This document shows positions 1-64,000 of a stretch of DNA of 64,000 nucleotides, one piece after another. Position numbers and translations under genes: made by a program. The notes beneath the pieces were generated by a model that was given only the letters and a program-made list of their open reading frames with translations, did not search any database and was not told the origin of the DNA. Position 1 is the stretch's first letter; the number at the start of each line of letters is the position of its first letter. The DNA comes from an uncultured cyanobacterium (lineage in GTDB: Bacteria > Cyanobacteriota > Cyanobacteriia > Cyanobacteriales > CAWUOF01), in NCBI GenBank assembly GCA_963744145.1, contig CAVUSO010000001.1, forward strand, positions 7,104,001 through 7,168,000, read 5' to 3'.

Positions 1-277
1 AATTATAGCACAATACTACCGTCTCCAACTGGCACACTATGACCCAAATCAAATCTGGAAAAATCTGGGGTTCCTTTTTAACCCGATTTAATAATTTAAG
101 ATTTTTAGCTTGAACTAAGCTGGTTTGTGCTAAAATCCCAATACTCAATTATTATTTGGGGTTTTTCAGGGAAGTAGTCTATTGGCTACAATAGGATTCT
201 ATCTTTTCCTGAAGCGATCGCTTTTTTTTGTAACTTCCTGATTGCTCGGATTAGTAATTCCTCCTAAAATAAGGGTT

Positions 278-1129
278 ATGTCATCAAATAGAATTAATAT
301 TATCCACCTCTCCGATTTACATTTTGGAACTGAAGACAATGCTAAAATTTGGTCAGGTCAACTTGCAGAAGATGTTGACGAATTGAAGTCGAAGTTTTCC
401 CATATAGATGTGGTTATTTTATCTGGTGATATTGCTAATAGATCTACACCACCAGAATATAAGGCTGCTAAAATTTTTGTAGATAATATAAAGGAAGAAT
501 TTAATTTAGAACCTAATCAGATTATTATCGTTCCGGGAAACCACGATCTTAATTGGGATTTAGCAAAAGAATCTTATAATGAATTACAAGATAGACCAAC
601 ATTTCCAGGTAAAAATCATATTATAAAAACTGAAACAGTAAAAGATATTTTATCCTCAATGATGGCCCTTTTAAATCGTTCTGTTGTAGTTGAAAGATAT
701 TTTATTAGAGATGACAAAAAATATAAAGATCGCTTCCAACATTTCAGTAAATTCTATGAAGATATCAAAGGAGAACCTTATCCTTTAGAATATGAAGATC
801 AAGGCATTTTACATTATTATGAGTCCCGAAAACTGCTGATTCTGGGGTTAAATTCTGCTTGGGAATTAGATCATCATTATAAGACTCGTGCTGAAATTAA
901 CGAAAATGCTATTAATAAAGCATTGAAAACAATTCGCAACAATCCAACTTATCAAGACTGTTTAAAAATCGCAGTATGGCATCATCCACTGCATAGTTCT
1001 TTTGAAGATCGTATTAAAGATCACGGTTTGATCCAAACATTAGCGCGTAGTGGTTTCCGTTTAGCTCTACATGGACATATTCACAAGGTCATGGTGAAAA
1101 TCATTTGTGCGAGTTATTATTGTCTTTGA
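278..1129 (+). CDS. Metallophosphoesterase (calcineurin-like), probably truncated at the 3' end by an IS remnant
   Basis: Motifs HLSDLHFG, LSGD, VPGNHD, WHH, LHGHIH. After HGHIHK the frame runs into transposase-derived DNA. ATG at 278. Confidence 0.75.
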   Translation: MSSNRINIIHLSDLHFGTEDNAKIWSGQLAEDVDELKSKFSHIDVVILSGDIANRSTPPEYKAAKIFVDNIKEEFNLEPNQIIIVPGNHDLNWDLAKESYNELQDRPTFPGKNHIIKTETVKDILSSMMALLNRSVVVERYFIRDDKKYKDRFQHFSKFYEDIKGEPYPLEYEDQGILHYYESRKLLILGLNSAWELDHHYKTRAEINENAINKALKTIRNNPTYQDCLKIAVWHHPLHSSFEDRIKDHGLIQTLARSGFRLALHGHIHKVMVKIICASYYCL

Positions 1130-1203
1130 ATTTACTAGCTTTTTTATTTCATACTGTTTTGGATTTAGTTAATTACATCTATCAAAAAGTTCGTGAACTA
1201 TTA

Positions 1204-1231
1204 GTACGGGCGTATTGCCATACGCCCCTAC
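1204..1231. repeat. GTAG-type REP-like palindrome inside the IS remnant
   Basis: gtacgggcgtattgccatacgcccctac, with a near reverse-complement copy at 1378-1405. Confidence 0.75.
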
Positions 1232-1377
1232 TACTTTCTTTAAGGATATTCGGACCTTATTAAAATATTTATGGTTCAAAGATTGGTCAGATTTATTCTC
1301 ATTTATTCTCACCGAGAATGTCCCATTAAAAAAACTAAATTCTAGTTGAAAAATATCAATATATTGAAAGAGGAAGG

Positions 1378-1405
1378 GTAGGGGCGTATTGCAATACGCC
1401 CGTAC
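1378..1405. repeat. GTAG-type REP-like palindrome
   Basis: gtaggggcgtattgcaatacgcccgtac. Confidence 0.75.
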
Positions 1406-1746
1406 TTTTTTATCAAAAAAAACCTAAAAAATGGGTGAGAATTTCATCTGGATGTATCAGTTGAAATCGATTTTTCATGGACAAATTTCTGAAAACTTGT
1501 CTATCTTCAGCGTCGGATGATAATTATCTGTCAAAAAATCATGCTTCGACACAAGTTCTCTATTTAAATAAGAGAATTTTCTCTGATTTTTTTCAAAATG
1601 AGAATTGCTGGTCCGAATGTTCTATAATTGCTTTGTTGTGTTGCTGATGCTGCGATCGGTTTTGGGGCAATTACAGGTAGATTACTCTTACAGATTGTTT
1701 GGTTAGTTTTAGCTATAATATTTTAGAATATAATGGAGTTAGTTAG

Positions 1747-2004
1747 ATGAACAAAATTACCTTAGAAATTCCTGAGAAATTAATGAATCTAATCCGAAAC
1801 AAATCAGAATCGATCGAATCTATTTTACTCAAAGCATTAGAGGATTATTTAGCAAAGGAATCTTTAGATATTACTAAAACTAAAACTTGGGAACTTTGTG
1901 GAAGTTTAGAAATTCCTAATCCTGAACCAGAATTTATTGTTAGTGAGCAAAACTCAGAATTATCCACTAACTACGCTGAAAAAATTGACCAAATTTTATA
2001 TTAA
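1747..2004 (+). CDS. Small hypothetical protein, possibly antitoxin-like (RHH-type N-terminus)
   Basis: 85-aa ORF MNKITLEIPEKL..., with SD GGAG and a TATAAT upstream. Confidence 0.55.
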   Translation: MNKITLEIPEKLMNLIRNKSESIESILLKALEDYLAKESLDITKTKTWELCGSLEIPNPEPEFIVSEQNSELSTNYAEKIDQILY

Positions 2005-2106
2005 AGTAGAATTATCTGAGCAGTTACAACTACCTGCTGCGATCGCGTTGGGTGATAATTCAATCCGGATCAATTAAGATTTTTTTTGGGAGATACGGGC
2101 GAAGAA

Positions 2107-2176
2107 GGGCGAAGCATTCGGGTATAATATTAGTCGTTATCAGCGATAATTTTTCGCCCGAATGCTTCGCCCCTAC
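2107..2176. repeat. REPIN-like long hairpin repeat
   Basis: gggcgaagcattcggg...cccgaatgcttcgcccctac; related copies near 46138-46206 and 61585-61655. Confidence 0.7.
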
Positions 2177-2289
2177 AGGGAAATACAGGGAAATACAGGG
2201 AACTGGGCTGATTGATTGTTGGTTAGGGCGATCGCGAGTCATTAAATAATTTGGTGTAAAATTAAATCAATTCACCGCCAATTGCAAGA

Positions 2290-3252
2290 ATGGATAATCA
2301 AGTTCGCGCTAATTACGATAGTCCTTGGAAAGAAGCTCTCAATTTTTACTTTCCTCAATTTCTGGAGTTTTGTTTTCCCGACATTTACCAAGATATTGAT
2401 TGGGAGCAAGGTTATGAAACCTGGGATACAGAATTACAGGAAATAGTTAGAGATGCCGAAATTGGCGATCGATTAGCGGATAAATTGGTCAAAGTCTATC
2501 TTCGTCAACAGCAACAGGAAGTCTTCCTTTTAGTCCATGTGGAAGTGCAAGGAAGTGTGGACTTAGATTTTCCGAAGCGGATGTTTATCTATAATCATCG
2601 CATTTTCGATCGCTACGATCGCCAAGTAATTAGTCTGGCTGTATTAGGAGACGAGCAAAAATCATGGTCACCCAATAGTTATGGTTATCAGATCCGAGGA
2701 TTTACCAGTTATTTGGAATTTCCAATGGTGAAACTGTTGGACTATCAAGAACAGGGGAACTTACTGGAAGAAAGTACCAATCCCTTTGCTATCATCATTA
2801 TGGCCCATTTAACGGCAAAGAAAACAACCAACCATCCTGAAGAAAGATTTCAAGGAAAATTAAGGATGGTACGCAGATTATATGAACGCGGTTATAATCG
2901 AGAACAAATCCTCGAACTATTTCGGTTAATCGATTGGATGATGGTGTTGCCCCCAGGATTGGAACAAGAGTTTCGGGTTGAATATAAACGTTACCAGGAG
3001 GAACAGAAAATGCCTTATATTACCAGTATTGAACGTTTAGCAAAGGAAGAAGGAAAAGCCGAAGAAAGATTAGTAACAACTCGTCAGCATATCATTGCTA
3101 TCTTGACGATGAGGTTTGGGCAAGTGTCTGAATCATTAACAGCAACGATTAATAAAATTGAAGATTTAGCTCAACTAGAACAGCTTTTACTCCGGAGTGT
3201 TACTATTCTGTCTCTAGCTGATTTTGAACAAGAAATCTCTCCCAATGTTTAG
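2290..3252 (+). CDS. Rpn/YhgA-like (PD-(D/E)xK) protein, putative transposase/nuclease family
   Basis: YDSPWKEAL, ADKLVKV, HVEVQG, RMFIYNHRIFDRY, and the C-terminal MPYITSIERL...RFG domain typical of this cyanobacterial family. Confidence 0.8.
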   Translation: MDNQVRANYDSPWKEALNFYFPQFLEFCFPDIYQDIDWEQGYETWDTELQEIVRDAEIGDRLADKLVKVYLRQQQQEVFLLVHVEVQGSVDLDFPKRMFIYNHRIFDRYDRQVISLAVLGDEQKSWSPNSYGYQIRGFTSYLEFPMVKLLDYQEQGNLLEESTNPFAIIIMAHLTAKKTTNHPEERFQGKLRMVRRLYERGYNREQILELFRLIDWMMVLPPGLEQEFRVEYKRYQEEQKMPYITSIERLAKEEGKAEERLVTTRQHIIAILTMRFGQVSESLTATINKIEDLAQLEQLLLRSVTILSLADFEQEISPNV

Positions 3253-3335
3253 AGAATAAATTTTCTCTGGTTGCTCGCGATCGCGCTTTCTAAATCAGAT
3301 CATTAACTCTGATAAAAATGCGATCGCGTTCAATT

Positions 3336-4232
3336 TTATGCTCCAGCGTGATAAGAACTACGCACTAAAGGACCAGAACGGACATGGGAAAAACCCATAT
3401 TACTAGCGATCGCTCCTAACTGCTCAAATTCTGTGGGAGTCCAATATTTTTGGACGGGAAGATGAGCCAGAGAAGGACGCATATATTGACCAAGAGTCAG
3501 ACGATCGCATCCTACTGCTCGTAAATCTGTCATTGCTGCGATAATTTCTGCTTCAGTTTCCCCATGTCCCAACATTAACCCGGATTTGGTCGGAATAGTT
3601 GGGTCAATTTCCTTGACCCAGCGTAGAACAGCTAGCGATCGCTCGTACTTAGCCCCACGTCGCACTGGACCTTGCAAACGTTGTACGGTTTCAATATTAT
3701 GGTTATAGCAAGCTGGTTGAGCTTGAACTACTGTAGCTACTCTTTGATATTGCTGCTGATCGGCTGTCATCCCAACCGAAACCCCACCCCAGAAATCAGC
3801 CGTCAGGACTTCAATTTGAGTATGGGGATTTAACCGACGTATTGCTTCCATAGTTGCCACAAACCAACTAGCACCAGCATCTGGTAAATCATCTCTAGCA
3901 ACAGAGGTCAGCACTACATATTTTAGTCCTAGCAACTGTACTGATTCAGCTATTTTTTCTGGTTCTTGGGGATCTAACGGTAAGGGGGCATGGCCTTTGT
4001 CTACTTGACAAAAAGCACAGGATCTGGTGCAAATAGGTCCCATGAGGAGAAAAGTTGCCGTTTTTTGGGCATAACATTCGGCTCGATTGGGACAACGACC
4101 TTCCTCACAAATAGTATGAATTTGGCGCTGCTTAATAATTTGTTGTACGGTAGAAATATCACTAGCTTTACCGATCGACCGTCGTAACCAAGGTGGGATT
4201 GTTTCAATCTCAGACCAGCGTTGATTTTTCAT
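3336..4232 (-). CDS. lipA: Lipoyl synthase
   Basis: [12 protein letters not shown], radical SAM motif CTRSCAFC, C-terminal VRSSY. Confidence 0.95.
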
Positions 4233-4575
4233 AAGTAGCGTAGATAATTTTCAGTAGATCAGTGGCCATTGTAACCAGAAAAAGATATTTTGATTTGTCC
4301 GTTCCTTGCAGGTGTCGTTAAGTTAGGATAAAAGGCTGAGTATGCTATTGAGTATTTGTGTTAAACATCTAGAAGTTTAGGGAGGCCAAAAAAAATCGTA
4401 TAGTTATTATTACCCTAGTATCAGAGATTTGGTTGAGGTGGGGCTAATTTCTGGGGGGATCGAAACCGTCTCAAAGACTAGATTGATTTTCCCAATATCA
4501 GGATGCAACCACCATCATGTCGTCAAACGACAACTTGAAAATGTAATTTTTACCTAACCACCAGAGGAGTCAGCC

Positions 4576-5178
4576 GTGGCCAATAAGATCCTGGTTATTG
4601 ATGACAGTAAAACCATTCAAAAATTAGTCCGAGATTTATTGCCGAAGGGGAATTTTGAAGTTCTCGAAGCAAAAGATGGCGAAGAAGGACTAAAATTGAT
4701 CGTCCAGGCTCGTCCTAATTTGATTATGTTGGATTTTATCCTACCTAAAGTTACTGGTTGGGAAGTATTTCAGAAAATTCAAAGCCGAAATGAACTGAAA
4801 ACTATTCCCCTGGTAATCATGTCAGGTAGCAAAGAAGAGGTAACGGCGAAAATTCCTGAACCTTTTAAATATTTTGAGTTTATGGGTAAACCTTTTACTC
4901 AGCCCCAAATTGTAGCTGCGATTAAATCTTCAATGGCTAAAGCAGAACTATTGAAGAAAGAGTTAGCCCATGCTGCACCAGCCGCCGCACCAGCCGCCGC
5001 ACCAGCCGCCGCACCAGCCGCCGCACCAGCCACCGCACCAGCCACCGCACCAGCCACCGCAGATAGTGGTGAAATTCAGCAATTAAAAGAACAAATGGCG
5101 AAAATGCAGGCAGAAATAGATGGATTGAAGAAACAATTAACTCAGGTGGTTAACATTATCAAAACTAAGCTGAAATAG
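4576..5178 (+). CDS. Response regulator receiver with Ala/Pro linker and C-terminal coiled coil
   Basis: ILVIDDS, IMLD, KPF motifs; GTG start with SD AGGAG. Confidence 0.9.
   Translation: MANKILVIDDSKTIQKLVRDLLPKGNFEVLEAKDGEEGLKLIVQARPNLIMLDFILPKVTGWEVFQKIQSRNELKTIPLVIMSGSKEEVTAKIPEPFKYFEFMGKPFTQPQIVAAIKSSMAKAELLKKELAHAAPAAAPAAAPAAAPAAAPATAPATAPATADSGEIQQLKEQMAKMQAEIDGLKKQLTQVVNIIKTKLK
4975..5060 (+). repeat. 12-bp coding tandem repeat (GCACCAGCCRCC x~7; APAA/APAT)
   Basis: Seen directly in the linker of the response regulator. Confidence 0.9.
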
Positions 5179-5239
5179 TAGTTAATTACTACGGGTTAGT
5201 CTCAAAATATTAAGCAGTAAAATCAATACTGTTAAGTCC

Positions 5240-6571
5240 ATGTCGTTAAAAATAGCACTGTCTCAACTGTTGTCAGGAACTTCTTTACTGTCGCGGATCA
5301 CGGAAGTGACAGTAAAGTCATCTGTAAAACCACAAAATCCGATCCCGCCTGAACTAGATTATGATTTGGCGATCGCTGGAGGAGGAATTGTGGGCACAAC
5401 TCTAGCCAGTGCTTTGAAGTTATCTGGTTTAAGGGTGCTGTTAATTGAATCACAAAGTAAAGCTGGAGCAGCTAGTAAAGGACAAACCTATGCTATTTCT
5501 TTACTCTCAGGTCGGATTTTTGCTGGGATTGGTGTTTGGGAAAAGATAATTGCTAAAATTGCTACTTTTAGACAAATTCGTCTCTCTGATGCAGATCATT
5601 CTGGGGTGGTACAATTTTACCCCCCAGATTTAGGCACAGAGGAGTTGGGTTATGTCGGAGAACATAGGGCTTTATTAACATCTTTGCAAGAGTTTTTAGA
5701 CCAATGTGCCCATGTCACTTGGTTATGTCCTGCTGAGGTAATTCAGGTAGATTATCAGCCCGATTGGGTAGAAATTGAGGTCAATGTCGCTGGAGAGATC
5801 CGCAAGTTGCGCTCTAAATTGTTAATTGCAGCAGATGGCTCGCGATCGCCCATTCGTGAAGCTGCGGGTATTACTACTCAGGGTTGGAAATACTGGCAAT
5901 CTTGTATTACGACTCGGATTAAGCCAGAAAAACCCCACGATTATATCGCTTATGAGCGATTTTGGCCTAGCGGTCCATTTGCTATTCTCCCTTTACCTGG
6001 CAATTTATGCAATATCGTCTGGACTTCACCTCATGCTGAAGCAAAAGCGTTGATGGAATTAGATGATCAACAATTTATGGCTGAATTGAATCAAAAATAT
6101 GGCGCTCAGATGGGACGCTTAGAAATGGTTGGACCTAGAACGCTGTTTCAAGTCCAGTTAATGCAATGCGATCGCTATGTTTTACCCCGATTAGCTTTAA
6201 TTGGTGATGCTGCCCATTGTTGTCATCCGGTTGGTGGTCAAGGATTGAATATGGGTATTAGAGACGCAGCAGCGATCGCTCAAGTTTTGCAAGAAGCTCA
6301 TCAACGGGGAGAAGATATTGGTGATCTGCGGGTCTTGAAACGCTATGAAAGATGGCGCAAACCAGAAAACTTGGTGATTTTAGGGTTTACAGATTTTTTA
6401 GATCGGTTATTTTCTAATCATTGGTTTCCTTTAGTCCTACTCCGTCGTTTTGGTTTGTGGATCTTGCGAAATATTAGACCGATCAAACTTTTGGCGTTAC
6501 GGTTAATGACGGGTTTGAGTGGTCACAGCCCTAAATTAGCAGTAATTCCCAAAAATTGTCAATCATCCTAA
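5240..6571 (+). CDS. UbiH/COQ6-family FAD-dependent hydroxylase
   Basis: GGGIVG, AADGSRS, IGDAAHCCHPVGGQGLNMG. Confidence 0.9.
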   Translation: MSLKIALSQLLSGTSLLSRITEVTVKSSVKPQNPIPPELDYDLAIAGGGIVGTTLASALKLSGLRVLLIESQSKAGAASKGQTYAISLLSGRIFAGIGVWEKIIAKIATFRQIRLSDADHSGVVQFYPPDLGTEELGYVGEHRALLTSLQEFLDQCAHVTWLCPAEVIQVDYQPDWVEIEVNVAGEIRKLRSKLLIAADGSRSPIREAAGITTQGWKYWQSCITTRIKPEKPHDYIAYERFWPSGPFAILPLPGNLCNIVWTSPHAEAKALMELDDQQFMAELNQKYGAQMGRLEMVGPRTLFQVQLMQCDRYVLPRLALIGDAAHCCHPVGGQGLNMGIRDAAAIAQVLQEAHQRGEDIGDLRVLKRYERWRKPENLVILGFTDFLDRLFSNHWFPLVLLRRFGLWILRNIRPIKLLALRLMTGLSGHSPKLAVIPKNCQSS

Positions 6572-6794
6572 CAATTACTGCTGGGAATACACCAAAGATT
6601 GGTTATATTCTTGGAGATATTTCAGGAAATCTGCCAGCGATCGCAATTTACTTAAAGATAGTTCTTCCTGTTCTTCTACCTGTTCTACAAATCCTAACAG
6701 CGTTGCTGCCCGGAACGCTCCATGCTTATTGATTGATTCTTCCTCACTATTTTGCAAAGTTTTTATCTCCAATATTGGGAAAATATCTCACAAA

Positions 6795-8501
6795 TTAAGT
6801 TTTGCTTTTTGCTTTCTTTTCTTGCTGTTTGGCTTTTTTTGCTGCTGCTTTTGCGTTTTTTTCAGCTTCTAATTTTTCTAAGCGTGCTTTTTCTTTTTCT
6901 TCTTCTATTTTGCTCAAATAATAATGGTAATCACCCCGATATAAAATTAAATCACCATTGCGGATTTCTACAATTTTGTTAGCTACTTGGGAAATAAAAT
7001 AACGATCATGAGAAACCAATATCATCGTCCCATCATAATTTTTGATCGCTGATTCCAGCATCTCTTTCGCAGGAATATCCAGGTGGTTAGTTGGTTCATC
7101 CAAAATTAACAGATTAGCTGGACTTAATAACATTTTTGCCAAAGCTAGACGCGCTTTTTCTCCTCCACTCAAAGCAATAACTTTTTTAAAAACTGTATCA
7201 CCACTAAAAAGAAAACGTCCTAACAGAGTCCGCACTTCTACATCTTTCCACTCTGGTACTTCATCATGGATGGTTTCCATGACAGTTTTATCCAAATCTA
7301 AAGCTTCTGCTTGATTTTGTTCAAAATAACTAGGAATAACGTTATGCTCTCCCAGTTTGACAATTCCTTCTGTCGGTTGCTCCATCCCATTAATTAAATG
7401 TAACAGGGTCGATTTTCCTGCTCCATTTGGACCTAAAAATGCCACCCGATCGCCCCGTTCAATTAATAAGTTTGCTCCTAAAAATAAGATTTTCTCCCCA
7501 TAAGTATGAACTAAATCCTTAATAATTACTACTTCTCGACCACTTCGAGGAGCAGGTGGAAATCGGAAGTGTAAAGTTCTTAAGTCACCTTCCGGTGCTT
7601 CAATTCGCTCAATTTTGTCGAGCTGTTTCTCCCGACTTTTTGCTTGGGTACTGCGTGTAGCACTAGCCCGAAATTTATCAATAAAAACTTGCTGACGTTC
7701 TAATTCTTTTTGTTGACGTTCATAGGCGCTAAATTGAGCTGATTTTTGTTCTTCTTTCTGTTGAAGATAAGCTGAATAATTTCCTAAATAAGTGCTAGAA
7801 ACACCCCGCTCTGTTTCCACTATTTGAGTACAAAGTCGATCTAAAAACTCCCGATCGTGAGAAACAATTACAATCGGAATTGTTAAATTTTTCAAATAAT
7901 TTTCTAACCATTCAATCGTTTCTAAATCCAAATGGTTAGTCGGTTCATCTAATAGCAATAAATCCGGTTTCTGAAGTAAAATTTTACCTAAACTCATCCG
8001 CATTTGCCAACCACCACTAAAGGCACTGACTAAGCGATCGCCATCTTCATTTTCAAACCCCATTTCTGGTAAAATCTTTTCGATTCTTGCTTCTAATTGA
8101 TAACCACTTAATCCTTCAAATTGTCGTTGCAGTTTATCCATTTTATGGATGAGTTGATCTAATTCTTCCCCACTGGAAGTTTCCATTTGGTGATGAACTT
8201 TCGCTAAAGCTGCTTGGACTTCATTTGCTTCTTTAAATACCGTCCAAAATTCCTCTCGCACTGTATGGGCCGGATCTACTTCAAATTCTTGGGTCAGATA
8301 TGCTATATGTAAACTAGCTGGACGAATAATTTCTCCTGCTGTGGGTTCAATTTCACCATTAATGATTTTCAGTTGAGTAGATTTTCCAGCACCATTTACC
8401 CCCACCAACCCAATCCGATCTCCAGGTTTCACCTCCCAGTTGACATCTTTTAAAATTTCTCCAGTTGGATAAACTTTACTTATATGTTCTAAACGTAGCA
8501 T
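6795..8501 (-). CDS. ABC-F family ATP-binding protein
   Basis: Two ABC domains (GVNGAGKST, FSGGW, LDEPTNHLD; GPNGAGKST, LSGGE) and no transmembrane segments. Confidence 0.95.
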   Translation of the reverse strand: MLRLEHISKVYPTGEILKDVNWEVKPGDRIGLVGVNGAGKSTQLKIINGEIEPTAGEIIRPASLHIAYLTQEFEVDPAHTVREEFWTVFKEANEVQAALAKVHHQMETSSGEELDQLIHKMDKLQRQFEGLSGYQLEARIEKILPEMGFENEDGDRLVSAFSGGWQMRMSLGKILLQKPDLLLLDEPTNHLDLETIEWLENYLKNLTIPIVIVSHDREFLDRLCTQIVETERGVSSTYLGNYSAYLQQKEEQKSAQFSAYERQQKELERQQVFIDKFRASATRSTQAKSREKQLDKIERIEAPEGDLRTLHFRFPPAPRSGREVVIIKDLVHTYGEKILFLGANLLIERGDRVAFLGPNGAGKSTLLHLINGMEQPTEGIVKLGEHNVIPSYFEQNQAEALDLDKTVMETIHDEVPEWKDVEVRTLLGRFLFSGDTVFKKVIALSGGEKARLALAKMLLSPANLLILDEPTNHLDIPAKEMLESAIKNYDGTMILVSHDRYFISQVANKIVEIRNGDLILYRGDYHYYLSKIEEEKEKARLEKLEAEKNAKAAAKKAKQQEKKAKSKT

Positions 8502-8752
8502 TTATAACCTCTCCATCAATAAGTTAAGCAAAACCGTCACCAGGTATCCACAGTTTCAGGATCACTAAAAACTGTTTGAGCCAAAAAAATAATTATCCCA
8601 GTATTGACCGATTAGATTTTATCTTTACAATAGTTAACAAAATGAGCATCTGTCAAGTTAAATTCGTCCAATTATCCCAATCTTTAACAAGAACTTGCCA
8701 AAGTACAGGTCTAGTGATATCATAGTTGATTGTGTCGAATTAAGGCCAGTCG

Positions 8753-8950
8753 ATGCCCAAACTAAAAACCCGTAAATCTGCCGCTAAACGATTTAGAGCT
8801 ACCGGTAGCGGCAAAATCGTGCGCCGTAAAGCATTTAAAAACCATATGCTCCAGCACAAAACTACTGCTCGTAAAAGTCGTCTATCTAAATTAACTGTAG
8901 TAGATGAACGCGATGAAGAAAATGTGCGGGGTATGCTGCCTTATTTGTAA
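8753..8950 (+). CDS. rpmI: 50S ribosomal protein L35
   Basis: [21 protein letters not shown]. Confidence 0.98.
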
Positions 8951-8986
8951 GTAGCTCACTCAAAATCACTAACTCACTAGAGAAAT

Positions 8987-9343
8987 ATGACAAGGGTAAA
9001 ACGCGGTAACGTTGCTCGCAAACGTCGCAATAAAATTCTCAAACTCGCTAAAGGTTTTCGGGGCTCTCACTCGAAACTGTTTCGGACTGCTAATCAACAG
9101 GTGATGAAAGCATTACGCAATGCTTACCGCGATCGCAAAAAGCGCAAGCGGGATTTCCGTCGTCTGTGGATTACCCGGATTAATGCTACTGCTCGCCTGC
9201 ACGGACTGAGCTATAGTCAATTGATGGGTAAGTTAAAGAAAGCTAATATCGAAATTAATCGCAAAATGTTGGCTCAAATTGCGGTTTTAGATCCCACCGC
9301 TTTCGAGCAAGTCGTGGAATTAGCTAAACAAGCTCAAGCATAA
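8987..9343 (+). CDS. rplT: 50S ribosomal protein L20
   Basis: [14 protein letters not shown]...[10 protein letters not shown]. Confidence 0.98.
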
Positions 9344-9345
9344 AT

Positions 9346-10146
9346 ATGAAGAATGAAGGCAAAAAAATCATTTTTTTCCTTCTTTCTTTAGTGGGGAGTT
9401 GCTGGTTGGTAACTCTAAATCACTACTCTAGGATAGCTGATGCCGCTGAGTTAACCGAAATTTTGCGGCGCGGTTATTTGATTGTGGGTGTGAAGGATAA
9501 TTGGCGTCCTTTGGGTTTTCGGGATGAAACCGGACATTTGCAAGGACTAGAAATTGATTTAGCCCAAAGACTAGCACTAGAAATCTTGGGACGTGCTGAT
9601 GCAGTTAAGTTGCAGCCCGTGATGAATCGCGATCGCTTGGCTGTGGTGTTAGATGGTCAAGTGGATCTAGTTATTGCAGGAGTAAGTATTACCGAGTCCC
9701 GATCGCGGTTGGTCAGTTTTAGCACTCCCTACTATATAGATAGCACTACCTTTATCGCCCAGAAACCGACGATCCAGACCTTAAAGGATTTAGCTGGACA
9801 GAAAATTGCGGTTTTAAATGGTTCCAGTACGATCGCCATTGTCAAATATTTTTTACCGACAGCCAAATTAATTGGAGTTGATTCCTATCAAGAAGGGCGA
9901 TCGCGACTGAATGACCATAGTGTAGCTGCTTTTGCGGGGGATATGAGTGTGCTAACGGGTTGGGTTCAAGAAAGTCCAGCTACTCACCTGCTCATATCTG
10001 TGCAACTTTCCGCCCAAGCTTTATGTATAGTTATGCCCAAAGGAATCCCATCCGATCATTTACGACGAAAAGTTAATAGGGCGATCGCCCAGTGGGAAAA
10101 TCAAGGTTGGTTACCGGAACGAAGGAAATACTGGGGATTACCATAG
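9346..10146 (+). CDS. Amino-acid ABC transporter substrate-binding protein (family 3)
   Basis: Signal peptide, GLEIDLA, SITESRSRLVSFSTPY. Confidence 0.85.
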   Translation: MKNEGKKIIFFLLSLVGSCWLVTLNHYSRIADAAELTEILRRGYLIVGVKDNWRPLGFRDETGHLQGLEIDLAQRLALEILGRADAVKLQPVMNRDRLAVVLDGQVDLVIAGVSITESRSRLVSFSTPYYIDSTTFIAQKPTIQTLKDLAGQKIAVLNGSSTIAIVKYFLPTAKLIGVDSYQEGRSRLNDHSVAAFAGDMSVLTGWVQESPATHLLISVQLSAQALCIVMPKGIPSDHLRRKVNRAIAQWENQGWLPERRKYWGLP

Positions 10147-10214
10147 AGTAGCTAACGACCAATCAAAGAGATAATAAATTTGGAAAAAACTTGGATCTCG
10201 AAAGTGAAAACCGT

Positions 10215-10745
10215 ATGGATAGTCCTTTACTAATTATCTATCTCTCTATTTTGCTAGTTTTGTTGAGTGGGGCTGCTTGGGCAGTATTGCGACAAATTTT
10301 AAAAACGCGCCAAATCGAAGTTACTCTGTCCCGATTGCAGAAAAAGTTAAGCAAAGAACCAGGTAAAGCCCAAGAGCATTATGAATTAGGCGGGATACTT
10401 TTAGATAAAAAACTTTTCTCTCAATCGATCGAACAATTCCAAAAAGCTTTGAAAGCTAAAGATTTAGAGGGAGACGAAAACATCGCTCGCATTTACAATG
10501 GGTTGGGGTTTGCTTATGCAGCTAAAGAACAGTATGACCTAGCGATTCGTCAATATAAGGAAGCGCTGAAGCATCGACCAGATTATGTGACCGCGCTCAA
10601 TAACATGGGTTTTGCTTATGAGCGGAAAAATTTAACTTCTCAGGCTTTAGAAGCTTATGAGACAGCTTTAGAATACGATGGGAACAACCGAACCGCTAAA
10701 AAACGTTCAGAATCGATGCGGAAACGGACAGTTACTTCTAATTAA
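10215..10745 (+). CDS. ycf37: TPR protein, photosystem I assembly factor Ycf37/Pyg7-like
   Basis: N-terminal TM helix plus three TPRs; conserved position downstream of rplT. ATG at 10215 is in frame with the ORF from 10191. Confidence 0.75.
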   Translation: MDSPLLIIYLSILLVLLSGAAWAVLRQILKTRQIEVTLSRLQKKLSKEPGKAQEHYELGGILLDKKLFSQSIEQFQKALKAKDLEGDENIARIYNGLGFAYAAKEQYDLAIRQYKEALKHRPDYVTALNNMGFAYERKNLTSQALEAYETALEYDGNNRTAKKRSESMRKRTVTSN

Positions 10746-10774
10746 TCAATGCTCTATTCTCATATGATCGACCT

Positions 10775-10896
10775 AACCCCCCAACCCCCTTCCCTAAGAG
10801 GGAAGGGGGAGTAATTCAGATGGTTAAATTGATGGGAGATTTATGGGATTGATTCTTGCTCCCCTTTCCTTTGAGGAGAGGGGTTGGGGGAGAGGT
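10775..10896. repeat. Pair of purine/pyrimidine-tract palindromic repeats (CCCCCCAACCCCCTTCCC...GGGAAGGGGG family)
   Basis: Lies between convergent genes; related copies at ~26496-26538 and ~53576-53615. Confidence 0.6.
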
Positions 10897-10937
10897 TAAA
10901 CAATTGTTTAGACAGGCTAAAACAGCTCTGATCCATC

Positions 10938-11564
10938 TTAACTAGGCTGAATTTGCTGACGAATTTTCTCACGAAACTCTAACAGTGCGGAGAGTGGATC
11001 AGGGTTTACCACATATTCAGCCAACATGGTTAAATCTAGATCGGGTAGTAACTCACTTTTGGGAATTTTTTTGTATTCTTCAGAACAAAGTTGATAAATG
11101 TCAAACTGATTATTCTGCCAGAACCAGATTTCTCTAATGTTAAGTTTTTTGTAAACCGCTAACTTATCTATACCACCCGATGTCAGCACTACCTCAATTG
11201 CCAGATCGGGAAGTTCCTTTTCCTCGTTTATACAGTAGCACTCGTCTGGTTCTGTACCGCCTTTCTTTTCTGGCTGACGAAAAGTCGTTGAACCTAATCC
11301 CCAGAATGGTGTGCGCGTTTCTTCAAAATACACTTCCAATAACCTGCTAATATTCTTCTTGCTGACTTCGTGACGACGACTGGGGGACATAATTTCTAGC
11401 ACTCCCTCCCCATAAGTCACCCGATACCGAGGACGATCGCCCAACTTTACCAGGATTTCCTCGTACTGTTCCCAGCTCACACTACTGGTAATAAATCTTT
11501 CTTCTGGGTCATCGGTAATCAGTTCTAGTTCATTGGCAATGTCTTTGAGCAAAAATACAGTCAT
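10938..11564 (-). CDS. Uma2 family endonuclease-fold protein
   Basis: VSWEQYE, LEIMSP, GSTTF, EPDECY, PDLAIEV, EIWFW. Confidence 0.9.
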   Translation of the reverse strand: MTVFLLKDIANELELITDDPEERFITSSVSWEQYEEILVKLGDRPRYRVTYGEGVLEIMSPSRRHEVSKKNISRLLEVYFEETRTPFWGLGSTTFRQPEKKGGTEPDECYCINEEKELPDLAIEVVLTSGGIDKLAVYKKLNIREIWFWQNNQFDIYQLCSEEYKKIPKSELLPDLDLTMLAEYVVNPDPLSALLEFREKIRQQIQPS

Positions 11565-12001
11565 TCCGCTTCCTGCTTAATCCTTTTGATCATAGCTCTT
11601 AAAAAACGACATAAAAATTATAAATAAAAAACTACACACAGATCCCCTAATATTCGCCAAAATAGATTGTAAGAGTAAAATGCTGCGAAACTTTTGAGTA
11701 AAGGCTATGCTGGTTCCGTGGACTAAAATTTTGCTAGACCAAGTTGGGAATAATGAATTAAAGGAGAACTCATTGCCCTAAAAGCGATCCGATCGCCCAT
11801 TTTAGGCAAATACCTCAGCCTCTCGCAGGGGTGATCTAAATTAGCTCTGCAAATACAAATATTTAGCTTGGTCGGAGTGATTCAGAGGTAAATACTCAAA
11901 TCATCCCATCACCAGAGATTTACAGACCATCAGGAAAGCTTCACCTAAAACTTGCTTTCCTCACGATCCAAACCAGTTTTTATATCCAGCGAGAAAAATA
12001 G

Positions 12002-14008
12002 ATGACTAACACCTCATCGCAACGACGAGCTCTTGTTGTCCAAAGTAATTTTTCCCCCTTCGGTAATAAGCTGATCCAATCAGGCTACATTAGCCCCGAT
12101 CAGATGCAGCAAGCCCAAGCCCAAAGCCGTAACGAAAAACGCCCTTTAACTGAAGTTTTAGAAGCAATTACTGGAAAACAACTACCTCCAGAATTGCAAC
12201 GTCAGTATAAAAAACAGCAATTATTTGAACTGAAAATTGTATACGGAGTTGAAGCTTTCGATCCGGAGATTAGTCAGATTTCCAATGAGCAAATTGGCCA
12301 ATTGCTCGAAACTTTATCCTTCACTATAGATACTTGTCGGCGGTATCTATTTTTACCATTAACTCAGCCAAATAGCGAACCACCTTCGACTTTAATTGCG
12401 ATGGTGAACCCGGATAATTTAGAAGCACAAGATGAATTAAACCGGGTATTACGTCCCAAAGGCTGGAGTTGGCAACGACGGGTAATTACCAGAGAAGATT
12501 ACGAACAACTAACTTCCGGTTATTTAGACGAACAACTTAAAATAGCAGCAGCTCAAAAGAAAGATGACGAGAGCCGTCGGTTCTCGGAGATCGCGATTGG
12601 AGATGATGGCGAATTAGAAGATGCACCGCTTGATGATAGTATGGACTTAGATAAAGCCATATCTGAATCAGAAGCATCTTCTACCCCGATCGTTGATGCT
12701 GTGAACAAAATCTTGGCGAAAGCTTTGTCAGAAAAAGTCTCCGATATCCACGTTGAACCCCAAGAAGAATTCATGCGGATTCGGATGCGTAAAGATGGGG
12801 TATTGCAAGAATATTTTACTCTACCTAAAAAAATAGTACCAGCCATTACCTCTCGGTTCAAAATCATTTCTGATATGGATATTGCCGAACGTAGACAAGC
12901 TCAGGATGGTCGGATTCGACGGGTATTCCAGGGACGGACAGTAGACTTCCGGGTCAATAGTTTACCAAGTCGCTATGGCGAAAAAATTGTTTTGCGGATT
13001 TTGGATAGTTCTAGCACCCAGTTGGGTTTGGATAAATTAATTTCTGATCCAGATACCCTGGCTTTAGTGCGAGAAACTGCTAGTCGTCCCTTCGGATTAA
13101 TTCTAGTAACTGGGCCAACAGGATCAGGAAAATCAACTAGTTTGTACTCCATCTTGGCAGAACGAAATGATCCAGGGGTGAATATTAGTACCGCAGAAGA
13201 CCCGATTGAATATGCTTTACCTGGTATCACCCAATGTCAAGTAATTCGAGATAAAAACTTGACCTTTTCCAATATCCTGCGGGCATTTTTGCGGCAAGAT
13301 CCAGATGTGCTACTAGTAGGAGAAACACGCGATAAAGAAACAGCAAAAACAGCCCTAGAAGCAGCGTTAACAGGACACTTAGTGTTAACCACCCTCCATA
13401 CTAATGATGCAGCAGGTGCGATCGCCCGTTTAGATGAAATGGGAGTTGAGCCATTCATGGTGTCAGCTGCACTATTAGGTGTATTGGCTCAACGTCTGAT
13501 GCGTCGAGTTTGCGATCAGTGTCGAATTGCTTATACTCCCACTTCAGACGAACTCGCCCACTTTGGTCTGTCTGCTTCAAAGGAAGCAGATATAACCTTT
13601 TATAAAGCCAATACAATACCCCCCGATCAGCGCAAAGCAGCCGATCGCCATAGTCTGTGCGAAAAATGTGGTGGACTTGGCTACAAAGGTCGTGTAGGTG
13701 TCTATGAATTCCTGAAAGTAACGGAACGACTGCAAGGCTTAATCGCTCAAGGTGCAAATACAGAGCGGATTAAAGAAGCGGCAGTAGAAGAAGGGATGGT
13801 AACATTGCTAGCCTACAGCTTAAACCTAGTTCGCCAAGGTCACACTACCCTGGAAGAGGTAGAACGGGTTACTTTTACCGATACTGGGTTAGAAGCAGAA
13901 ATAAAAGCCAAACGCAAAAGCAGTCTTACTTGTCTGACTTGTGGTGCCGGATTACAACAAGAATGGATAGATTGTCCTTATTGCCTAACAGTTCGTTATA
14001 TAGACTAA
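12002..14008 (+). CDS. pilB: Type IV pilus assembly ATPase PilB (cyanobacterial, C-terminal Cys4 extension)
   Basis: GPTGSGKS, EDPIEY, LRQDPD, THTND-like box; C-terminal CLTC...CPYC. Confidence 0.95.
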   Translation: MTNTSSQRRALVVQSNFSPFGNKLIQSGYISPDQMQQAQAQSRNEKRPLTEVLEAITGKQLPPELQRQYKKQQLFELKIVYGVEAFDPEISQISNEQIGQLLETLSFTIDTCRRYLFLPLTQPNSEPPSTLIAMVNPDNLEAQDELNRVLRPKGWSWQRRVITREDYEQLTSGYLDEQLKIAAAQKKDDESRRFSEIAIGDDGELEDAPLDDSMDLDKAISESEASSTPIVDAVNKILAKALSEKVSDIHVEPQEEFMRIRMRKDGVLQEYFTLPKKIVPAITSRFKIISDMDIAERRQAQDGRIRRVFQGRTVDFRVNSLPSRYGEKIVLRILDSSSTQLGLDKLISDPDTLALVRETASRPFGLILVTGPTGSGKSTSLYSILAERNDPGVNISTAEDPIEYALPGITQCQVIRDKNLTFSNILRAFLRQDPDVLLVGETRDKETAKTALEAALTGHLVLTTLHTNDAAGAIARLDEMGVEPFMVSAALLGVLAQRLMRRVCDQCRIAYTPTSDELAHFGLSASKEADITFYKANTIPPDQRKAADRHSLCEKCGGLGYKGRVGVYEFLKVTERLQGLIAQGANTERIKEAAVEEGMVTLLAYSLNLVRQGHTTLEEVERVTFTDTGLEAEIKAKRKSSLTCLTCGAGLQQEWIDCPYCLTVRYID

Positions 14009-14045
14009 AAGACATAGCACAATTTTTGATTAAGGAGAAACATCG

Positions 14046-15161
14046 ATGGCTGATTTGATGATTGAAGACATTTTGGAAGCCTTAGTCGAAAAAGGCGGAT
14101 CAGACGTACACATTCAAGCTGGTGCCCCTGTCTATTTCCGGGTGAGTGGAAAATTAACCCCCCAACCACAATTTGGTGAAAATTTTCCACCAGATCAATG
14201 TCAAAGACTGATCTTCCAAATGCTCAACAATTCCCAAAGGAAAGACTTAGAACAAAATTGGGAACTAGATAGCTCTTATGGTGTCAAGGGGTTAGCTCGT
14301 TTCCGTCTCAATGTTTATCGGGAAAGAGGATGCTGGGCAGCTTGTATGCGGGCTTTATCCTCGAAAATTCCTAACTTTGATGTGTTAGGTCTACCAAACA
14401 TTGTGCGGGAAGCAACAGAAAGACCAAGGGGAATGGTATTGGTAACTGGACAAACTGGGTCTGGTAAAACCACCACCATGGCAGCGATGATCGATTTAGT
14501 TAATCGGACTCGTGCTGAACATATTCTCACCGTAGAAGATCCGATCGAATATGTTTTCCCCAATGTCAAAAGTTTGGTTCACCAACGTCAAAAAGGTGAA
14601 GATACTAAGAGTTTTTCTAATGCACTTAAAGGTGCCTTGCGTCAAGACCCAGATATCATTCTGGTTGGAGAAATGCGAGACTTAGAAACCATTAGTCTAG
14701 CAATGTCTGCTGCGGAAACGGGTCACTTGGTATTTGGGACTCTGCACACCAACTCAGCATCAGGAACCATTGACCGGATTCTGGACGTATTTCCCCCGAT
14801 TCAACAACCGCAAATCCGGGCAATGATGTCTAACTCATTAGTAGCAGTTTTCAGTCAATGTTTAGTGTCAAAAGCCAATCCTAAACCAGGAGAATATGGT
14901 CGGGTCATGGCTCAGGAAATTATGATCAATACCCCAGCGATCGCGAACTTAATTCGTGAAGGTAAAACCACTCAAATTTATTCCTCAATTCAGATGGGGG
15001 CTAAAGTTGGGATGCAAACGATGGAAATGGCTTTAGCAGGATTCTATAAAAAGGGATTAATTTCCTATGAAGCGGGAATGAGTAAGTCTTCTCGACCTGA
15101 TGAATTAGCTCGTTTGATCGGTCCAGCACCAGACGGAGTTCCGGCTAAAGCAGCTCACTAA
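14046..15161 (+). CDS. pilT: Type IV pilus retraction ATPase PilT
   Basis: GQTGSGKTTT, EDPIE, ALRQDPD, AIANLIRE. Confidence 0.95.
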   Translation: MADLMIEDILEALVEKGGSDVHIQAGAPVYFRVSGKLTPQPQFGENFPPDQCQRLIFQMLNNSQRKDLEQNWELDSSYGVKGLARFRLNVYRERGCWAACMRALSSKIPNFDVLGLPNIVREATERPRGMVLVTGQTGSGKTTTMAAMIDLVNRTRAEHILTVEDPIEYVFPNVKSLVHQRQKGEDTKSFSNALKGALRQDPDIILVGEMRDLETISLAMSAAETGHLVFGTLHTNSASGTIDRILDVFPPIQQPQIRAMMSNSLVAVFSQCLVSKANPKPGEYGRVMAQEIMINTPAIANLIREGKTTQIYSSIQMGAKVGMQTMEMALAGFYKKGLISYEAGMSKSSRPDELARLIGPAPDGVPAKAAH

Positions 15162-15311
15162 AGCAGGTGTTAAGGGTGAGGTGTCAGAGATCAGATTTGA
15201 GGTTTCAGGATTGTTTTCTTTGACCATAAAACCTGATTCCTGGCATCGGAAATTTTTTCCTATCATCTGACACCTATTAATAATTTACTAGCATTAATTT
15301 AGAGGTAATTT

Positions 15312-16454
15312 ATGGTTGCAGATGCTAAAATGAAAAAAAAAGGTTTTGATTTCAATGAACTTCAAGACCAGATTAATTGCGCGATGTCCCCGGTGACAAT
15401 TAAGGATTTATCGATTTTTTCGCGCCAATTTGCTGCGATGTTTAATGCTGGCGTAGCAATGATTAGATGTCTTCAGGTATTAACTGAACAATGTCCTAAT
15501 CCGAAGTTAAGAAGAGCATTAATTCAAATTAGTGCTGAAGTCCAAGAGGGAACAAATTTATCTGAAGCAATGCGAAAACATACGGATTGCTTTGATGTAC
15601 TTTTTATCAGTATGGTGGCAGCAGGAGAGGTCGGTGGGGTGCTAGATGAAGTGCTGAACCGAACTGCAAAAATGATGGAAGATGCCGCTAGACTAGAAAA
15701 CGAATTAAAATCAGCGATGTCTTATCCAAAAACTGTTGGTGGGATTGCTGTGGTGATTTTTTTAGGAATGACAATTTTTCTACTCCCAACTTTTACCGGG
15801 ATTTTTGAACAACTAAAAGTGGAACTACCTCCCTTCACTCAAGCGATGATGAATATCAGTGAATTTCTCAGAGGTCCATTTTTACCACCCCCCAAACAGG
15901 GTTATGGAATCGTATTTTTTGTAGCTGGTTTGTTTGGAGCAAAACAACTCTATGAGATGTACTACAAAACACCAATGGGTCGGGTCCAAATTGATGGAAT
16001 ATTGTTGAAAATGCCGATTTTTGGAGATTTAATTGAAAAGACGGCGATCGCCCGTTTTTGTAACGTTTTTGGTACTTTAACTCGTTCCGGAGTGCCGATT
16101 TTAAACTCCTTAGAAATTGTGCGTGAAACCGCAGGAAACCAAGTAATTGCTAATGCAGTTGATGCGGTGCGTACTGATATTCAAAGTGGGGGGATGATTA
16201 GTACAACGATGAAACGAGAAGGAGTTTTCCCAGCTCTAGCGATTCAAATGATTGCGATCGGTGAAGAGACTGGGGAATTAGACAAAATGTTGATGAAAGT
16301 TGGTTCTTTTTATGAAGATGAAGTAGAACAGGCAATTAAAGGACTTACCAGTATGTTGGAACCATTGATGATTGTAGTCATCGGGGGGATGGTAGGTTCA
16401 ATTCTGCTTTCGATGTATCTACCAATTTTCAAAGTTATGGATGCGATCAAGTAG
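15312..16454 (+). CDS. pilC: Type IV pilus platform protein PilC (GspF family)
   Basis: FSRQFAAM, AGEVGGVLD, GEETGELD, LEPLMI. Confidence 0.95.
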   Translation: MVADAKMKKKGFDFNELQDQINCAMSPVTIKDLSIFSRQFAAMFNAGVAMIRCLQVLTEQCPNPKLRRALIQISAEVQEGTNLSEAMRKHTDCFDVLFISMVAAGEVGGVLDEVLNRTAKMMEDAARLENELKSAMSYPKTVGGIAVVIFLGMTIFLLPTFTGIFEQLKVELPPFTQAMMNISEFLRGPFLPPPKQGYGIVFFVAGLFGAKQLYEMYYKTPMGRVQIDGILLKMPIFGDLIEKTAIARFCNVFGTLTRSGVPILNSLEIVRETAGNQVIANAVDAVRTDIQSGGMISTTMKREGVFPALAIQMIAIGEETGELDKMLMKVGSFYEDEVEQAIKGLTSMLEPLMIVVIGGMVGSILLSMYLPIFKVMDAIK

Positions 16455-16616
16455 ATGAAGACATATCCGAAAATGTCTATTTTCGGATATATAGCAATCT
16501 GTGAAATTGTCCTCTCTTCTTCTCGGTATTAGAGATTAAATGTAGGGGTATATAGCTTGTCCACGCCAAAAATCCTGCGCTCTGATGTAACCAATTAGAA
16601 ACTAAAACACAGAACT

Positions 16617-17246
16617 ATGTCTGTTAAAAAAATGGACTACGAAGAATTACTAACCCAATATAGCAGTCCTGAAGCTGTGACCAAATTACTGAGGTTATAT
16701 CGTCCCTATTTAGAAATGATTCCCAGTATGCGTCGTCCTCATGAGAGCATAATTGCAATTCCTTTACCAACAGTCAGAATTACTCCTCCTTTAACATGGC
16801 AAAGTTCGCTAACATCGCAATCAGGATCTAAAGAAACAGATAAATCTGGTAGAGCTGCCACAATCCTACCTTGCGATGTAGGAATTTTGATGTGTGATCC
16901 AGAATGGAAAGTAAAACTAGAACCAGAAATTTTGGTTTTCATCCAACGTCCTAAAGAAGATTTTTATGAATTTATCAGTCGATGGCGTCAGACTCAAGTA
17001 TTTTTAGATAAAAGCTATGAGTGGATTATGCCTTTGCGTTATAAACATATTTATGGTGAAGGAGCAGAAAAAGCTTATCCTTTATTTGTTGTTTTTGAAA
17101 AAACTCCAGAACGAATTAAGCGCGGTTTAAAAGGAGCTGGGTTACCTTTTGTTGTTCATGCTTTAGAGCCAGAAATTGAAGCAAAACAAGAATTACCAAC
17201 TGAAATTGCCGAAGCGTTTGAAGAAGAAATGCCCGCTAATGAATAA
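16617..17246 (+). CDS. Conserved cyanobacterial hypothetical protein
   Basis: 209-aa ORF with YRPYLEMIPSMRR and LMCDPEWK. Confidence 0.7.
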   Translation: MSVKKMDYEELLTQYSSPEAVTKLLRLYRPYLEMIPSMRRPHESIIAIPLPTVRITPPLTWQSSLTSQSGSKETDKSGRAATILPCDVGILMCDPEWKVKLEPEILVFIQRPKEDFYEFISRWRQTQVFLDKSYEWIMPLRYKHIYGEGAEKAYPLFVVFEKTPERIKRGLKGAGLPFVVHALEPEIEAKQELPTEIAEAFEEEMPANE

Positions 17247-17283
17247 TAGGTTGGGGCGAAAATCATCGCCCCTGATTTAACAA

Positions 17284-18300
17284 CTATTTGACAAACTGAG
17301 GCATAATTTCTGCTGCTGTAAATAAACCGTAAATTCCTCGACGATGTAAGGATATACCAGCTTTGAGATAACCAAAAGCAGGTCCACAAACATTAGCAGC
17401 CATACTGGTTTCATCACCGAGAGTGAAGGTATGAGTAGAAATTTTGCCCTCAAAGGTGCGACCGGTGACCTGAACATTAGTGCTAAGTGGTTTTTTCGCA
17501 TTACGGGTATCCACAATTCCCCCAACTGTTACCCGATCGCGATCGCAAATTCCCGCTAACTCTAACATTAAGTCATCGGCGTGTTCCATATTCTCTAAAG
17601 TGATTAAACCGTTAGTAGTATCTAGTAAGGCTGCTACTTCAGCATCACTCATAGCTCGAGCTTTTTCCACATTGTAACCGGGTAAATGGGCGATATCTTC
17701 GCGGATTGTGGCTCGATAAGCTTCCCAATTAGCAATTCCGACCCCAAAGGTAATTTTCACACTATGAATTTCCGCATAACTTTGAGCTGCGATCGCTGCT
17801 GCTGCGGTTAATAATCCGGGAGTTGCTCCACAACCAGTCATGTAAGTAATTTCTGCTGTTTGGAGTTCGTCTTTTAACTCTAGGAGTAATTCTAGAGCGC
17901 TAGTTCGTTTGATCGCATCCACTAATACCCCTTTCCAACCCGATTGGATCAACTCACGGGCAACAGAAGCCATAAAATTATTAGGTAAATTGGGTAAAGC
18001 GAGGAAATATCCATCGACTTGGGTAGGTGGTGAGATGAGTTCGGTAATACTGCGATCGGTAATTTTCCCTCCTGATGCTAAATATCCTAAAGATCCTTGA
18101 GCTTTATAAGTAGCAATACAGGAATCCGGATTTAGCCCTTGACTATCATACACATAACCTTTTTGATCGGCGGCGGCTACCCAAATCATTTCTTGTTTAG
18201 GTGTAATCAGCTTCGCTGCTGCTTGTCCCAGCCCACCAAAACCGAGTATTCCAACTCGAATCGAACTATTGACTTGATTGAGAATTTGCTTGGCACTCAT
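17284..18300 (-). CDS. bioU: BioU, 8-amino-7-oxononanoate carboxylating dehydrogenase (biotin synthesis)
   Basis: GFGGLG Rossmann motif, LVDAIKRT with the conserved Lys, GCGATPG, EHADD, TSMAANV. Confidence 0.85.
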
Positions 18301-18473
18301 TACTTAATTATTGCTCATTTTTCTTGATCGATTTTAGGTCAATTGAGCAGATATCAGCGCGTAATACCAGTTTGATAAATTGACCCTACAGATCATACAG
18401 CAGACCTATTTATGAAGTCCAGTAGTGTGAGCGGTGGGGTCAGGTTAACCCAAATACTCCAGCGATCGGATAG

Positions 18474-20462
18474 CTATTTAGTTTTAGATTCAACGGTGAC
18501 TCCCCAAGTATCTAAGGTCGTCCCTAGGGATTGATCGAGATTGGTCAAAGCGTTAAGATAAGTAATTTTAGCAACAAGTTCGTTAATTTTAGCTGTTACT
18601 AAAGCATCTTGATAAGTAACAATTTGAAAAAGGCTAGTAGAAGTTAGTCCTAATTTGTGTTTTTCTTCTTCGTTCTCTAATTGTTTTTCTGATGATTCCC
18701 GTGCTTGTCGAGTAAGTTCCACTTGTTGAAGACTCGAATTCACATTTCTGACGCTATTAGTTATTTCAATATCTATATTTTCCTGCAACTGGGCTAACTT
18801 GTTCTCTGATTCCAATAAATTGACTCGGTTACGTTGAAAGCTGTCTTCCACTGCATAATTATTGCCAAAGGTTCGACTCAATGTAAATTTTGCTTGTAAA
18901 GCTGCGGTTCCTACTTGTGCAGTACCATTCATATTGCCATAACTCGCATTAAAATCTAAATTCCAGCGTCGATTATCTGCTGCTATTAATAGGTTATATT
19001 TGTTCATATCATGGGTAAATTTTTGCTGTAAATAATCTGGTCGATTTTCAAAAGCTAGCTGTTTTAATCTATTTACATCTAAAGATTTTGCGGTGATGGT
19101 GAGATTTTCGATTGGGATAATATTAAGATTACGTTCAATATTCAGAAGATTGAGAAGTTGTAGTCTGGCTGTATCAAGAGCATCTTCTGCACTTAATAAA
19201 CTTGCTTTTTGGTTAGCAACATTAGTTTCATTTTGAACCAGATCAACTCGTGCTGATTTTCCTGCTTCAATAAAAGCCTGAGTAATTTCTAATAATTTCT
19301 GAGCACTAGCTAAGGAAATGCGCTGGATTTCTGCTTGTTGTTGGGCTTGAATTAAAGTTCTATAAGCTACAATAGCGTTAGTAATAGTGGTGATTAGGGT
19401 TGATTTTAAACCTTGAATGTTAGCGCGTTCAGTAAGTCGAGCAATGGCAATAGATGCTTGGTTGATATTAGCACCAAATCCTTGTAATAGGGGTTGATTA
19501 AAAGCTACCTGAAAAGCTTGATTGACGTTACCTTGGGTGATGAGATTACCAGACCCATTTGTCGTTGGTGATTGTCCTATTCCGGTCCAGCTAAAATCAA
19601 ATTCTCCACCCGTAGGAATCTTGACAGCAACTGTTGCTCCTACTCCGATTTGGCTAGAATTTGAGCTACTATAACCAACATCTTGTCGATTAATTGAAGC
19701 TGAGATACTAGGGATAATGCTAGGAACATATTTACTTTCTGCGACGCTGAGGTCTGCTCTTTGTGCTATTCTCTCTAAATAAGCAGTTTTGATATCTCTA
19801 TTATTTGCTAAAGCTAAAGTTACTACGTCAGCAAGGGTTAATTTGATTCCCTGTTGAGGTGGAACTAGAACTGATTTGTCTGGTGCTACACTAGGTTGAG
19901 GTGTGACTGGAACTGATTTGTCTGGTGCTATACTAGGTTGAGGTGTGATTGGAACTGATTTGTCTGGTGCTATACTAGGTTGAGGTGTGATTGGAATTGG
20001 TTGATCTGGTGCTACAGTAGGTTGAGGTGTGACTGGCTCTAGATTACTTACTAATAAATGTTTTGATGGTTGATTAACGGTAATTAATTGTTTGTTGTCA
20101 GAGTCGCGATCGCTTTGAGCCAAAATCACTGGTTGAGCCGTTAATCGATGATCAGTCAATTTTTCGACTTTATGACTAGATGGAGCCAGATCAGTAGTTG
20201 TTTGTTGATGATCTAAATCTAGAGATGAATTAATATTTGCTGATAATGCCCCTAGTAAAGATTTTTCTGGTAATAAGGTTTCAGCGCTAGCTTTAGCAGC
20301 AAATTTTAGATGGGATTTAAACAGAAAAGTAAAAATAGACAAAATACTGACTATCACACTAATTATCGCGATCGCTTTGATCACACTCACCCCGACAGGT
20401 TGAAAAAAGCGATCGCGTTGAACTTTTATTTTTTGGGGAGAACTTGGTGGTAACTCTGGCAT
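18474..20462 (-). CDS. TolC-family outer membrane efflux protein with an N-terminal Pro-rich repeat
   Basis: LTLADVVTLALANN, QPLLQGFG, OEP-type coiled segments. Confidence 0.9.
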   Translation of the reverse strand: MPELPPSSPQKIKVQRDRFFQPVGVSVIKAIAIISVIVSILSIFTFLFKSHLKFAAKASAETLLPEKSLLGALSANINSSLDLDHQQTTTDLAPSSHKVEKLTDHRLTAQPVILAQSDRDSDNKQLITVNQPSKHLLVSNLEPVTPQPTVAPDQPIPITPQPSIAPDKSVPITPQPSIAPDKSVPVTPQPSVAPDKSVLVPPQQGIKLTLADVVTLALANNRDIKTAYLERIAQRADLSVAESKYVPSIIPSISASINRQDVGYSSSNSSQIGVGATVAVKIPTGGEFDFSWTGIGQSPTTNGSGNLITQGNVNQAFQVAFNQPLLQGFGANINQASIAIARLTERANIQGLKSTLITTITNAIVAYRTLIQAQQQAEIQRISLASAQKLLEITQAFIEAGKSARVDLVQNETNVANQKASLLSAEDALDTARLQLLNLLNIERNLNIIPIENLTITAKSLDVNRLKQLAFENRPDYLQQKFTHDMNKYNLLIAADNRRWNLDFNASYGNMNGTAQVGTAALQAKFTLSRTFGNNYAVEDSFQRNRVNLLESENKLAQLQENIDIEITNSVRNVNSSLQQVELTRQARESSEKQLENEEEKHKLGLTSTSLFQIVTYQDALVTAKINELVAKITYLNALTNLDQSLGTTLDTWGVTVESKTK
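19853..20037 (-). repeat. 39-bp coding tandem repeat (PVTPQPSIAPDKS x~4.5)
   Basis: Seen directly in the TolC N-terminal region. Confidence 0.85.
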
Positions 20463-20496
20463 AATTACTAAAATTCCCTGATTCTAATAAGTCCAT

Positions 20497-21672
20497 TTAT
20501 GAACTACGCAAAGCTTTAACCGGATCGAGCTGACTAGCACGGAGAGCAGGTAGAAATCCAGACCCCACACCCACCAGTAGTGCTGAACCCAAAGATATGG
20601 TAGCAGTTCCCATATCAAAATGATAGGGTAATTTAAAAGTATCAGATACGACAATGGTCAAACCATGCACAACAATAATAGCAGCCAAACCACCGAATAA
20701 ACTTAAAATAGCTGCTTCTAGAATAAATTGGAACAGGACATCCTGCTGAGTTGCTCCGATCGCAATTCGTAAACCAATTTCTGGAGTACGTTCAATCACT
20801 GCGGCAATGGTAATATTAGCAATACCGACACCACCAACCAATAGGGAAATTGCACCTACTACGGTCAAAGCTCGCGATGCTAATACTAGAGTTTCTCGTT
20901 GTTCAAGAATATCTTTGATATTCTTGAAAATCAATATCTCTGCACCAGGAAACCGCTGTAACAACAGTTTTTTTACCTGCTCTTCGAGTTTGTTCAAATC
21001 TTCTAAATTGTATGGCCTTATTTCAATTGGATTGATCCAACGTCTACCGGTCATTGCAGTAAGGAGGGATAGTGGTACTAACATTTGTCCGCGAGGTTTA
21101 TCGTCTTTATAGAGCAACTTAGTTTCCATAACTCCTACAACAATATAGAGTCTACCGTCAGCATAAATCCGCTGATTGATGGGATTTTGTTGATTAAAAA
21201 GTTGCTCAGATAGCAATTCATCAATAATCACTACGGGTCGATAATTACTAAAATCAGCCTTATTTAAAAATCGTCCTTTTAGAATTAACCTACCTGAAGT
21301 AATTAAATAATTTTCAGAAACAGCAGTGATATCAAGATCAGCCGCTTTATCTTGAAATTTAATTTGATTGGCGGGAAACCAAGTAGAGGTACTCATTGCT
21401 TGCACACCCACTAACCGTCGTTTTAACCATTCCATGTCTTCTAACATCAGCTTTCTACTATCTTTAAACCATACATAAACTGTAACTCTCGGAGCTTCCC
21501 GTTTAGCTAATTGCTGTGCAATCACACTGCTACTAATATTACCAACTTGCAAAGTCGCATTCACCGCAGCCACCCCCATGAATACTCCCACCGTAGTAAG
21601 AACAGAGCGTAAAGGATTACCGCGCAGAGAATCCCAAGTAAGAGTTAGTAAATCTAAAACTGCTAGACTCAT
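20497..21672 (-). CDS. MacB/FtsX-like ABC transporter permease
   Basis: RSVLTTVGVFMG, VGGVGIANI, ERTPEIGLRIAIGA, LDPVKALRS. Confidence 0.9.
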   Translation of the reverse strand: MSLAVLDLLTLTWDSLRGNPLRSVLTTVGVFMGVAAVNATLQVGNISSSVIAQQLAKREAPRVTVYVWFKDSRKLMLEDMEWLKRRLVGVQAMSTSTWFPANQIKFQDKAADLDITAVSENYLITSGRLILKGRFLNKADFSNYRPVVIIDELLSEQLFNQQNPINQRIYADGRLYIVVGVMETKLLYKDDKPRGQMLVPLSLLTAMTGRRWINPIEIRPYNLEDLNKLEEQVKKLLLQRFPGAEILIFKNIKDILEQRETLVLASRALTVVGAISLLVGGVGIANITIAAVIERTPEIGLRIAIGATQQDVLFQFILEAAILSLFGGLAAIIVVHGLTIVVSDTFKLPYHFDMGTATISLGSALLVGVGSGFLPALRASQLDPVKALRSS

Positions 21673-21701
21673 AATTTAGATCCGGAGCATTAAATAATTT
21701 T

Positions 21702-23304
21702 TTATTTTTCTTTTTTAACAGGTTCTTTTTCAGGACTGGTTTGGAGTGTAATCGGGATTCCTGGTTTTAAAACTGAATCCGGAGAGGGTATTAAAACCTG
21801 ATCTTCTGCTTGCAAACCCTTAGACACTTCTACTGTTGTTAATCCTTCTAATCCCAAAGTAATCGGCTTTTTTTGGGCTTTACCTTCAGCATCTCTTACC
21901 CACACATAAGATGATTTTCCATCTCGCTGAATCGCCTCCGGTTCCTAATACTACTACGTTTTCTCGTCGCGCCAAAACGATTTCTACACTTACCTGACTA
22001 CCAGGTATTAGCTTTCCACTTGGTTCATCTAGTTGTACTGTTGCTGGTACTCCAACTTGACCCCCGGATGAACCGGATGAACCGGATGAACCTTTTGAAG
22101 CATCAGGACCGATCGCTTGGAGAGATATTTTTTTTACCCGTCCGCTAAATTTTTGTTCCTCTGGACCGATTACACTAATTCGGGCTGTTTGGTTCAATTT
22201 AACTTTGGCAGCATTAAGAGTAGAAAGACTAATTTTCACTAATTCTTGAGAGCGATCGCCTACCGTAATTAATTCAGCACCTCGTCCTACTCCATCACCA
22301 TTATTGCACTTAATATTCAAAACTATGCCGTTAATTGGAGAAGTGATAATATTATTTTCCAGTTCCTTTTCCAAAGTTTGTTTTTTAGTTTCAAGTCCTT
22401 GCATGTCTAGGTTACTAGATTGAGCGTCTACTTCAGCATTACGTAAAGTCGATACTGCTGTTGCTAAGTTAGATTGAAAATCTTTTAGAGCAGATTGAAG
22501 CGATTGAATGTCTTCGATGTTTTTTTGCTGATTTTGTTCTCTGGTTATCTGAGCTTGTTGCAGTGAAATCTTACTAGTATTGACTGCTAATTGAGCATCT
22601 CGGAGATTAGATTGAGCAGTACGAACATCGCTTTTTTTGGTATCTAGCTCATCTTCGGAAATAAAACCTCTTTGAAAAAGTTTCTCAGACACCTGAAGTT
22701 TTCGCTGTGCTGTAGCTAAATTGGCTTCGTTTTCAGGTAATTTTTGGATAGACTTTTCCAGGTCGATTTGTTTTTGCTGAATTTCTAATTGATTGTCGTT
22801 GCGTAATTGTTTTTGAATAGTCCGTTTGATCTCAAGTTCTTTGGATTGTAATTTTTGTTTACTTAGCGCCAAATTTTCTTCCGCTTCAGCGACTTTTTGT
22901 CGATTGCGGTTTACCGTGATCACCTGTTTGTTAATTGCAGATTGGATGTCTAGCTCCTTAGTTTTTCCATCTGGATTACGAAGCATAATTAGGGATTGTC
23001 CTGCTTGAACGCGATCGCCAATTTGGACAAGTACCTGATCTACAGTAACATCTCCTGGGGAATTCAGACTTTGTTGTGCTTGCAGTTCTACCACACCACT
23101 TTCATTAATGCTAATTTCCACGTTATCTTTTTTAGCTGTAGTCGCGAGGACTGAAATTGGTGCTAAGGTCGGATTAAGCAGTTTTTGCACTACAAAAAAC
23201 CAACCACCCACAGTAATTATAGCTAGTATGCCTGACCAGACTAACCATTTGAGCCCAATCTGAAATTCTTTTTTCCCCAATTTTCCGATCAAGCTCATTA
23301 CCAT
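21702..23304 (-). pseudogene. MacA-like periplasmic adaptor (membrane fusion protein), +1 frameshift near the 3' end
   Basis: ORFs 21886-23304 and 21702-21905 join to ...VVVLGT-EAIQRDGKSSYVWVRD... if one G is removed at ~21938-21939. Confidence 0.8.
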
Positions 23305-23374
23305 GATTTGCTTTTCGATGATGGTTGTTATCTAAAATCCGAACCAGCTAGCTTGCACAGATTCGGGACTTTAT

Positions 23375-25420
23375 TTAAAGCCGATAAACCCGATCGCACC
23401 CCCGAATTGTACTCTGGCGGTGAGCAACCACAATCCGCGTTATCCCTAATTTTTCCAAGCTTTGAGTCACGACCTCCTGAGTTTGATTATCCAAAGCCGA
23501 AGTAGCCTCATCAAAAATCAGGATACGTGGTTGACGAACTAAAGACCGAGCGATTAATAGCCGCTGTCGCTGTCCGCCGGAAAAATCCCCTCCTCCCTCT
23601 GATACTCTGGTGTGCATCTGCATCGGCATTTCCTGAATATCCCGATCCAATCCTGCCATTTTCGCTGCTTCCCAAGCTTGGTCGAGAGTGATCGGTATTC
23701 CTCCTGCAATTACATTCCAGATTGAACCTCCCATCAACCGACTATTCTGTAACACTACTCCTAACTGACTGCGTACCTTTGATATATCCAATGTCGCTAA
23801 ATCTCGTCCATTATACATTACAGCCCCTTGCGCTGGTCTTTCAAATCCCAACAATAACCGCACAATGGTCGATTTACCACTACCACTAGGTCCAATAATC
23901 CCGATCAACTCTCCTGGTTTCACCTCTAAAGTCAAGTCGGATAATACCCAAGGTTGATTCTGACCGTAACGAAACCAGACCCGCTCCAGTTTTACCTCTC
24001 CAGACAACTCTCCCGGATCAGCTCCTTGGTTAGTGGTTTCTGGAACTGCGTGCAATATTGGTTTTACTCGCTCCCATAACACCGAAATTTCCAACACGCT
24101 CACTACTGTCCTGCTCAGACTAGTAGCTCCACCCACAAATGTGCCAAATGCGGCGTTAAATGCTAAAAACTGTCCTGCTGATAAACCTCCATCTCCTGGA
24201 TTTTTGCCCAGAGTAGCCACAGCGAAAGAATATAAGGCGATCGCTGTCACGACCGGTACGATCGTATTAAACAGGGTCATAAAATCCTCTACCTGTTGAG
24301 TAGATAGGGTCAGCTTCATCTTTTGGCTATACTTCTTAGCCCATTTGCTAAGAGCCCTGTCTTCCGCAGCAGCAACCCGCAACTTAGATATTCCATCTAA
24401 AGTTTGCACCATCAATCCCACAATTTCACCGCTCAATTCTTGTAAGGGTAGGAACTTTTGCCGAGTAATGATGCCGACTATGACAGTGATCACACTGGTG
24501 ATTACCACCACCACAATTGCAACCATTGTCAAGGGAATGCTGTAGTAAAGCAATAAACCCAGATTCAACAGCGAGAAAAAGCTACTCAGCAAGGTGGTCA
24601 TTAAGGTGCTGTTGAGGCGATCGTGAATTTGAGAAATTGCCGATACTCGATTTTGAATATCTCCTGTGTTGTATTGGCGAAAAAATGATGTCTGGAGTCG
24701 CAATAATCTATGCCAAACTGCTGCTTGGATGTCCGCGCTCATCGCAGTTTGCCAGCGCATAGTCAGAATGCTTCTAGTCAGTTGCAGTACGGTCATAGCA
24801 AAGCTTGCTGCTAACAAACCGATCCCGATTTGTAATAATAGTCCGCGATCGCCATTGGGAATAATATAGTCAACCAGTAATGCTGTAGCCTGGGGAACTA
24901 CCATTCCCGCCAAGGAGACTAAAACTCCAAATAAGATGGTCTTGATTATGTCGCCATAACGACCCTGAAACACAAATTGGAGCAGATTTAGAGGAGAAAG
25001 CGATCGATCGGGAAACGGTCGATAAAAGGTATAGGCTTGATGGGATAGATGTTTGGCTGTAGCAAAGCCAACGGTCATGCGCTGGAAATTTACGGGGTCA
25101 AAGATTTCATATCCTCGACCATTCTTAGGTAGCAAAGCTACTGGGCGTTGTTCTGTTTCTGTAGCGATAAATCCGAGCAATGGTCCGTAATCTTGCTGCC
25201 ACCAAATATCATCTAAGGTAATCCGTCGGACTCGAAACCCAGAATTCTGAGCTATTGTCTCTACAGAATTTACTTGGCTTTTATTATTTTTGGGAGGAAT
25301 AATAGGGATGTCTAATACTTTACCCACTGCTCCCATAGCTATTAATAGGGGTTCTGTGGCGGAGTTAGCCTCGAACGCTGGATTGAGAATAGACGCTAGT
25401 TCTCTTAATGCTTCCTTCAT
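23375..25420 (-). CDS. NHLP-type bacteriocin export ABC transporter permease/ATPase (no peptidase)
   Basis: RVRRITLDDIWWQQDYGPLLGF, AYTFYRPFP, GPSGSGKST, FSGGQRQR. Confidence 0.9.
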   Translation of the reverse strand: MKEALRELASILNPAFEANSATEPLLIAMGAVGKVLDIPIIPPKNNKSQVNSVETIAQNSGFRVRRITLDDIWWQQDYGPLLGFIATETEQRPVALLPKNGRGYEIFDPVNFQRMTVGFATAKHLSHQAYTFYRPFPDRSLSPLNLLQFVFQGRYGDIIKTILFGVLVSLAGMVVPQATALLVDYIIPNGDRGLLLQIGIGLLAASFAMTVLQLTRSILTMRWQTAMSADIQAAVWHRLLRLQTSFFRQYNTGDIQNRVSAISQIHDRLNSTLMTTLLSSFFSLLNLGLLLYYSIPLTMVAIVVVVITSVITVIVGIITRQKFLPLQELSGEIVGLMVQTLDGISKLRVAAAEDRALSKWAKKYSQKMKLTLSTQQVEDFMTLFNTIVPVVTAIALYSFAVATLGKNPGDGGLSAGQFLAFNAAFGTFVGGATSLSRTVVSVLEISVLWERVKPILHAVPETTNQGADPGELSGEVKLERVWFRYGQNQPWVLSDLTLEVKPGELIGIIGPSGSGKSTIVRLLLGFERPAQGAVMYNGRDLATLDISKVRSQLGVVLQNSRLMGGSIWNVIAGGIPITLDQAWEAAKMAGLDRDIQEMPMQMHTRVSEGGGDFSGGQRQRLLIARSLVRQPRILIFDEATSALDNQTQEVVTQSLEKLGITRIVVAHRQSTIRGCDRVYRL

Positions 25421-25458
25421 TGCCCCTGATCTCTATGGAATTTAGGTAAGATGGCACA

Positions 25459-26394
25459 TCAGGGTGACGAATTCTGATGGGGAGTAAATCTCGCCAAAAG
25501 TTCAGTCTGAGATAATTGCCAGAGTAAGGGAACTAACTCATCTGTTGATAACTCAATCATTGGTTCAATGATCTGAGCAAGTTCTGGTTCTAAAGAGCCA
25601 AACCGAATCCGCAGCAAATTTTCTACGAATAAGCGTCGTTCCTGCAAACGTCCTTCCAGTCGTCCTTCTTGTCGTCCTTCCAGTCGTCCTTCTTGCAAAG
25701 TAGCTTGCCGCCATTCCACATAAGCTGGTGATAAATTCATCATTAACTCCCTGTCTTCTTCACTAATATTTTGTATGCTTTCTATGTTAATCCGCCACAT
25801 CGAAATCTGTTCTAAGGTTTTCATCCGAAAGGGATGTTCTACTGCTAGTGCTAAAAGTTCATTGATTGCTTGTTGTTGAGTTGCGCCTTTTCCTAAAATT
25901 CTCACCCACAATGTTTCTGGTGTTGTCGGTAATTGGTTGATGGCGACAATTGCTGTTTTGAAGATATCGGCGAGAAAATAGATGCCTTTTGGCCATTTCT
26001 CTCTGGCTGGTTCCGCTCTGGCTGTTGCGATTAATCCTGCCGAAACTGATGGTGTTAACACCCACAGTGAGGCGAGGTTTTCTTCTTCAAGTTGTTGACG
26101 ATCGCGCCTAGATTGGCGCTGTTGTTCTGTCTGTACAGCAATTAGTTTTAGTATACAGGTACGCAGCTCGGTTGGAGTAGGTTGATTCCGAAATGCTTCT
26201 AATAAACAAGTCCGCTCTACCATCTGTCCTAATAATCCTAGCTGATGGGGATTTGCGGTTGGTGCTGGCGCAAAAAATACATCTACTTGGCGGATTTCTG
26301 GGCTGACTTCTCGACTAATTTCTACTGTTCCTAATGGTTCTAGTAGTCCGGCTAAATATTGTTTCGCAAATTGATCGTGTGGTTGTCTGGTCAT
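25459..26394 (-). CDS. Rpn-like/DUF4351-type protein inserted in the export operon
   Basis: MTRQPHDQFAKQYL, QVDVFF, ETLWVRILGKG, C-terminal EGRLEGRQEG repeats and RFG motif. Confidence 0.8.
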   Translation of the reverse strand: MTRQPHDQFAKQYLAGLLEPLGTVEISREVSPEIRQVDVFFAPAPTANPHQLGLLGQMVERTCLLEAFRNQPTPTELRTCILKLIAVQTEQQRQSRRDRQQLEEENLASLWVLTPSVSAGLIATARAEPAREKWPKGIYFLADIFKTAIVAINQLPTTPETLWVRILGKGATQQQAINELLALAVEHPFRMKTLEQISMWRINIESIQNISEEDRELMMNLSPAYVEWRQATLQEGRLEGRQEGRLEGRLQERRLFVENLLRIRFGSLEPELAQIIEPMIELSTDELVPLLWQLSQTELLARFTPHQNSSP

Positions 26395-26582
26395 CCGTCT
26401 AATCTGATTGTTTCCTGACTCTCATTTTATCAATATTTTCGCGATCGCTCACACCACCTTGTTTTCCAAATATAGAAGATTGAATAGCGAGTCATTCTTG
26501 CTCCCCTTTCCTTTTAGGAGAGGGGTTGGGGGAGAGGTATTCTGCTAGCATGAAACAGCCTTGGGATCTAGAAATACTTCCT

Positions 26583-28781
26583 TCATTCTGCTAACTCATC
26601 CATTTTTGCCTCAGCACCCAGTAATTCTTGATAAACTCCCTCAACGGCGCATAATTGTTCATGAGTTCCTCGCTGTACCACTCGTCCGCGATCGAACACA
26701 ATAATTTCATCACAATCAACGATTGTACTTAATCGATGAGCGACTACAATACAAGTACATTGACGTTGGCGCAGATTTGCTACTAGCTGTCTCTCGGTGT
26801 CGGGATCTAATGCACTTGTAGCCTCATCCATAACTAAAATCGTGGGATTATTCACCAATGCACGGGCAATTTCTAAACGCTGACGCTGACCGCCACTGAG
26901 GTTGGCGCTGTGTTCTAATAGTTTAGCATCATATCCACCCAATACCTCCATCACTACATCATGGATCAGTGCATCTTTACAAGCTTTAATTAATTTTTCC
27001 TCTGGCACATTAGCATCCCAAAGGGTGAGATTATCTCGCACTGTTCCCTCAAACTGTAATATCTCTTGTTCCACAAAAGACAGCGATCGCGCCAGCATTA
27101 ATCGCGGAATTTGAGATCGGGGAATACCATCAAACAAGATCTCACCTTGCCAAGGTTGATCCAAACCACAAATCAATTTAGCGATCGTTGATTTCCCTGA
27201 ACCAGTTGCTCCTACCAGTGCTTTTCTTTGTCCTGGTTCTAAAGATAAACTAAAATCTTTAATTAGTGGCGGATTAACTGGAGAATAACCAAAGGTAATA
27301 TTTTTAATATCTACTCGACCTGTAAGTTGGACAAGGGTTTGGCTTGCTGTTGATTTCCTTGGCTCTAATTCGACATCGATGGAATTATCCAAAACGTCAT
27401 CTAAACGGGTTAAGTCTCCCTTTAGCTCCTGCAACAGGTTAGCAAACTGGACTAAAGTATTTACAGGTGCTTGAAACTGCCTCATTAAGACTTGAAAGGC
27501 GAATAACATACCGATTGTTAATCCACCTGACATCACTCGCCACCCACCAACTATTAAGATCATGGTGGTTGTGAGTGCGGTTAACAATGTTGGTACTATC
27601 CCTAGGATTTGGTTGTAAACATCAAGTTCCTGTTGGATGTTAGTCGTATTGGCGTAGGAACCAGACCAGACTGTGAAGAATTCTGACTCTAAACCAGATG
27701 CTTTTATAGTTTCAATGCTTTGAATTGCAGAGATGCCAACTCCGGTCATTCTCCCTTGTTCTTGGAGTAAACGCATCTGTGCATCTACTCTTTTTTGTGA
27801 CATCCATTTTAATACGAGGATATTCGCGATCGCCGAGCTAATACCTATCAACGTTAAGAGCGAGTCATATTCTAACATGATCGCCCCATAAAATACTACC
27901 ATCACTGCATCAATTGCGGTTGTTGCTAATTGCCCCGACAGAATTTCGGCAACTCTAGTATTAATATCAACCCGATTAGCAATTTCCCCTGCATATCGTT
28001 GGGCGTAAAATCGGACAGGTAATTTGAGAACATGATCATAAAAGCGGGCTGACATGACTACGGCTAACTTCACTTTTAGTTGGCGTAACAATCGTAGTCG
28101 TAACAGATTTAGGATACTCTGCAATAGGGTAGCAAAAGACATAGCTAAAAGTAACCCTGGTAACCAGTTGGTATGACTTTCTACCAGGATGCGATCGACA
28201 AATATTTGACTGAATACCGGAAGTGCTAATCCCGGCACAACCAGCAGAAAACCTGCGATGATTAAATACAATACTTCCCCAACCGAACCACGTAACCGAT
28301 CTATTAGGGATAAAAATACATTGGGTTGGCGTCCGCCAGGAATGAATTCTGGACTAGGTTCTATTTCTAAGATGATCCCAGTAAAACTGCGAGCAAATGC
28401 TTTCCAGGAAATCTGTCGCCTGCCGCCCGCCGGATCGTTGAGAAATACCCGAGTGCGATTGTACCCCTCTACTACTAAAAAGTGATTGAAATTCCAATAA
28501 GCAATGCAGGGGAATGTGACTTCGGGGAGTTCTTCTAGTTCGATCGTATAGCCATTAGCGATCATCCCATAGCGTCTCGCTGCTAACACCAGATTAGCAG
28601 CATGAGAGCCATCACGAGATACACCGCATTCAATCCGCAGTTCGGCTAGTGGAACTATGCGACCGTAGTAGGCGAGAATGATCCCAAGAGAGGCTGCGCC
28701 ACATTCGGTCGCTTCCATTTGGATCACGATCGGAGTTTTAACTCGCCAGTTGTTTGATGGCAAAAATTCTGGCAATAGCAT
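26583..28781 (-). CDS. NHLP-type peptidase-containing ABC transporter (C39 peptidase/permease/ATPase)
   Basis: QMEATECGAASL (catalytic Cys), WNFNHF (His), GATGSGKST, LSGGQRQR. Confidence 0.93.
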   Translation of the reverse strand: MLLPEFLPSNNWRVKTPIVIQMEATECGAASLGIILAYYGRIVPLAELRIECGVSRDGSHAANLVLAARRYGMIANGYTIELEELPEVTFPCIAYWNFNHFLVVEGYNRTRVFLNDPAGGRRQISWKAFARSFTGIILEIEPSPEFIPGGRQPNVFLSLIDRLRGSVGEVLYLIIAGFLLVVPGLALPVFSQIFVDRILVESHTNWLPGLLLAMSFATLLQSILNLLRLRLLRQLKVKLAVVMSARFYDHVLKLPVRFYAQRYAGEIANRVDINTRVAEILSGQLATTAIDAVMVVFYGAIMLEYDSLLTLIGISSAIANILVLKWMSQKRVDAQMRLLQEQGRMTGVGISAIQSIETIKASGLESEFFTVWSGSYANTTNIQQELDVYNQILGIVPTLLTALTTTMILIVGGWRVMSGGLTIGMLFAFQVLMRQFQAPVNTLVQFANLLQELKGDLTRLDDVLDNSIDVELEPRKSTASQTLVQLTGRVDIKNITFGYSPVNPPLIKDFSLSLEPGQRKALVGATGSGKSTIAKLICGLDQPWQGEILFDGIPRSQIPRLMLARSLSFVEQEILQFEGTVRDNLTLWDANVPEEKLIKACKDALIHDVVMEVLGGYDAKLLEHSANLSGGQRQRLEIARALVNNPTILVMDEATSALDPDTERQLVANLRQRQCTCIVVAHRLSTIVDCDEIIVFDRGRVVQRGTHEQLCAVEGVYQELLGAEAKMDELAE

Positions 28782-29162
28782 TTAGCAACTTGTAACTTAA
28801 TTTTTCTTTAGACTTCTTGCAAAAATAACTAGGACAGGCAAGATGCCTGTCCCACATGATGGCAAAAATTCTGGCAATAGCATTTAGCAACTTGTAACTT
28901 AATTTTTCTTTAGACTTCTTGCAAAAATAACTAGGACAGGCAAGATGCCTGTCCCACATGATGGCAAAAATTCTGGCAATGGCATTTAGCAACTTGTAAC
29001 TTAATTTTTCTTTAGACTTCTTGCAAAAATAACTAGGACAGGCAAGATGCCTGTCCCACATGATGGCAAAAATTCTGGCAATGGCATTTAGCAACTTGTA
29101 ACTTAATTTTTCTTTAGACTTCTTGCAAAAATAACTAGGACAGGCAAGATGCCTGTCCCACA
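28755..29162. repeat. Four tandem 102-bp near-identical units
   Basis: Units start at 28755, 28857, 28959 and 29061. Copies 1-2 have aatagcat and copies 3-4 have aatggcat. Confidence 0.95.
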
Positions 29163-29236
29163 AGAGTTTTTTTGGTTGTGGGACAGGCATCTTGCCTGTC
29201 CAGTAAATTGATCAACATGACTTTTGCAAGAGGTCT
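29116..29236. mobile_element. MITE-like element
   Basis: Ends AGACTTCTTGCAAAA / TTTTGCAAGAGGTCT enclose inverted GGACAGGCAAGATGCCTGTCCCACAA palindromes; partial relative at ~45846-45878. Confidence 0.65.
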
Positions 29237-29238
29237 TT

Positions 29239-29914
29239 TCATTTGTAGATTGGCAACACAAAGGATAGGGGCGGACGCTCTTCGACGGTGACTGTTGCTG
29301 TTATTGTAGTTCCAGCGATCAGATGTAAATCCGGTCCGTTAGAAGCCGTCCATTTCAAACCCGAAGGATTATTGGAATCGGTTTGCAGTTGAGCAATAAC
29401 TTCTATTTTCTCGACCTCCTCACCCACAATCTTCTGGGCTATTCTTGAATTTCCGATTACCTTCGTGGCACTTTCTACGGTGGTGGGATTCTGGGAAACA
29501 TCAATAATTTTGCCTAGAATTGAGCCAAATTTCTCCCGCTTAACAATATCTGGTGTGATCTGAATTTTCATTCCCGGTTTAACTCGCAGACTGTCTGACA
29601 GATCCAGAAAAGCTACTGCGGTCAGAGTTGCGGTTTTGCTCTTGCCGATCGGATGCACTAATACAGCCTCGACCGGAAACAGTAATGGGAATTTTGCCAA
29701 AAATCCCCCAAAGAAGGCTGAAGATTACCATTGTGCCAAATCCTGCCAAGGTCAGCCAATCCATCGGACGCAATAAGCGCATCGCCCGATCGAGTTGCTC
29801 TGTGGAATATAAATAGTCTACGGCTTCTTGACGGAATATCTGTCTGGGTAATTCCTCTGGAGCAGTGGGAGCATCTGACGGGTTTTCGTTTCTCTGTTGA
29901 GTTTCTTCGGTCAT
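29239..29914 (-). pseudogene. NHLP bacteriocin secretion HlyD-family protein (short form), +1 frameshift
   Basis: IFRQEAVDYLYSTEQLD...WGIFGKIPITVSGR joins AVLVHP...FGSILGKI...ERPPLSFVLP if one G is removed at ~29667-29668. Confidence 0.8.
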
Positions 29915-29931
29915 AGAACTCTAAATTTTAT

Positions 29932-30867
29932 TTATGCTGGATAACTCAAATCCCCCTGACGAATGCGCTCAATGAAATATTTTGGCATGGTTCCCACCCA
30001 CTTTTCTTTGATCACTCCATTTTCTAATAGCACGGCTGTAGGTATGATATTGATTCCTAACTTTTCTTGTTGCTTTTGTTCGATTGGTACTATGGGATAG
30101 TTTAATTCATTATTGTCGATAAACTCTTGCCCTTCTGCTATTGATGTTAAGGCGATCGCGCCGATCACTTCTGGTAAGTCCTCTCGATAGTGAACCACAT
30201 TAAGAACATTCAACCAGTTCTTACAAGCTGGGCATTTCATCCCTAAAAATACTATTAGTTTGGAACCAGACATAAATAATGTTGGATCAAACTCATCCCC
30301 TAACCATTCTGGTCGCCAAGTGCGGTTGGCTTTCACTGGGGTTAAATCGATATAGGGACGACTGTTCTGCCCATAATATTCTAGGGAACCAGAAGCTAAA
30401 GCACCGCTAGTAACTAGGGTGGCTAATACTACTAGCCACTGCCACAATACTGTAGGCTGGTTGTTCTCAAGGAAGGTAGCAAATACTAATAGAGCAATAT
30501 AGACCAAATTGAGGATGATACTTTGATTGGGTGTCACATTTAGCCAACCGTTATAACATCCACAGTCCTCTGTGCGTCCCGTCGAAGTGCTCCAGTAGGT
30601 GAGAAACGTAAGGATAATTAATAACAGGATGGTCAGAGGAATTATTCCTGATGGTAGCACTCCTAAAATTAGAGCCACTCCTAATGCACATTCGAGCGCC
30701 GTAAATGTTAATGCTGCCGCTCGAATTGACGGAAATTTCTGCAATAGCTTGAGTTTGGAAATGTGTTCAACAAATTTCCAAGGTTCGATGACTTTGGCTA
30801 CACCAGTCAATAATAAAATGCTCCCTACCAGGAGCGACGGAATTACAGTATATGTGTCTGTAAACAT
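29932..30867 (-). CDS. MauE/DoxX membrane domain fused to a thioredoxin-like domain
   Basis: TM helices with TGVAK and DCGCY; C-terminal KCPACK (CxxC) and IIPTAVLLENG (cis-Pro loop). Confidence 0.85.
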   Translation of the reverse strand: MFTDTYTVIPSLLVGSILLLTGVAKVIEPWKFVEHISKLKLLQKFPSIRAAALTFTALECALGVALILGVLPSGIIPLTILLLIILTFLTYWSTSTGRTEDCGCYNGWLNVTPNQSIILNLVYIALLVFATFLENNQPTVLWQWLVVLATLVTSGALASGSLEYYGQNSRPYIDLTPVKANRTWRPEWLGDEFDPTLFMSGSKLIVFLGMKCPACKNWLNVLNVVHYREDLPEVIGAIALTSIAEGQEFIDNNELNYPIVPIEQKQQEKLGINIIPTAVLLENGVIKEKWVGTMPKYFIERIRQGDLSYPA

Positions 30868-31050
30868 TTGCTGAAAAATTTATTTTGGCTAATTGTTTTA
30901 GTCCTAAATTTATGGCGGTTTTTTTAAACCATTATTCCTAATTATTAGCTTTTTTGCGATTCTCCGCGTGATTATTGTCTCTATCTGCCGATTTTTTGCC
31001 TAATTTATCTATTTTAGATGGCATTTTTTTTGATTTGTTAAAAACAATAG

Positions 31051-31085
31051 AGGGAGAAACAGGCATCTTGGGTCTGCTTCTCCCT
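31051..31085 (-). terminator. Putative intrinsic terminator/attenuator downstream of the precursor gene
   Basis: Minus strand AGGGAGAAGCAGAC...GCCTGTTTCTCCCT followed by CTATTGTTTTT. Confidence 0.6.
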
Positions 31086-31224
31086 GTTGTCACACACCAT
31101 TAAACAGGTAATGAAATCCTCGAGGATTTCGAGGGTTACAACCGCAACCAAGGAAAGGGTAGCGGTTAGAGAGTTAGGTTAGTGGTGTTTAACAACCGCA
31201 ACCAGGGGTATCAAGAAATCAGGG

Positions 31225-31392
31225 TTAGAAAGGGTTAGAGGGTTGGGTTGGTTGTGCGTAACAAGGACAAACAGAATCTCCACAGGCACAAGCCCCAACA
31301 ACCCCTTGCAATTGCTCCATCGCAAGTTGATTGAGTTGCTTCATTCCCCGCTGAGTTCCTGTGCGCTTTAGAGGTTGGTTAGATTTAGCCAT
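31225..31392 (-). CDS. Double-glycine-type RiPP/bacteriocin precursor, Cys-rich core (55 aa)
   Basis: Hand-translated: MAKSNQPLKRTGTQRGMKQLNQLAMEQLQGVVGA-CACGDSVCPCYAQPTQPSNPF*. SD-like AAAAGGTACAGGG upstream; heads the C39 exporter operon. Confidence 0.8.
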   Translation of the reverse strand: MAKSNQPLKRTGTQRGMKQLNQLAMEQLQGVVGACACGDSVCPCYAQPTQPSNPF

Positions 31393-31850
31393 ATCCCTGT
31401 ACCTTTTGAGTATTAATTGGTTGACCTCTTTATTAGAATTCTTTTTTTCTGATCATGCTGTGTTCTTGGCCACAGGCTGTAAGTGTTTCCGATCACTTGC
31501 CAACTACTCGTTCCATGCCTATAATCGCGATTCGTGATGGGGCGTGATGGCAGAGAAAATCAGAAAGCCGCGATCGCCTCAGTCCACTAGAAAATATAGC
31601 GATCGCGATTAGACCAGCAAGCAAAAGTCAGTCCCACCATCAAAAATTAATCTTGTGGGACACTCAGCTTGACTATCCTAGTTATTTTGGCTTTCTTGTC
31701 TATATGTGGATGGAACGCAAGCGATCGCTGGTTGGGGATGAGCATGGCGATCGCCTTGACCAGCCAATTATCTAAGGTACGATAATTTCCATGATTTTCA
31801 GCTACAATTAGTTAATTGGCCAAAAAAATCAATAAAAAAGGATAATCCCG

Positions 31851-32177
31851 ATGACAGAAAGACTAGATAGAATAGAAGCTGTGATCGAAGCCAATTCAGC
31901 CCAAATTCAAGCCAATTCAGCCCAAATTCAAACCAATTCAGCCACAATTGCAGAACTGGGCACTAGGATCAATTCATTGATGCAAGTTGTAGAAATCAAT
32001 CAACGTAATCAGGAAGTAAGCCAAGCTGAACTGAGTGCTGCGGTCAATTCATTGTTGCAAGTTGTAGAAATACATCAACGCAACTTTGAGGTGATTATGA
32101 ATGAAATTAGAGGGATTCGTACAGAAAACCAACGCATATTAGAACATTTATTTGGTCAACCAGAAAATGGAAAATGA
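31851..32177 (+). CDS. Small coiled-coil hypothetical protein with internal repeats
   Basis: ANSAQIQ repeats, NSLxQVVEIxQRN twice, C-terminal IRGIRTENQRILEHLFG; SD AAAGGA. Confidence 0.75.
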   Translation: MTERLDRIEAVIEANSAQIQANSAQIQTNSATIAELGTRINSLMQVVEINQRNQEVSQAELSAAVNSLLQVVEIHQRNFEVIMNEIRGIRTENQRILEHLFGQPENGK

Positions 32178-32252
32178 ACGCACTTTTTTAGGTACTACGA
32201 TCGCCGACAAATTCATAACTCTGGTTTCTTTGGCTCCCGCTATTTTCAATTA

Positions 32253-32358
32253 GGCGATCGCTTTGCCCCAAACCTGGGTCGCGGATTAACAACTATTATA
32301 ACTGAATAAGACCAATTTTACACTTCAGCTGCACTAGGAAAGCAGAGACTACCGACCT
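32253..32358. repeat. 106-bp direct repeat, copy 1
   Basis: ggcgatcgctttgccccaaacc...ctaccgacct, nearly identical to 32966-33071. Confidence 0.9.
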
Positions 32359-32371
32359 TATTAGTGCCTGT

Positions 32372-32707
32372 CTATGCTACTCCAAACCCCGTATACTCTC
32401 GGACATAGCGAGGTTGAAGTCCCAAGACGATATCTTCTTTAGTCACACCTATTTCTACTAATTCTTCAGCGATACTTTTGTCTGTTTGATTGCGCTGAAT
32501 CCAGATTTTGCCATCTTTGATATCCAAGTGAATAAAGCAGTTATAAACGCGGTGATGTTCATTCCATCCCAAATCGATAATTAGATAGCGATCGCGTTCT
32601 TTATCAAAAACTACTTCCACTTCTATTTCACCATTAATAGGTGGTGACTTCCCGTATGCTAATAACAACTTTTCAATACACTGACGATAATACTCTAGTT
32701 TATCCAT
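32372..32707 (-). CDS. xisI: XisI family protein
   Basis: MDKLEYYRQ, FDKERDRY, IHLDIKDGKIWIQ, EDIVLG. Confidence 0.9.
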   Translation of the reverse strand: MDKLEYYRQCIEKLLLAYGKSPPINGEIEVEVVFDKERDRYLIIDLGWNEHHRVYNCFIHLDIKDGKIWIQRNQTDKSIAEELVEIGVTKEDIVLGLQPRYVREYTGFGVA

Positions 32708-32805
32708 CTGACGATTTCCTCCTTAACCGGATCGTATACAATTATTTTTACTTGGTATTTTTTTACTGAAGTTTTGGCTAACTCACGCTGGAAAAAAGAT
32801 TCATT
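32696..32805 (-). pseudogene. xisH: C-terminal remnant of xisH
   Basis: Minus frame NESFFQRELAKTSVKKYQVKIIVYDPVKEEIVRWIN* overlaps the xisI start; the 5' part is missing. Confidence 0.7.
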
Positions 32806-32965
32806 GATTTATATTCCTGACCTTATTCAACGATATATTAATTTGCACCAATTCTTGAGTGCGATCGCCCACAGTAATTAAGTCAGCACCTCGTCCTACT
32901 CTTTTCCCAGGTTTCAGCGATTTAATCTAGCAAAACCCAAAAATTCGTTCAACTCCGCCAAAGTC

Positions 32966-33071
32966 GGCGATCGCTTTGCCCCAAACCTGAGTCGCGGATT
33001 AACAACTATTATAGCTGAATAAGACCAATTTTACACTTCACCTGCACTAGGAAAGCAGGGACTACCGACCT
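32966..33071. repeat. 106-bp direct repeat, copy 2
   Basis: See copy 1. Confidence 0.9.
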
Positions 33072-33225
33072 CTGGACTGCGAAACATAATTAGTGATTGT
33101 CCTTCTTTCGTGACGGCGATAGGAGTTATAATTATACCGTATAATTTTTGCAGCAATTGTAGTTGATCTACTTGATGAAGATAGAGCAATGGTGATGTGT
33201 TAACAATAACTTTGTTTTCAGGCAT
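33031..33225 (-). pseudogene. Truncated DUF3368/PIN-like toxin
   Basis: VIVNTSPLLYLHQVDQLQLLQKLYGIIITPIAVTKE, then unrelated sequence running into the repeat. Confidence 0.7.
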
Positions 33226-33469
33226 TATTTACATCTCTCTCTAATTCTTCAGTCGTTAATGAAAAGGTAGATACCTGATATTGGCCTAGTAAAATAAGGA
33301 ATTGGACTCGTGGCATTCCGGCTAACTGAGCAGCCCGTCCAGATGACAATTTACCCAGTTCAAATAATTTCACAGCTGCTAAAATTTGCAATTCTCTGGC
33401 AATAGTTTCCCTGGTTTCTTTTAGGCTGATTAATACCTCTTCGGGAATTTCGATAGACACGGTACTCAT
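33218..33469 (-). CDS. UPF0175-family antitoxin-like protein
   Basis: AAVKLFELGKLSSGRAAQLAGM; overlaps the downstream PIN-like gene. Confidence 0.85.
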   Translation of the reverse strand: MSTVSIEIPEEVLISLKETRETIARELQILAAVKLFELGKLSSGRAAQLAGMPRVQFLILLGQYQVSTFSLTTEELERDVNNA

Positions 33470-33524
33470 ATTTAAAATATAGTAGGATATCTTGATAATT
33501 ATAGCTTAACGCTCAGTTTATTAT

Positions 33525-33785
33525 ATGTCTAAATCTGAAATTACTATCACTGTCAAACTCTTTGCTGCTTACCAAGAAGCTTATGGAGTACCTGAACTAA
33601 TCCTCAAATTTCCCGAACACACTCCCGTCCTATCTGTGTGCGATCGGCTCCTTTCGGAACATCCAGAACTTAATTTTTTGCGTAATCTTACCCGTTTTGG
33701 GGTTAATCTCAACTTCGTCGCTCCCGATACTTTACTCCAAGATGGGGACGAAGTTGTCTTAATCCCTCCTGTGAGCGGTGGTTAA
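33525..33785 (+). CDS. MoaD/ThiS-family sulfur carrier (MoaD-like)
   Basis: VKLFAAYQE, C-terminal IPPVSGG. Confidence 0.9.
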   Translation: MSKSEITITVKLFAAYQEAYGVPELILKFPEHTPVLSVCDRLLSEHPELNFLRNLTRFGVNLNFVAPDTLLQDGDEVVLIPPVSGG

Positions 33786-33809
33786 ACTCCATTTCTGACC
33801 TCAAAAATT

Positions 33810-33834
33810 ATACCCGACAAAATTTGTCGGATAT
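33810..33834. promoter_or_regulatory. 25-bp palindromic operator resembling IscR/Rrf2 type-1 sites
   Basis: ATACCCGACAAAATTTGTCGGATAT, immediately upstream of a -35 box. Confidence 0.55.
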
Positions 33835-33836
33835 GT

Positions 33837-33865
33837 TTGACGATATTTGTTGCTAGTGCTACTAT
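33837..33865 (+). promoter_or_regulatory. Sigma70-type promoter of the thrC-like operon
   Basis: TTGACG-17 bp-TACTAT with an extended TGn. Confidence 0.6.
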
Positions 33866-33904
33866 CAACCAAACATTGAATAAATCGCGGGAGCTAGTCC
33901 ACCT

Positions 33905-35209
33905 ATGACCGTGACCACTAAAATCGAAACCCAATCTACAACAGCCACTTTTAAAAGTCTGAAGTGTAAAGAGTGTGGCTCAGAATATGAACCTCAAGCA
34001 ATCCACGTCTGTGAATTCTGTTTTGGACCGCTAGAAGTAAGCTATGACTATGAAGCTCTAACTCGTCACGTTACTCGTGAAAGTATTCAAGCTGGACCAA
34101 ATTCAATTTGGCGCTATCGTCCATTTTTACCAGTAGCTACAGATAATGTTATTGATGTGGGCACAGGAATGACCCCCCTAGTGCGATCGCAGCGTCTCGC
34201 CAGACGACTGGGCTTAAAAAATCTTTATATTAAAAATGATGCTGTGAATATGCCCACCCTGAGTTTTAAAGATCGGGTAGTATCCGTGGCGTTAACTCGG
34301 GCTAGAGAATTAGGTTTTACTACTGTATCCTGTGCTAGTACGGGAAATTTAGCTAATTCCACCGCAGCGATCGCAGCTCATGCTGGTTTAGATTGTTGTG
34401 TATTTATCCCCTCAGATTTAGAATCAGGCAAAGTTTTAGGGACTCTAATTTACGGACCGAAAGTGATGGCTGTTCACGGTAATTACGATCAAGTGAACCG
34501 TCTATGTTGTGAAGTTGCTAATACCCACGGTTGGGGATTTGTGAATATTAATTTACGTCCTTATTATTCAGAAGGTTCCAAAACTCTTGGTTATGAAGTT
34601 GCCGAACAATTAGGGTGGCAACTACCAGATCATATAGTTGCTCCTCTAGCTTCCGGTTCCTTATTTACAAAAATTTATAAAGGTTTCCAAGAATTTACTC
34701 AAGTTGGTTTAGTCGATGGCAAAAATGTGCGCTTCAGTGGAGCCCAAGCGGAAGGATGTTCTCCCATTGCTCAAGCTTATCGGGAAGGAAGAGATTTTGT
34801 CACACCAGTAAAACCTAATACAATTGCCAAATCGATCGCGATCGGTAATCCTGCTGATGGAATTTATGCTCTAGAAATCGCTCGCAAAACTGGTGGGCAA
34901 ATTGAATCCGTTAATGATCCAGAAATTATTGAAGGGATTAAATTATTAGCAGAAACCGAAGGAATCTTTACCGAAACTGCTGGGGGGACAACGGTTGCGG
35001 TCTTGAAGAAATTAGTAGAAGCAGGTAAAATCGACCCAGAGGAAACCACCGTAGTCTATATCACTGGTAATGGCTTGAAAACACAGGAAGCTGTTCAAGG
35101 ATATATCGGTGAACCCTTGACCATTGAAGCAAAACTTGATAGTTTCGAGCGTGCTTTAGAGCGATCGCATACACTCGATCGCTTGGAATGGCAACAAGTG
35201 CTAGTCTAA
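33905..35209 (+). CDS. thrC: Threonine synthase-family PLP enzyme with N-terminal Zn-ribbon (usually annotated thrC)
   Basis: PTLSFKDR, CASTGN, ITGNGLK; CKEC...CEFC at the N-terminus. Confidence 0.8.
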   Translation: MTVTTKIETQSTTATFKSLKCKECGSEYEPQAIHVCEFCFGPLEVSYDYEALTRHVTRESIQAGPNSIWRYRPFLPVATDNVIDVGTGMTPLVRSQRLARRLGLKNLYIKNDAVNMPTLSFKDRVVSVALTRARELGFTTVSCASTGNLANSTAAIAAHAGLDCCVFIPSDLESGKVLGTLIYGPKVMAVHGNYDQVNRLCCEVANTHGWGFVNINLRPYYSEGSKTLGYEVAEQLGWQLPDHIVAPLASGSLFTKIYKGFQEFTQVGLVDGKNVRFSGAQAEGCSPIAQAYREGRDFVTPVKPNTIAKSIAIGNPADGIYALEIARKTGGQIESVNDPEIIEGIKLLAETEGIFTETAGGTTVAVLKKLVEAGKIDPEETTVVYITGNGLKTQEAVQGYIGEPLTIEAKLDSFERALERSHTLDRLEWQQVLV

Positions 35210-35279
35210 ATTATTATCACCAGGTAATAGGTGGAAAAATCTATTACCAGTCAACCTCTCACGAATCACCTAAATAACC

Positions 35280-35555
35280 ATGGCTGTTAAAGTTTTAATC
35301 CCCACTACCCTGCAAAAATTTACTAACGAGCAAGCTACGATCGAATGTACCACCGATAGCGTTGCAGGTTTAATTAATTCTCTAGGAAACGACTACCCGG
35401 AAATGAAAGCACGTATTTGTGATGAGAATGGAGAACCACGTCGGTTTCTGAATTTTTACGTTAATACTGAAGATATCCGCTTTTTACAAGGTACTAAAAC
35501 CCTTCTCAAAGACGGGGATGAGGTTAGTATTGTACCTGCGGTTGCTGGTGGTTAA
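35280..35555 (+). CDS. MoaD/ThiS-family (CysO-like) sulfur carrier
   Basis: [24 protein letters not shown]-terminal PAVAGG. Confidence 0.9.
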
Positions 35556-35580
35556 TTAAACATAGCAACTAATTTATTAA

Positions 35581-35624
35581 AGCACGCAGATCCGATTTAT
35601 GATTCTGCGTGCTGCTTTTTTTTT
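35581..35624 (+). terminator. Intrinsic terminator
   Basis: AGCACGCAGA...TCTGCGTGCT followed by a T run. Confidence 0.75.
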
Positions 35625-35746
35625 GATATTTCTAATACTAATCGAGGGAAAATGTCAACCCGATCGCGATCGACAAAAGTGTGGGAAAAACTCCGATCGC
35701 GATCAGCTTAAATAGTTGCGTGAAGAAGTAATTTTAATAGTTATTT

Positions 35747-36682
35747 TTAAAGAGAATAAACTGCTTTGATAAATTGCTCAGAAATAAAGGGCAATATTGC
35801 CTCATTTTTACTATTTGCTTTACCCTCAGTAAACACAACCAATAAATAGGGTCGTCCGGTTGGTAATTCAATATAAGCAGAATCGTGACGAACTTGACTG
35901 GTTAAACCAGCTTTCGACCATAATTGGGCATTTTGGGGTAGTCCACTACCGAAAAAACCTGTCACCTGATTTTCAGGATCATCCTTTAAATCTTGGGGAT
36001 TCAAACTACGTTTCATTAAACCCATCATCACCTGAGACATGGGTGATGATACAGCTACCCCACCAACAATACTATGTAACAACCTAGCTGTAGCATTAGT
36101 AGTCAGCATATTGCGGTTTTCCATCAATTCTCCTAAAAAAATTCTTTCCCGACCGTATGGTCCATCACACCAGGTTTTTTGATTGACATTAATTAGGTCT
36201 AATTCGGACCAACCTAAAGACTTAAAATAACGATTAACAATATTTCGTTGTTGTTTCCATGTCTCATAGGGACTTGAAGGTAATTCTGGACCGCTCGTGG
36301 TGCCGGTTAAAACATCTAAGACTAAACTGGTCGCATCGTTGCTAGAGTGAATAATCATGTCTTGAATTGCTCTTTCTAGCTCCGGTGAGGTTTGAATCAT
36401 TTCTTGATCTAACCATTCACAAACTGCTACGAGGTAAAAAAGCTTCACAATACTAGCTGGATAAATCCGTTCATCCGCGCGATATCCATAACCCCGAACT
36501 TGATGTTTCCAAAATTCGATTGGGCTTAAGGCACCTCCAGTATTAACTGGTACTGGTGGATCGTAAACTATCCAAGTACAGGCAATTTGATTTCTTGCTA
36601 GTTCTGGAAATTCTGCCCAAGTTGCTTCTAAAATAGCCGTGGTAATTGTTTGTAGTTGTTCGTCTTGGCGAAAAAAAGTCAT
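35747..36682 (-). CDS. Serine hydrolase, class A beta-lactamase-like
   Basis: PASIVK (SxxK), SSNDAT, WSKAG. Confidence 0.85.
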   Translation of the reverse strand: MTFFRQDEQLQTITTAILEATWAEFPELARNQIACTWIVYDPPVPVNTGGALSPIEFWKHQVRGYGYRADERIYPASIVKLFYLVAVCEWLDQEMIQTSPELERAIQDMIIHSSNDATSLVLDVLTGTTSGPELPSSPYETWKQQRNIVNRYFKSLGWSELDLINVNQKTWCDGPYGRERIFLGELMENRNMLTTNATARLLHSIVGGVAVSSPMSQVMMGLMKRSLNPQDLKDDPENQVTGFFGSGLPQNAQLWSKAGLTSQVRHDSAYIELPTGRPYLLVVFTEGKANSKNEAILPFISEQFIKAVYSL

Positions 36683-36733
36683 AAGATTAGTTAAGGTTAT
36701 TGGTTAATCAATCAAGTATAGATAATAAATATC

Positions 36734-37486
36734 ATGGTAGAAATCACCCAAATTCGATCTGATCTAACTTCTGAGCAGGTTGCTACTCAGGAGTATTGTT
36801 GTGTAGCGAACCTGAACATTTATAATGGCCCTAATTCCGATCGCTTGGCAACTCAGGCAGCAATTGGACGACACTTGCGTATTTTACCCCCATCTGAGCA
36901 AGAAAATCCCAATTTCGAGGGAAATTTTTACCAAATCCAACTATGTGAAGATGATTATCCTGGTTGGTTGTCCATTAGCGATCTCGAACATCTGGAATTT
37001 GCTGATTCTGCTTATCAAGCGATCGCACTATCTGAGTCAGATATCCACAACCGCTTACCAGATGCGATCGCATTTACCTTAAAAGCCATGAACCAACCAA
37101 ACGAGTATCTCTGGGGGGGCACAATTGGACCAAATTATGATTGTTCTGGTTTAATTCAAGCAGCTTTTGCCGCGCATCAGATTTGGCTTCCTCGAGATGC
37201 TTATCAACAAGAAGCTTTTACTACTCCCATTAATTTAGCTGACCTGCAACCGGGCGACCTAATATTTTTTGGCTCACCTGAAAAAGCTACTCATGTAGGA
37301 CTATATTTGGGTGAAAATCAATATATCCATAGTTCAGGTCAGAGTCAAGGTCGCAATGGGATTGGGATAGATATATTATCAGATACTGGGGACAGGGTTA
37401 GTCAAACCTATTATCGTCAACTAAGAGGAGCGGGTCGCATTATGACTAGTTATCAGCCTAGTGGCAAAAGTAAAAATTGGCTTTAA
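36734..37486 (+). CDS. NlpC/P60 (C40) peptidase with SH3-like N-terminus
   Basis: YLWGG, YDCSG, LPRDAYQQ, PGDLIFF, HVGLY. Confidence 0.9.
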   Translation: MVEITQIRSDLTSEQVATQEYCCVANLNIYNGPNSDRLATQAAIGRHLRILPPSEQENPNFEGNFYQIQLCEDDYPGWLSISDLEHLEFADSAYQAIALSESDIHNRLPDAIAFTLKAMNQPNEYLWGGTIGPNYDCSGLIQAAFAAHQIWLPRDAYQQEAFTTPINLADLQPGDLIFFGSPEKATHVGLYLGENQYIHSSGQSQGRNGIGIDILSDTGDRVSQTYYRQLRGAGRIMTSYQPSGKSKNWL

Positions 37487-37528
37487 TATCTAAATTGGTG
37501 TGAGATATTAAGAAAAAATTACAATTCC

Positions 37529-38536
37529 ATGAGCATTTCCTTAGTCCAAGAGCAAAAATCTTTGCACAACAGTAGATCTACCAAACCAAACCTACAAGTA
37601 TCCGTAGTTATCCCGATTAAAAACGAAGTAGAAAGCTTACCCCATCTGATTGAATCAATTTCTACCAGTCTAACTACCAGTCAGCTTACCTATGAAATTA
37701 TCTGTATCGATGATGGATCTAAGGATGGTTCAGTGGAATTGCTCAAAAAACAAGCAAGATTACGGACTGACTTGAAAGCTGTAATTTTACGACGTAATTA
37801 TGGTCAAAGTGCGGCAATGTCCGCTGGATTTAATTATGCTCAAGGTCAGATAATTATCACCTTGGATGGTGACTTGCAAAATGACCCCGCCGATATACCT
37901 TTATTATTAGCTAAACTAGAAGAAGGATATGATTTAGTCAGTGGTTGGCGTCAAGATAGACAGGATGCGACCTTAACTCGTCTGATTCCCTCAAAAATAG
38001 CTAATTGGCTAATTGGAAAAGTGACAGGTGTAAACATCCATGATTATGGTTGTTCTTTAAAAGCATATCGCTCCGAATTGGTAGCTGATTTAAACCTCTA
38101 TGGTGAGTTACATCGATTTTTACCCGCGTTAGCATTTATTGAAGGTGCCCGAATTGCGGAATTACCTGTACGTCATCATGCGCGTCGTTATGGTAAAAGT
38201 AAATATGGTTTGAGTCGAACTTTTCGAGTGTTGATGGATTTGTTTACCATCTGGTTTATGAAAACCTTTTTAACTCGTCCGATGCACGTATTTGGGCTGG
38301 GAGGAATGTTATCTATTATCTTGGGAATTTTACTGGGAACTTATTTAACTTTTCTGAAATTAGAACTTGGTCAAAGTATTGGTAATCGACCTTTGTTAAT
38401 TTTGGTAGTGTTATTAGTAGTGACAGGGATACAGTTACTAAGTTTTGGGTTACTAGCGGAATTATTAATGCGAACTTATCACGAATCTCAAGGACGTCCA
38501 ATCTATCGAGTTAGGGAGGTAGTATCAGGACCTTAA
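37529..38536 (+). CDS. Glycosyltransferase family 2 (polyprenyl-phosphate sugar transferase-like)
   Basis: IDDGSKD, RRNYGQ, LDGDLQND, two C-terminal TM helices. Confidence 0.9.
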   Translation: MSISLVQEQKSLHNSRSTKPNLQVSVVIPIKNEVESLPHLIESISTSLTTSQLTYEIICIDDGSKDGSVELLKKQARLRTDLKAVILRRNYGQSAAMSAGFNYAQGQIIITLDGDLQNDPADIPLLLAKLEEGYDLVSGWRQDRQDATLTRLIPSKIANWLIGKVTGVNIHDYGCSLKAYRSELVADLNLYGELHRFLPALAFIEGARIAELPVRHHARRYGKSKYGLSRTFRVLMDLFTIWFMKTFLTRPMHVFGLGGMLSIILGILLGTYLTFLKLELGQSIGNRPLLILVVLLVVTGIQLLSFGLLAELLMRTYHESQGRPIYRVREVVSGP

Positions 38537-38578
38537 TGATCTCGAACCGCATTTAGTTCCCTGTAAAAGAGGTTGACA

Positions 38579-39295
38579 ATGGCTAAGGATGTTTTCCATC
38601 AACAAGTCAAAAACGCTTTAATTAAAGATGGCTGGAATATTACCCATGATCCTCTAACAATTTGGATTAGTGAAGCAGTCAAATTACAAATTGATTTGGC
38701 CGCAGAAAGTACGATCACCGCAGAACGGGACTCAGAAAAAATAGCTGTAGAAATTAAAAGCTTTATTGGAGACTCAGATATTAGCGCCTTTCATACTGCA
38801 TTAGGGCAATATCTTAACTATTGCCAAGCACTTGAAGAACAAGAACCAGATCGAATTGTTTATTTAGCAATTCCTATGGAAACTTATCATACCAATTAAC
38901 TATGAAATTGCACTTAATCTGAGGTTGATCTGTTAGGCCAGGGCAGGTTTATAATGGTGATCTGTTGGTGGCAAAATTGACTGGTGAACCTGCCCCTACC
39001 AGTTTTATCCTCAATTTGCGGATTTCTGTAGTAGGGGCGGGTTCGCCCAGATTTTTGAAATTTACCAATTAATTAGAAAAACCCGCCCGGGTTCACCGAG
39101 ATGTTTGACATTTACCTACTAATCATCAAAACCCACCCTCACCCACAGATCAATATACATCAATGTATCTTCATGGTGAATTGGTATCAGGATTTTTTTC
39201 AGCTTTACTTTATTCAACGTTCTCTTAAACGTTTCCAAGTCAAGCTGATGATTTACGATCCTAAACAGGAGGAGATCAAGCAATGGATAAAGTAG
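38579..39295 (+). pseudogene. xisH: xisH interrupted by a 297-bp MITE
   Basis: MAKDVFHQQVKNALIKDGW...AVEIKSF...IPMETY / QDFFQ...YDPKQEEIKQWIK; removing the insert restores the frame. Confidence 0.85.
38890..39186. mobile_element. MITE with terminal inverted repeats and a TCA target duplication
   Basis: TACCAATTAACTATGAA ... TTCATGGTGAATTGGTA, flanked by TCA at 38887-38889 and 39187-39189; internal GTAGGGGCGGGTT-type palindromes. Confidence 0.8.
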
Positions 39296-39618
39296 AACAG
39301 TATCGACAATTTATTAAGCAAATTTTGACAGAACACGCCGAAATTGCTACCACTACTGATCCAGTAAAAGCAGAATTAATATTTGATTCCGAACATGACC
39401 ATTATCAACTCGCATTCGTGGGTTGGCAGGGAGATAAGCGAGTCTTTGGCCCAGTGATGCACTTTGATATTCAAGATGGCAAAATCTGGATTCAGTATAA
39501 CGGTACGGAAGATTTGGTGGCAGAAAGATTGGTTGAGATGGGTGTACCGACTTCAGATATCGTTCTCGGTTTTCATTCCGCTTTTAAACGCCAATTTACT
39601 CGTTATGCAGTTGGTTAA
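39283..39618 (+). CDS. xisI: XisI family protein
   Basis: MDKVEQYRQ, FDSEHDHYQL, GKIWIQYNGTE, DIVLGF. Confidence 0.9.
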   Translation: MDKVEQYRQFIKQILTEHAEIATTTDPVKAELIFDSEHDHYQLAFVGWQGDKRVFGPVMHFDIQDGKIWIQYNGTEDLVAERLVEMGVPTSDIVLGFHSAFKRQFTRYAVG

Positions 39619-39861
39619 AAAAGATTGAATACTAGATTTGAGCATGAGCGCGATCGCCGAACGTCCGAACGAGTAAATCGAGCTACATTAGCACTTCTTG
39701 TTCATCATTGACGACAACAAACTGGATCAGATTTTCTACAGAATATCGTCAACACTTGTCATTTGGATTCGAGCTTATTGGGATAATTTAACTTTAGGTA
39801 TTCGTCCTCATAGCCAACCACAAGTAAAGCAATGGTTACAAGAAAACTTTGAGCCTAGATT

Positions 39862-40107
39862 TCAAGATAATTCAGAAGCTAAATATGATGTCTTGGTAAA
39901 AGTATCAAGATTATCTTTAATCCGATCGCCAGTCTCCGATCGCAATTGTGAAGCTACATTATTTATGGCTGTTTGTTCGTTACGGAAGGATAGCCATCCA
40001 GTGACTCCAACTGCAGCCATGATTTGCAACGAAAAAGGAACAACTAGCAATAATCTCAAAGGGACTTGTCTAGTTTTTTGGGATTGATGAGGGAGTTGCG
40101 GTAGCAT
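39862..40107 (-). pseudogene. 5' fragment of a Cache-type membrane sensor (kinase/cyclase)
   Basis: VPLRLLLVVPFSLQIMAAVGVTGWLSFRNEQTAINNVASQL is a typical cyanobacterial sensor N-terminus, but the ORF stops soon after. Confidence 0.6.
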
Positions 40108-40277
40108 CTCCTTAGAGGAATGGTTATAGATTTTATTGTAACCGTTCAGGGGGGTAGAAGAGAAATAGCCAAAAAAGAGGATAAAATCTGATACATTAAG
40201 TGACATGGAAGAAAATGCTTACTCTTTTAACTAAGTCAAACTGACGTTAAATTTAAGTTTCTGAGGAAATCTTAGTT

Positions 40278-41540
40278 TTGAAAATTATTAATTCTCTCGA
40301 ACCCGACTTACGTCAAAATTTGCTGGTTTTATTTATTGGTGGACTGCTGTTTTGGTGTAGTATCGCTTCCTTATTCCCAACTTTACCTTTATACATCCAA
40401 TCCATAGGAGGTACAACCCAAGAGATTGGAATTGTTATGGGTGCTTTTGCGATCGGACTATTGCTATTTCGATCTTGGTTAGGACAGATGACCGATCAAA
40501 ATAGTCGGAAGCTAGTTTTAATTTTAGGTACTGTGATCGCAACGATCGCACCTTTGGGTTACCTAGTAGTCCACTCGATTCCTTGGTTAGTAGTCTTACG
40601 AGCGTTTCATGGTGTGAGTATTGCTGCTTTTGCTACCGCTTACAATGCTCTAGTAGTGGATCTATCTCCACCTCATCACCGTGGGGAAATTATTGGCTAT
40701 ATGAGTCTAATTCATCCGGTTGGTATGGCGATCGGTCCAGCGATTGGAGGATCATTACAAGTAGCTGTCGGTTATCTACCTTTATTTATCATGGCTGCTA
40801 GTTTAGGGATATTGTCCTTTATGATGTCCCTAGGAATAAAAGAATCTAGGGTCAGTCGGAAAAATTTAGCTGTTTCTAGTCAATCACCAGAATCAGATTT
40901 ATTTTGGCAATTACTGGGAACTCCCCGTCTCCGAGTACCCGCGTTGGTGATGCTATTAATCGGTTTTACTTTTGGGACTTTAAGTACGTTTCTACCTTTA
41001 TTTATTCAAGAAGCTGGGATTAATTTTAATGTGGGCTGGTTTTATTCTACTGCCGCGATCGCCAGTTTTGCGATCCGATTAGTGGTGGGACGAGCTTCTG
41101 ATCATTATGGTCGTGGATTTTTTATTACCAGCAGTTTAATAGCTTATAGTGTGGCTATGCTCCTGGTCACAACCACGTCCAATCCGCTCAGTTTGATCGG
41201 CGCGGCGATTTTAGAAGGCGCGGGAGCAGCTACACTATTCACTATGATGATCGCAATGATGTCCGATCGCTCCCATACTCAAGAACGTGGTCGAGTTTTG
41301 TCTTTATGTATCTGTGGTTTTGACTTCGGAATTGCTATTTCTGGTCCAATGATGGGAGCGATCGCGGCACAAGTTGATTATAGATCGATGTTTGGTACGA
41401 CAGTAGGTTTATGTTGTTTAGCAGTAACTATTTTTATGACCCGCTCAAGTAAGGATTTATCCCATTCCCTGAGATTTGCTTTTGGTCGGGAAAAAGATGT
41501 CTATGCTGTAACTGAGATCAACTCGTTCAGTTCTCAATGA
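40278..41540 (+). CDS. MFS transporter
   Basis: About 12 hydrophobic segments; GRASDHYGR motif A-like. Confidence 0.9.
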   Translation: MKIINSLEPDLRQNLLVLFIGGLLFWCSIASLFPTLPLYIQSIGGTTQEIGIVMGAFAIGLLLFRSWLGQMTDQNSRKLVLILGTVIATIAPLGYLVVHSIPWLVVLRAFHGVSIAAFATAYNALVVDLSPPHHRGEIIGYMSLIHPVGMAIGPAIGGSLQVAVGYLPLFIMAASLGILSFMMSLGIKESRVSRKNLAVSSQSPESDLFWQLLGTPRLRVPALVMLLIGFTFGTLSTFLPLFIQEAGINFNVGWFYSTAAIASFAIRLVVGRASDHYGRGFFITSSLIAYSVAMLLVTTTSNPLSLIGAAILEGAGAATLFTMMIAMMSDRSHTQERGRVLSLCICGFDFGIAISGPMMGAIAAQVDYRSMFGTTVGLCCLAVTIFMTRSSKDLSHSLRFAFGREKDVYAVTEINSFSSQ

Positions 41541-41723
41541 CTAAAATTTTCCAGTGTTCCACCCAAGCATTTAAGTGCCCAATTACCCACCTAGGGTAAA
41601 CTTAGGGTAAACCCTTCGACTACGCTCAGGGCTACGCTCAGGGAACACTCAGGGTAAACCTTGAGCCATTAACTATCGTCCGAATACTTTGCTCCTACCA
41701 TTAACTGAACTGTATTGAGATAT

Positions 41724-42848
41724 ATGTTTTTTTTCGGAATTGAACATGAAGTTGCTTTCCTCAACCATGAAGGAAAATTTGCTGATTTCTCTGGTAAAAA
41801 ATGTGCAGATTTTGAGCAAATAGTTGACAAATTACCTCTATACATCAATGATGGCTCACAATTAAGGATTAATAATAGGGAAAAAAAGAAGCGATGGTAT
41901 ATGGAGGGATTTCCCAGATTTACTAATTCAGGAGAGTTAATTGAGTTTATCGCTAAAGGTATCGAAATTAGAACAACAATACATTCTACTATTCAAGGTG
42001 CAATTGATGAATTAACAACCAGCTTTTCTTTATTGAGAGAGGTAGCTGCTAGTTTTGGGTTTTTGCCTGTTTTAGTGAGTTTTAATCCCTATACTTGTGT
42101 GTTTGAACACCAATCACCCTTAAATGATTTTGAAACTAGACGATTACAAACTTATCCCGATGAACAAACTGTTTATATTTATATGGTTTCCTATGGGCCA
42201 GACTTAAATATTTCTGTAGCAGACTTACCGATGGAAAATGTAATTGATATTGGTAAAAAGTTGACTTATTACAGTCCATACATTGTTCCTTTTAGTTATA
42301 GTTCTCCTTTTTATAATGGTGGTTTATGGGAAGGTTTGTCAGTCAGGACATTTATCAGAACTGGAAAAAGATCAGCCGCACTAGTATTTGTTGAAAAACA
42401 GGAACAGCTAATTAAAAGTTTACCTTCATTAACGAAAATTGCCTGTATGCCAGCAGAAGTAGGTCGGATCGAGTTTAAAGCTTGTGATAGTTGTGATGAT
42501 TTTTCTATTTATGCGGGGTTACTAGCATTATTAAAAGGTCTGGTGTTAGATCAAACTTTAGAGGGTCGAGCTATTATACCTGATCCAGATTTACACCAAA
42601 TTTCAGCCAAAGCAGGGTTTGATCATGAAGATATTTTCTTGAATGCAACCAAGGTTTTACAAGCTGCTGAAGTTGCTCTGAAGAATGACCCAGATCTGGA
42701 ACTTTTAGCTCGATTAAAAGTTATTTTGGCAGAGCGAAAAACCAAATCCCATGAACTAAGTGAGATTTTTAAAAATTTAGGTTCAATTGAAGAAACACTT
42801 AGACAGACTTATCTTCAGCCCTCTTCTTTTGGTGACGAAAATAAATAG
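41724..42848 (+). CDS. Glutamate-cysteine ligase (GCS2)-like carboxylate-amine ligase
   Basis: FGIEHE, GIEIRT, SSPFYNG, GRIEFKACD. Confidence 0.7.
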   Translation: MFFFGIEHEVAFLNHEGKFADFSGKKCADFEQIVDKLPLYINDGSQLRINNREKKKRWYMEGFPRFTNSGELIEFIAKGIEIRTTIHSTIQGAIDELTTSFSLLREVAASFGFLPVLVSFNPYTCVFEHQSPLNDFETRRLQTYPDEQTVYIYMVSYGPDLNISVADLPMENVIDIGKKLTYYSPYIVPFSYSSPFYNGGLWEGLSVRTFIRTGKRSAALVFVEKQEQLIKSLPSLTKIACMPAEVGRIEFKACDSCDDFSIYAGLLALLKGLVLDQTLEGRAIIPDPDLHQISAKAGFDHEDIFLNATKVLQAAEVALKNDPDLELLARLKVILAERKTKSHELSEIFKNLGSIEETLRQTYLQPSSFGDENK

Positions 42849-44161
42849 GAGAAAACCGTAGGATTTACTCCTATATTCCGCATCACAATTACCACTAGCC
42901 AAAGATTCCAAATACTCAGAGTAAAAGTAGTAGTGAGGGCAGCTCCCATCGGTCCCCACAGCGGAATGGCGATCGCATTTAAAATCAGATTCGTTAAAGC
43001 AGCAACACAAGAAACTAACATTAATTGATTCTGATAGCCCATCATCGCCATCAAAGTCGCGACTGCTCCAGATAAAGAATTAATTAATTGCCCAATCACC
43101 AGAATTCTTAAGATCCAGTCGGCTTGGCTAAATTCTGCACCAAAGATCCCTAAAATGGGTTTGGCAAAAATGAATAAAAAGACAGCGATCGCCGTGGATA
43201 ACCAGAAAATCCATATACTCATAGCCCAAATAAGTTTCTGAAGTGCAACTCGATCATTTCTGACATTCAGAATACTAAAGCTCGGACTAACAACTGGATT
43301 AATCGATTGTAACACAAAACTGACCCAGAATGCTGTATTTGAAGCCGCGCTATAAATTCCCACCGCCTTAGTCCCGACCCATACTCCTAACATTAACGTA
43401 TCTGTTTGGACGAGAATTTCTTGAAAAATCAGATCAAGCAAGAGGGGAAGAGAAATTTTCAGCCAAGCATAAGGGGTATAAACAGGAGTAATTGGCCCTA
43501 TTTCTTGATTAAATTTCCACCAGATCCAACTCCCTTGGATTGCCAATATTCCTCCTAGAGTCCCGCAAAACACCCAGATCATCGGTATGCTGTTGAGCAG
43601 ATGATCATCTTGCCAGAGGACAAATGCTCCTAAAATAAGTAGAATCGGCCAAATCACTTTGGTGGGAGTATAAGCAAGAAAGAAATCATTGGCACCTCGG
43701 GCCAGGTCTTGTTGCAATAAAAGCAACCCTCTTAAGGGAACTACCCAAATCCCAATCAGTAAAACAGGAGCAAGGGAAAATTGATGATAGTAGTTAATTA
43801 GCAGGATTACTCCTGTGCCTAACAATCCCAGGAGTAAACCTGTACCTATAGTTAATTGCCAACTACCAAGAATTATTCCTCCCATTAATCCCCATTTTTT
43901 TTGCTCACGATATTCATTAATCAAACGGACAACCGTTCTAGGTAAACCCAGAGTAACCAATAGGGATAAGATCACAGACCAACTCATCACATATTGATAG
44001 ATGCCATATTCGGTTGTACCCATCCAGCGAGCTAGAAATATTTGGAGGAGATACATTAAAAATATCCCGGCAAGTCGCAATCCTAAAACTACTAAACTAC
44101 CCCGGGTGAGTGCAATCAGATTAATACTATCTTCAGTTTGAGCCAGAGCCGTTTGAGTCAT
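42815..44161 (-). CDS. Polysaccharide flippase (Wzx/MATE-like)
   Basis: LARWMGTTEYGIY, DTLMLG, VGIYSAA, multiple TMs; start at MTQ chosen to avoid overlap with the upstream gene. Confidence 0.85.
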   Translation of the reverse strand: MTQTALAQTEDSINLIALTRGSLVVLGLRLAGIFLMYLLQIFLARWMGTTEYGIYQYVMSWSVILSLLVTLGLPRTVVRLINEYREQKKWGLMGGIILGSWQLTIGTGLLLGLLGTGVILLINYYHQFSLAPVLLIGIWVVPLRGLLLLQQDLARGANDFFLAYTPTKVIWPILLILGAFVLWQDDHLLNSIPMIWVFCGTLGGILAIQGSWIWWKFNQEIGPITPVYTPYAWLKISLPLLLDLIFQEILVQTDTLMLGVWVGTKAVGIYSAASNTAFWVSFVLQSINPVVSPSFSILNVRNDRVALQKLIWAMSIWIFWLSTAIAVFLFIFAKPILGIFGAEFSQADWILRILVIGQLINSLSGAVATLMAMMGYQNQLMLVSCVAALTNLILNAIAIPLWGPMGAALTTTFTLSIWNLWLVVIVMRNIGVNPTVFSYLFSSPKEEG

Positions 44162-44180
44162 GCTAAATACTGGATGATCA

Positions 44181-44492
44181 TCAGTTGTTATTTGCTTCTC
44201 CAAATAGGTGGCGCAAAATTCGTTGATTCTCAACTTGTATACCTCTGATATCGACTAGCATTTCTCGCATTTGGATCTGCATTTCTCGCATTTGCACTCG
44301 ATCAACTTCGGCATCTCGTTGAATCATCCTTAAAGCCTGTTGGTGTAGTCGAGCGATATCAGCCAATTCAGCGACAGTCATCTGAAGACTAATAAAAGCT
44401 CTGCTGTCAGTCTCCATTCGACTTCTGATGTCGGTGATCTGGCTCTCAACATTGGTCAATCGCTCATCTATAGAATTGTTTGAGTTGGTCAT
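44181..44492 (-). CDS. Small coiled-coil hypothetical protein, paralog family of 31851-32177
   Basis: ERLTNVE; C-terminal IRGIQVENQRILRHLFG. Confidence 0.7.
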   Translation of the reverse strand: MTNSNNSIDERLTNVESQITDIRSRMETDSRAFISLQMTVAELADIARLHQQALRMIQRDAEVDRVQMREMQIQMREMLVDIRGIQVENQRILRHLFGEANNN

Positions 44493-44546
44493 AGTTTTAA
44501 AGTTTCTTCGGCTTTATTACTGTAACTGAGATAAAATAGCCAAATG

Positions 44547-44577
44547 AAAAAGCACAGGAAAATTCTGTGCTTTTTTC
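44547..44577. terminator. Bidirectional-type intrinsic terminator downstream of tRNA-Arg(ACG)
   Basis: AAAAAGCACAG-GAAAATT-CTGTGCTTTTTT. Confidence 0.75.
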
Positions 44578-44592
44578 TTATTTATTTTTCAA

Positions 44593-44666
44593 CGGGCTTG
44601 GAGGGACTCGAACCCCCGACCTTGTGGTCCGTAGCCACACGCTCTAATCCACTAAGCTACAAGCCC
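44593..44666 (-). tRNA. trnR-ACG: tRNA-Arg(ACG)
   Basis: GGGCTTGTAGCTTAGTGGATTAGAGCGTGTGGCT-ACG-GACCACAAGGTCGGGGGTTCGAGTCCCTCCAAGCCCG forms a cloverleaf. Confidence 0.95.
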
Positions 44667-44703
44667 TCAACAGATTTATAACATAACACAGTCTGATCTA
44701 AAA

Positions 44704-45225
44704 ATGCAAGAGTCTATTTCATCTTTTTCGCAATTACCTCAAAATCAAGATTTGACCCATTTAGATCGGGATGGTCAAGCCCAAATGGTGGATGTTTCCA
44801 GTAAACAGCCAACTCGACGATCTGCCGTCGCGATCGCCCAAGTGAGAATGTTATCAACTACTTTAGCAGCGATCGAAACAGGTAATACCCCCAAGGGTGA
44901 TGTTTTAGGTACAGCCCGACTAGCAGGAATTATGGCAGCCAAGCAAACTGCTCATCTAATTCCTTTATGTCACCCGTTACCTCTACATAAGATTGAGGTT
45001 CATCTCACCCCAGATTTCCATTTACCAGGTTATCAAATTCGGGCTGAAGTAGTGACTAAAGCTGAAACCGGAGTAGAAATGGAAGCATTAACTGCTGTTT
45101 CCATAGCAGCCTTAACTCTTTATGATATGGCCAAAGCTTTAGAAAAATCGATCCAAATTGAATTTATTCGTCTTTTGAGTAAAACCGGAGGTAAATCAGG
45201 AGATTATCATGCTGGGGGGGCTTGA
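44704..45225 (+). CDS. moaC: Cyclic pyranopterin monophosphate synthase MoaC
   Basis: [38 protein letters not shown]. Confidence 0.95.
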
Positions 45226-45232
45226 TTTTCTC

Positions 45233-45745
45233 TTAGAAAGTTTTGGGTACACAATATCGATTTAAAATTTCTTGTCCCCAACGCACAATCTTTTCTGAAC
45301 CTTCGATCATCAACAAATACCGACCTTGACGGAGATGATGACGATAAATTCCGGCGGTGTTACCTTCTCCCAAAAAACCAAATAAACCACCAAAAACGGC
45401 ACCGGAAAATCCCCCCATGATGGTGGCTGTGGGAATTACCCAAGCCCCATCAATTTCTATGGGCCAAATTAAATAGAAGCAAATTCCGAGAATAGCTCCT
45501 AATGTCCCCGAATAGATGCCCGCTAATCTGGCTTTCCGGAGGACGATTTGCATTGGGGTTAATAGTCCTACCAGTTCCGGACTGCTAAAACCTTCACCCA
45601 CGATCGCCAAGTTTTCTGGCGAAATTCCGTGATATTGAAGTAACCGATAAGCCTGAAAGGCAGAAGTTTCTTCATTTAGCACTAGAATTGCCAAGTAGGT
45701 TTGGCGTTTTAATGTTGCTTTGCCTAAAAATCTTGTCCCTGTCAC
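45233..45745 (-). CDS. Conserved hypothetical membrane protein
   Basis: 170-aa ORF with two Gly-rich TM helices. Confidence 0.65.
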   Translation of the reverse strand: MTGTRFLGKATLKRQTYLAILVLNEETSAFQAYRLLQYHGISPENLAIVGEGFSSPELVGLLTPMQIVLRKARLAGIYSGTLGAILGICFYLIWPIEIDGAWVIPTATIMGGFSGAVFGGLFGFLGEGNTAGIYRHHLRQGRYLLMIEGSEKIVRWGQEILNRYCVPKTF

Positions 45746-45958
45746 AAAACCAATCCTTGCAGAGGATTTTTGATTTTATTATTATTCTAATTCTATTCTC
45801 ACTACTTATTTGAAGACAAAAGGATTTTTTTTGAAGAACTTCAGCAAATAACTAGGACAGACAAGATGTCTGTCCCACCAGAAAATAAATCGGGACTCCG
45901 GGCCAAAATTTCTCTTGGTCAGATCATAAGGTTATAATCCAATCCGGTTTAGTTAACT

Positions 45959-46053
45959 GTAGGGGCAAAGCATTTCGGCGCATAAATGATGGCTAAAGCG
46001 TTTACCCTGAGCGTAGTCGAAGGGAAGAATAATATTACCGAAATGCTTTGCCC
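45959..46053. repeat. GTAG-type REPIN-like hairpin containing a nested 20-bp element
   Basis: gtaggggcaaagcatttcgg...ccgaaatgctttgccc. The inner ccctgagcgtagtcgaaggg (46005-46024) is the reverse complement of 41612-41631. Confidence 0.75.
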
Positions 46054-46227
46054 TCACCATGTATGCAGCCAACAGATCAACTATATATTAAAATCCCTTT
46101 AGGTAAGAATTTTTTGGGAAATCTCGGCGCAAAAGAAGGGTGAAGCATTCGGATCTAATATTACTGGTTTTATTGTTCAATTGTCGCTAAACATGCTTCA
46201 CCCCTACACCTAACTGAATGTATTGGG

Positions 46228-48123
46228 TTAATCTTCTCCAATCAACACTTGAAAAGCACTCATTTCCCGGAGAGAATCAAAATCAGCATTAGTTTTAGCG
46301 ATCGCTTTAAGTCTTTCTGGATCAATTTTAATGGCTTGGGCTAAATTTTCTATGGCTAAATCAGCTAAATTTTGTCGGGCATAACAACAAGCTTTATTAT
46401 ACCATCCATTTCCATAATCTGGTTTAATTTCAATCGCTTTGTGGTAACATTCTATTGCTTCTTCATAACGATCTAACTTATTTAAAGCATTGCCCAAATT
46501 ATTCCAAAGTGAATGATTATTAGGTTCAATGGAAAGAGCTTTTTCACAGCATACTATTGCTTCTTTATAGAGTTCCATTTTCATTAATATTTGGCTTCTA
46601 TTCTGCCAAGCTTTGACTAATTCTGGATGAATTTCAATACTTTTATCATAAGCTTTTAATGCTTCCTCATATTTCGACAAATTACCCAACATTAGGGCTT
46701 TATTATACCAATAATTATAATTATTAGGCTGACTCTTAATAGCTTGATCATAAGCAGCGATCGCTTCTTCATATCGTTCTAAACAGCCTAATTCTATCGC
46801 CCGATTATATAAGGCATTTAAAAAACTTGGTTGAATACTTAAGACTTTTTCATAAGCATCTAAAGCAGCTTCATGTTGAGACAACTTACTTAATCCTACA
46901 CCTTTATTATACCAAGCCTCATAATAATCCGGTTTCAAAGTAATTGCTTGTTCAAAACTAGCGATCGCTTCTGTATATCGACCTAATTTATGCCAAACAA
47001 ATCCTTGATTATACCAAGCTTTATAAGCATCTGGTTTGACCGCGATCGCTTGGGATTGAGCAGCAATAGCTTCTTCATATCTTTCTAAATTTGCCAAAAC
47101 ATTTCCTTTCCCAATCCAAGCATTACAAGTATCTTTAATCAGCCAATCTTGAACAGAAGATTTTGGTTTAATTGCTAGCGATCGCTCATAAGAAATAAGT
47201 GCTTCATCGTATCTTTTTAATTTATTTAAAATATTTCCTCGATTCTGCCAAGTTCCCGCTCTATTTGGGTTTAACTTAATTGCTTGATTAAAACAAAACA
47301 GTGCTTTTTCATTTTTATCCATTTTCATTAACCCAAATCCCAGGATATCCCAAACATCATAGATACCGATTTTTTTCTGAACTATATTAATTACAATTAC
47401 CGTACCAATAAATAGACCAATAATCCAAATAAGATCATTTTGATGAAAGAAAAAAGCCCCGTAGGAAGCCAAAGTGCTTGGGATTCCAATCAAATCACCA
47501 ATCAGAAATGTGAGTGATAACAAAAATAAATTTACTGGTGGAATTAAAAATATAATTATAAAGATACCAAGCATTCCCAATCCAGCAAATTTGCGAATTT
47601 GAGTTCGCAGAGAAATTGGTAACCAAGGTTCAATAATCCCATAACCATCTAAGGGAGGAATCGGTAATAAATTAATTAGAACTGCATAGATTTGGAGAAT
47701 AATCAGAAATGCTAAAGATGCCCAAATCCAACCATACTGTTGGGGGGATAACCAAAAACCGGATCGATCGGTTTGGATGAAGTGTAAGGTCAAGCGAAAA
47801 GGTATGGTCAGGAATAAAATCAACAGGATATTTGTCAGCGGACCAGCACCAGCAACTAGACTTTGACAGTAGCGATTACGTAACTTGCTTCGATCGATAT
47901 AAACCGCAGCTCCAGGGAGAGCAATTCCACCCAGACATAGAAAAATCACGGGGAGAATAATACTACCGAGGGGATCGATATATTTAAGAGGATTAAGAGT
48001 TAAGTAACCCTTATCTTTAACCGAAGTATCTCCACCCCAATAAGCAGCGATCGCATGACCAAATTCATGGAGACAAATTGAGATTAACCAACCCAAACAG
48101 ACAAAAACTGTAACAGATAACAA
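46228..48123 (-). CDS. Site-2 protease (M50) fused to a long TPR array
   Basis: HEFGH, TLNPL, AGPLTN, NLLPIPPLDG, then about 10 TPRs ending WYNKACCYA. Confidence 0.88.
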   Translation of the reverse strand: MLSVTVFVCLGWLISICLHEFGHAIAAYWGGDTSVKDKGYLTLNPLKYIDPLGSIILPVIFLCLGGIALPGAAVYIDRSKLRNRYCQSLVAGAGPLTNILLILFLTIPFRLTLHFIQTDRSGFWLSPQQYGWIWASLAFLIILQIYAVLINLLPIPPLDGYGIIEPWLPISLRTQIRKFAGLGMLGIFIIIFLIPPVNLFLLSLTFLIGDLIGIPSTLASYGAFFFHQNDLIWIIGLFIGTVIVINIVQKKIGIYDVWDILGFGLMKMDKNEKALFCFNQAIKLNPNRAGTWQNRGNILNKLKRYDEALISYERSLAIKPKSSVQDWLIKDTCNAWIGKGNVLANLERYEEAIAAQSQAIAVKPDAYKAWYNQGFVWHKLGRYTEAIASFEQAITLKPDYYEAWYNKGVGLSKLSQHEAALDAYEKVLSIQPSFLNALYNRAIELGCLERYEEAIAAYDQAIKSQPNNYNYWYNKALMLGNLSKYEEALKAYDKSIEIHPELVKAWQNRSQILMKMELYKEAIVCCEKALSIEPNNHSLWNNLGNALNKLDRYEEAIECYHKAIEIKPDYGNGWYNKACCYARQNLADLAIENLAQAIKIDPERLKAIAKTNADFDSLREMSAFQVLIGED

Positions 48124-48214
48124 AGTTTTGCCTCAATTTTGGAAATACTTAAACTATTTGATTATCACAAAAAAAGATCAGAGTGTCAGTTCAGATCAAA
48201 ATATTTTTTTTTCA

Positions 48215-49327
48215 CTAACCTAAAAACCTGGTTAAATCTGGCACATCTACCCATGTACCAGTAGCGTGAGATTCGTGAGTTAAATCGATTAACAACTGAG
48301 AATAAACCCCTTCGCGTAAAGTTGGGGTGATTGCTTGACCACGCTCAATTCCTTCTACCCATCGGTCAACAATTCGGATAAATGGTGCTAAACGACCATC
48401 TAAATAAGTTTCAGGAAATTCTAGATGAGAGGGAAGATCAAGCTCGGTCAAAGATTCACCATGAGGAGCAGCCCAAAGTCGAAAACCATGGATATAATCT
48501 TTCTGACTCTCATTACCTAAAATTATCGTACCCTTACTCCCATAAACTTCCACCCAATGTCCACGTCCTTGATCAGTCACGGAACTAACACAAAGATGAC
48601 ATGGTGTCCCATCGGTCAATTCCAACATAATCATACAAGTATCATCAGCATCAACTGGTCGAAATTTACCACCTGCGGTAGGATCGGGACGTAAAGGAAT
48701 TGCAGTAGTGAGATGTCCAGATAAGCGTCGGATTGGTCCAAATAACCAGCTAATATAATCAAAACTATGGGATGCGATCGCACCGAGAGCACCTCCACCT
48801 TGATCTTGACGAGAATACCAATTCCAAGCTCGATTGGGATCACTCCGACTAGAAACTAACCAATCGATTTTAATTAAACGTTTTTGACCAATATACCCAG
48901 CTGCTAACATTTCTGCTAACATTTGCCAGTGCGGGATACAACGAAATTCAAAATCCATCATCCCAATTACATTTTGGGATTTGGCTAAATGGTAAAGTTC
49001 CTTAGCTTCTATGGCTGATAGTGTGGTAGGTTTTTCTAATAAAAGATGTTTTTTTGCAATCAAGACAGATTTGGCCATTTCATAGTGCAGAAATGGGGGT
49101 GTAGAAATGCTGACTGCTTGGACATGGGGATTGTCCAGAATTTCGGTGAGGCTGTCGCTACTATAGGGAATATGGTGATTATTCGCGATCGCTTGAGCTT
49201 GAGCTAAATTGCGGTGATAGACTGCGACTACTTCAGTCTGAGGATGGATTTGGAATCCAGGAATATGAATTTTTTGACCAAATCCAGTCCCAACTACCGC
49301 AATACCGATTTTTGAGGAGAGTGACAT
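48215..49327 (-). CDS. Gfo/Idh/MocA-family oxidoreductase
   Basis: VGTGFG, KHLLLEKP, GGGALGAIASH. Confidence 0.9.
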   Translation of the reverse strand: MSLSSKIGIAVVGTGFGQKIHIPGFQIHPQTEVVAVYHRNLAQAQAIANNHHIPYSSDSLTEILDNPHVQAVSISTPPFLHYEMAKSVLIAKKHLLLEKPTTLSAIEAKELYHLAKSQNVIGMMDFEFRCIPHWQMLAEMLAAGYIGQKRLIKIDWLVSSRSDPNRAWNWYSRQDQGGGALGAIASHSFDYISWLFGPIRRLSGHLTTAIPLRPDPTAGGKFRPVDADDTCMIMLELTDGTPCHLCVSSVTDQGRGHWVEVYGSKGTIILGNESQKDYIHGFRLWAAPHGESLTELDLPSHLEFPETYLDGRLAPFIRIVDRWVEGIERGQAITPTLREGVYSQLLIDLTHESHATGTWVDVPDLTRFLG

Positions 49328-49425
49328 AACCTAGCTACCTATTTTTCTTAGTGCATCATTTAACCATCAATTTCGGTAGCTAGATCAACAGAATCACCTC
49401 AAATATCCAAAATTCTATTATTGAT

Positions 49426-49569
49426 TTAAGAATTATTTTTAACATCATTGAGAGCTGGTCCAGAATGATGATTATGATTAATAACCAACCATCGACCAGT
49501 AGAAGGATCGCGATAAACCGCGTAAGGATTAGGTTTGAGATTTTTGCTAACAGTTTGCGGGTTAGTCAT
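49426..49569 (-). CDS. Micropeptide B (47 aa), NPYxxYRDPxTGxW family
   Basis: Hand-translated MTNPQTVSKNLKPNPYAVYRDPSTGRWLVINHNHHSGPALNDVKNNS*; SD AGGAG 9 nt upstream. Confidence 0.65.
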   Translation of the reverse strand: MTNPQTVSKNLKPNPYAVYRDPSTGRWLVINHNHHSGPALNDVKNNS

Positions 49570-49612
49570 TTTCGGAAGCTCCTGGGGTCGAGCGAAGATT
49601 GAGACTAAGGTA

Positions 49613-49720
49613 CTAATTATTCGGTTTAATTACGATCCACTTACCAGTTTGGGGATCGCGATAAGTGGTATAGGGATTAGCTCGCAATGGTTTGGGACAA
49701 GTAGTTAAATTTTTCATCAT
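49613..49720 (-). CDS. Micropeptide A (35 aa), NPYxxYRDPxTGxW family
   Basis: Hand-translated MMKNLTTCPKPLRANPYTTYRDPQTGKWIVIKPNN*; SD-like AAGAGG upstream. Confidence 0.7.
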   Translation of the reverse strand: MMKNLTTCPKPLRANPYTTYRDPQTGKWIVIKPNN

Positions 49721-50027
49721 ACCCTGCCTCTTGTTTATAAGTTAATTGTAAATAGTTTTCTCGATCTCCTTCAGTGACTCCTATCTTGATGCCAATGTGA
49801 CAAACTAAGGGTTAAACTGGCGATCGCTGTCACTTTCACATTAATTAGGTAGCTGCATTAATTATGTAACTGCTCGCAGCTTGACTCTTAAAAATCTTGC
49901 TCATCAGGGAACTACTAGGAGTTTTTCCCCATCTTTATAGATACAACTTTGGGGAATTGCTGCGGATCAGTCTAGTTATTTATACTTAGTTTACTAAAGG
50001 TAGAGCCCAGATGAGAAAATTGCCCAT

Positions 50028-50124
50028 AAAAAAAGGGACGGAGGGTAGACATTTTCCCGAGGTGCCCTCAATCGTCCCAAGTTTGATCAACACTATTGTT
50101 TTAACTCAAATCCTATCCAGAAAG
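50028..50124 (-). ncRNA. Putative small RNA 2 (terminator-ended)
   Basis: Follows a 27-bp box; ends in the hairpin GGGACG..GAGGGCA/TACCCTCCGTCCC plus T7. The 5' end is a guess. Confidence 0.35.
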
Positions 50125-50233
50125 CAATCTGGGGAGTGTCGGGGGTGAATAGTTATTTTTTTTGGGGGGGACTAGCCGATCGGGAATGGTTAATTTATTG
50201 CACAATGATCAATAGTTCGATTTTAATCACAAC

Positions 50234-50340
50234 AAAAAGGACGGTTCGACATCTCCGGTGATGTCACAACCGTCCCGCCTCTGACATGGTGCGCTTGTTG
50301 CCAACGCTCCTTTTTTGTACCGCAAATCATCTCAATTACA
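50234..50340 (-). ncRNA. Putative small RNA 1 (terminator-ended)
   Basis: Follows the second copy of the 27-bp box; ends in the hairpin GGACGGTT..GACATC/GATGTC..AACCGTCC plus T5. The 5' end is a guess. Confidence 0.35.
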
Positions 50341-50382
50341 CAATCTGGGGAGTATCGGGGGTGAATAATTTTTCTGTGGGTT

Positions 50383-51174
50383 TTAAATTTGTGATGCCAC
50401 TTTTTGGGCGACAAACATATAATTCTGACAAAGTAAGGAGAATGGATATTTAAGTAAATTATCGCTGTAGTTCCACAGAGCTGCTATTAGTCGGGAATTG
50501 CGCCCAAATTTCGGCCCAAGTTCCCAGAAATTTCTCGGTAAAAGACCATATCGTTGGATTTCTAAAAGAGCAAACTGGGTTTGCTGACATAAGGTTTTGA
50601 TCTGAGCTTGGGTATAACGGTAACGATGGTGATGTTTACCAGGAATTTGGGACGCGATCGCTTCGATCAGGCTAAATTGATTGGGAAAATGATAACAAAT
50701 AAAATAACCTCCGGGTTTGAGAATTCTGGAAATTTCTTGTAAGCTGTCAATTTCGCTCCCAGAGGTTTCTCGGACATGTTCGAGTACCCCAACAGACACA
50801 ACTGCATCAAATTTACCTGTGGTCGCAGAAATAAGCTGTGGGTGGGCGTAATTTCCTAGCTCAAACTCGTAGTTTTGACTATCAAAATATCGGCGAAAAT
50901 AAAAATCGTCGAAAGAAAATCCCACAGTTTGGTAACCGGATTTTAACAGAAAGTAAGAAAAGTGACCATTACCACATCCCCAGTCCAGTACAGTTTTGCC
51001 AGTGGGGATATACTTTCGTAAAGTCTGGTAAAGCAGGGTATACTGATGGGCACTTACTAGACTTCGGAATTGTCGTAGATTGCAATGATGATCCTGTTCC
51101 TGAATTTTGATCAGTTCCCAAATTATTTGCTCTGAGGTTAAAGGGTTAAATTCTCTAATTTTTGGAGGTTGCAT
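50383..51174 (-). CDS. Class I SAM-dependent methyltransferase
   Basis: VLDWGCGNG, FDAVVSVGVLEHV, RILKPGG. Confidence 0.9.
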   Translation of the reverse strand: MQPPKIREFNPLTSEQIIWELIKIQEQDHHCNLRQFRSLVSAHQYTLLYQTLRKYIPTGKTVLDWGCGNGHFSYFLLKSGYQTVGFSFDDFYFRRYFDSQNYEFELGNYAHPQLISATTGKFDAVVSVGVLEHVRETSGSEIDSLQEISRILKPGGYFICYHFPNQFSLIEAIASQIPGKHHHRYRYTQAQIKTLCQQTQFALLEIQRYGLLPRNFWELGPKFGRNSRLIAALWNYSDNLLKYPFSLLCQNYMFVAQKVASQI

Positions 51175-51305
51175 TTAGCTATAATTTGATTTGCCTTGAT
51201 TGCTGATTATGATCGAATTATCGGTAATTAATACTGATTAGCTGAAAAATTTTTATAAAAAATTATCAATCATCGTCAATTTGTCCATTGTTTATTCCCC
51301 TAAAC

Positions 51306-52379
51306 ATGAATCAAAAACCTGCAAGTTATTTTGGAAATTGCCTAAATAGTTTGGCATTAATTCGCTTTTTATTATTCTTTGTTTCTGGTTGGGCATTAGT
51401 CCAATGTTTGACTTATTTTCAAAGCATAATTGTCATTTTTATATTTGCTGCAATTTTAGCGTTTTTACTGAGCTATCCCGCTCGATTACTAAGTTCTTTT
51501 TTACCACATAACTTTGCCGTTAGTTTAGTTTTTTTATTGAGTATTTTAATCCTGTTAATTCTTACCATTACAGTGGGAGTATCAATTTCATCCCAAGAGC
51601 ATGAACTGTTAGAGAGTGTCACTACTTTTTTTAGCACCCTTAAACCTTTAGTAGAAAATTTAGAACAATTTCTGCGTCATCGCAATCTTCATGTAGATTT
51701 ACGGGGGATTGAAGAACCTTTACGAAATCAAGCTTTAGCATTTATTGGGGGAATTATCAGCATTTTTCAAATCTTATTTACAAATCTAATTACTTTAATG
51801 CTCATTGCGGTGGTAGCATTTTTCATGTTATTAGATGGGGAAAAACTCTGGTATTTTCTCCTCAGATTATTTCCCAGTCAGATTGGCGATCGCATTACTA
51901 GTATCATTCAGCGGAATTTTTTGGGATTTTTTCGCGGACAGTTAATTCTATGTTTATTTCTTAGTATTTCGAGCTTTATTGTGTTTTTAATTTTGCAAAT
52001 ACCTTTTGCTTTAATCTTAGCGTTGACCATCGGATTGCTTGATCTAATTCCAGGAATTGGGGCGACATTAGGAATTGGGTTAACTGGTTTAATCTTATTA
52101 CCTAAAAGTGTTTGGTTAGCTATGCAAGTATTGATAATTTGTCTAATTCTTCAACAAATTCAAGATAATTTAGTGACTCCAAGGGTAATGCAAAATTCTC
52201 TCAACCTAAACCCAGTAGTAGTATTTTTTGCCTTATTAGTAGGTGCAAAAATTGCTGGTCTACTGGGAATTTTCTTAGCAATTCCCAGCACGGGAGTATT
52301 AGTAAGTTTATTTGAACTTGAAGAGATGAAGTCTGTTTCAGCAGCAGCAAAAGAATTAACAGATCACGAACAAATCTAA
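51306..52379 (+). CDS. AI-2E family transporter
   Basis: GFFRGQ, LIPGIG, QQIQDNLVTPRVM, LNPVVV. Confidence 0.9.
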   Translation: MNQKPASYFGNCLNSLALIRFLLFFVSGWALVQCLTYFQSIIVIFIFAAILAFLLSYPARLLSSFLPHNFAVSLVFLLSILILLILTITVGVSISSQEHELLESVTTFFSTLKPLVENLEQFLRHRNLHVDLRGIEEPLRNQALAFIGGIISIFQILFTNLITLMLIAVVAFFMLLDGEKLWYFLLRLFPSQIGDRITSIIQRNFLGFFRGQLILCLFLSISSFIVFLILQIPFALILALTIGLLDLIPGIGATLGIGLTGLILLPKSVWLAMQVLIICLILQQIQDNLVTPRVMQNSLNLNPVVVFFALLVGAKIAGLLGIFLAIPSTGVLVSLFELEEMKSVSAAAKELTDHEQI

Positions 52380-52390
52380 ATCAACATGAA

Positions 52391-53029
52391 TCAGCGACCG
52401 ATCCCCAGACTAGCACCAGTATGACCAGTAGTGATCCATAAAATTGCCCTAACTCCATCACGAATTGATTTTTCCAGAGGTTCGGGCGATCGCTTGGAGG
52501 GAACAGACATAGGTTTAAAAGTAATTCCCCGACTACCAAGCACAATTTCACCAATCACACAAGCGCGACGCATATGGTCATCAGAAGTAACCAAATAAAT
52601 ACTGGTGATCCCTTGCTGATGAAATTCATCAACCAATGTAGTAAAATTCGTCACAGTATCTTGAGCGCGACTATCTAAATGAACACGCCCAAGGTTGATC
52701 CCCGCTTGAGAAAACACCCATTCTGAGTATTCGCGATTACTACCACTCGATACCCAAATTTGCAGATGGGGATACTGACGAGCAAATTTAGCGGCAAAAA
52801 TTTCGCGATTTTTATCACCTCCGAGAACTAACATCGCTTGAGGGTGAGTGAAATAAGTTTTAATTGCTCTTTGTCCAATCCAACCAGCGATCGCGGTAGA
52901 GATTACCAACAACACAGATAGAAAAAGACTACCTCTAAATCTGCTAGAAGCCTCTTGATGAAAAGAGATAGAGTTTCTCCTACCCCGTTGATGTTGGTTA
53001 CTAGGAGATATTTTTAATAACATGAGCAT
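52391..53029 (-). CDS. YdcF/DUF218 family protein
   Basis: LVLGG, DTVTNF, LVTSDDHMRRA. Confidence 0.88.
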   Translation of the reverse strand: MLMLLKISPSNQHQRGRRNSISFHQEASSRFRGSLFLSVLLVISTAIAGWIGQRAIKTYFTHPQAMLVLGGDKNREIFAAKFARQYPHLQIWVSSGSNREYSEWVFSQAGINLGRVHLDSRAQDTVTNFTTLVDEFHQQGITSIYLVTSDDHMRRACVIGEIVLGSRGITFKPMSVPSKRSPEPLEKSIRDGVRAILWITTGHTGASLGIGR

Positions 53030-53115
53030 TTAAGTTGGATGCACTGCCAATATCTAAGCAAATCAACAATCAACAACAATAACACAAGCACAACCACTAA
53101 AAATATGTCAGATAA

Positions 53116-53427
53116 CGGGACTGGCCGGATTTGAACCGGCGACCTAGCGCTTCAGATTTGCGTGAGTTTCCCCACTTTCTGGACTATACCTTCACCTTAG
53201 ACCAAAAGTCATTAGGTGGTGGCCGTCTAGTCTCTACACCTTCCTACGCTCAACGATCAATTAATATGTAGGTTGAGCATCAGGCTTGGCTCGGTATTCC
53301 CTTAGAATTAAACCAAGGTAAAACACTTTAGGGTTCACCGACTTTGACCACATTCACTCATTGAGTTTCCCCAATGGTGCCCGATTTTTCAGGAGGCGCT
53401 CGCTCTATCCAACTGAGCTACAACCCC
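53116..53427 (-). tRNA. trnR-CCT: tRNA-Arg(CCU) interrupted by an intron (exons 53391-53427 and 53116-53152)
   Basis: Exon 1 GGGGTTGTAGCTCAGTTGGATAGAGCGAGCGCCTCCT plus exon 2 AAGCGCTAGGTCGCCGGTTCAAATCCGGCCAGTCCCG give a 74-nt cloverleaf with anticodon arm AGCGC-CTCCTAA-GCGCT. Confidence 0.93.
53153..53390 (-). ncRNA. Self-splicing group I intron (238 nt, IC3-like, no ORF)
   Basis: P1 CCU/GA-AAAA-UCGGG with a U.G pair at the 5' splice site; R GUAGAGACUA and S AAGGUAUAGUCC (P7); GAAA tetraloops; terminal omega-G. Confidence 0.9.
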
Positions 53428-53668
53428 AAAACTAGACATAGTATAGCAGTTTTTTGATGATTTTCCTGATCAATTGATCAGAAGAATACCAAGATTTCTG
53501 CCCAGGGGTGCCATTAACTTCTCATCTACATGGATAAATGTTGGTTTTCATGATATTTTTTCATATTCCCTAATCATCCCCTATCCCTAGTAGGGAAGGG
53601 GGTTGGGGGGTTAGGTCGATTAGGTGGGAATCGAGCAGGAAACAGCCCTGCATCTAAGCGAGTCCTCT

Positions 53669-54403
53669 TTAACTATTACCGATTTTATTACCGAAATTAC
53701 CATCATCTCTACCTTTGAGTAGGTTAAATTGACTGAGCAGCTTGACACTTTCGGGAGTGAGGAAACGTTGTAATTCTGCTACTTGATTTAATAGGGTAAT
53801 TTCGCGGGCAAATTCGTTTTGCAAAATTTCTAAATAGCGATCGCGAGGAGCACCATGAGGAGCTTCTTTGAGCAGATGAATGGCCATATTAATATTGGAC
53901 AAAGGATGACGCAGTTCCTGCGCTAAATTATTTAATAATTCATCTTTAGCTTCAGTAAACTGCTTGAGTTCTTGCATTTTTTGGGCTAATTCTTCAGCAC
54001 GTTGATGTTCATAAGTATAGCGCTGTGTGATAATTTCTTTTTTTGCGAGCCGAGTCGCGATCGCACCCAGCATATCTGCGCGAGTAAAAGGTTTGGTCAG
54101 ATAATCATCAGCTCCAAGGTCCATTCCTTGACGCAGATCTGACTGATCTGCTTTAGCTGTGAGGAAAATAAAAGGAATGGTGGCTGTGGTTGGCTCTTGT
54201 TGTAACTTACTTAATACCCCATAACCATCTAACTCGGGCATCATAATATCGCAGACAATCAAATCTGGCAGATATTCTCGTGCCATTTGCACCCCTACTA
54301 ACCCATTATCGGCACCTAAAGCATGAAATTTCTCAGCATTCAATAGTTTTAGTACGTTAGCACGAACGGTCGGCTCGTCATCAATCACCAAAATTTTTTT
54401 CAT
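53669..54403 (-). CDS. Response regulator with a C-terminal HisKA-like dimerisation domain
   Basis: KILVIDDE, CDIMMP, DDYLTKPF, QELRHPLSNI. Confidence 0.9.
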   Translation of the reverse strand: MKKILVIDDEPTVRANVLKLLNAEKFHALGADNGLVGVQMAREYLPDLIVCDIMMPELDGYGVLSKLQQEPTTATIPFIFLTAKADQSDLRQGMDLGADDYLTKPFTRADMLGAIATRLAKKEIITQRYTYEHQRAEELAQKMQELKQFTEAKDELLNNLAQELRHPLSNINMAIHLLKEAPHGAPRDRYLEILQNEFAREITLLNQVAELQRFLTPESVKLLSQFNLLKGRDDGNFGNKIGNS

Positions 54404-54556
54404 TATCAGTTCACCTATGGACAAGTATGGTAATCAGTATGAACGGGCAGAGGGATTACAGAAAAGCCAGAAGCTCTTTTTTTTTCAAATGTTTTAAGTT
54501 TGAAAAATTAACTGTTGCAAATTAAATCGTGGTTAGTTACAATGAGTTCACTCCTA

Positions 54557-57028
54557 TTAACAGCTTTTTTGTAATGGTAACGCAACTACAAACTTAGTGC
54601 CTGCTCCAACTTGGCTACTCACAGAAATTTGGCCATGATGTAAATCTACACATTCCTTAACAATTGCCAAACCCAGACCAGTACCAGGGATATTACCGAC
54701 ATTTTTGCCCCGATGGAAAGAATCAAATAAAAATGGCTGGTCTTCTGGCAAAATCCCCAGACCTTGATCCTCAACTACCAAAATAATTTCTTCATTCATG
54801 TAGCTAAGTTCCAACTGTACCGTGCCACCATAAGGAGAATATTTAATCGCATTCGATAGTAAATTATTTAAAATTTGTCGTAATAGCTTTTCATCAGCAT
54901 ATACCCATAAAGGTTGTTCAGGACTAACAAAATTAATCACCGGACGTGAGTAAGTCAATGAGCGATGATCCTGGTCTGCTGGTTGATTAATCCTGGCTAA
55001 AGAATAATTACCAATTCTATGCACTAGCTCACGACAGAATTCATTCAGTTCTAAGGAAACGGGTTGAAATTGCAGTTTCCTCACTTGATTATGACCAATA
55101 AATAAAACTTCTTCTAACAGTTGAGTGATATGCTTAACTGCATCTTGGATGAAATGCAGTTGTTCCAAATTTTCTTCTTTAGTCCATTCATGTCCATAAT
55201 ACTCCAATAATTCTGCTGCTGATAAAATCGTACTTAAGGGAGTCCGAAATTCATGGGAAGTCATGGTGACAAAACGAGATTTCAGTTCGTTGAGTTCTTT
55301 TTCTTTGTCTAGAGCTTTACTAATTTCTGCTTGTGCTTGTTTGTCATCGGTAATATCCTCAGCAATTCCAGCAATCCGGTAGACTTCTCCAGTTTCATTG
55401 CGGATGGGAAAAGCTAAATCACGAATCCAACGGACAGAATTATCTGGACGAATAATCCGATATTCTTCCTTATATTCTCCCGGAGCTTGTTTTTCAAAAA
55501 TAGCTGCAAAAATCCGATCGCGATCTTCGGGATGAATTGCTTCCAACCAAGCTAGAGGTTGACTATATAAATCAGCACAAGTATAGCCCCAAATTTCTTC
55601 ATAAGCAGGACTAACATAGAGCATCACTGTTTTATCGACAGAAGTCATCCAAAAAACTTCACGGATATTTTCAGCTAATTCACGGAATCGGATCTCACTT
55701 TCTTTCAGAGCTTCTTCAATTTGCTTCCGCTTAGTAATATCCGTACTTGAGCCAGCCAGACGTTCGGGTTTACCACGATGATCTCGAAAAGCTTTACCAC
55801 GAGAGAGAAACCAACGAATACTACCATATTTATGTATAAGTCGATGTTCGATTTCAATTTGGGGAATTAATCCTTGGAGATGAGCAGATATAGTTTCTAA
55901 TCCTCGTTGCTGATCATCTGGATGTATTAGTTTGATCAACTCTTGTGGATCATGGGCAATTTCTTCATTATTTTCATATCCGAGCATTTTTTTTAAAATC
56001 GGAGCCAAATAAATTTCATTAGTGGTCAAATCGCAATCCCAAACACCCACCTGACCACCATTCACAGCCATGGTATATCGTTCTTCACTTAATCTCAAGG
56101 CTGATTCTACTCGATGACGTTCGTTAATTTCCGTCAGCAAACGACGGACCAGTTGTCTTAAAAAAGTAGTGCGCTCCTCTACTTTACTCTCTAAATATTC
56201 ATTTATTTTTTTGAGAGCAAATTCACCTTGTTTAGTGATTGTAATATCAAGTAATATCCCAATAATCGCTGGTTTTCCATCTAAATCGATTCTCGTTCCA
56301 TGTACTTCTACATCAATCAAACTACCATTTTTATGTTGAAAATGTAGTAAATAGCGTAGACTCTTAACTTCTCCTTCCAATCGTTTACGAATATTTTCAG
56401 CCACCAAATCTCGGTCTTCTGGTGCGATAAAATTTAATACAGGTTGACCGATCATTTCGGTGAGTGAGTATCCAGAAATTTCTGCTAATGTTGGATTTGC
56501 ATAAGCAATTAGACCATCCTGAATCACATAAATACCAACTAGAGATAATTCAACTAGATTGCGGAATTTCTCTTCACTTTTGCGAAGTGCTGCTTCAGTT
56601 TGTTTTAGTTGTTGTTCAATTTTTCTCTTTTCTGCTTGTCGTTTTTCAGCCAGATTTTTTTTAGTTTGTATCGCTGATGCTACCACTTGTCCTAACTGGT
56701 TTAATTCCTCTTGATGGAGATAATCAGTTGCTCCAGCTTTCATACACTCCACAGCTAGTTTTTGGTTGAGCCGATCGGTAATAACTATTAAGGGAATATC
56801 TAATTGTTTTTCACCTAGCAACTTTAGTAGCTCTAGAGGAGCAGACTCTGATTGACTATTTCCTTGGATAATAACTTGGAAACTCTCATCCAAATGGTCT
56901 AGATCATCTTCAGAATTCAATCCACATTGCCACTCTGGCTGATAACCAAACTGACGCAATTGCTCAAGGATTATTTCTGCATCAGTGCGGGAGTGATCTA
57001 GCATTAAAAGCCGGATTGCATTTGACAT
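54557..57028 (-). CDS. Receiver-PAS-PAS-PAS sensor histidine kinase
   Basis: N-terminal receiver-like domain, three PAS/PAC domains, SHEFRTPL, NLLSNAIKY, DQGLGI, GTGLGL. Confidence 0.92.
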   Translation of the reverse strand: MSNAIRLLMLDHSRTDAEIILEQLRQFGYQPEWQCGLNSEDDLDHLDESFQVIIQGNSQSESAPLELLKLLGEKQLDIPLIVITDRLNQKLAVECMKAGATDYLHQEELNQLGQVVASAIQTKKNLAEKRQAEKRKIEQQLKQTEAALRKSEEKFRNLVELSLVGIYVIQDGLIAYANPTLAEISGYSLTEMIGQPVLNFIAPEDRDLVAENIRKRLEGEVKSLRYLLHFQHKNGSLIDVEVHGTRIDLDGKPAIIGILLDITITKQGEFALKKINEYLESKVEERTTFLRQLVRRLLTEINERHRVESALRLSEERYTMAVNGGQVGVWDCDLTTNEIYLAPILKKMLGYENNEEIAHDPQELIKLIHPDDQQRGLETISAHLQGLIPQIEIEHRLIHKYGSIRWFLSRGKAFRDHRGKPERLAGSSTDITKRKQIEEALKESEIRFRELAENIREVFWMTSVDKTVMLYVSPAYEEIWGYTCADLYSQPLAWLEAIHPEDRDRIFAAIFEKQAPGEYKEEYRIIRPDNSVRWIRDLAFPIRNETGEVYRIAGIAEDITDDKQAQAEISKALDKEKELNELKSRFVTMTSHEFRTPLSTILSAAELLEYYGHEWTKEENLEQLHFIQDAVKHITQLLEEVLFIGHNQVRKLQFQPVSLELNEFCRELVHRIGNYSLARINQPADQDHRSLTYSRPVINFVSPEQPLWVYADEKLLRQILNNLLSNAIKYSPYGGTVQLELSYMNEEIILVVEDQGLGILPEDQPFLFDSFHRGKNVGNIPGTGLGLAIVKECVDLHHGQISVSSQVGAGTKFVVALPLQKSC

Positions 57029-57053
57029 ATCTTAGCACGATTAAAATCGAGAA

Positions 57054-57255
57054 GTTAGGCCAGGGCAGGTTTATAATAATGATCTATTGGTGACAGAATT
57101 GATTGGTGAACCTGCCCCTACCAATTTTATCCTCAATTTGTGGATTTCTGTAGGGGTGGGTTCACCGATATTTTGACAATTTGCCCACTAATCATCAAAA
57201 CCCACCCCCACCCACAGATCAATTCTATCAATGTATCTTCATCATCAATCGGTAT
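57054..57255. mobile_element. Partial copy of the xisH-inserted MITE family
   Basis: gttaggccagggcaggtttataat...cccacagatcaat...caatgtatcttcat...ggtat aligns with 38932-39186. Confidence 0.75.
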
Positions 57256-57299
57256 AACATATAAATATGTTTTAAGAATCAAGAGTTAGAGCAATTACG

Positions 57300-60200
57300 G
57301 TGAAAACACTATTTGAAATTTGCACACCTAGACCTGATGTACTTAAAGGAAGTTTACGTGATTCAGATTTGGCTGCTGATCTGGCTCAAGTCATTTCCGG
57401 AACTGCTCCTGATGAATATAAGCGACCAGAGTTATTTTTTGCGAATACCTATCCAACTCAAGGTTTAAAAGCATTACTAAAAAATGTCTGTCAACGATTG
57501 AGTGGACAGGGTGGGGCAATTGCTGCGGTTTTTCGACTGGATACTCAGTATGGTGGTGGTAAGACCCATAGCTTAATTGCTCTTACTCATGCAGCAAGAG
57601 GGATGGAAGGTGTTACTAATATTGACGAATTTTGCGATCGCACTCTTATTCCCACCACTAAAGTTCGTCTAGCTGCTTTTGATGGTGAAAATGCTGATCC
57701 TGTCAATGGTCGTCTATTAGAAAATGGATTGCGTGCTTTTACTCCTTGGGGGGAAATAGCTTATGCTTTAGCTGGTTTAGCGGGTTATGAAAAAGTAAAA
57801 AATAGCGATATCGCAAGAGTCGCACCAGGTGCAGATACCATTAGAGAACTGTTTGGTGACGAACCAGTTCTCATCTTATTAGATGAACTATCGATATATC
57901 TTAGAAAAGCTAGTGGGAGAGGAGAGGAAAATCAGCTTACACCATTTCTAACAGCGTTATTTAAAGCAGTTAGTTCCTCTGAGCGTGCTTGTGTTGTATT
58001 TACCTTAGCGATCGGTAAAGATGGTAGAGCAAGTGATGCTTATTCTGATGAAAATGAACTTATTGCTAGTAAAATCGAGGAAGCGACTCAAGTAGCAGCA
58101 CGAGTAGCTACCCTACTTAATCCCACAACTGAACAGGAAACAGTGCAAGTTTTGCGTCGGAGATTATTTAGTCAAATTGATGAGATTGCTGCTCAAGAAG
58201 TAATTGCAGCTTATGAGAAATTATGGATTAATCATAGTAGTTATTTACCCACAGGTAGATTTAGTCATGATCGATTAGAAGCTTTGCGTAGTGGTTTCCC
58301 TTTTCATCCTACACTAATGGATTTAATGATCGATAAATTATCGACTTTAAGCAATTTTCAGAGAGTGCGGGGAATGCTCCGGTTATTAACAAATACCGTT
58401 GCTTATTTGTGGAAAGAGCAACCAAAAAATACCTATACAATTCATTTACACCATATAAATCCAGGATATGAACCACTCCGCAATGAGTTAGTGACAAGAC
58501 TAGATTTTGGTAGATTCGATCCTGCGATTCAGAACGATGTCTCATCAAGAGATGGGAATTCAGCGTTAGCAGAGCAACTTGATCTTCAGTATTATGGAGG
58601 ATTGGCTCCCTATTCTTCCTTTGTTGCGAGAACAGTCCTGTGGAATACCTTTGCTTTTAATGAAAACTTGCAAGGGATTGATGAGGTCAATCTACGTTAT
58701 GCTATTCTTGCACCAACTCTTGATATCAGTTTTATCAACGATGCTCGTCAGAAATTTGTAACAGAATCTGCTTATTTAGACGATCGTCCTGCTGCACCTT
58801 TACGATTTTTGAGCGAGGTTAACTTAAGCGTATTGATTCGCAGACAGTCAAAACAGGTTGATTTATCAATTGCTAGAACTGAGCTTAACGATCGCATTCG
58901 TGAGATCTTCAAAGGTAAGGAATTAAACCTAGTGCTAAATCCTGGAGGACCGCACGATGTACCTGATGATGTTGGTGATGGTCGTCCAAATTTAGTCTTA
59001 ATTTCCTATGATGCAGAAACAGTGCGAAGTGAGTCTCTTACTGTACCCCAATTGGTTGAGAATATTTATCAAACCCAGGGTTCTCAGGGTAAACCACGTC
59101 AATTAAAAAATAACTTGGTTTTTCTAGTAGCAGATGATGCAACCCGCGATGAGATGAAAAATAAGATGATTTATCGGTTAGCACTCGAAGCAATGCGACA
59201 AACCGATCGTCTGAATCAGTTAGCACCCTATCAGCAGGATAAAGTAAATGAGCTTTATCGTAAGTCGGAACAGGAAATTGCGATCGCGATTCAACAATGT
59301 TATCGACATCTGTTTTATCCATCTAAAAATAACCCGATCGAGGGTGCAAGTGTTGACTTAGGACATATTGCTTTTGATTTACCATCAACATCAGATGCAC
59401 CAGGGAAGGGACAAAATCAGATATTGCGTGCATTAAGCGAATATACTAATCCCTCTAAATTACTTCGTAGTGAGGATAAACCCACTTCACCTAATTATGT
59501 GCGCGATCAGACAACCCTCAGAAAAGGACAGATATCAACCTTAGAATTACGTTTAGAGTTTCGCAAAAATACCAAATTTTCGATTATGCTTGGCGATGAT
59601 AATTTTAAAGCATTGATTCGTCAAGGAGTTGAAGAAAATGTTTTTGTCTATCAGCGTGGTGATTTGATTTTTGGTAAGGGTGAACCACCTGTGGAAATCT
59701 TAATCGATCAAGATTCATATATTTATACAGCGGATCATGCTAAGGAAAAAGGAATTTTTCCCCGTCCTCCTGTTGAGCAACCAACTACTCCGACTACTCC
59801 TGAAGTAAATTATGGGGATGGATTGACAAGTAGGAAAATAAATGCTAAAGACGATCGAGACTCTTATGACTCAAGTTCTACCGGAACAGAGACTAAGGGA
59901 GATCCACCTAAAGTAAAGGTTTTTAAAGCAGAAGCACCATTACGGGAAGCTTTAACAAAAATTTGGGAAGATGCTCAAAGTGCAAAGGTATCGAAGCTAA
60001 AGTCTTTGAGTTTGCGGGTATTTGATCCGACCGATGCGTTTAAACTGATTGGTGCGATCGCTCAAGTTACTAATGCTGAGAAGGAGGTAAAGATTAGTGC
60101 TGAATACGAAACAAATGATGGTAGCAGTTTTCAGATAGAATTTACAGGAAAGCCCACAGATGCACAACCAATTAAGGACTTTTTACAACCACAACTGCGG

Positions 60201-60356
60201 GCTGCTGCGGACAAAGACCTAGACACTACTTTATTATTAACCTACCCTAATGGACTCGACTTAAATAGTAAGGAGCCAGCAAATTTGTCTGAAAAGTTAA
60301 CTCGTTTTGCCACAGGTGCAGTATTTGTAGAAGCTTATGCGGAGGCACAAGATTGA
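57300..60356 (+). CDS. DUF499-domain AAA+ ATPase (restriction-like anti-phage system)
   Basis: PRPDVL, FFANTYPT, TQYGGGKTHSLIAL, LILLDEL, VLRRRLF, PFHP, FQRVRGMLR. Confidence 0.88.
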   Translation: MKTLFEICTPRPDVLKGSLRDSDLAADLAQVISGTAPDEYKRPELFFANTYPTQGLKALLKNVCQRLSGQGGAIAAVFRLDTQYGGGKTHSLIALTHAARGMEGVTNIDEFCDRTLIPTTKVRLAAFDGENADPVNGRLLENGLRAFTPWGEIAYALAGLAGYEKVKNSDIARVAPGADTIRELFGDEPVLILLDELSIYLRKASGRGEENQLTPFLTALFKAVSSSERACVVFTLAIGKDGRASDAYSDENELIASKIEEATQVAARVATLLNPTTEQETVQVLRRRLFSQIDEIAAQEVIAAYEKLWINHSSYLPTGRFSHDRLEALRSGFPFHPTLMDLMIDKLSTLSNFQRVRGMLRLLTNTVAYLWKEQPKNTYTIHLHHINPGYEPLRNELVTRLDFGRFDPAIQNDVSSRDGNSALAEQLDLQYYGGLAPYSSFVARTVLWNTFAFNENLQGIDEVNLRYAILAPTLDISFINDARQKFVTESAYLDDRPAAPLRFLSEVNLSVLIRRQSKQVDLSIARTELNDRIREIFKGKELNLVLNPGGPHDVPDDVGDGRPNLVLISYDAETVRSESLTVPQLVENIYQTQGSQGKPRQLKNNLVFLVADDATRDEMKNKMIYRLALEAMRQTDRLNQLAPYQQDKVNELYRKSEQEIAIAIQQCYRHLFYPSKNNPIEGASVDLGHIAFDLPSTSDAPGKGQNQILRALSEYTNPSKLLRSEDKPTSPNYVRDQTTLRKGQISTLELRLEFRKNTKFSIMLGDDNFKALIRQGVEENVFVYQRGDLIFGKGEPPVEILIDQDSYIYTADHAKEKGIFPRPPVEQPTTPTTPEVNYGDGLTSRKINAKDDRDSYDSSSTGTETKGDPPKVKVFKAEAPLREALTKIWEDAQSAKVSKLKSLSLRVFDPTDAFKLIGAIAQVTNAEKEVKISAEYETNDGSSFQIEFTGKPTDAQPIKDFLQPQLRAAADKDLDTTLLLTYPNGLDLNSKEPANLSEKLTRFATGAVFVEAYAEAQD

Positions 60357-60862
60357 TTCAAATAATTGAACCAAAAATCAGCACAAAAAATCGGATAAAT
60401 AACTCTTCTAATAGTGCTGAAAACCTGAGCCACTATCCTGTTTATGAATTAAGGGCGCGACGACTTAATGCTAGTGACAATGAGCTAGAAATATGGCAAT
60501 TACCTTCTTTAGCGACATCGCACCTAAAAGCACCCAAACGCATTGCTGGTTTACATGGTAGAAATTTAGCTTTAATCGAGCCTCGTTTGTTGCGTCAACT
60601 CAAACAAATAGGGATTGATTTGACAAAGCTAAAGGTTAAAGCGATCGCACATTTTGGATTAGATGAGGACAATGCTTTACGTTTGGGCTTAATGTTTCGG
60701 ATTTTGGCTCCCATGCGAAATCGGGATAGGATGGGTGAATGTACAGAAGGGATTGAAGCAATGGGTAAAGAAGAAGCTGCTTATTGGTTGGGTATGGCCA
60801 TGCACCGAAAGAACCCTCGACGGGTCTTGACTGCGTTACGATATTTATTAACTGAACGGTAA
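60353..60862 (+). CDS. Small accessory protein of the DUF499 system (DUF3780-like position)
   Basis: Overlaps the DUF499 stop; C-terminal EEAAYWLGMAMHRKNPRRVLTALR. Confidence 0.7.
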   Translation: MIQIIEPKISTKNRINNSSNSAENLSHYPVYELRARRLNASDNELEIWQLPSLATSHLKAPKRIAGLHGRNLALIEPRLLRQLKQIGIDLTKLKVKAIAHFGLDEDNALRLGLMFRILAPMRNRDRMGECTEGIEAMGKEEAAYWLGMAMHRKNPRRVLTALRYLLTER

Positions 60863-60869
60863 AAATATG

Positions 60870-61141
60870 GATAACCCGTTGATGAAGTACATTCAATTAT
60901 CTCGTTTGGTTGGGCGGGTTTATGATGGTGATCTGTTTGGATCAGAATTAATTGGTGAACCCGCCCCTACAAATCCTGGTTGATTGTCATCATAAATTCA
61001 TCGACTTTTTGGTAAATAATCCCAGATCCGAATATATTTATCACCTGTAGGGGCGGGTTCACCGATGAATCTGCCACACATAAATAACCCTTGTGCCGAG
61101 CGCAGTCGAGGTATTAATGAACCCGCCCTGCCCCACAGATC
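60870..61141. mobile_element. Diverged copy of the MITE/REP family
   Basis: gggcgggtttatgatggtgatctg...ggtgaacccgcccctac; gtaggggcgggttcacc...cccacagatc. Boundaries approximate. Confidence 0.55.
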
Positions 61142-61198
61142 ACCTTAATGAACCTACCCATCTCACATCACTGCGTTGAATTCACCCTAAAAATGCCA

Positions 61199-61258
61199 AT
61201 GAATAGAAAAATCCTATTACAACAAAAAAAAGCAGATATTTTGGCGATCGCTCAAAAA
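61199..61258 (+). pseudogene. N-terminal remnant of a minimal nucleotidyltransferase (MNT) antitoxin
   Basis: MNRKILLQQKKADILAIAQK, then repeat DNA. Confidence 0.45.
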
Positions 61259-61284
61259 CCAAGAATTCCTCAAAATGAAACAAG

Positions 61285-61550
61285 AACAGCATTATGTCCG
61301 GATTTGTAGGGGCAAAGCATTTCGGCGAATAAATTATGACATAGACACAGAGAACTAGGACCGAAATGCTTTGCCCTCAGCCATTTATGAAGCCAACAGA
61401 TTGACTAGATCAACAGCATTATGTCCGGATTTGTAGGATTTGTAGGGGCAAAGCATTTCGGCGAATAAATTATGACATAGACACAGAGAACTAGAACCGA
61501 AATGCTTTGCCCTCAGCCATTTATGAAGCCAACAGATTGACTAGATCAAC
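61285..61550. repeat. Tandem duplication (127 and 136 bp) of a GTAG-type REPIN-containing unit
   Basis: Copies start at 61285 and 61412; the second has an extra gatttgtag. Confidence 0.9.
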
Positions 61551-61698
61551 CAAATAGAAATGTTTGATAATTGTCGCGGGGGCTGGGCGAAGCATTACCC
61601 AAATAGAGTTATCATTATAGATCATAAATTGTCGTGGGTAATGCTTCGCCCCTACGGGTGTTATGATCATTTATATAGATTAACTATACATAGAAAAA

Positions 61699-64000
61699 AT
61701 GACTAGAAGATTGATTGAAGATTGGTTACCTGCGGCAGCGATCGGTGAAGAAAGTGTTCGAGAGCGTCGCTCAATGACATCTTTACCTCCAATATACTAT
61801 CTTCATGTCTGGTTTGCGCGTCGTCCCCTTATCGCTTCTCGTGCAGCGATTCTTGCTTCTTTATTACCTGCGGATGCCGATCGCACTAAATTTATGCACA
61901 TTCTCGGTATTCATGGTGATCCTGTAGCTAGTCGGAGAAGAATTGATCAAGCTAAAAGAACAGGCGATCGCTTTGAAGGTCAAGCATATTCATATTCCCG
62001 TGCATTTAGTTACAATTCAACAAAAGAAGAAAAAGAATGGTTTATTACTGAGTTGGCAAAACTAGGAATTGAGAATCCTAGCGTACTTGATCCGACTGCT
62101 GGTGGTGGTAGCATACCTTTTGAAGCAAGTCGATTAGGATTAGCGGCGTTTGCAAATGACTTAAATCCTGTAGCAGCAACGATTCTTAAAGCAACTATCG
62201 AATTTCCTCAAACACACGGAGTTAAACTTTTAGAAGAGTTTGAAAGACTATCAAAAAAGTTTATTGAACGCAGAGAAGAAAGATTAACGCCGTTTTATCC
62301 TAAAGAACCAAAACCAAATTGTATTGGTACAAATTATATTTTCGCTCGAACAATTAAATGTCCTTATTGTGATGGATTAGTGCCACTTTCACCCAATTGG
62401 CGACTTGCACCTGATGGGACGGGCGTAAAACTTAAACCTAATTTAGAAACCCGGATCTGTGATTTTGAAATTGTCTATAAGATCAAAGACCAATCCGCAG
62501 GTACTGTTAAAGGTGGTGATGCGATGTGTTGCTATTCTGATTGTGGTAGAGCGATCGCTGGTGATGATGTGAAGCGTCAGGCACAAGCTGGGGGAATGGG
62601 CGATCAACTTTTTGCAGTAGTTTACAAAGAACGAATAGAAACTACAACCAAAAGCGGAAAACGTGGCAAAGATAAATGGAATCGTGGCTATCGCGCTCCT
62701 TTGGCTAATGATGACAATGTGGAAGAGATTAAAGTAAGACTTGCTGATAAGTTGATTGAATGGGAAGCACTAGACTTTATTCCAGCGGAGATACTACCGT
62801 TAGATACTGAATCTTGGATGCACGGTAATACACCTGTTCAGTATGAAGGAGCAAAAAGATTTACAGACCTATTTTCCCCTAGACAATTACTTTGTCATGG
62901 TATAAGTGTAGAAGTTTTTAGAGAAATTCTTGAAGAAGAGGAACAAAAAGGAACACTTGAAGAAGCAACTAAAGCAGCTTTTGTTTATTTAAGTTTTGCG
63001 ATCGATAAAATGCTTAACTACAATTCTCATTCTGGGCGTTGGGATATATCAACTGCCAGAGTTAGGTCTATTTTTGATCGGCATGATTTTGCTTTCGTAT
63101 GGTCTTATGCAGAAATGGCTCCCTTAATCGTCGGTCTAGGTTATGATTGGGCTATAGAACAAACAGGCAAATGTATAGAAGAATTAATCGAACTAACCCG
63201 TCCAGACATCGACATCAAAGCAGCAAAAAGTAAAGCAATCAATCCCAACTTATTTGAGTCAATCAAACCAAGAGCATCAACCACTATCACCTGTAAATCA
63301 GCCGATAATCTTGATCATATTCAAGATGAATTCATCGATGCAATTATCATCGATCCGCCTTACTACGATAACGTCATGTATGCCGAACTGAGCGACTTCT
63401 TTTATGTGTGGCTCAAACGCACAGCAGGCTATGTTTATCCCGAATTTTTCACCAGACAACTCACCGACAAAGAAAACGAAGCCGTAGCAAATCCTGCCAA
63501 ATTTCAAGGACAAAAAGGCGCAAAAGCCCTAGCAGCCAAAGACTATCAACAACGCATGGCAACAATTTTCACCGAATGTCGGCGAGTCCTCAAACCAGAA
63601 GGTATCCTCACTCTCATGTTTACCCACAAAGCCCAGGGCGCATGGGATGCTCTCGCATCAGGATTATTAGAAGCAGGATTTATCATCACCGCATCATGGG
63701 CAGTAAATACCGAAGCAGAAGGAAGCTTACACATCAAAGATAAAGCTGCTGCCAAAAGTACCATCTTTCTAGTTTGCCGCCCCCGTCCCCCCAAAACCGC
63801 AGATACAGAGATCCTTTACTGGGAAGACATCGAGCCACAAGTTGCAGCCAAAGTGCGATCGCGCGTCGGTGAATTTCAGAAAGGAGGAATCAAAGGAGTT
63901 GACCTATATCTCTCCTGTTTCGGTCCTGCATTGCAAGTTCTCTCCGAACATTTCCCACTGAAACGCGGCACTCCAAAAGTCCAAATTATCAAGAAAACAC
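61699..64000 (+). CDS. DUF1156-domain adenine DNA methyltransferase with Zn ribbon (partial, runs off the window)
   Basis: Absent from the ORF track. Hand-translated segments: [11 protein letters not shown]...[28 protein letters not shown], and [10 protein letters not shown] (checked in frame). Confidence 0.9.

Follow-up and report, generated by a model that had tools for sequence, protein, structure and literature searches.

A candidate export operon for a four-cysteine peptide with a MauE-thioredoxin fusion in an uncultured cyanobacterium

What would a gene block make that joins a short cysteine-rich ORF to peptide exporters and a membrane-bound thioredoxin (Trx) fusion, and is it still in working order? 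The question is raised by a minus-strand block in a 64,000-nucleotide stretch of DNA from an uncultured cyanobacterium (the window). We consider it reasonably probable that the locus represents, or until recently represented, a cyanobacterial group V/NHLM-type peptide export operon with a four-Cys, GG-leader cargo, and with a dedicated disulfide oxidase as its only tailoring enzyme.

Gene block and candidate precursor

All genes named in a sequence-only reading of 18474-31392 are present on the minus strand where it had placed them (Table 1), although its description of several members did not hold. From the precursor side, the block consists of a 55-aa ORF, MauE-Trx, an NHLM-type adaptor, a C39-ABC gene, a second ABC gene, and DevB/MacA-like, DevC/MacB-like, and TolC-like genes. 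The same reading had reported no LanM, YcaO, radical SAM, DUF692, or P450 gene, and none of these families was matched in Pfam or NCBIfam by ORFs of at least 100 aa in 18474-32707. Of the models it had proposed for checking, TIGR03796, TIGR03797, and PF07291 were matched above their cut-offs, and TIGR03794 was matched in two pieces.

Table 1 Features of the gene block (positions in the window)
Feature	Position	Strand	Description
Precursor ORF	31225..31392	-	55 aa (translation)
Leader	31291-31392	-	34 aa, C-terminal end GVVGA (...LQGVVGA)
Core	31228-31290	-	21 aa, CACGDSVCPCYAQPTQPSNPF
Structured precursor 3' flank	31030..31224	-	Stem-loops, one then T-run
MauE-thioredoxin fusion (MauE-Trx)	29932..30867	-	311 aa, PF07291
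Short NHLM HlyD-type adaptor	29239..29914	-	About 225 aa if single frame; TIGR03794
Tandem array, 4 x 102 bp	28755..29162	.	TRF: period 102, 4.0 copies, 99% matches
C39 peptidase/permease/ATPase exporter (NHLM ABC1)	26583..28781	-	732 aa, TIGR03796
Inserted multi-copy gene ("Rpn-like")	25459..26394	-	311 aa, between ABC1 and ABC2
Second ABC permease/ATPase (NHLM ABC2)	23375..25420	-	681 aa, without peptidase domain, TIGR03797
DevB/MacA-like periplasmic adaptor	21702..23304	-	Split by +1 frameshift near 21944-21945
DevC/MacB-type permease without ATPase domain	20497..21672	-	MacB_PCD 3.6e-22, FtsX 8.8e-20
TolC-like outer-membrane factor	18474..20462	-	OEP 3.4e-34

The candidate core has Cys at positions 1, 3, 8, and 10, and a computed mass of 2186.85 Da reduced or 2182.82 Da with two disulfides. 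Double-glycine leaders follow a positional rule, and the leader has Leu at -15, -12, and -7, Val at -4, Gly at -2, and Ala at -1; an alternative start at the internal Met17 would leave a leader of 18 aa. We scanned the genome (7.7 Mb, six frames) for hydrophobic residues at -15/-12/-7/-4 followed by G-[GA] and a core with at least four Cys, a pattern written after the peptide had been seen. Two ORFs in the whole genome fit this strict pattern, one of them being the precursor ORF, which lies 357 nt upstream of the MauE gene, the only one in the genome. Searches of 5.8 billion proteins and of 400 genomes of the same order returned no homolog of the precursor, the homologs being confined to near-identical relatives. 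The leader is retained in two of these (X2 and X4, contigs of about 94% identity), with 9 nt inserted in frame behind 31358, and in X4 the segment 31121-31288 (core and 3' flank) is replaced. Genomic context, the leader pattern, and this one in-frame indel thus suggest that the precursor ORF is real. The RNA fold of its 3' flank is strongly structured (-60.2 kcal/mol, z = -5.67, none of 200 shuffles equally stable) and includes a terminator-like site at 31134-31118.

The MauE-thioredoxin fusion and its neighborhoods

The fusion matches PF07291 at 59 bits (cut-off 27; 7.4e-16), and its C-terminal part gives weak matches to ResA/StoA/MauD. The membrane part has five long helices with the motif D101-C-G-C-Y105 in the loop preceding helix 4, and the C-terminal TlpA/ResA-like domain carries C212-P-A-C215 and a cis-Pro (P276). 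In an alignment of 31 homologs, D101, C102, G103, C104, Y105, C212, C215, and P276 are invariant, and the CxC pair supplies the sole conserved cysteines of the membrane domain. In the AF2 model (pLDDT 86.7, pTM 0.73), two helices separate the CxC loop from the Trx domain, which would place both on one side of the membrane. Among the 48 PDB chains that Foldseek returned at E <= 1e-3 are FetE, ResA, CcmG, DsbF-like, and StoA, and the Trx domain resembles extracytoplasmic TlpA/ResA/CcmG/DsbF-like proteins; reductases (ResA, CcmG) predominate among the closest solved structures, and the fold thus does not reveal the redox direction. A recent preprint (10.64898/2026.03.05.709764) describes MauE as a DsbB-like generalist oxidase that complements E. 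coli dsbB, with CXC as its active site, counts Trx fusions as 8.2% of InterPro MauE entries, and cites earlier work that had proposed MauE as a reductase. The genome also encodes a VKOR-Trx fusion (311 aa, CPHC), which makes MauE-Trx a second oxidase. Among 60 relatives, MauE-Trx was matched in two, both partially, and its dN/dS relative to Crinalium is 0.21. The invariant motifs, the presence of VKOR-Trx, and the preprint support the view that MauE-Trx is a dedicated oxidative-folding module.

The neighborhoods of MauE-Trx homologs bear on the same point. NHLM-type ABC genes adjoin the homologs in 19 of 66 loci by tblastn, with a C39 domain in 10, and Pfam confirmed them in 6 of 20 scanned loci; the other 47 loci show none by tblastn, many of them being cut by contig ends. 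About 19 of the 66 loci, from Cyanobacteriota and Acidobacteriota, have small Cys-containing ORFs with a GG leader next to the homolog; the canonical examples were judged by eye (19 loci, about eight lineages including Acidobacteriota). The density of regex-defined GG-leader ORFs with at least two Cys is 0.159/kb within 3 kb and 0.067/kb beyond, compared with 0.037/kb in the present genome as a whole. At other loci, the neighboring peptides carry 2, 4, 6, or more Cys, arranged in disulfide-type patterns (e.g., chaplin-like, 6-Cys frames). Crinalium and three relatives of about 94% identity have the same order precursor/MauE-Trx/adaptor. Linked exporters, and GG-Cys ORFs in two phyla, support the earlier proposal of an exported Cys-rich GG peptide matured by a MauE/Trx module. 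The association is frequent, not universal. Within 6 kb, five of the 20 Pfam-scanned loci (L008, L012, L028, L031, and L054) show neither an exporter gene nor one for peptide maturation, and many orthologs (e.g., those of Trichodesmium, Dapis, Xenococcus, and Arthrospira) lack both peptide and exporter. GG-leader peptides are present at L031.

Exporters, insertions, and frameshifts

ABC1 scores 1075.5 bits against TIGR03796 (cut-off 853.3), contains Peptidase_C39 (6e-35), ABC_membrane, and ABC_tran domains, and is 85% identical to its Crinalium ortholog (dN/dS 0.14). ABC2 scores 866.9 bits against TIGR03797 (cut-off 709.4; model positions 2-655 of 686), and its Crinalium ortholog has the identical 681-aa end ...CDRVYRL (dN/dS 0.17). 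The adaptor, which had been described as a single "HlyD" gene, proved to be two overlapping ORFs (29579-29914 and 29239-29700), split through a +1 frameshift by one extra base at 29665. It matches TIGR03794 (421 positions) at 4-56 (9.3e-14) and 290-419 (2.9e-38), and so represents a short form that lacks model positions 57-289, about 230 central residues. Intact forms of 221-232 aa occur in four protein clusters (P0103-P0106), the Crinalium ortholog being a single ORF of 232 aa. Base 29665 is missing in X2, X3, and X4, so the extra base is private to the present copy. The adaptor's dN/dS relative to Crinalium is 0.18 in the N part and 0.33 in the C part, and the range of 0.14-0.33 over the four core genes indicates purifying selection.

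Two polar-looking insertions lie within the operon. The tandem array separates the adaptor from the C39-ABC gene, and each 102-bp unit combines a terminator-like hairpin with T-run, the ABC1 5' leader, and the first nine ABC1 codons; the array has four terminator-like sites on the minus strand. Its 48-bp hairpin part belongs to a dispersed repeat with about 260 further matches in the genome. X2, X3, and X4 lack the array, the joint 28809->29243 skipping 433 nt there. The gene between ABC1 and ABC2 is likewise absent from these relatives (joint 25410->26577, skipping 1166 nt) and from Crinalium; in its own genome, tblastn finds six more matches of nearly full length (39-51% identity), along with several C-terminal fragments (84-93%). 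Its former label, "Rpn-like," finds no backing in Pfam or NCBIfam, where it has no match; the sole link lies in its language-model look-alikes in the atlas, which are cyanobacterial clusters, one with DUF4351 in 12% of members.

Membership of the MacA/MacB/TolC-like genes, which had been counted in the cluster, is doubtful, since in three relatives of about 94% identity likeness ends exactly at the ABC2 stop codon, and the Crinalium counterpart of the trio is convergent and 31-42% identical. The families assigned to the MacA-like and MacB-like genes stand, although the first is not intact and the second has no ATPase domain. Three-frame translation located the MacA-like frameshift between a main ORF (21886-23304; HlyD_3, HlyD_D23, DevB family 1.6e-15) and a tail (21702-21905; RND_mfp positions 270-320). 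The permease covers MacB positions 256-645 only. Neither a domain search nor the DevA-family matches revealed a DevA/MacB-type ATPase gene in the block, the two NHLM ABC genes being its only ATPase genes among the DevA-family matches listed. The TolC-like protein has an N-terminal extension with a Pro-rich repeat (42 bp x 4.4 at 19853-20036).

Under our preferred explanation, the 55-aa precursor would be made, the C39 domain of ABC1 would cut it behind Gly-Ala, and ABC1, ABC2, and the short adaptor would export the 21-aa core from the cytoplasm, as their family membership suggests. The periplasmic TlpA-like Trx domain (CPAC) would install up to two disulfides in the core, and the CxC loop of MauE would re-oxidize the Trx domain of the same fusion, with electrons passing to quinone; conserved motifs, model topology, and the published DsbB-like activity of MauE point to this last reaction. 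The peptide would then exit via a TolC-type channel. The canonical type-I route bypasses the periplasm, so the cargo would stay away from a periplasmic oxidase, which counts against our explanation.

Alternative readings and known analogues

Judging from the sequence, the present genome probably carries the operon in a weakened or silenced form, given the adaptor frameshift, the four terminator-like hairpins ahead of ABC1, and the gene inserted between the ABC genes. That the locus is a dead remnant, with an exporter operon that does not work here and a peptide that, if made, is not exported by it, is a possibility to be taken seriously; as a statement about the present state, it does not conflict with our explanation of the design. 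The private extra base and private gene insertion, the hairpins separating adaptor from ABC1, and the frameshift in the DevB-like gene all fit a remnant, as does the observation in Wang et al. (2011; PMC3140520) that truncations, insertions, frameshifts, and rearrangements are frequent in such clusters. ABC1, ABC2, and MauE-Trx are, however, full-length and under purifying selection relative to Crinalium, and full-length NHLM adaptors are encoded elsewhere in the same genome. The operon's two frameshifts (29665 and 21944-21945) could also be consensus errors: the identical-contig run stops short of 29665, which makes an error possible there, and a genome completeness of 96.3% together with a devA-like gene split elsewhere in the genome hints at some indel errors. 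The other genes of the window look whole by Pfam coverage, which argues against a generally error-ridden assembly and favors a remnant.

The remaining alternatives concern the function of the fusion and its substrate. It is unlikely that MauE-Trx is a periplasmic oxidoreductase of general use or for other substrates, with the exporters incidentally close and the small ORF not its substrate. The exporter-free loci and the presentation of MauE as a generalist oxidase in the preprint (10.64898/2026.03.05.709764) speak for such a role; against it, the genome already has VKOR-Trx, the MauE-Trx gene is rare in kin and has an operon-like place between precursor and adaptor in a conserved order, and Cys-containing GG peptides are enriched near homologs. 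The two CxC pairs, four residues apart in a core with no basic residue, and the predominance of reductases among the nearest folds would suit Cys that bind metal (Cu or Zn) or stay reduced, with Trx as a reductase, isomerase, or immunity factor. We regard this as quite improbable, since with CxC as the only conserved Cys the membrane domain offers no DsbD/CcdA-like electron route from the cytoplasm, MauE acts as an oxidase in dsbB complementation according to the same preprint, and the peptides at other loci show disulfide-type patterns. Modification to a lanthipeptide or other classical RiPP by a maturase encoded elsewhere, such as the genome's LanM, is very unlikely. One LanM gene (open frame 1049 aa, C1:5148596) does lie beside other NHLM exporters, and MauE-Trx adjoins LanM and an NHLP-type precursor at two Acidobacteriota loci (L056 and L060), but the LanM gene of the present genome is about 2 Mb distant with its own exporters, the short leader matches neither NHLP nor Nif11 models, and in the core a single Ser stands N-terminal to a Cys, without further Ser/Thr-Cys pairings.

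The sequence-only reading knew of no characterised class for this cluster type. Judged by likeness of gene content, it does have characterised analogues, namely sublancin/glycocins and bacteroidetocins, in which GG-leader peptides are accompanied by dedicated disulfide machinery. BdbB of the sublancin system was reportedly found to be DsbB-like and essential by Dorenbos et al. in 2002. Sublancin 168 and the glycocins (SunA, SunT, BdbA/BdbB; GccB, GccC/D) share with the present cluster a GG-leader multi-Cys peptide, a C39-ABC, and a cluster-encoded pair of membrane oxidase plus Trx-like protein, glycocin clusters being described as having BdbAB or GccCD with SunT-type exporters (PMC12457901). 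Unlike them, the present cluster has no glycosyltransferase by Pfam/NCBIfam, its oxidase is of the MauE rather than the DsbB family and is fused to its Trx partner, and its host is a diderm cyanobacterium with a three-gene NHLM export cassette. Bacteroidetocins (class IIf) are also from diderms and, as described by Coyne et al. (2019; PMC6671954), come from a four-gene unit of a 4-Cys GG-leader peptide, a thiol oxidoreductase, a 5-TM protein, and a C39-ABC, in which loss of the oxidoreductase or TM protein attenuates the toxin. By that description the latter two are separate genes, and the mature peptide is class IIa-related with 42 aa, whereas the core here is a non-basic 21-mer without relatives.

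The HlyD-type adaptor, short-type C39-ABC, and peptidase-free ABC correspond to the group V clusters of Wang et al. (2011) and to the three-gene NHLM transport cassette (TIGR03794/03796/03797), from which the present cluster departs in its shortened adaptor and in a leader of neither NHLP nor Nif11 type; in the main text of that study (PMC3140520), the terms cysteine, disulfide, thioredoxin, and MauE never occur. Like MauE/MauD of the methylamine dehydrogenase operon, the fusion pairs a CxC MauE domain with a CxxC Trx-fold partner that would form disulfides in a small Cys-rich polypeptide, but there are no mau genes here, and an exported peptide with a leader is presumed to be the substrate. 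The preprint (10.64898/2026.03.05.709764), in its available part, makes no link between MauE and C39 exporters or leader peptides. In cyanobacterial VKOR-Trx fusions, too, a single polypeptide contains both a membrane oxidase linked to quinone and a periplasmic Trx; these fusions are housekeeping proteins of the VKOR family, whereas MauE-Trx is of the MauE family, rare in kin, and embedded in a cluster. The exporter-free loci imply that MauE-Trx can also serve other substrates. At the present locus, the cluster design is probably that of a small four-Cys peptide combined with a cutting and exporting transporter and with its own disulfide-forming membrane enzyme.

A candidate precursor and its gene block

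All genes between 18474 and 31392 lie on the minus strand, tightly spaced and in the same direction (see table), in a host genome of 7.7 Mb in 4 contigs. From the sequence alone LanM, YcaO, radical SAM, DUF692 and P450 enzymes had been declared missing from this block, and we likewise matched no such family in it. The single LanM gene of the genome lies ~2 Mb from the block, beside other NHLM exporters with full-length adaptors, and by its own gene content the block is not a class II (prochlorosin-type) lanthipeptide cluster.

Features of the candidate peptide cluster in window positions
Feature	Position	Strand	Description
Precursor ORF	31225-31392	-	55 aa, MAKSNQPLKRTGTQRGMKQLNQLAMEQLQGVVGA then CACGDSVCPCYAQPTQPSNPF
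MauE-domain protein with C-terminal CxxC domain (MauE-Trx)	29932-30867	-	311 aa
NHLM HlyD-type adaptor, N- and C-terminal parts as two overlapping ORFs	29239-29914	-	
Tandem array	28755-29162		102 bp x 4
C39 peptidase ABC exporter (ABC1)	26583-28781	-	TIGR03796 1075.5 bits, cut-off 853.3
Gene with no family match	25459-26394	-	311 aa
Second ABC (ABC2)	23375-25420	-	TIGR03797 866.9 bits, cut-off 709.4
DevB/MacA-like adaptor	21886-23304 + tail ORF 21702-21905	-	
MacB_PCD/FtsX permease	20497-21672	-	without ATPase
OEP/TolC-like protein	18474-20462	-	

Double-glycine leaders carry Gly at -2, Gly, Ala or Ser at -1, and hydrophobic residues at -4, -7, -12 and -15. The leader of the small ORF (34 aa, or 18 aa counted from Met17) fits this pattern with A-1, G-2, V-4, L-7, L-12 and L-15. 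When all six frames of the whole genome were searched for the leader pattern together with at least four core Cys, a pattern defined after the peptide had been seen, two ORFs were returned; one is the small ORF, which lies upstream of the genome's sole MauE gene, that of MauE-Trx, at a distance of 357 nt. We infer that the ORF at 31225-31392 is a candidate precursor, to be cut by the cognate C39 domain after Gly-Ala. It matched neither NHLP, Nif11 nor any other NCBIfam or Pfam family at E <= 0.01, and so has no recognizable NHLP/Nif11-type long leader. A search of 5.8 billion proteins found no homolog beyond the ORF itself, and 400 genomes of the same order gave one chance-level match (E 0.0037) with a stop inside.

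Contigs from public sequencing runs (X1, identical to the window and perhaps from its source sample, and X2-X4, relatives ~94% identical to it) offer a closer comparison. X2 and X4 keep the leader with an in-frame 9-nt insertion, and in X4 the core and 3' flank (31121-31288) are replaced by 142 unlike letters; a kept leader with a replaced core is what such precursors, with their conserved leaders and variable cores, should show. The 3' flank of the precursor folds unusually well (z = -5.67). One X2 contig of higher depth (record 12, depth 45.7) joins 31146, just past the precursor, directly to 28393 inside ABC1, so that MauE-Trx, adaptor and C39 domain are passed over; a separate locus, a deletion variant or a chimeric assembly could explain it.

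The cluster is flanked by two T2SSE genes (type IV pilus/T2SS ATPases) with one T2SSF, two XisI genes and one XisH (12002-16454; 32372-32707; 38573-39618), the XisH match covering only model positions 3-105 of 134; the XisH and XisI genes, together with the names of relatives, mark the host as a cyanobacterium. On the opposite strand, a 108-aa ORF (31851-32177, plus) with 21-nt tandem repeats (QANSAQI units) and coiled-coil-like repeats matched no family above cut-off. Within the TolC-like gene, a 42-bp x 4.4 tandem repeat (19853-20036) encodes PQPS[IV]APDKSVP units in a long N-terminal extension.

The MauE-thioredoxin fusion as a candidate oxidase

MauE-Trx belongs to the MauE family (PF07291, 59 bits against a gathering threshold of 27). 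In an alignment of 31 sequences, D101-C-G-C-Y105, C212, C215 and P276 are invariant. The AlphaFold2 model (pLDDT 86.7, pTM 0.73) has helices at residues 2-27, 45-68, 72-95, 113-133 and 141-168, places the CxC motif C102-G-C104 in the loop 96-112 before the fourth helix, and forms an alpha/beta domain from about residue 186. With two helices between them, the CxC loop and the thioredoxin domain should face the same side of the membrane in this confident model. A naive positive-inside reading of the topology was discarded, as it clashes with the TOPCONS topology of a recent preprint (10.64898/2026.03.05.709764), and we keep the same-side argument alone. The C-terminal domain, with C212-P-A-C215 and the cis-Pro P276, has a thioredoxin fold of the TlpA/ResA-like type; Foldseek returned extracytoplasmic TlpA/ResA/CcmG/DsbF-like matches (48 chains at E <= 1e-3; best 8t4c_A, 2.5e-5; ResA 1st9_A, 1.5e-4). 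Because NCBIfam scores fall far under their cut-offs (ResA 23.1 vs 170), we assign the domain to a fold class only.

Homologs of MauE-Trx formed 101 clusters at E <= 0.001 in the 5.8 billion proteins, mostly cyanobacterial, and in 3 of the 101 the protein is additionally fused to a 2OG-Fe(II) oxygenase. Such triple fusions, of 521-537 aa, were seen at L044 (9983-11548; L-numbers denote loci of MauE-Trx homologs in other genomes) and in protein clusters P0088, P0090 and P0091. The genome also encodes one VKOR-Trx fusion (311 aa, CPHC), and MauE-Trx had matches in only 2 of 60 related genomes, both partial; it is thus an accessory, patchily distributed candidate for a second oxidase.

The proposal that MauE is a third membrane enzyme generating disulfides in bacteria is very recent. 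In the part of the preprint accessible to us, MauE proteins from two phyla replace DsbB in E. coli, a function that depends on the CXC motif, and fusions to thioredoxin make up 8.2% of InterPro MauE entries (10.64898/2026.03.05.709764). By analogy with those two proteins, MauE-Trx of the window would have DsbB-like oxidase activity. The peptide would be cut after Gly-Ala by the C39 domain while being exported, the thioredoxin domain would oxidize the core's four Cys, and the CxC loop of MauE would re-oxidize the thioredoxin domain and pass the electrons to quinone.

A short adaptor and an apparently damaged copy

ABC1 matches TIGR03796 over model positions 1-709 of 710, which places it among NHLM exporters. 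ABC2 lacks the last ~30 positions of TIGR03797; the same positions are missing at the closest comparison locus, that of a Crinalium MAG (L005), where ABC2 ends at the same residue, 681, which rules out a recent truncation. The HlyD gene claimed in the sequence-only reading is there as an adaptor, but in a short form that is split by a frameshift at 29665. Its two fragments, with scores of 131.9 and 51.2 bits against a TIGR03794 cut-off of 156.2, together cover model positions 4-56 and 290-419 of 421, positions 57-289 being absent, so that no full-length adaptor of this family is encoded in the block.

The adaptor region was aligned with Crinalium L005, and contigs of the four runs were aligned to 21500-31500. 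A decaying remnant as an explanation of the short adaptor is ruled out: the short form is intact in Crinalium (232 aa, single ORF, at a locus with 76-85% protein identity), recurs in three further protein clusters (221-225 aa, 75-76% identity), reads in one frame in X2-X4, and has dN/dS against Crinalium of 0.18 in its N part and 0.33 in its C part. With ratios of 0.14 for ABC1, 0.17 for ABC2 and 0.21 for MauE-Trx, the core genes are, to judge from their divergence, under purifying selection, and the short adaptor is a conserved version and not a product of decay. The MauE-Trx clusters L043 and L048 likewise contain short proteins with HlyD_3 only (193 and 268 aa), and the adaptors of L007 and L062 are full-length. 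Going by family models, the exporter is an NHLM cassette member for two of three proteins, with adaptor and leader outside the family definitions.

The window copy differs from its relatives at several places. Its adaptor has one extra base relative to Crinalium, after which the frame changes following ...TVSGRG; base 29665 is missing in X2, X3 and X4, relatives ~94-95% identical from three studies. The same three relatives skip 25411-26576, with the 311-aa gene that matched no Pfam or NCBIfam family, and 28810-29242, with the tandem array. Each unit of the array contains a hairpin and T-run that score as an intrinsic terminator, and the four resulting sites (28830-29160) are oriented with transcription; the hairpin part (48 bp) is a dispersed repeat, matched ~260 more times in the genome, and the remainder of the unit corresponds to the 5' leader and first 9 codons of the ABC1 gene. 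The gene at 25459-26394 has six more near-full-length matches in the genome (39-51% identity) and several C-terminal fragments (84-93%), and 52% identical kin lie downstream of broken MauE-Trx genes at the Paraprochloron loci L066 and L068. In the DevB-like gene there is a +1 shift at GG near 21944-21945; the aligned contigs show no indel row at that site. The likeness of X2-X4 stops exactly at 23375, the stop of ABC2.

The extra base at 29665, a position that the identical X1 contigs do not cover, and the DevB-like shift may be real mutations or consensus errors. The completeness of 96.3% would fit such errors, as would a DevA-family ATPase elsewhere in the genome that is split in two adjacent pieces (C1:5267611-5268265; model positions 1-153 and 155-219), either another broken gene or an indel error, but the other window genes look whole by Pfam coverage, which speaks against a generally error-ridden assembly. 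On balance the window copy of the cluster is likely impaired, and because it looks damaged it is a poor start for experiments; Crinalium-type clusters (L005, L006) are intact.

Neighborhoods of homologs and proposed export of the peptide

A single-protein scan of genome contigs found no relative, and a scan of metagenome contigs gave only one 25-residue match; an alignment-based scan yielded 66 loci. The expectation that MauE-Trx homologs would be linked to exporters and Cys-rich peptides holds in part: an NHLM-type ABC gene was found by tblastn with window proteins in 19 of the 66 loci, many of which are cut by contig ends, but some loci have no exporter. Ten of these 19 include a C39 region, and a nine-locus group (eight Okeania MAGs or isolates and one further MAG) has only the ABC2 type. 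Twenty loci were scanned with Pfam (175 of 204 listed ORFs). C39-ABC genes were present in L007, L043, L048, L050, L057 and L062; LanM and an NHLP-type Cys-rich precursor in L056 and L060; an APH-type kinase and GG peptides in L035 and L040; no more than an ABC2-type gene in L021; PqqD-like, nucleotidyltransferase and glycosyltransferase genes in L044, L045 and L063; and, in L066, rotamase and AMP-binding/PP-binding genes and a 6-Cys GG peptide, but ABC genes merely as fragments. Among the scanned ORFs of L008, L012, L028, L031 and L054, Pfam found no exporter or peptide-maturation gene, but L031 nevertheless holds three GG-leader peptides. The neighbors in L044 and L045 are PqqD-like, glycosyltransferase and NTP_transf_5 genes, and L063 (Gemmatimonadaceae) is similar with an added HPr-kinase-like gene.

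ORFs with a GG leader and at least two core Cys (regular expression) are denser close to the gene: 55 in 346.9 kb within 3 kb of it (0.159/kb). Beyond that distance there are 33 in 492.3 kb (0.067/kb), and the window's own genome has 286 in 7703 kb (0.037/kb). At least one such ORF occurs in 29 of the 66 loci, and canonical GG leaders were recognized by eye in 19 loci of ~8 lineages, counts that ignore kinship. The Crinalium peptide has ...IERIRGG and then a 49-aa core with 7 Cys, Nostoc L043 has three ...FGG/FGS 6-Cys peptides, Paraprochloron L066 has ...ITGG then CQF..., and L007 has MSELDKVSGG and then a 2-Cys core. In Acidobacteriota, L050 (7273-8883) and L051 (7148-8882) each carry five tandem paralogous precursors (...SAVFGG then CNEDRP..., 6-9 Cys) next to MauE-Trx. 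In both Cyanobacteriota and Acidobacteriota, MauE-Trx is found repeatedly next to C39 exporters and Cys-containing GG-leader peptides; among these peptides are knottin-like frames with 6 Cys, chaplin-like domains and one NHLP/LanM case.

Several side features were seen at these loci. L050 and L051 also carry two cNMP-binding C39-type ABC genes and an AMP-binding/PP-binding protein, a gene type that recurs in L062 and L066. L043 and L048 carry long-type (cNMP-binding) C39-ABC exporters. A SurA-like PPIase (rotamase) adjoins MauE-Trx in L043 (9099-9983), L048 (9048-9860) and L066 (10926-11633); the two would form a folding pair in the periplasm, one a prolyl isomerase and the other a disulfide oxidase. 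In Nostoc L031, L035-L041 and L053, several of them lichen-associated MAGs, GG-leader peptides (...LDDADLL..[IV]GG) lie ~0.3-1.3 kb upstream of MauE-Trx; each core is a two-Cys chaplin-like domain (ChpA-C in Pfam, 3.5e-25 for L040), and the neighbors are an APH-type kinase and unknown genes. Whether cyanobacteria export chaplin-like amyloid domains by means of leaders may deserve separate study.

The short adaptor raises the question of how a type-I-like exporter could bring its cargo into contact with an oxidase in the periplasm. Its missing ~230 central residues are presumably the lipoyl and coiled-coil hairpin that reaches TolC in HlyD-type adaptors, and the short form suggests that the peptide exported by the C39 transporter may be released into the periplasm, where the adjacent DevB/DevC/TolC-like genes could supply a second export step. 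We regard as improbable the full two-step scheme, in which the short adaptor would uncouple the C39-ABC from the outer-membrane duct, MauE-Trx would fold the peptide, and a MacAB/DevBC-like pump with TolC would expel it, much as E. coli MacAB-TolC reportedly expels the enterotoxin STII. Membership of this DevB/DevC/TolC-like trio in the cluster is weakened because it is not adjacent or not alike in the ~94% identical relatives, because the Crinalium trio (L005 10747-14956), although beside the NHLM genes, is convergent and only 31-42% identical to the window trio (18474-23304), because no DevA/MacB-type ATPase gene lies beside the trio in the window or in Crinalium, and because one gene of the window trio is frameshifted. 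A MacAB/DevBCA-TolC pump is incomplete in the block, with permease and OEP present, the adaptor frameshifted and no ATPase domain or gene. If the scheme were true, a class of leader-dependent, disulfide-rich bacterial peptides folded in the periplasm would extend across phyla, with MauE-Trx fusions as its marker.

Dedicated disulfide machinery is known in leader-peptide export clusters of Firmicutes (glycocins, pediocin) and Bacteroidota (bacteroidetocins). Glycocin clusters combine BdbAB/GccCD with SunT-type exporters, according to the text available (PMC12457901), and the portion of the bacteroidetocin study available reports that production needs a thiol oxidoreductase and a 5-TM protein of the cluster, next to a C39-ABC (PMC6671954). 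No glycosyltransferase family matched in 18474-32707, so that the S/O-glycosyltransferase (SunS type) of sublancin-type glycocin clusters is missing, and bacteroidetocins (class IIf) were compared by gene content as far as the source describes it. By analogy, the window cluster would work like the sublancin/glycocin and bacteroidetocin systems but be a member of neither. It corresponds to group V of the cyanobacterial bacteriocin clusters of Wang et al. (2011), whose text does not mention cysteine, disulfide, thioredoxin or MauE (PMC3140520). In the accessible part of the decRiPPter paper, three candidate Streptomyces RiPP families include mauE (PMC7794033), so that a role for MauE in peptide maturation has, to that extent, already been suggested in print; TMcin, in the excerpt available, uses the DsbA-type TmcD and not MauE (PMC13252029). 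Our literature search found no account in which MauE or MauE-Trx is connected with C39 exporters or GG-leader peptides, a point on which the preprint's supplements may bear.

The window locus and its relatives tie MauE to the dedicated disulfide machinery of leader-peptide export clusters. If this is confirmed, genome mining for secreted disulfide-rich peptides of bacteria could use the fusion gene as a simple handle, and MauE would gain natural, genetically linked substrates.
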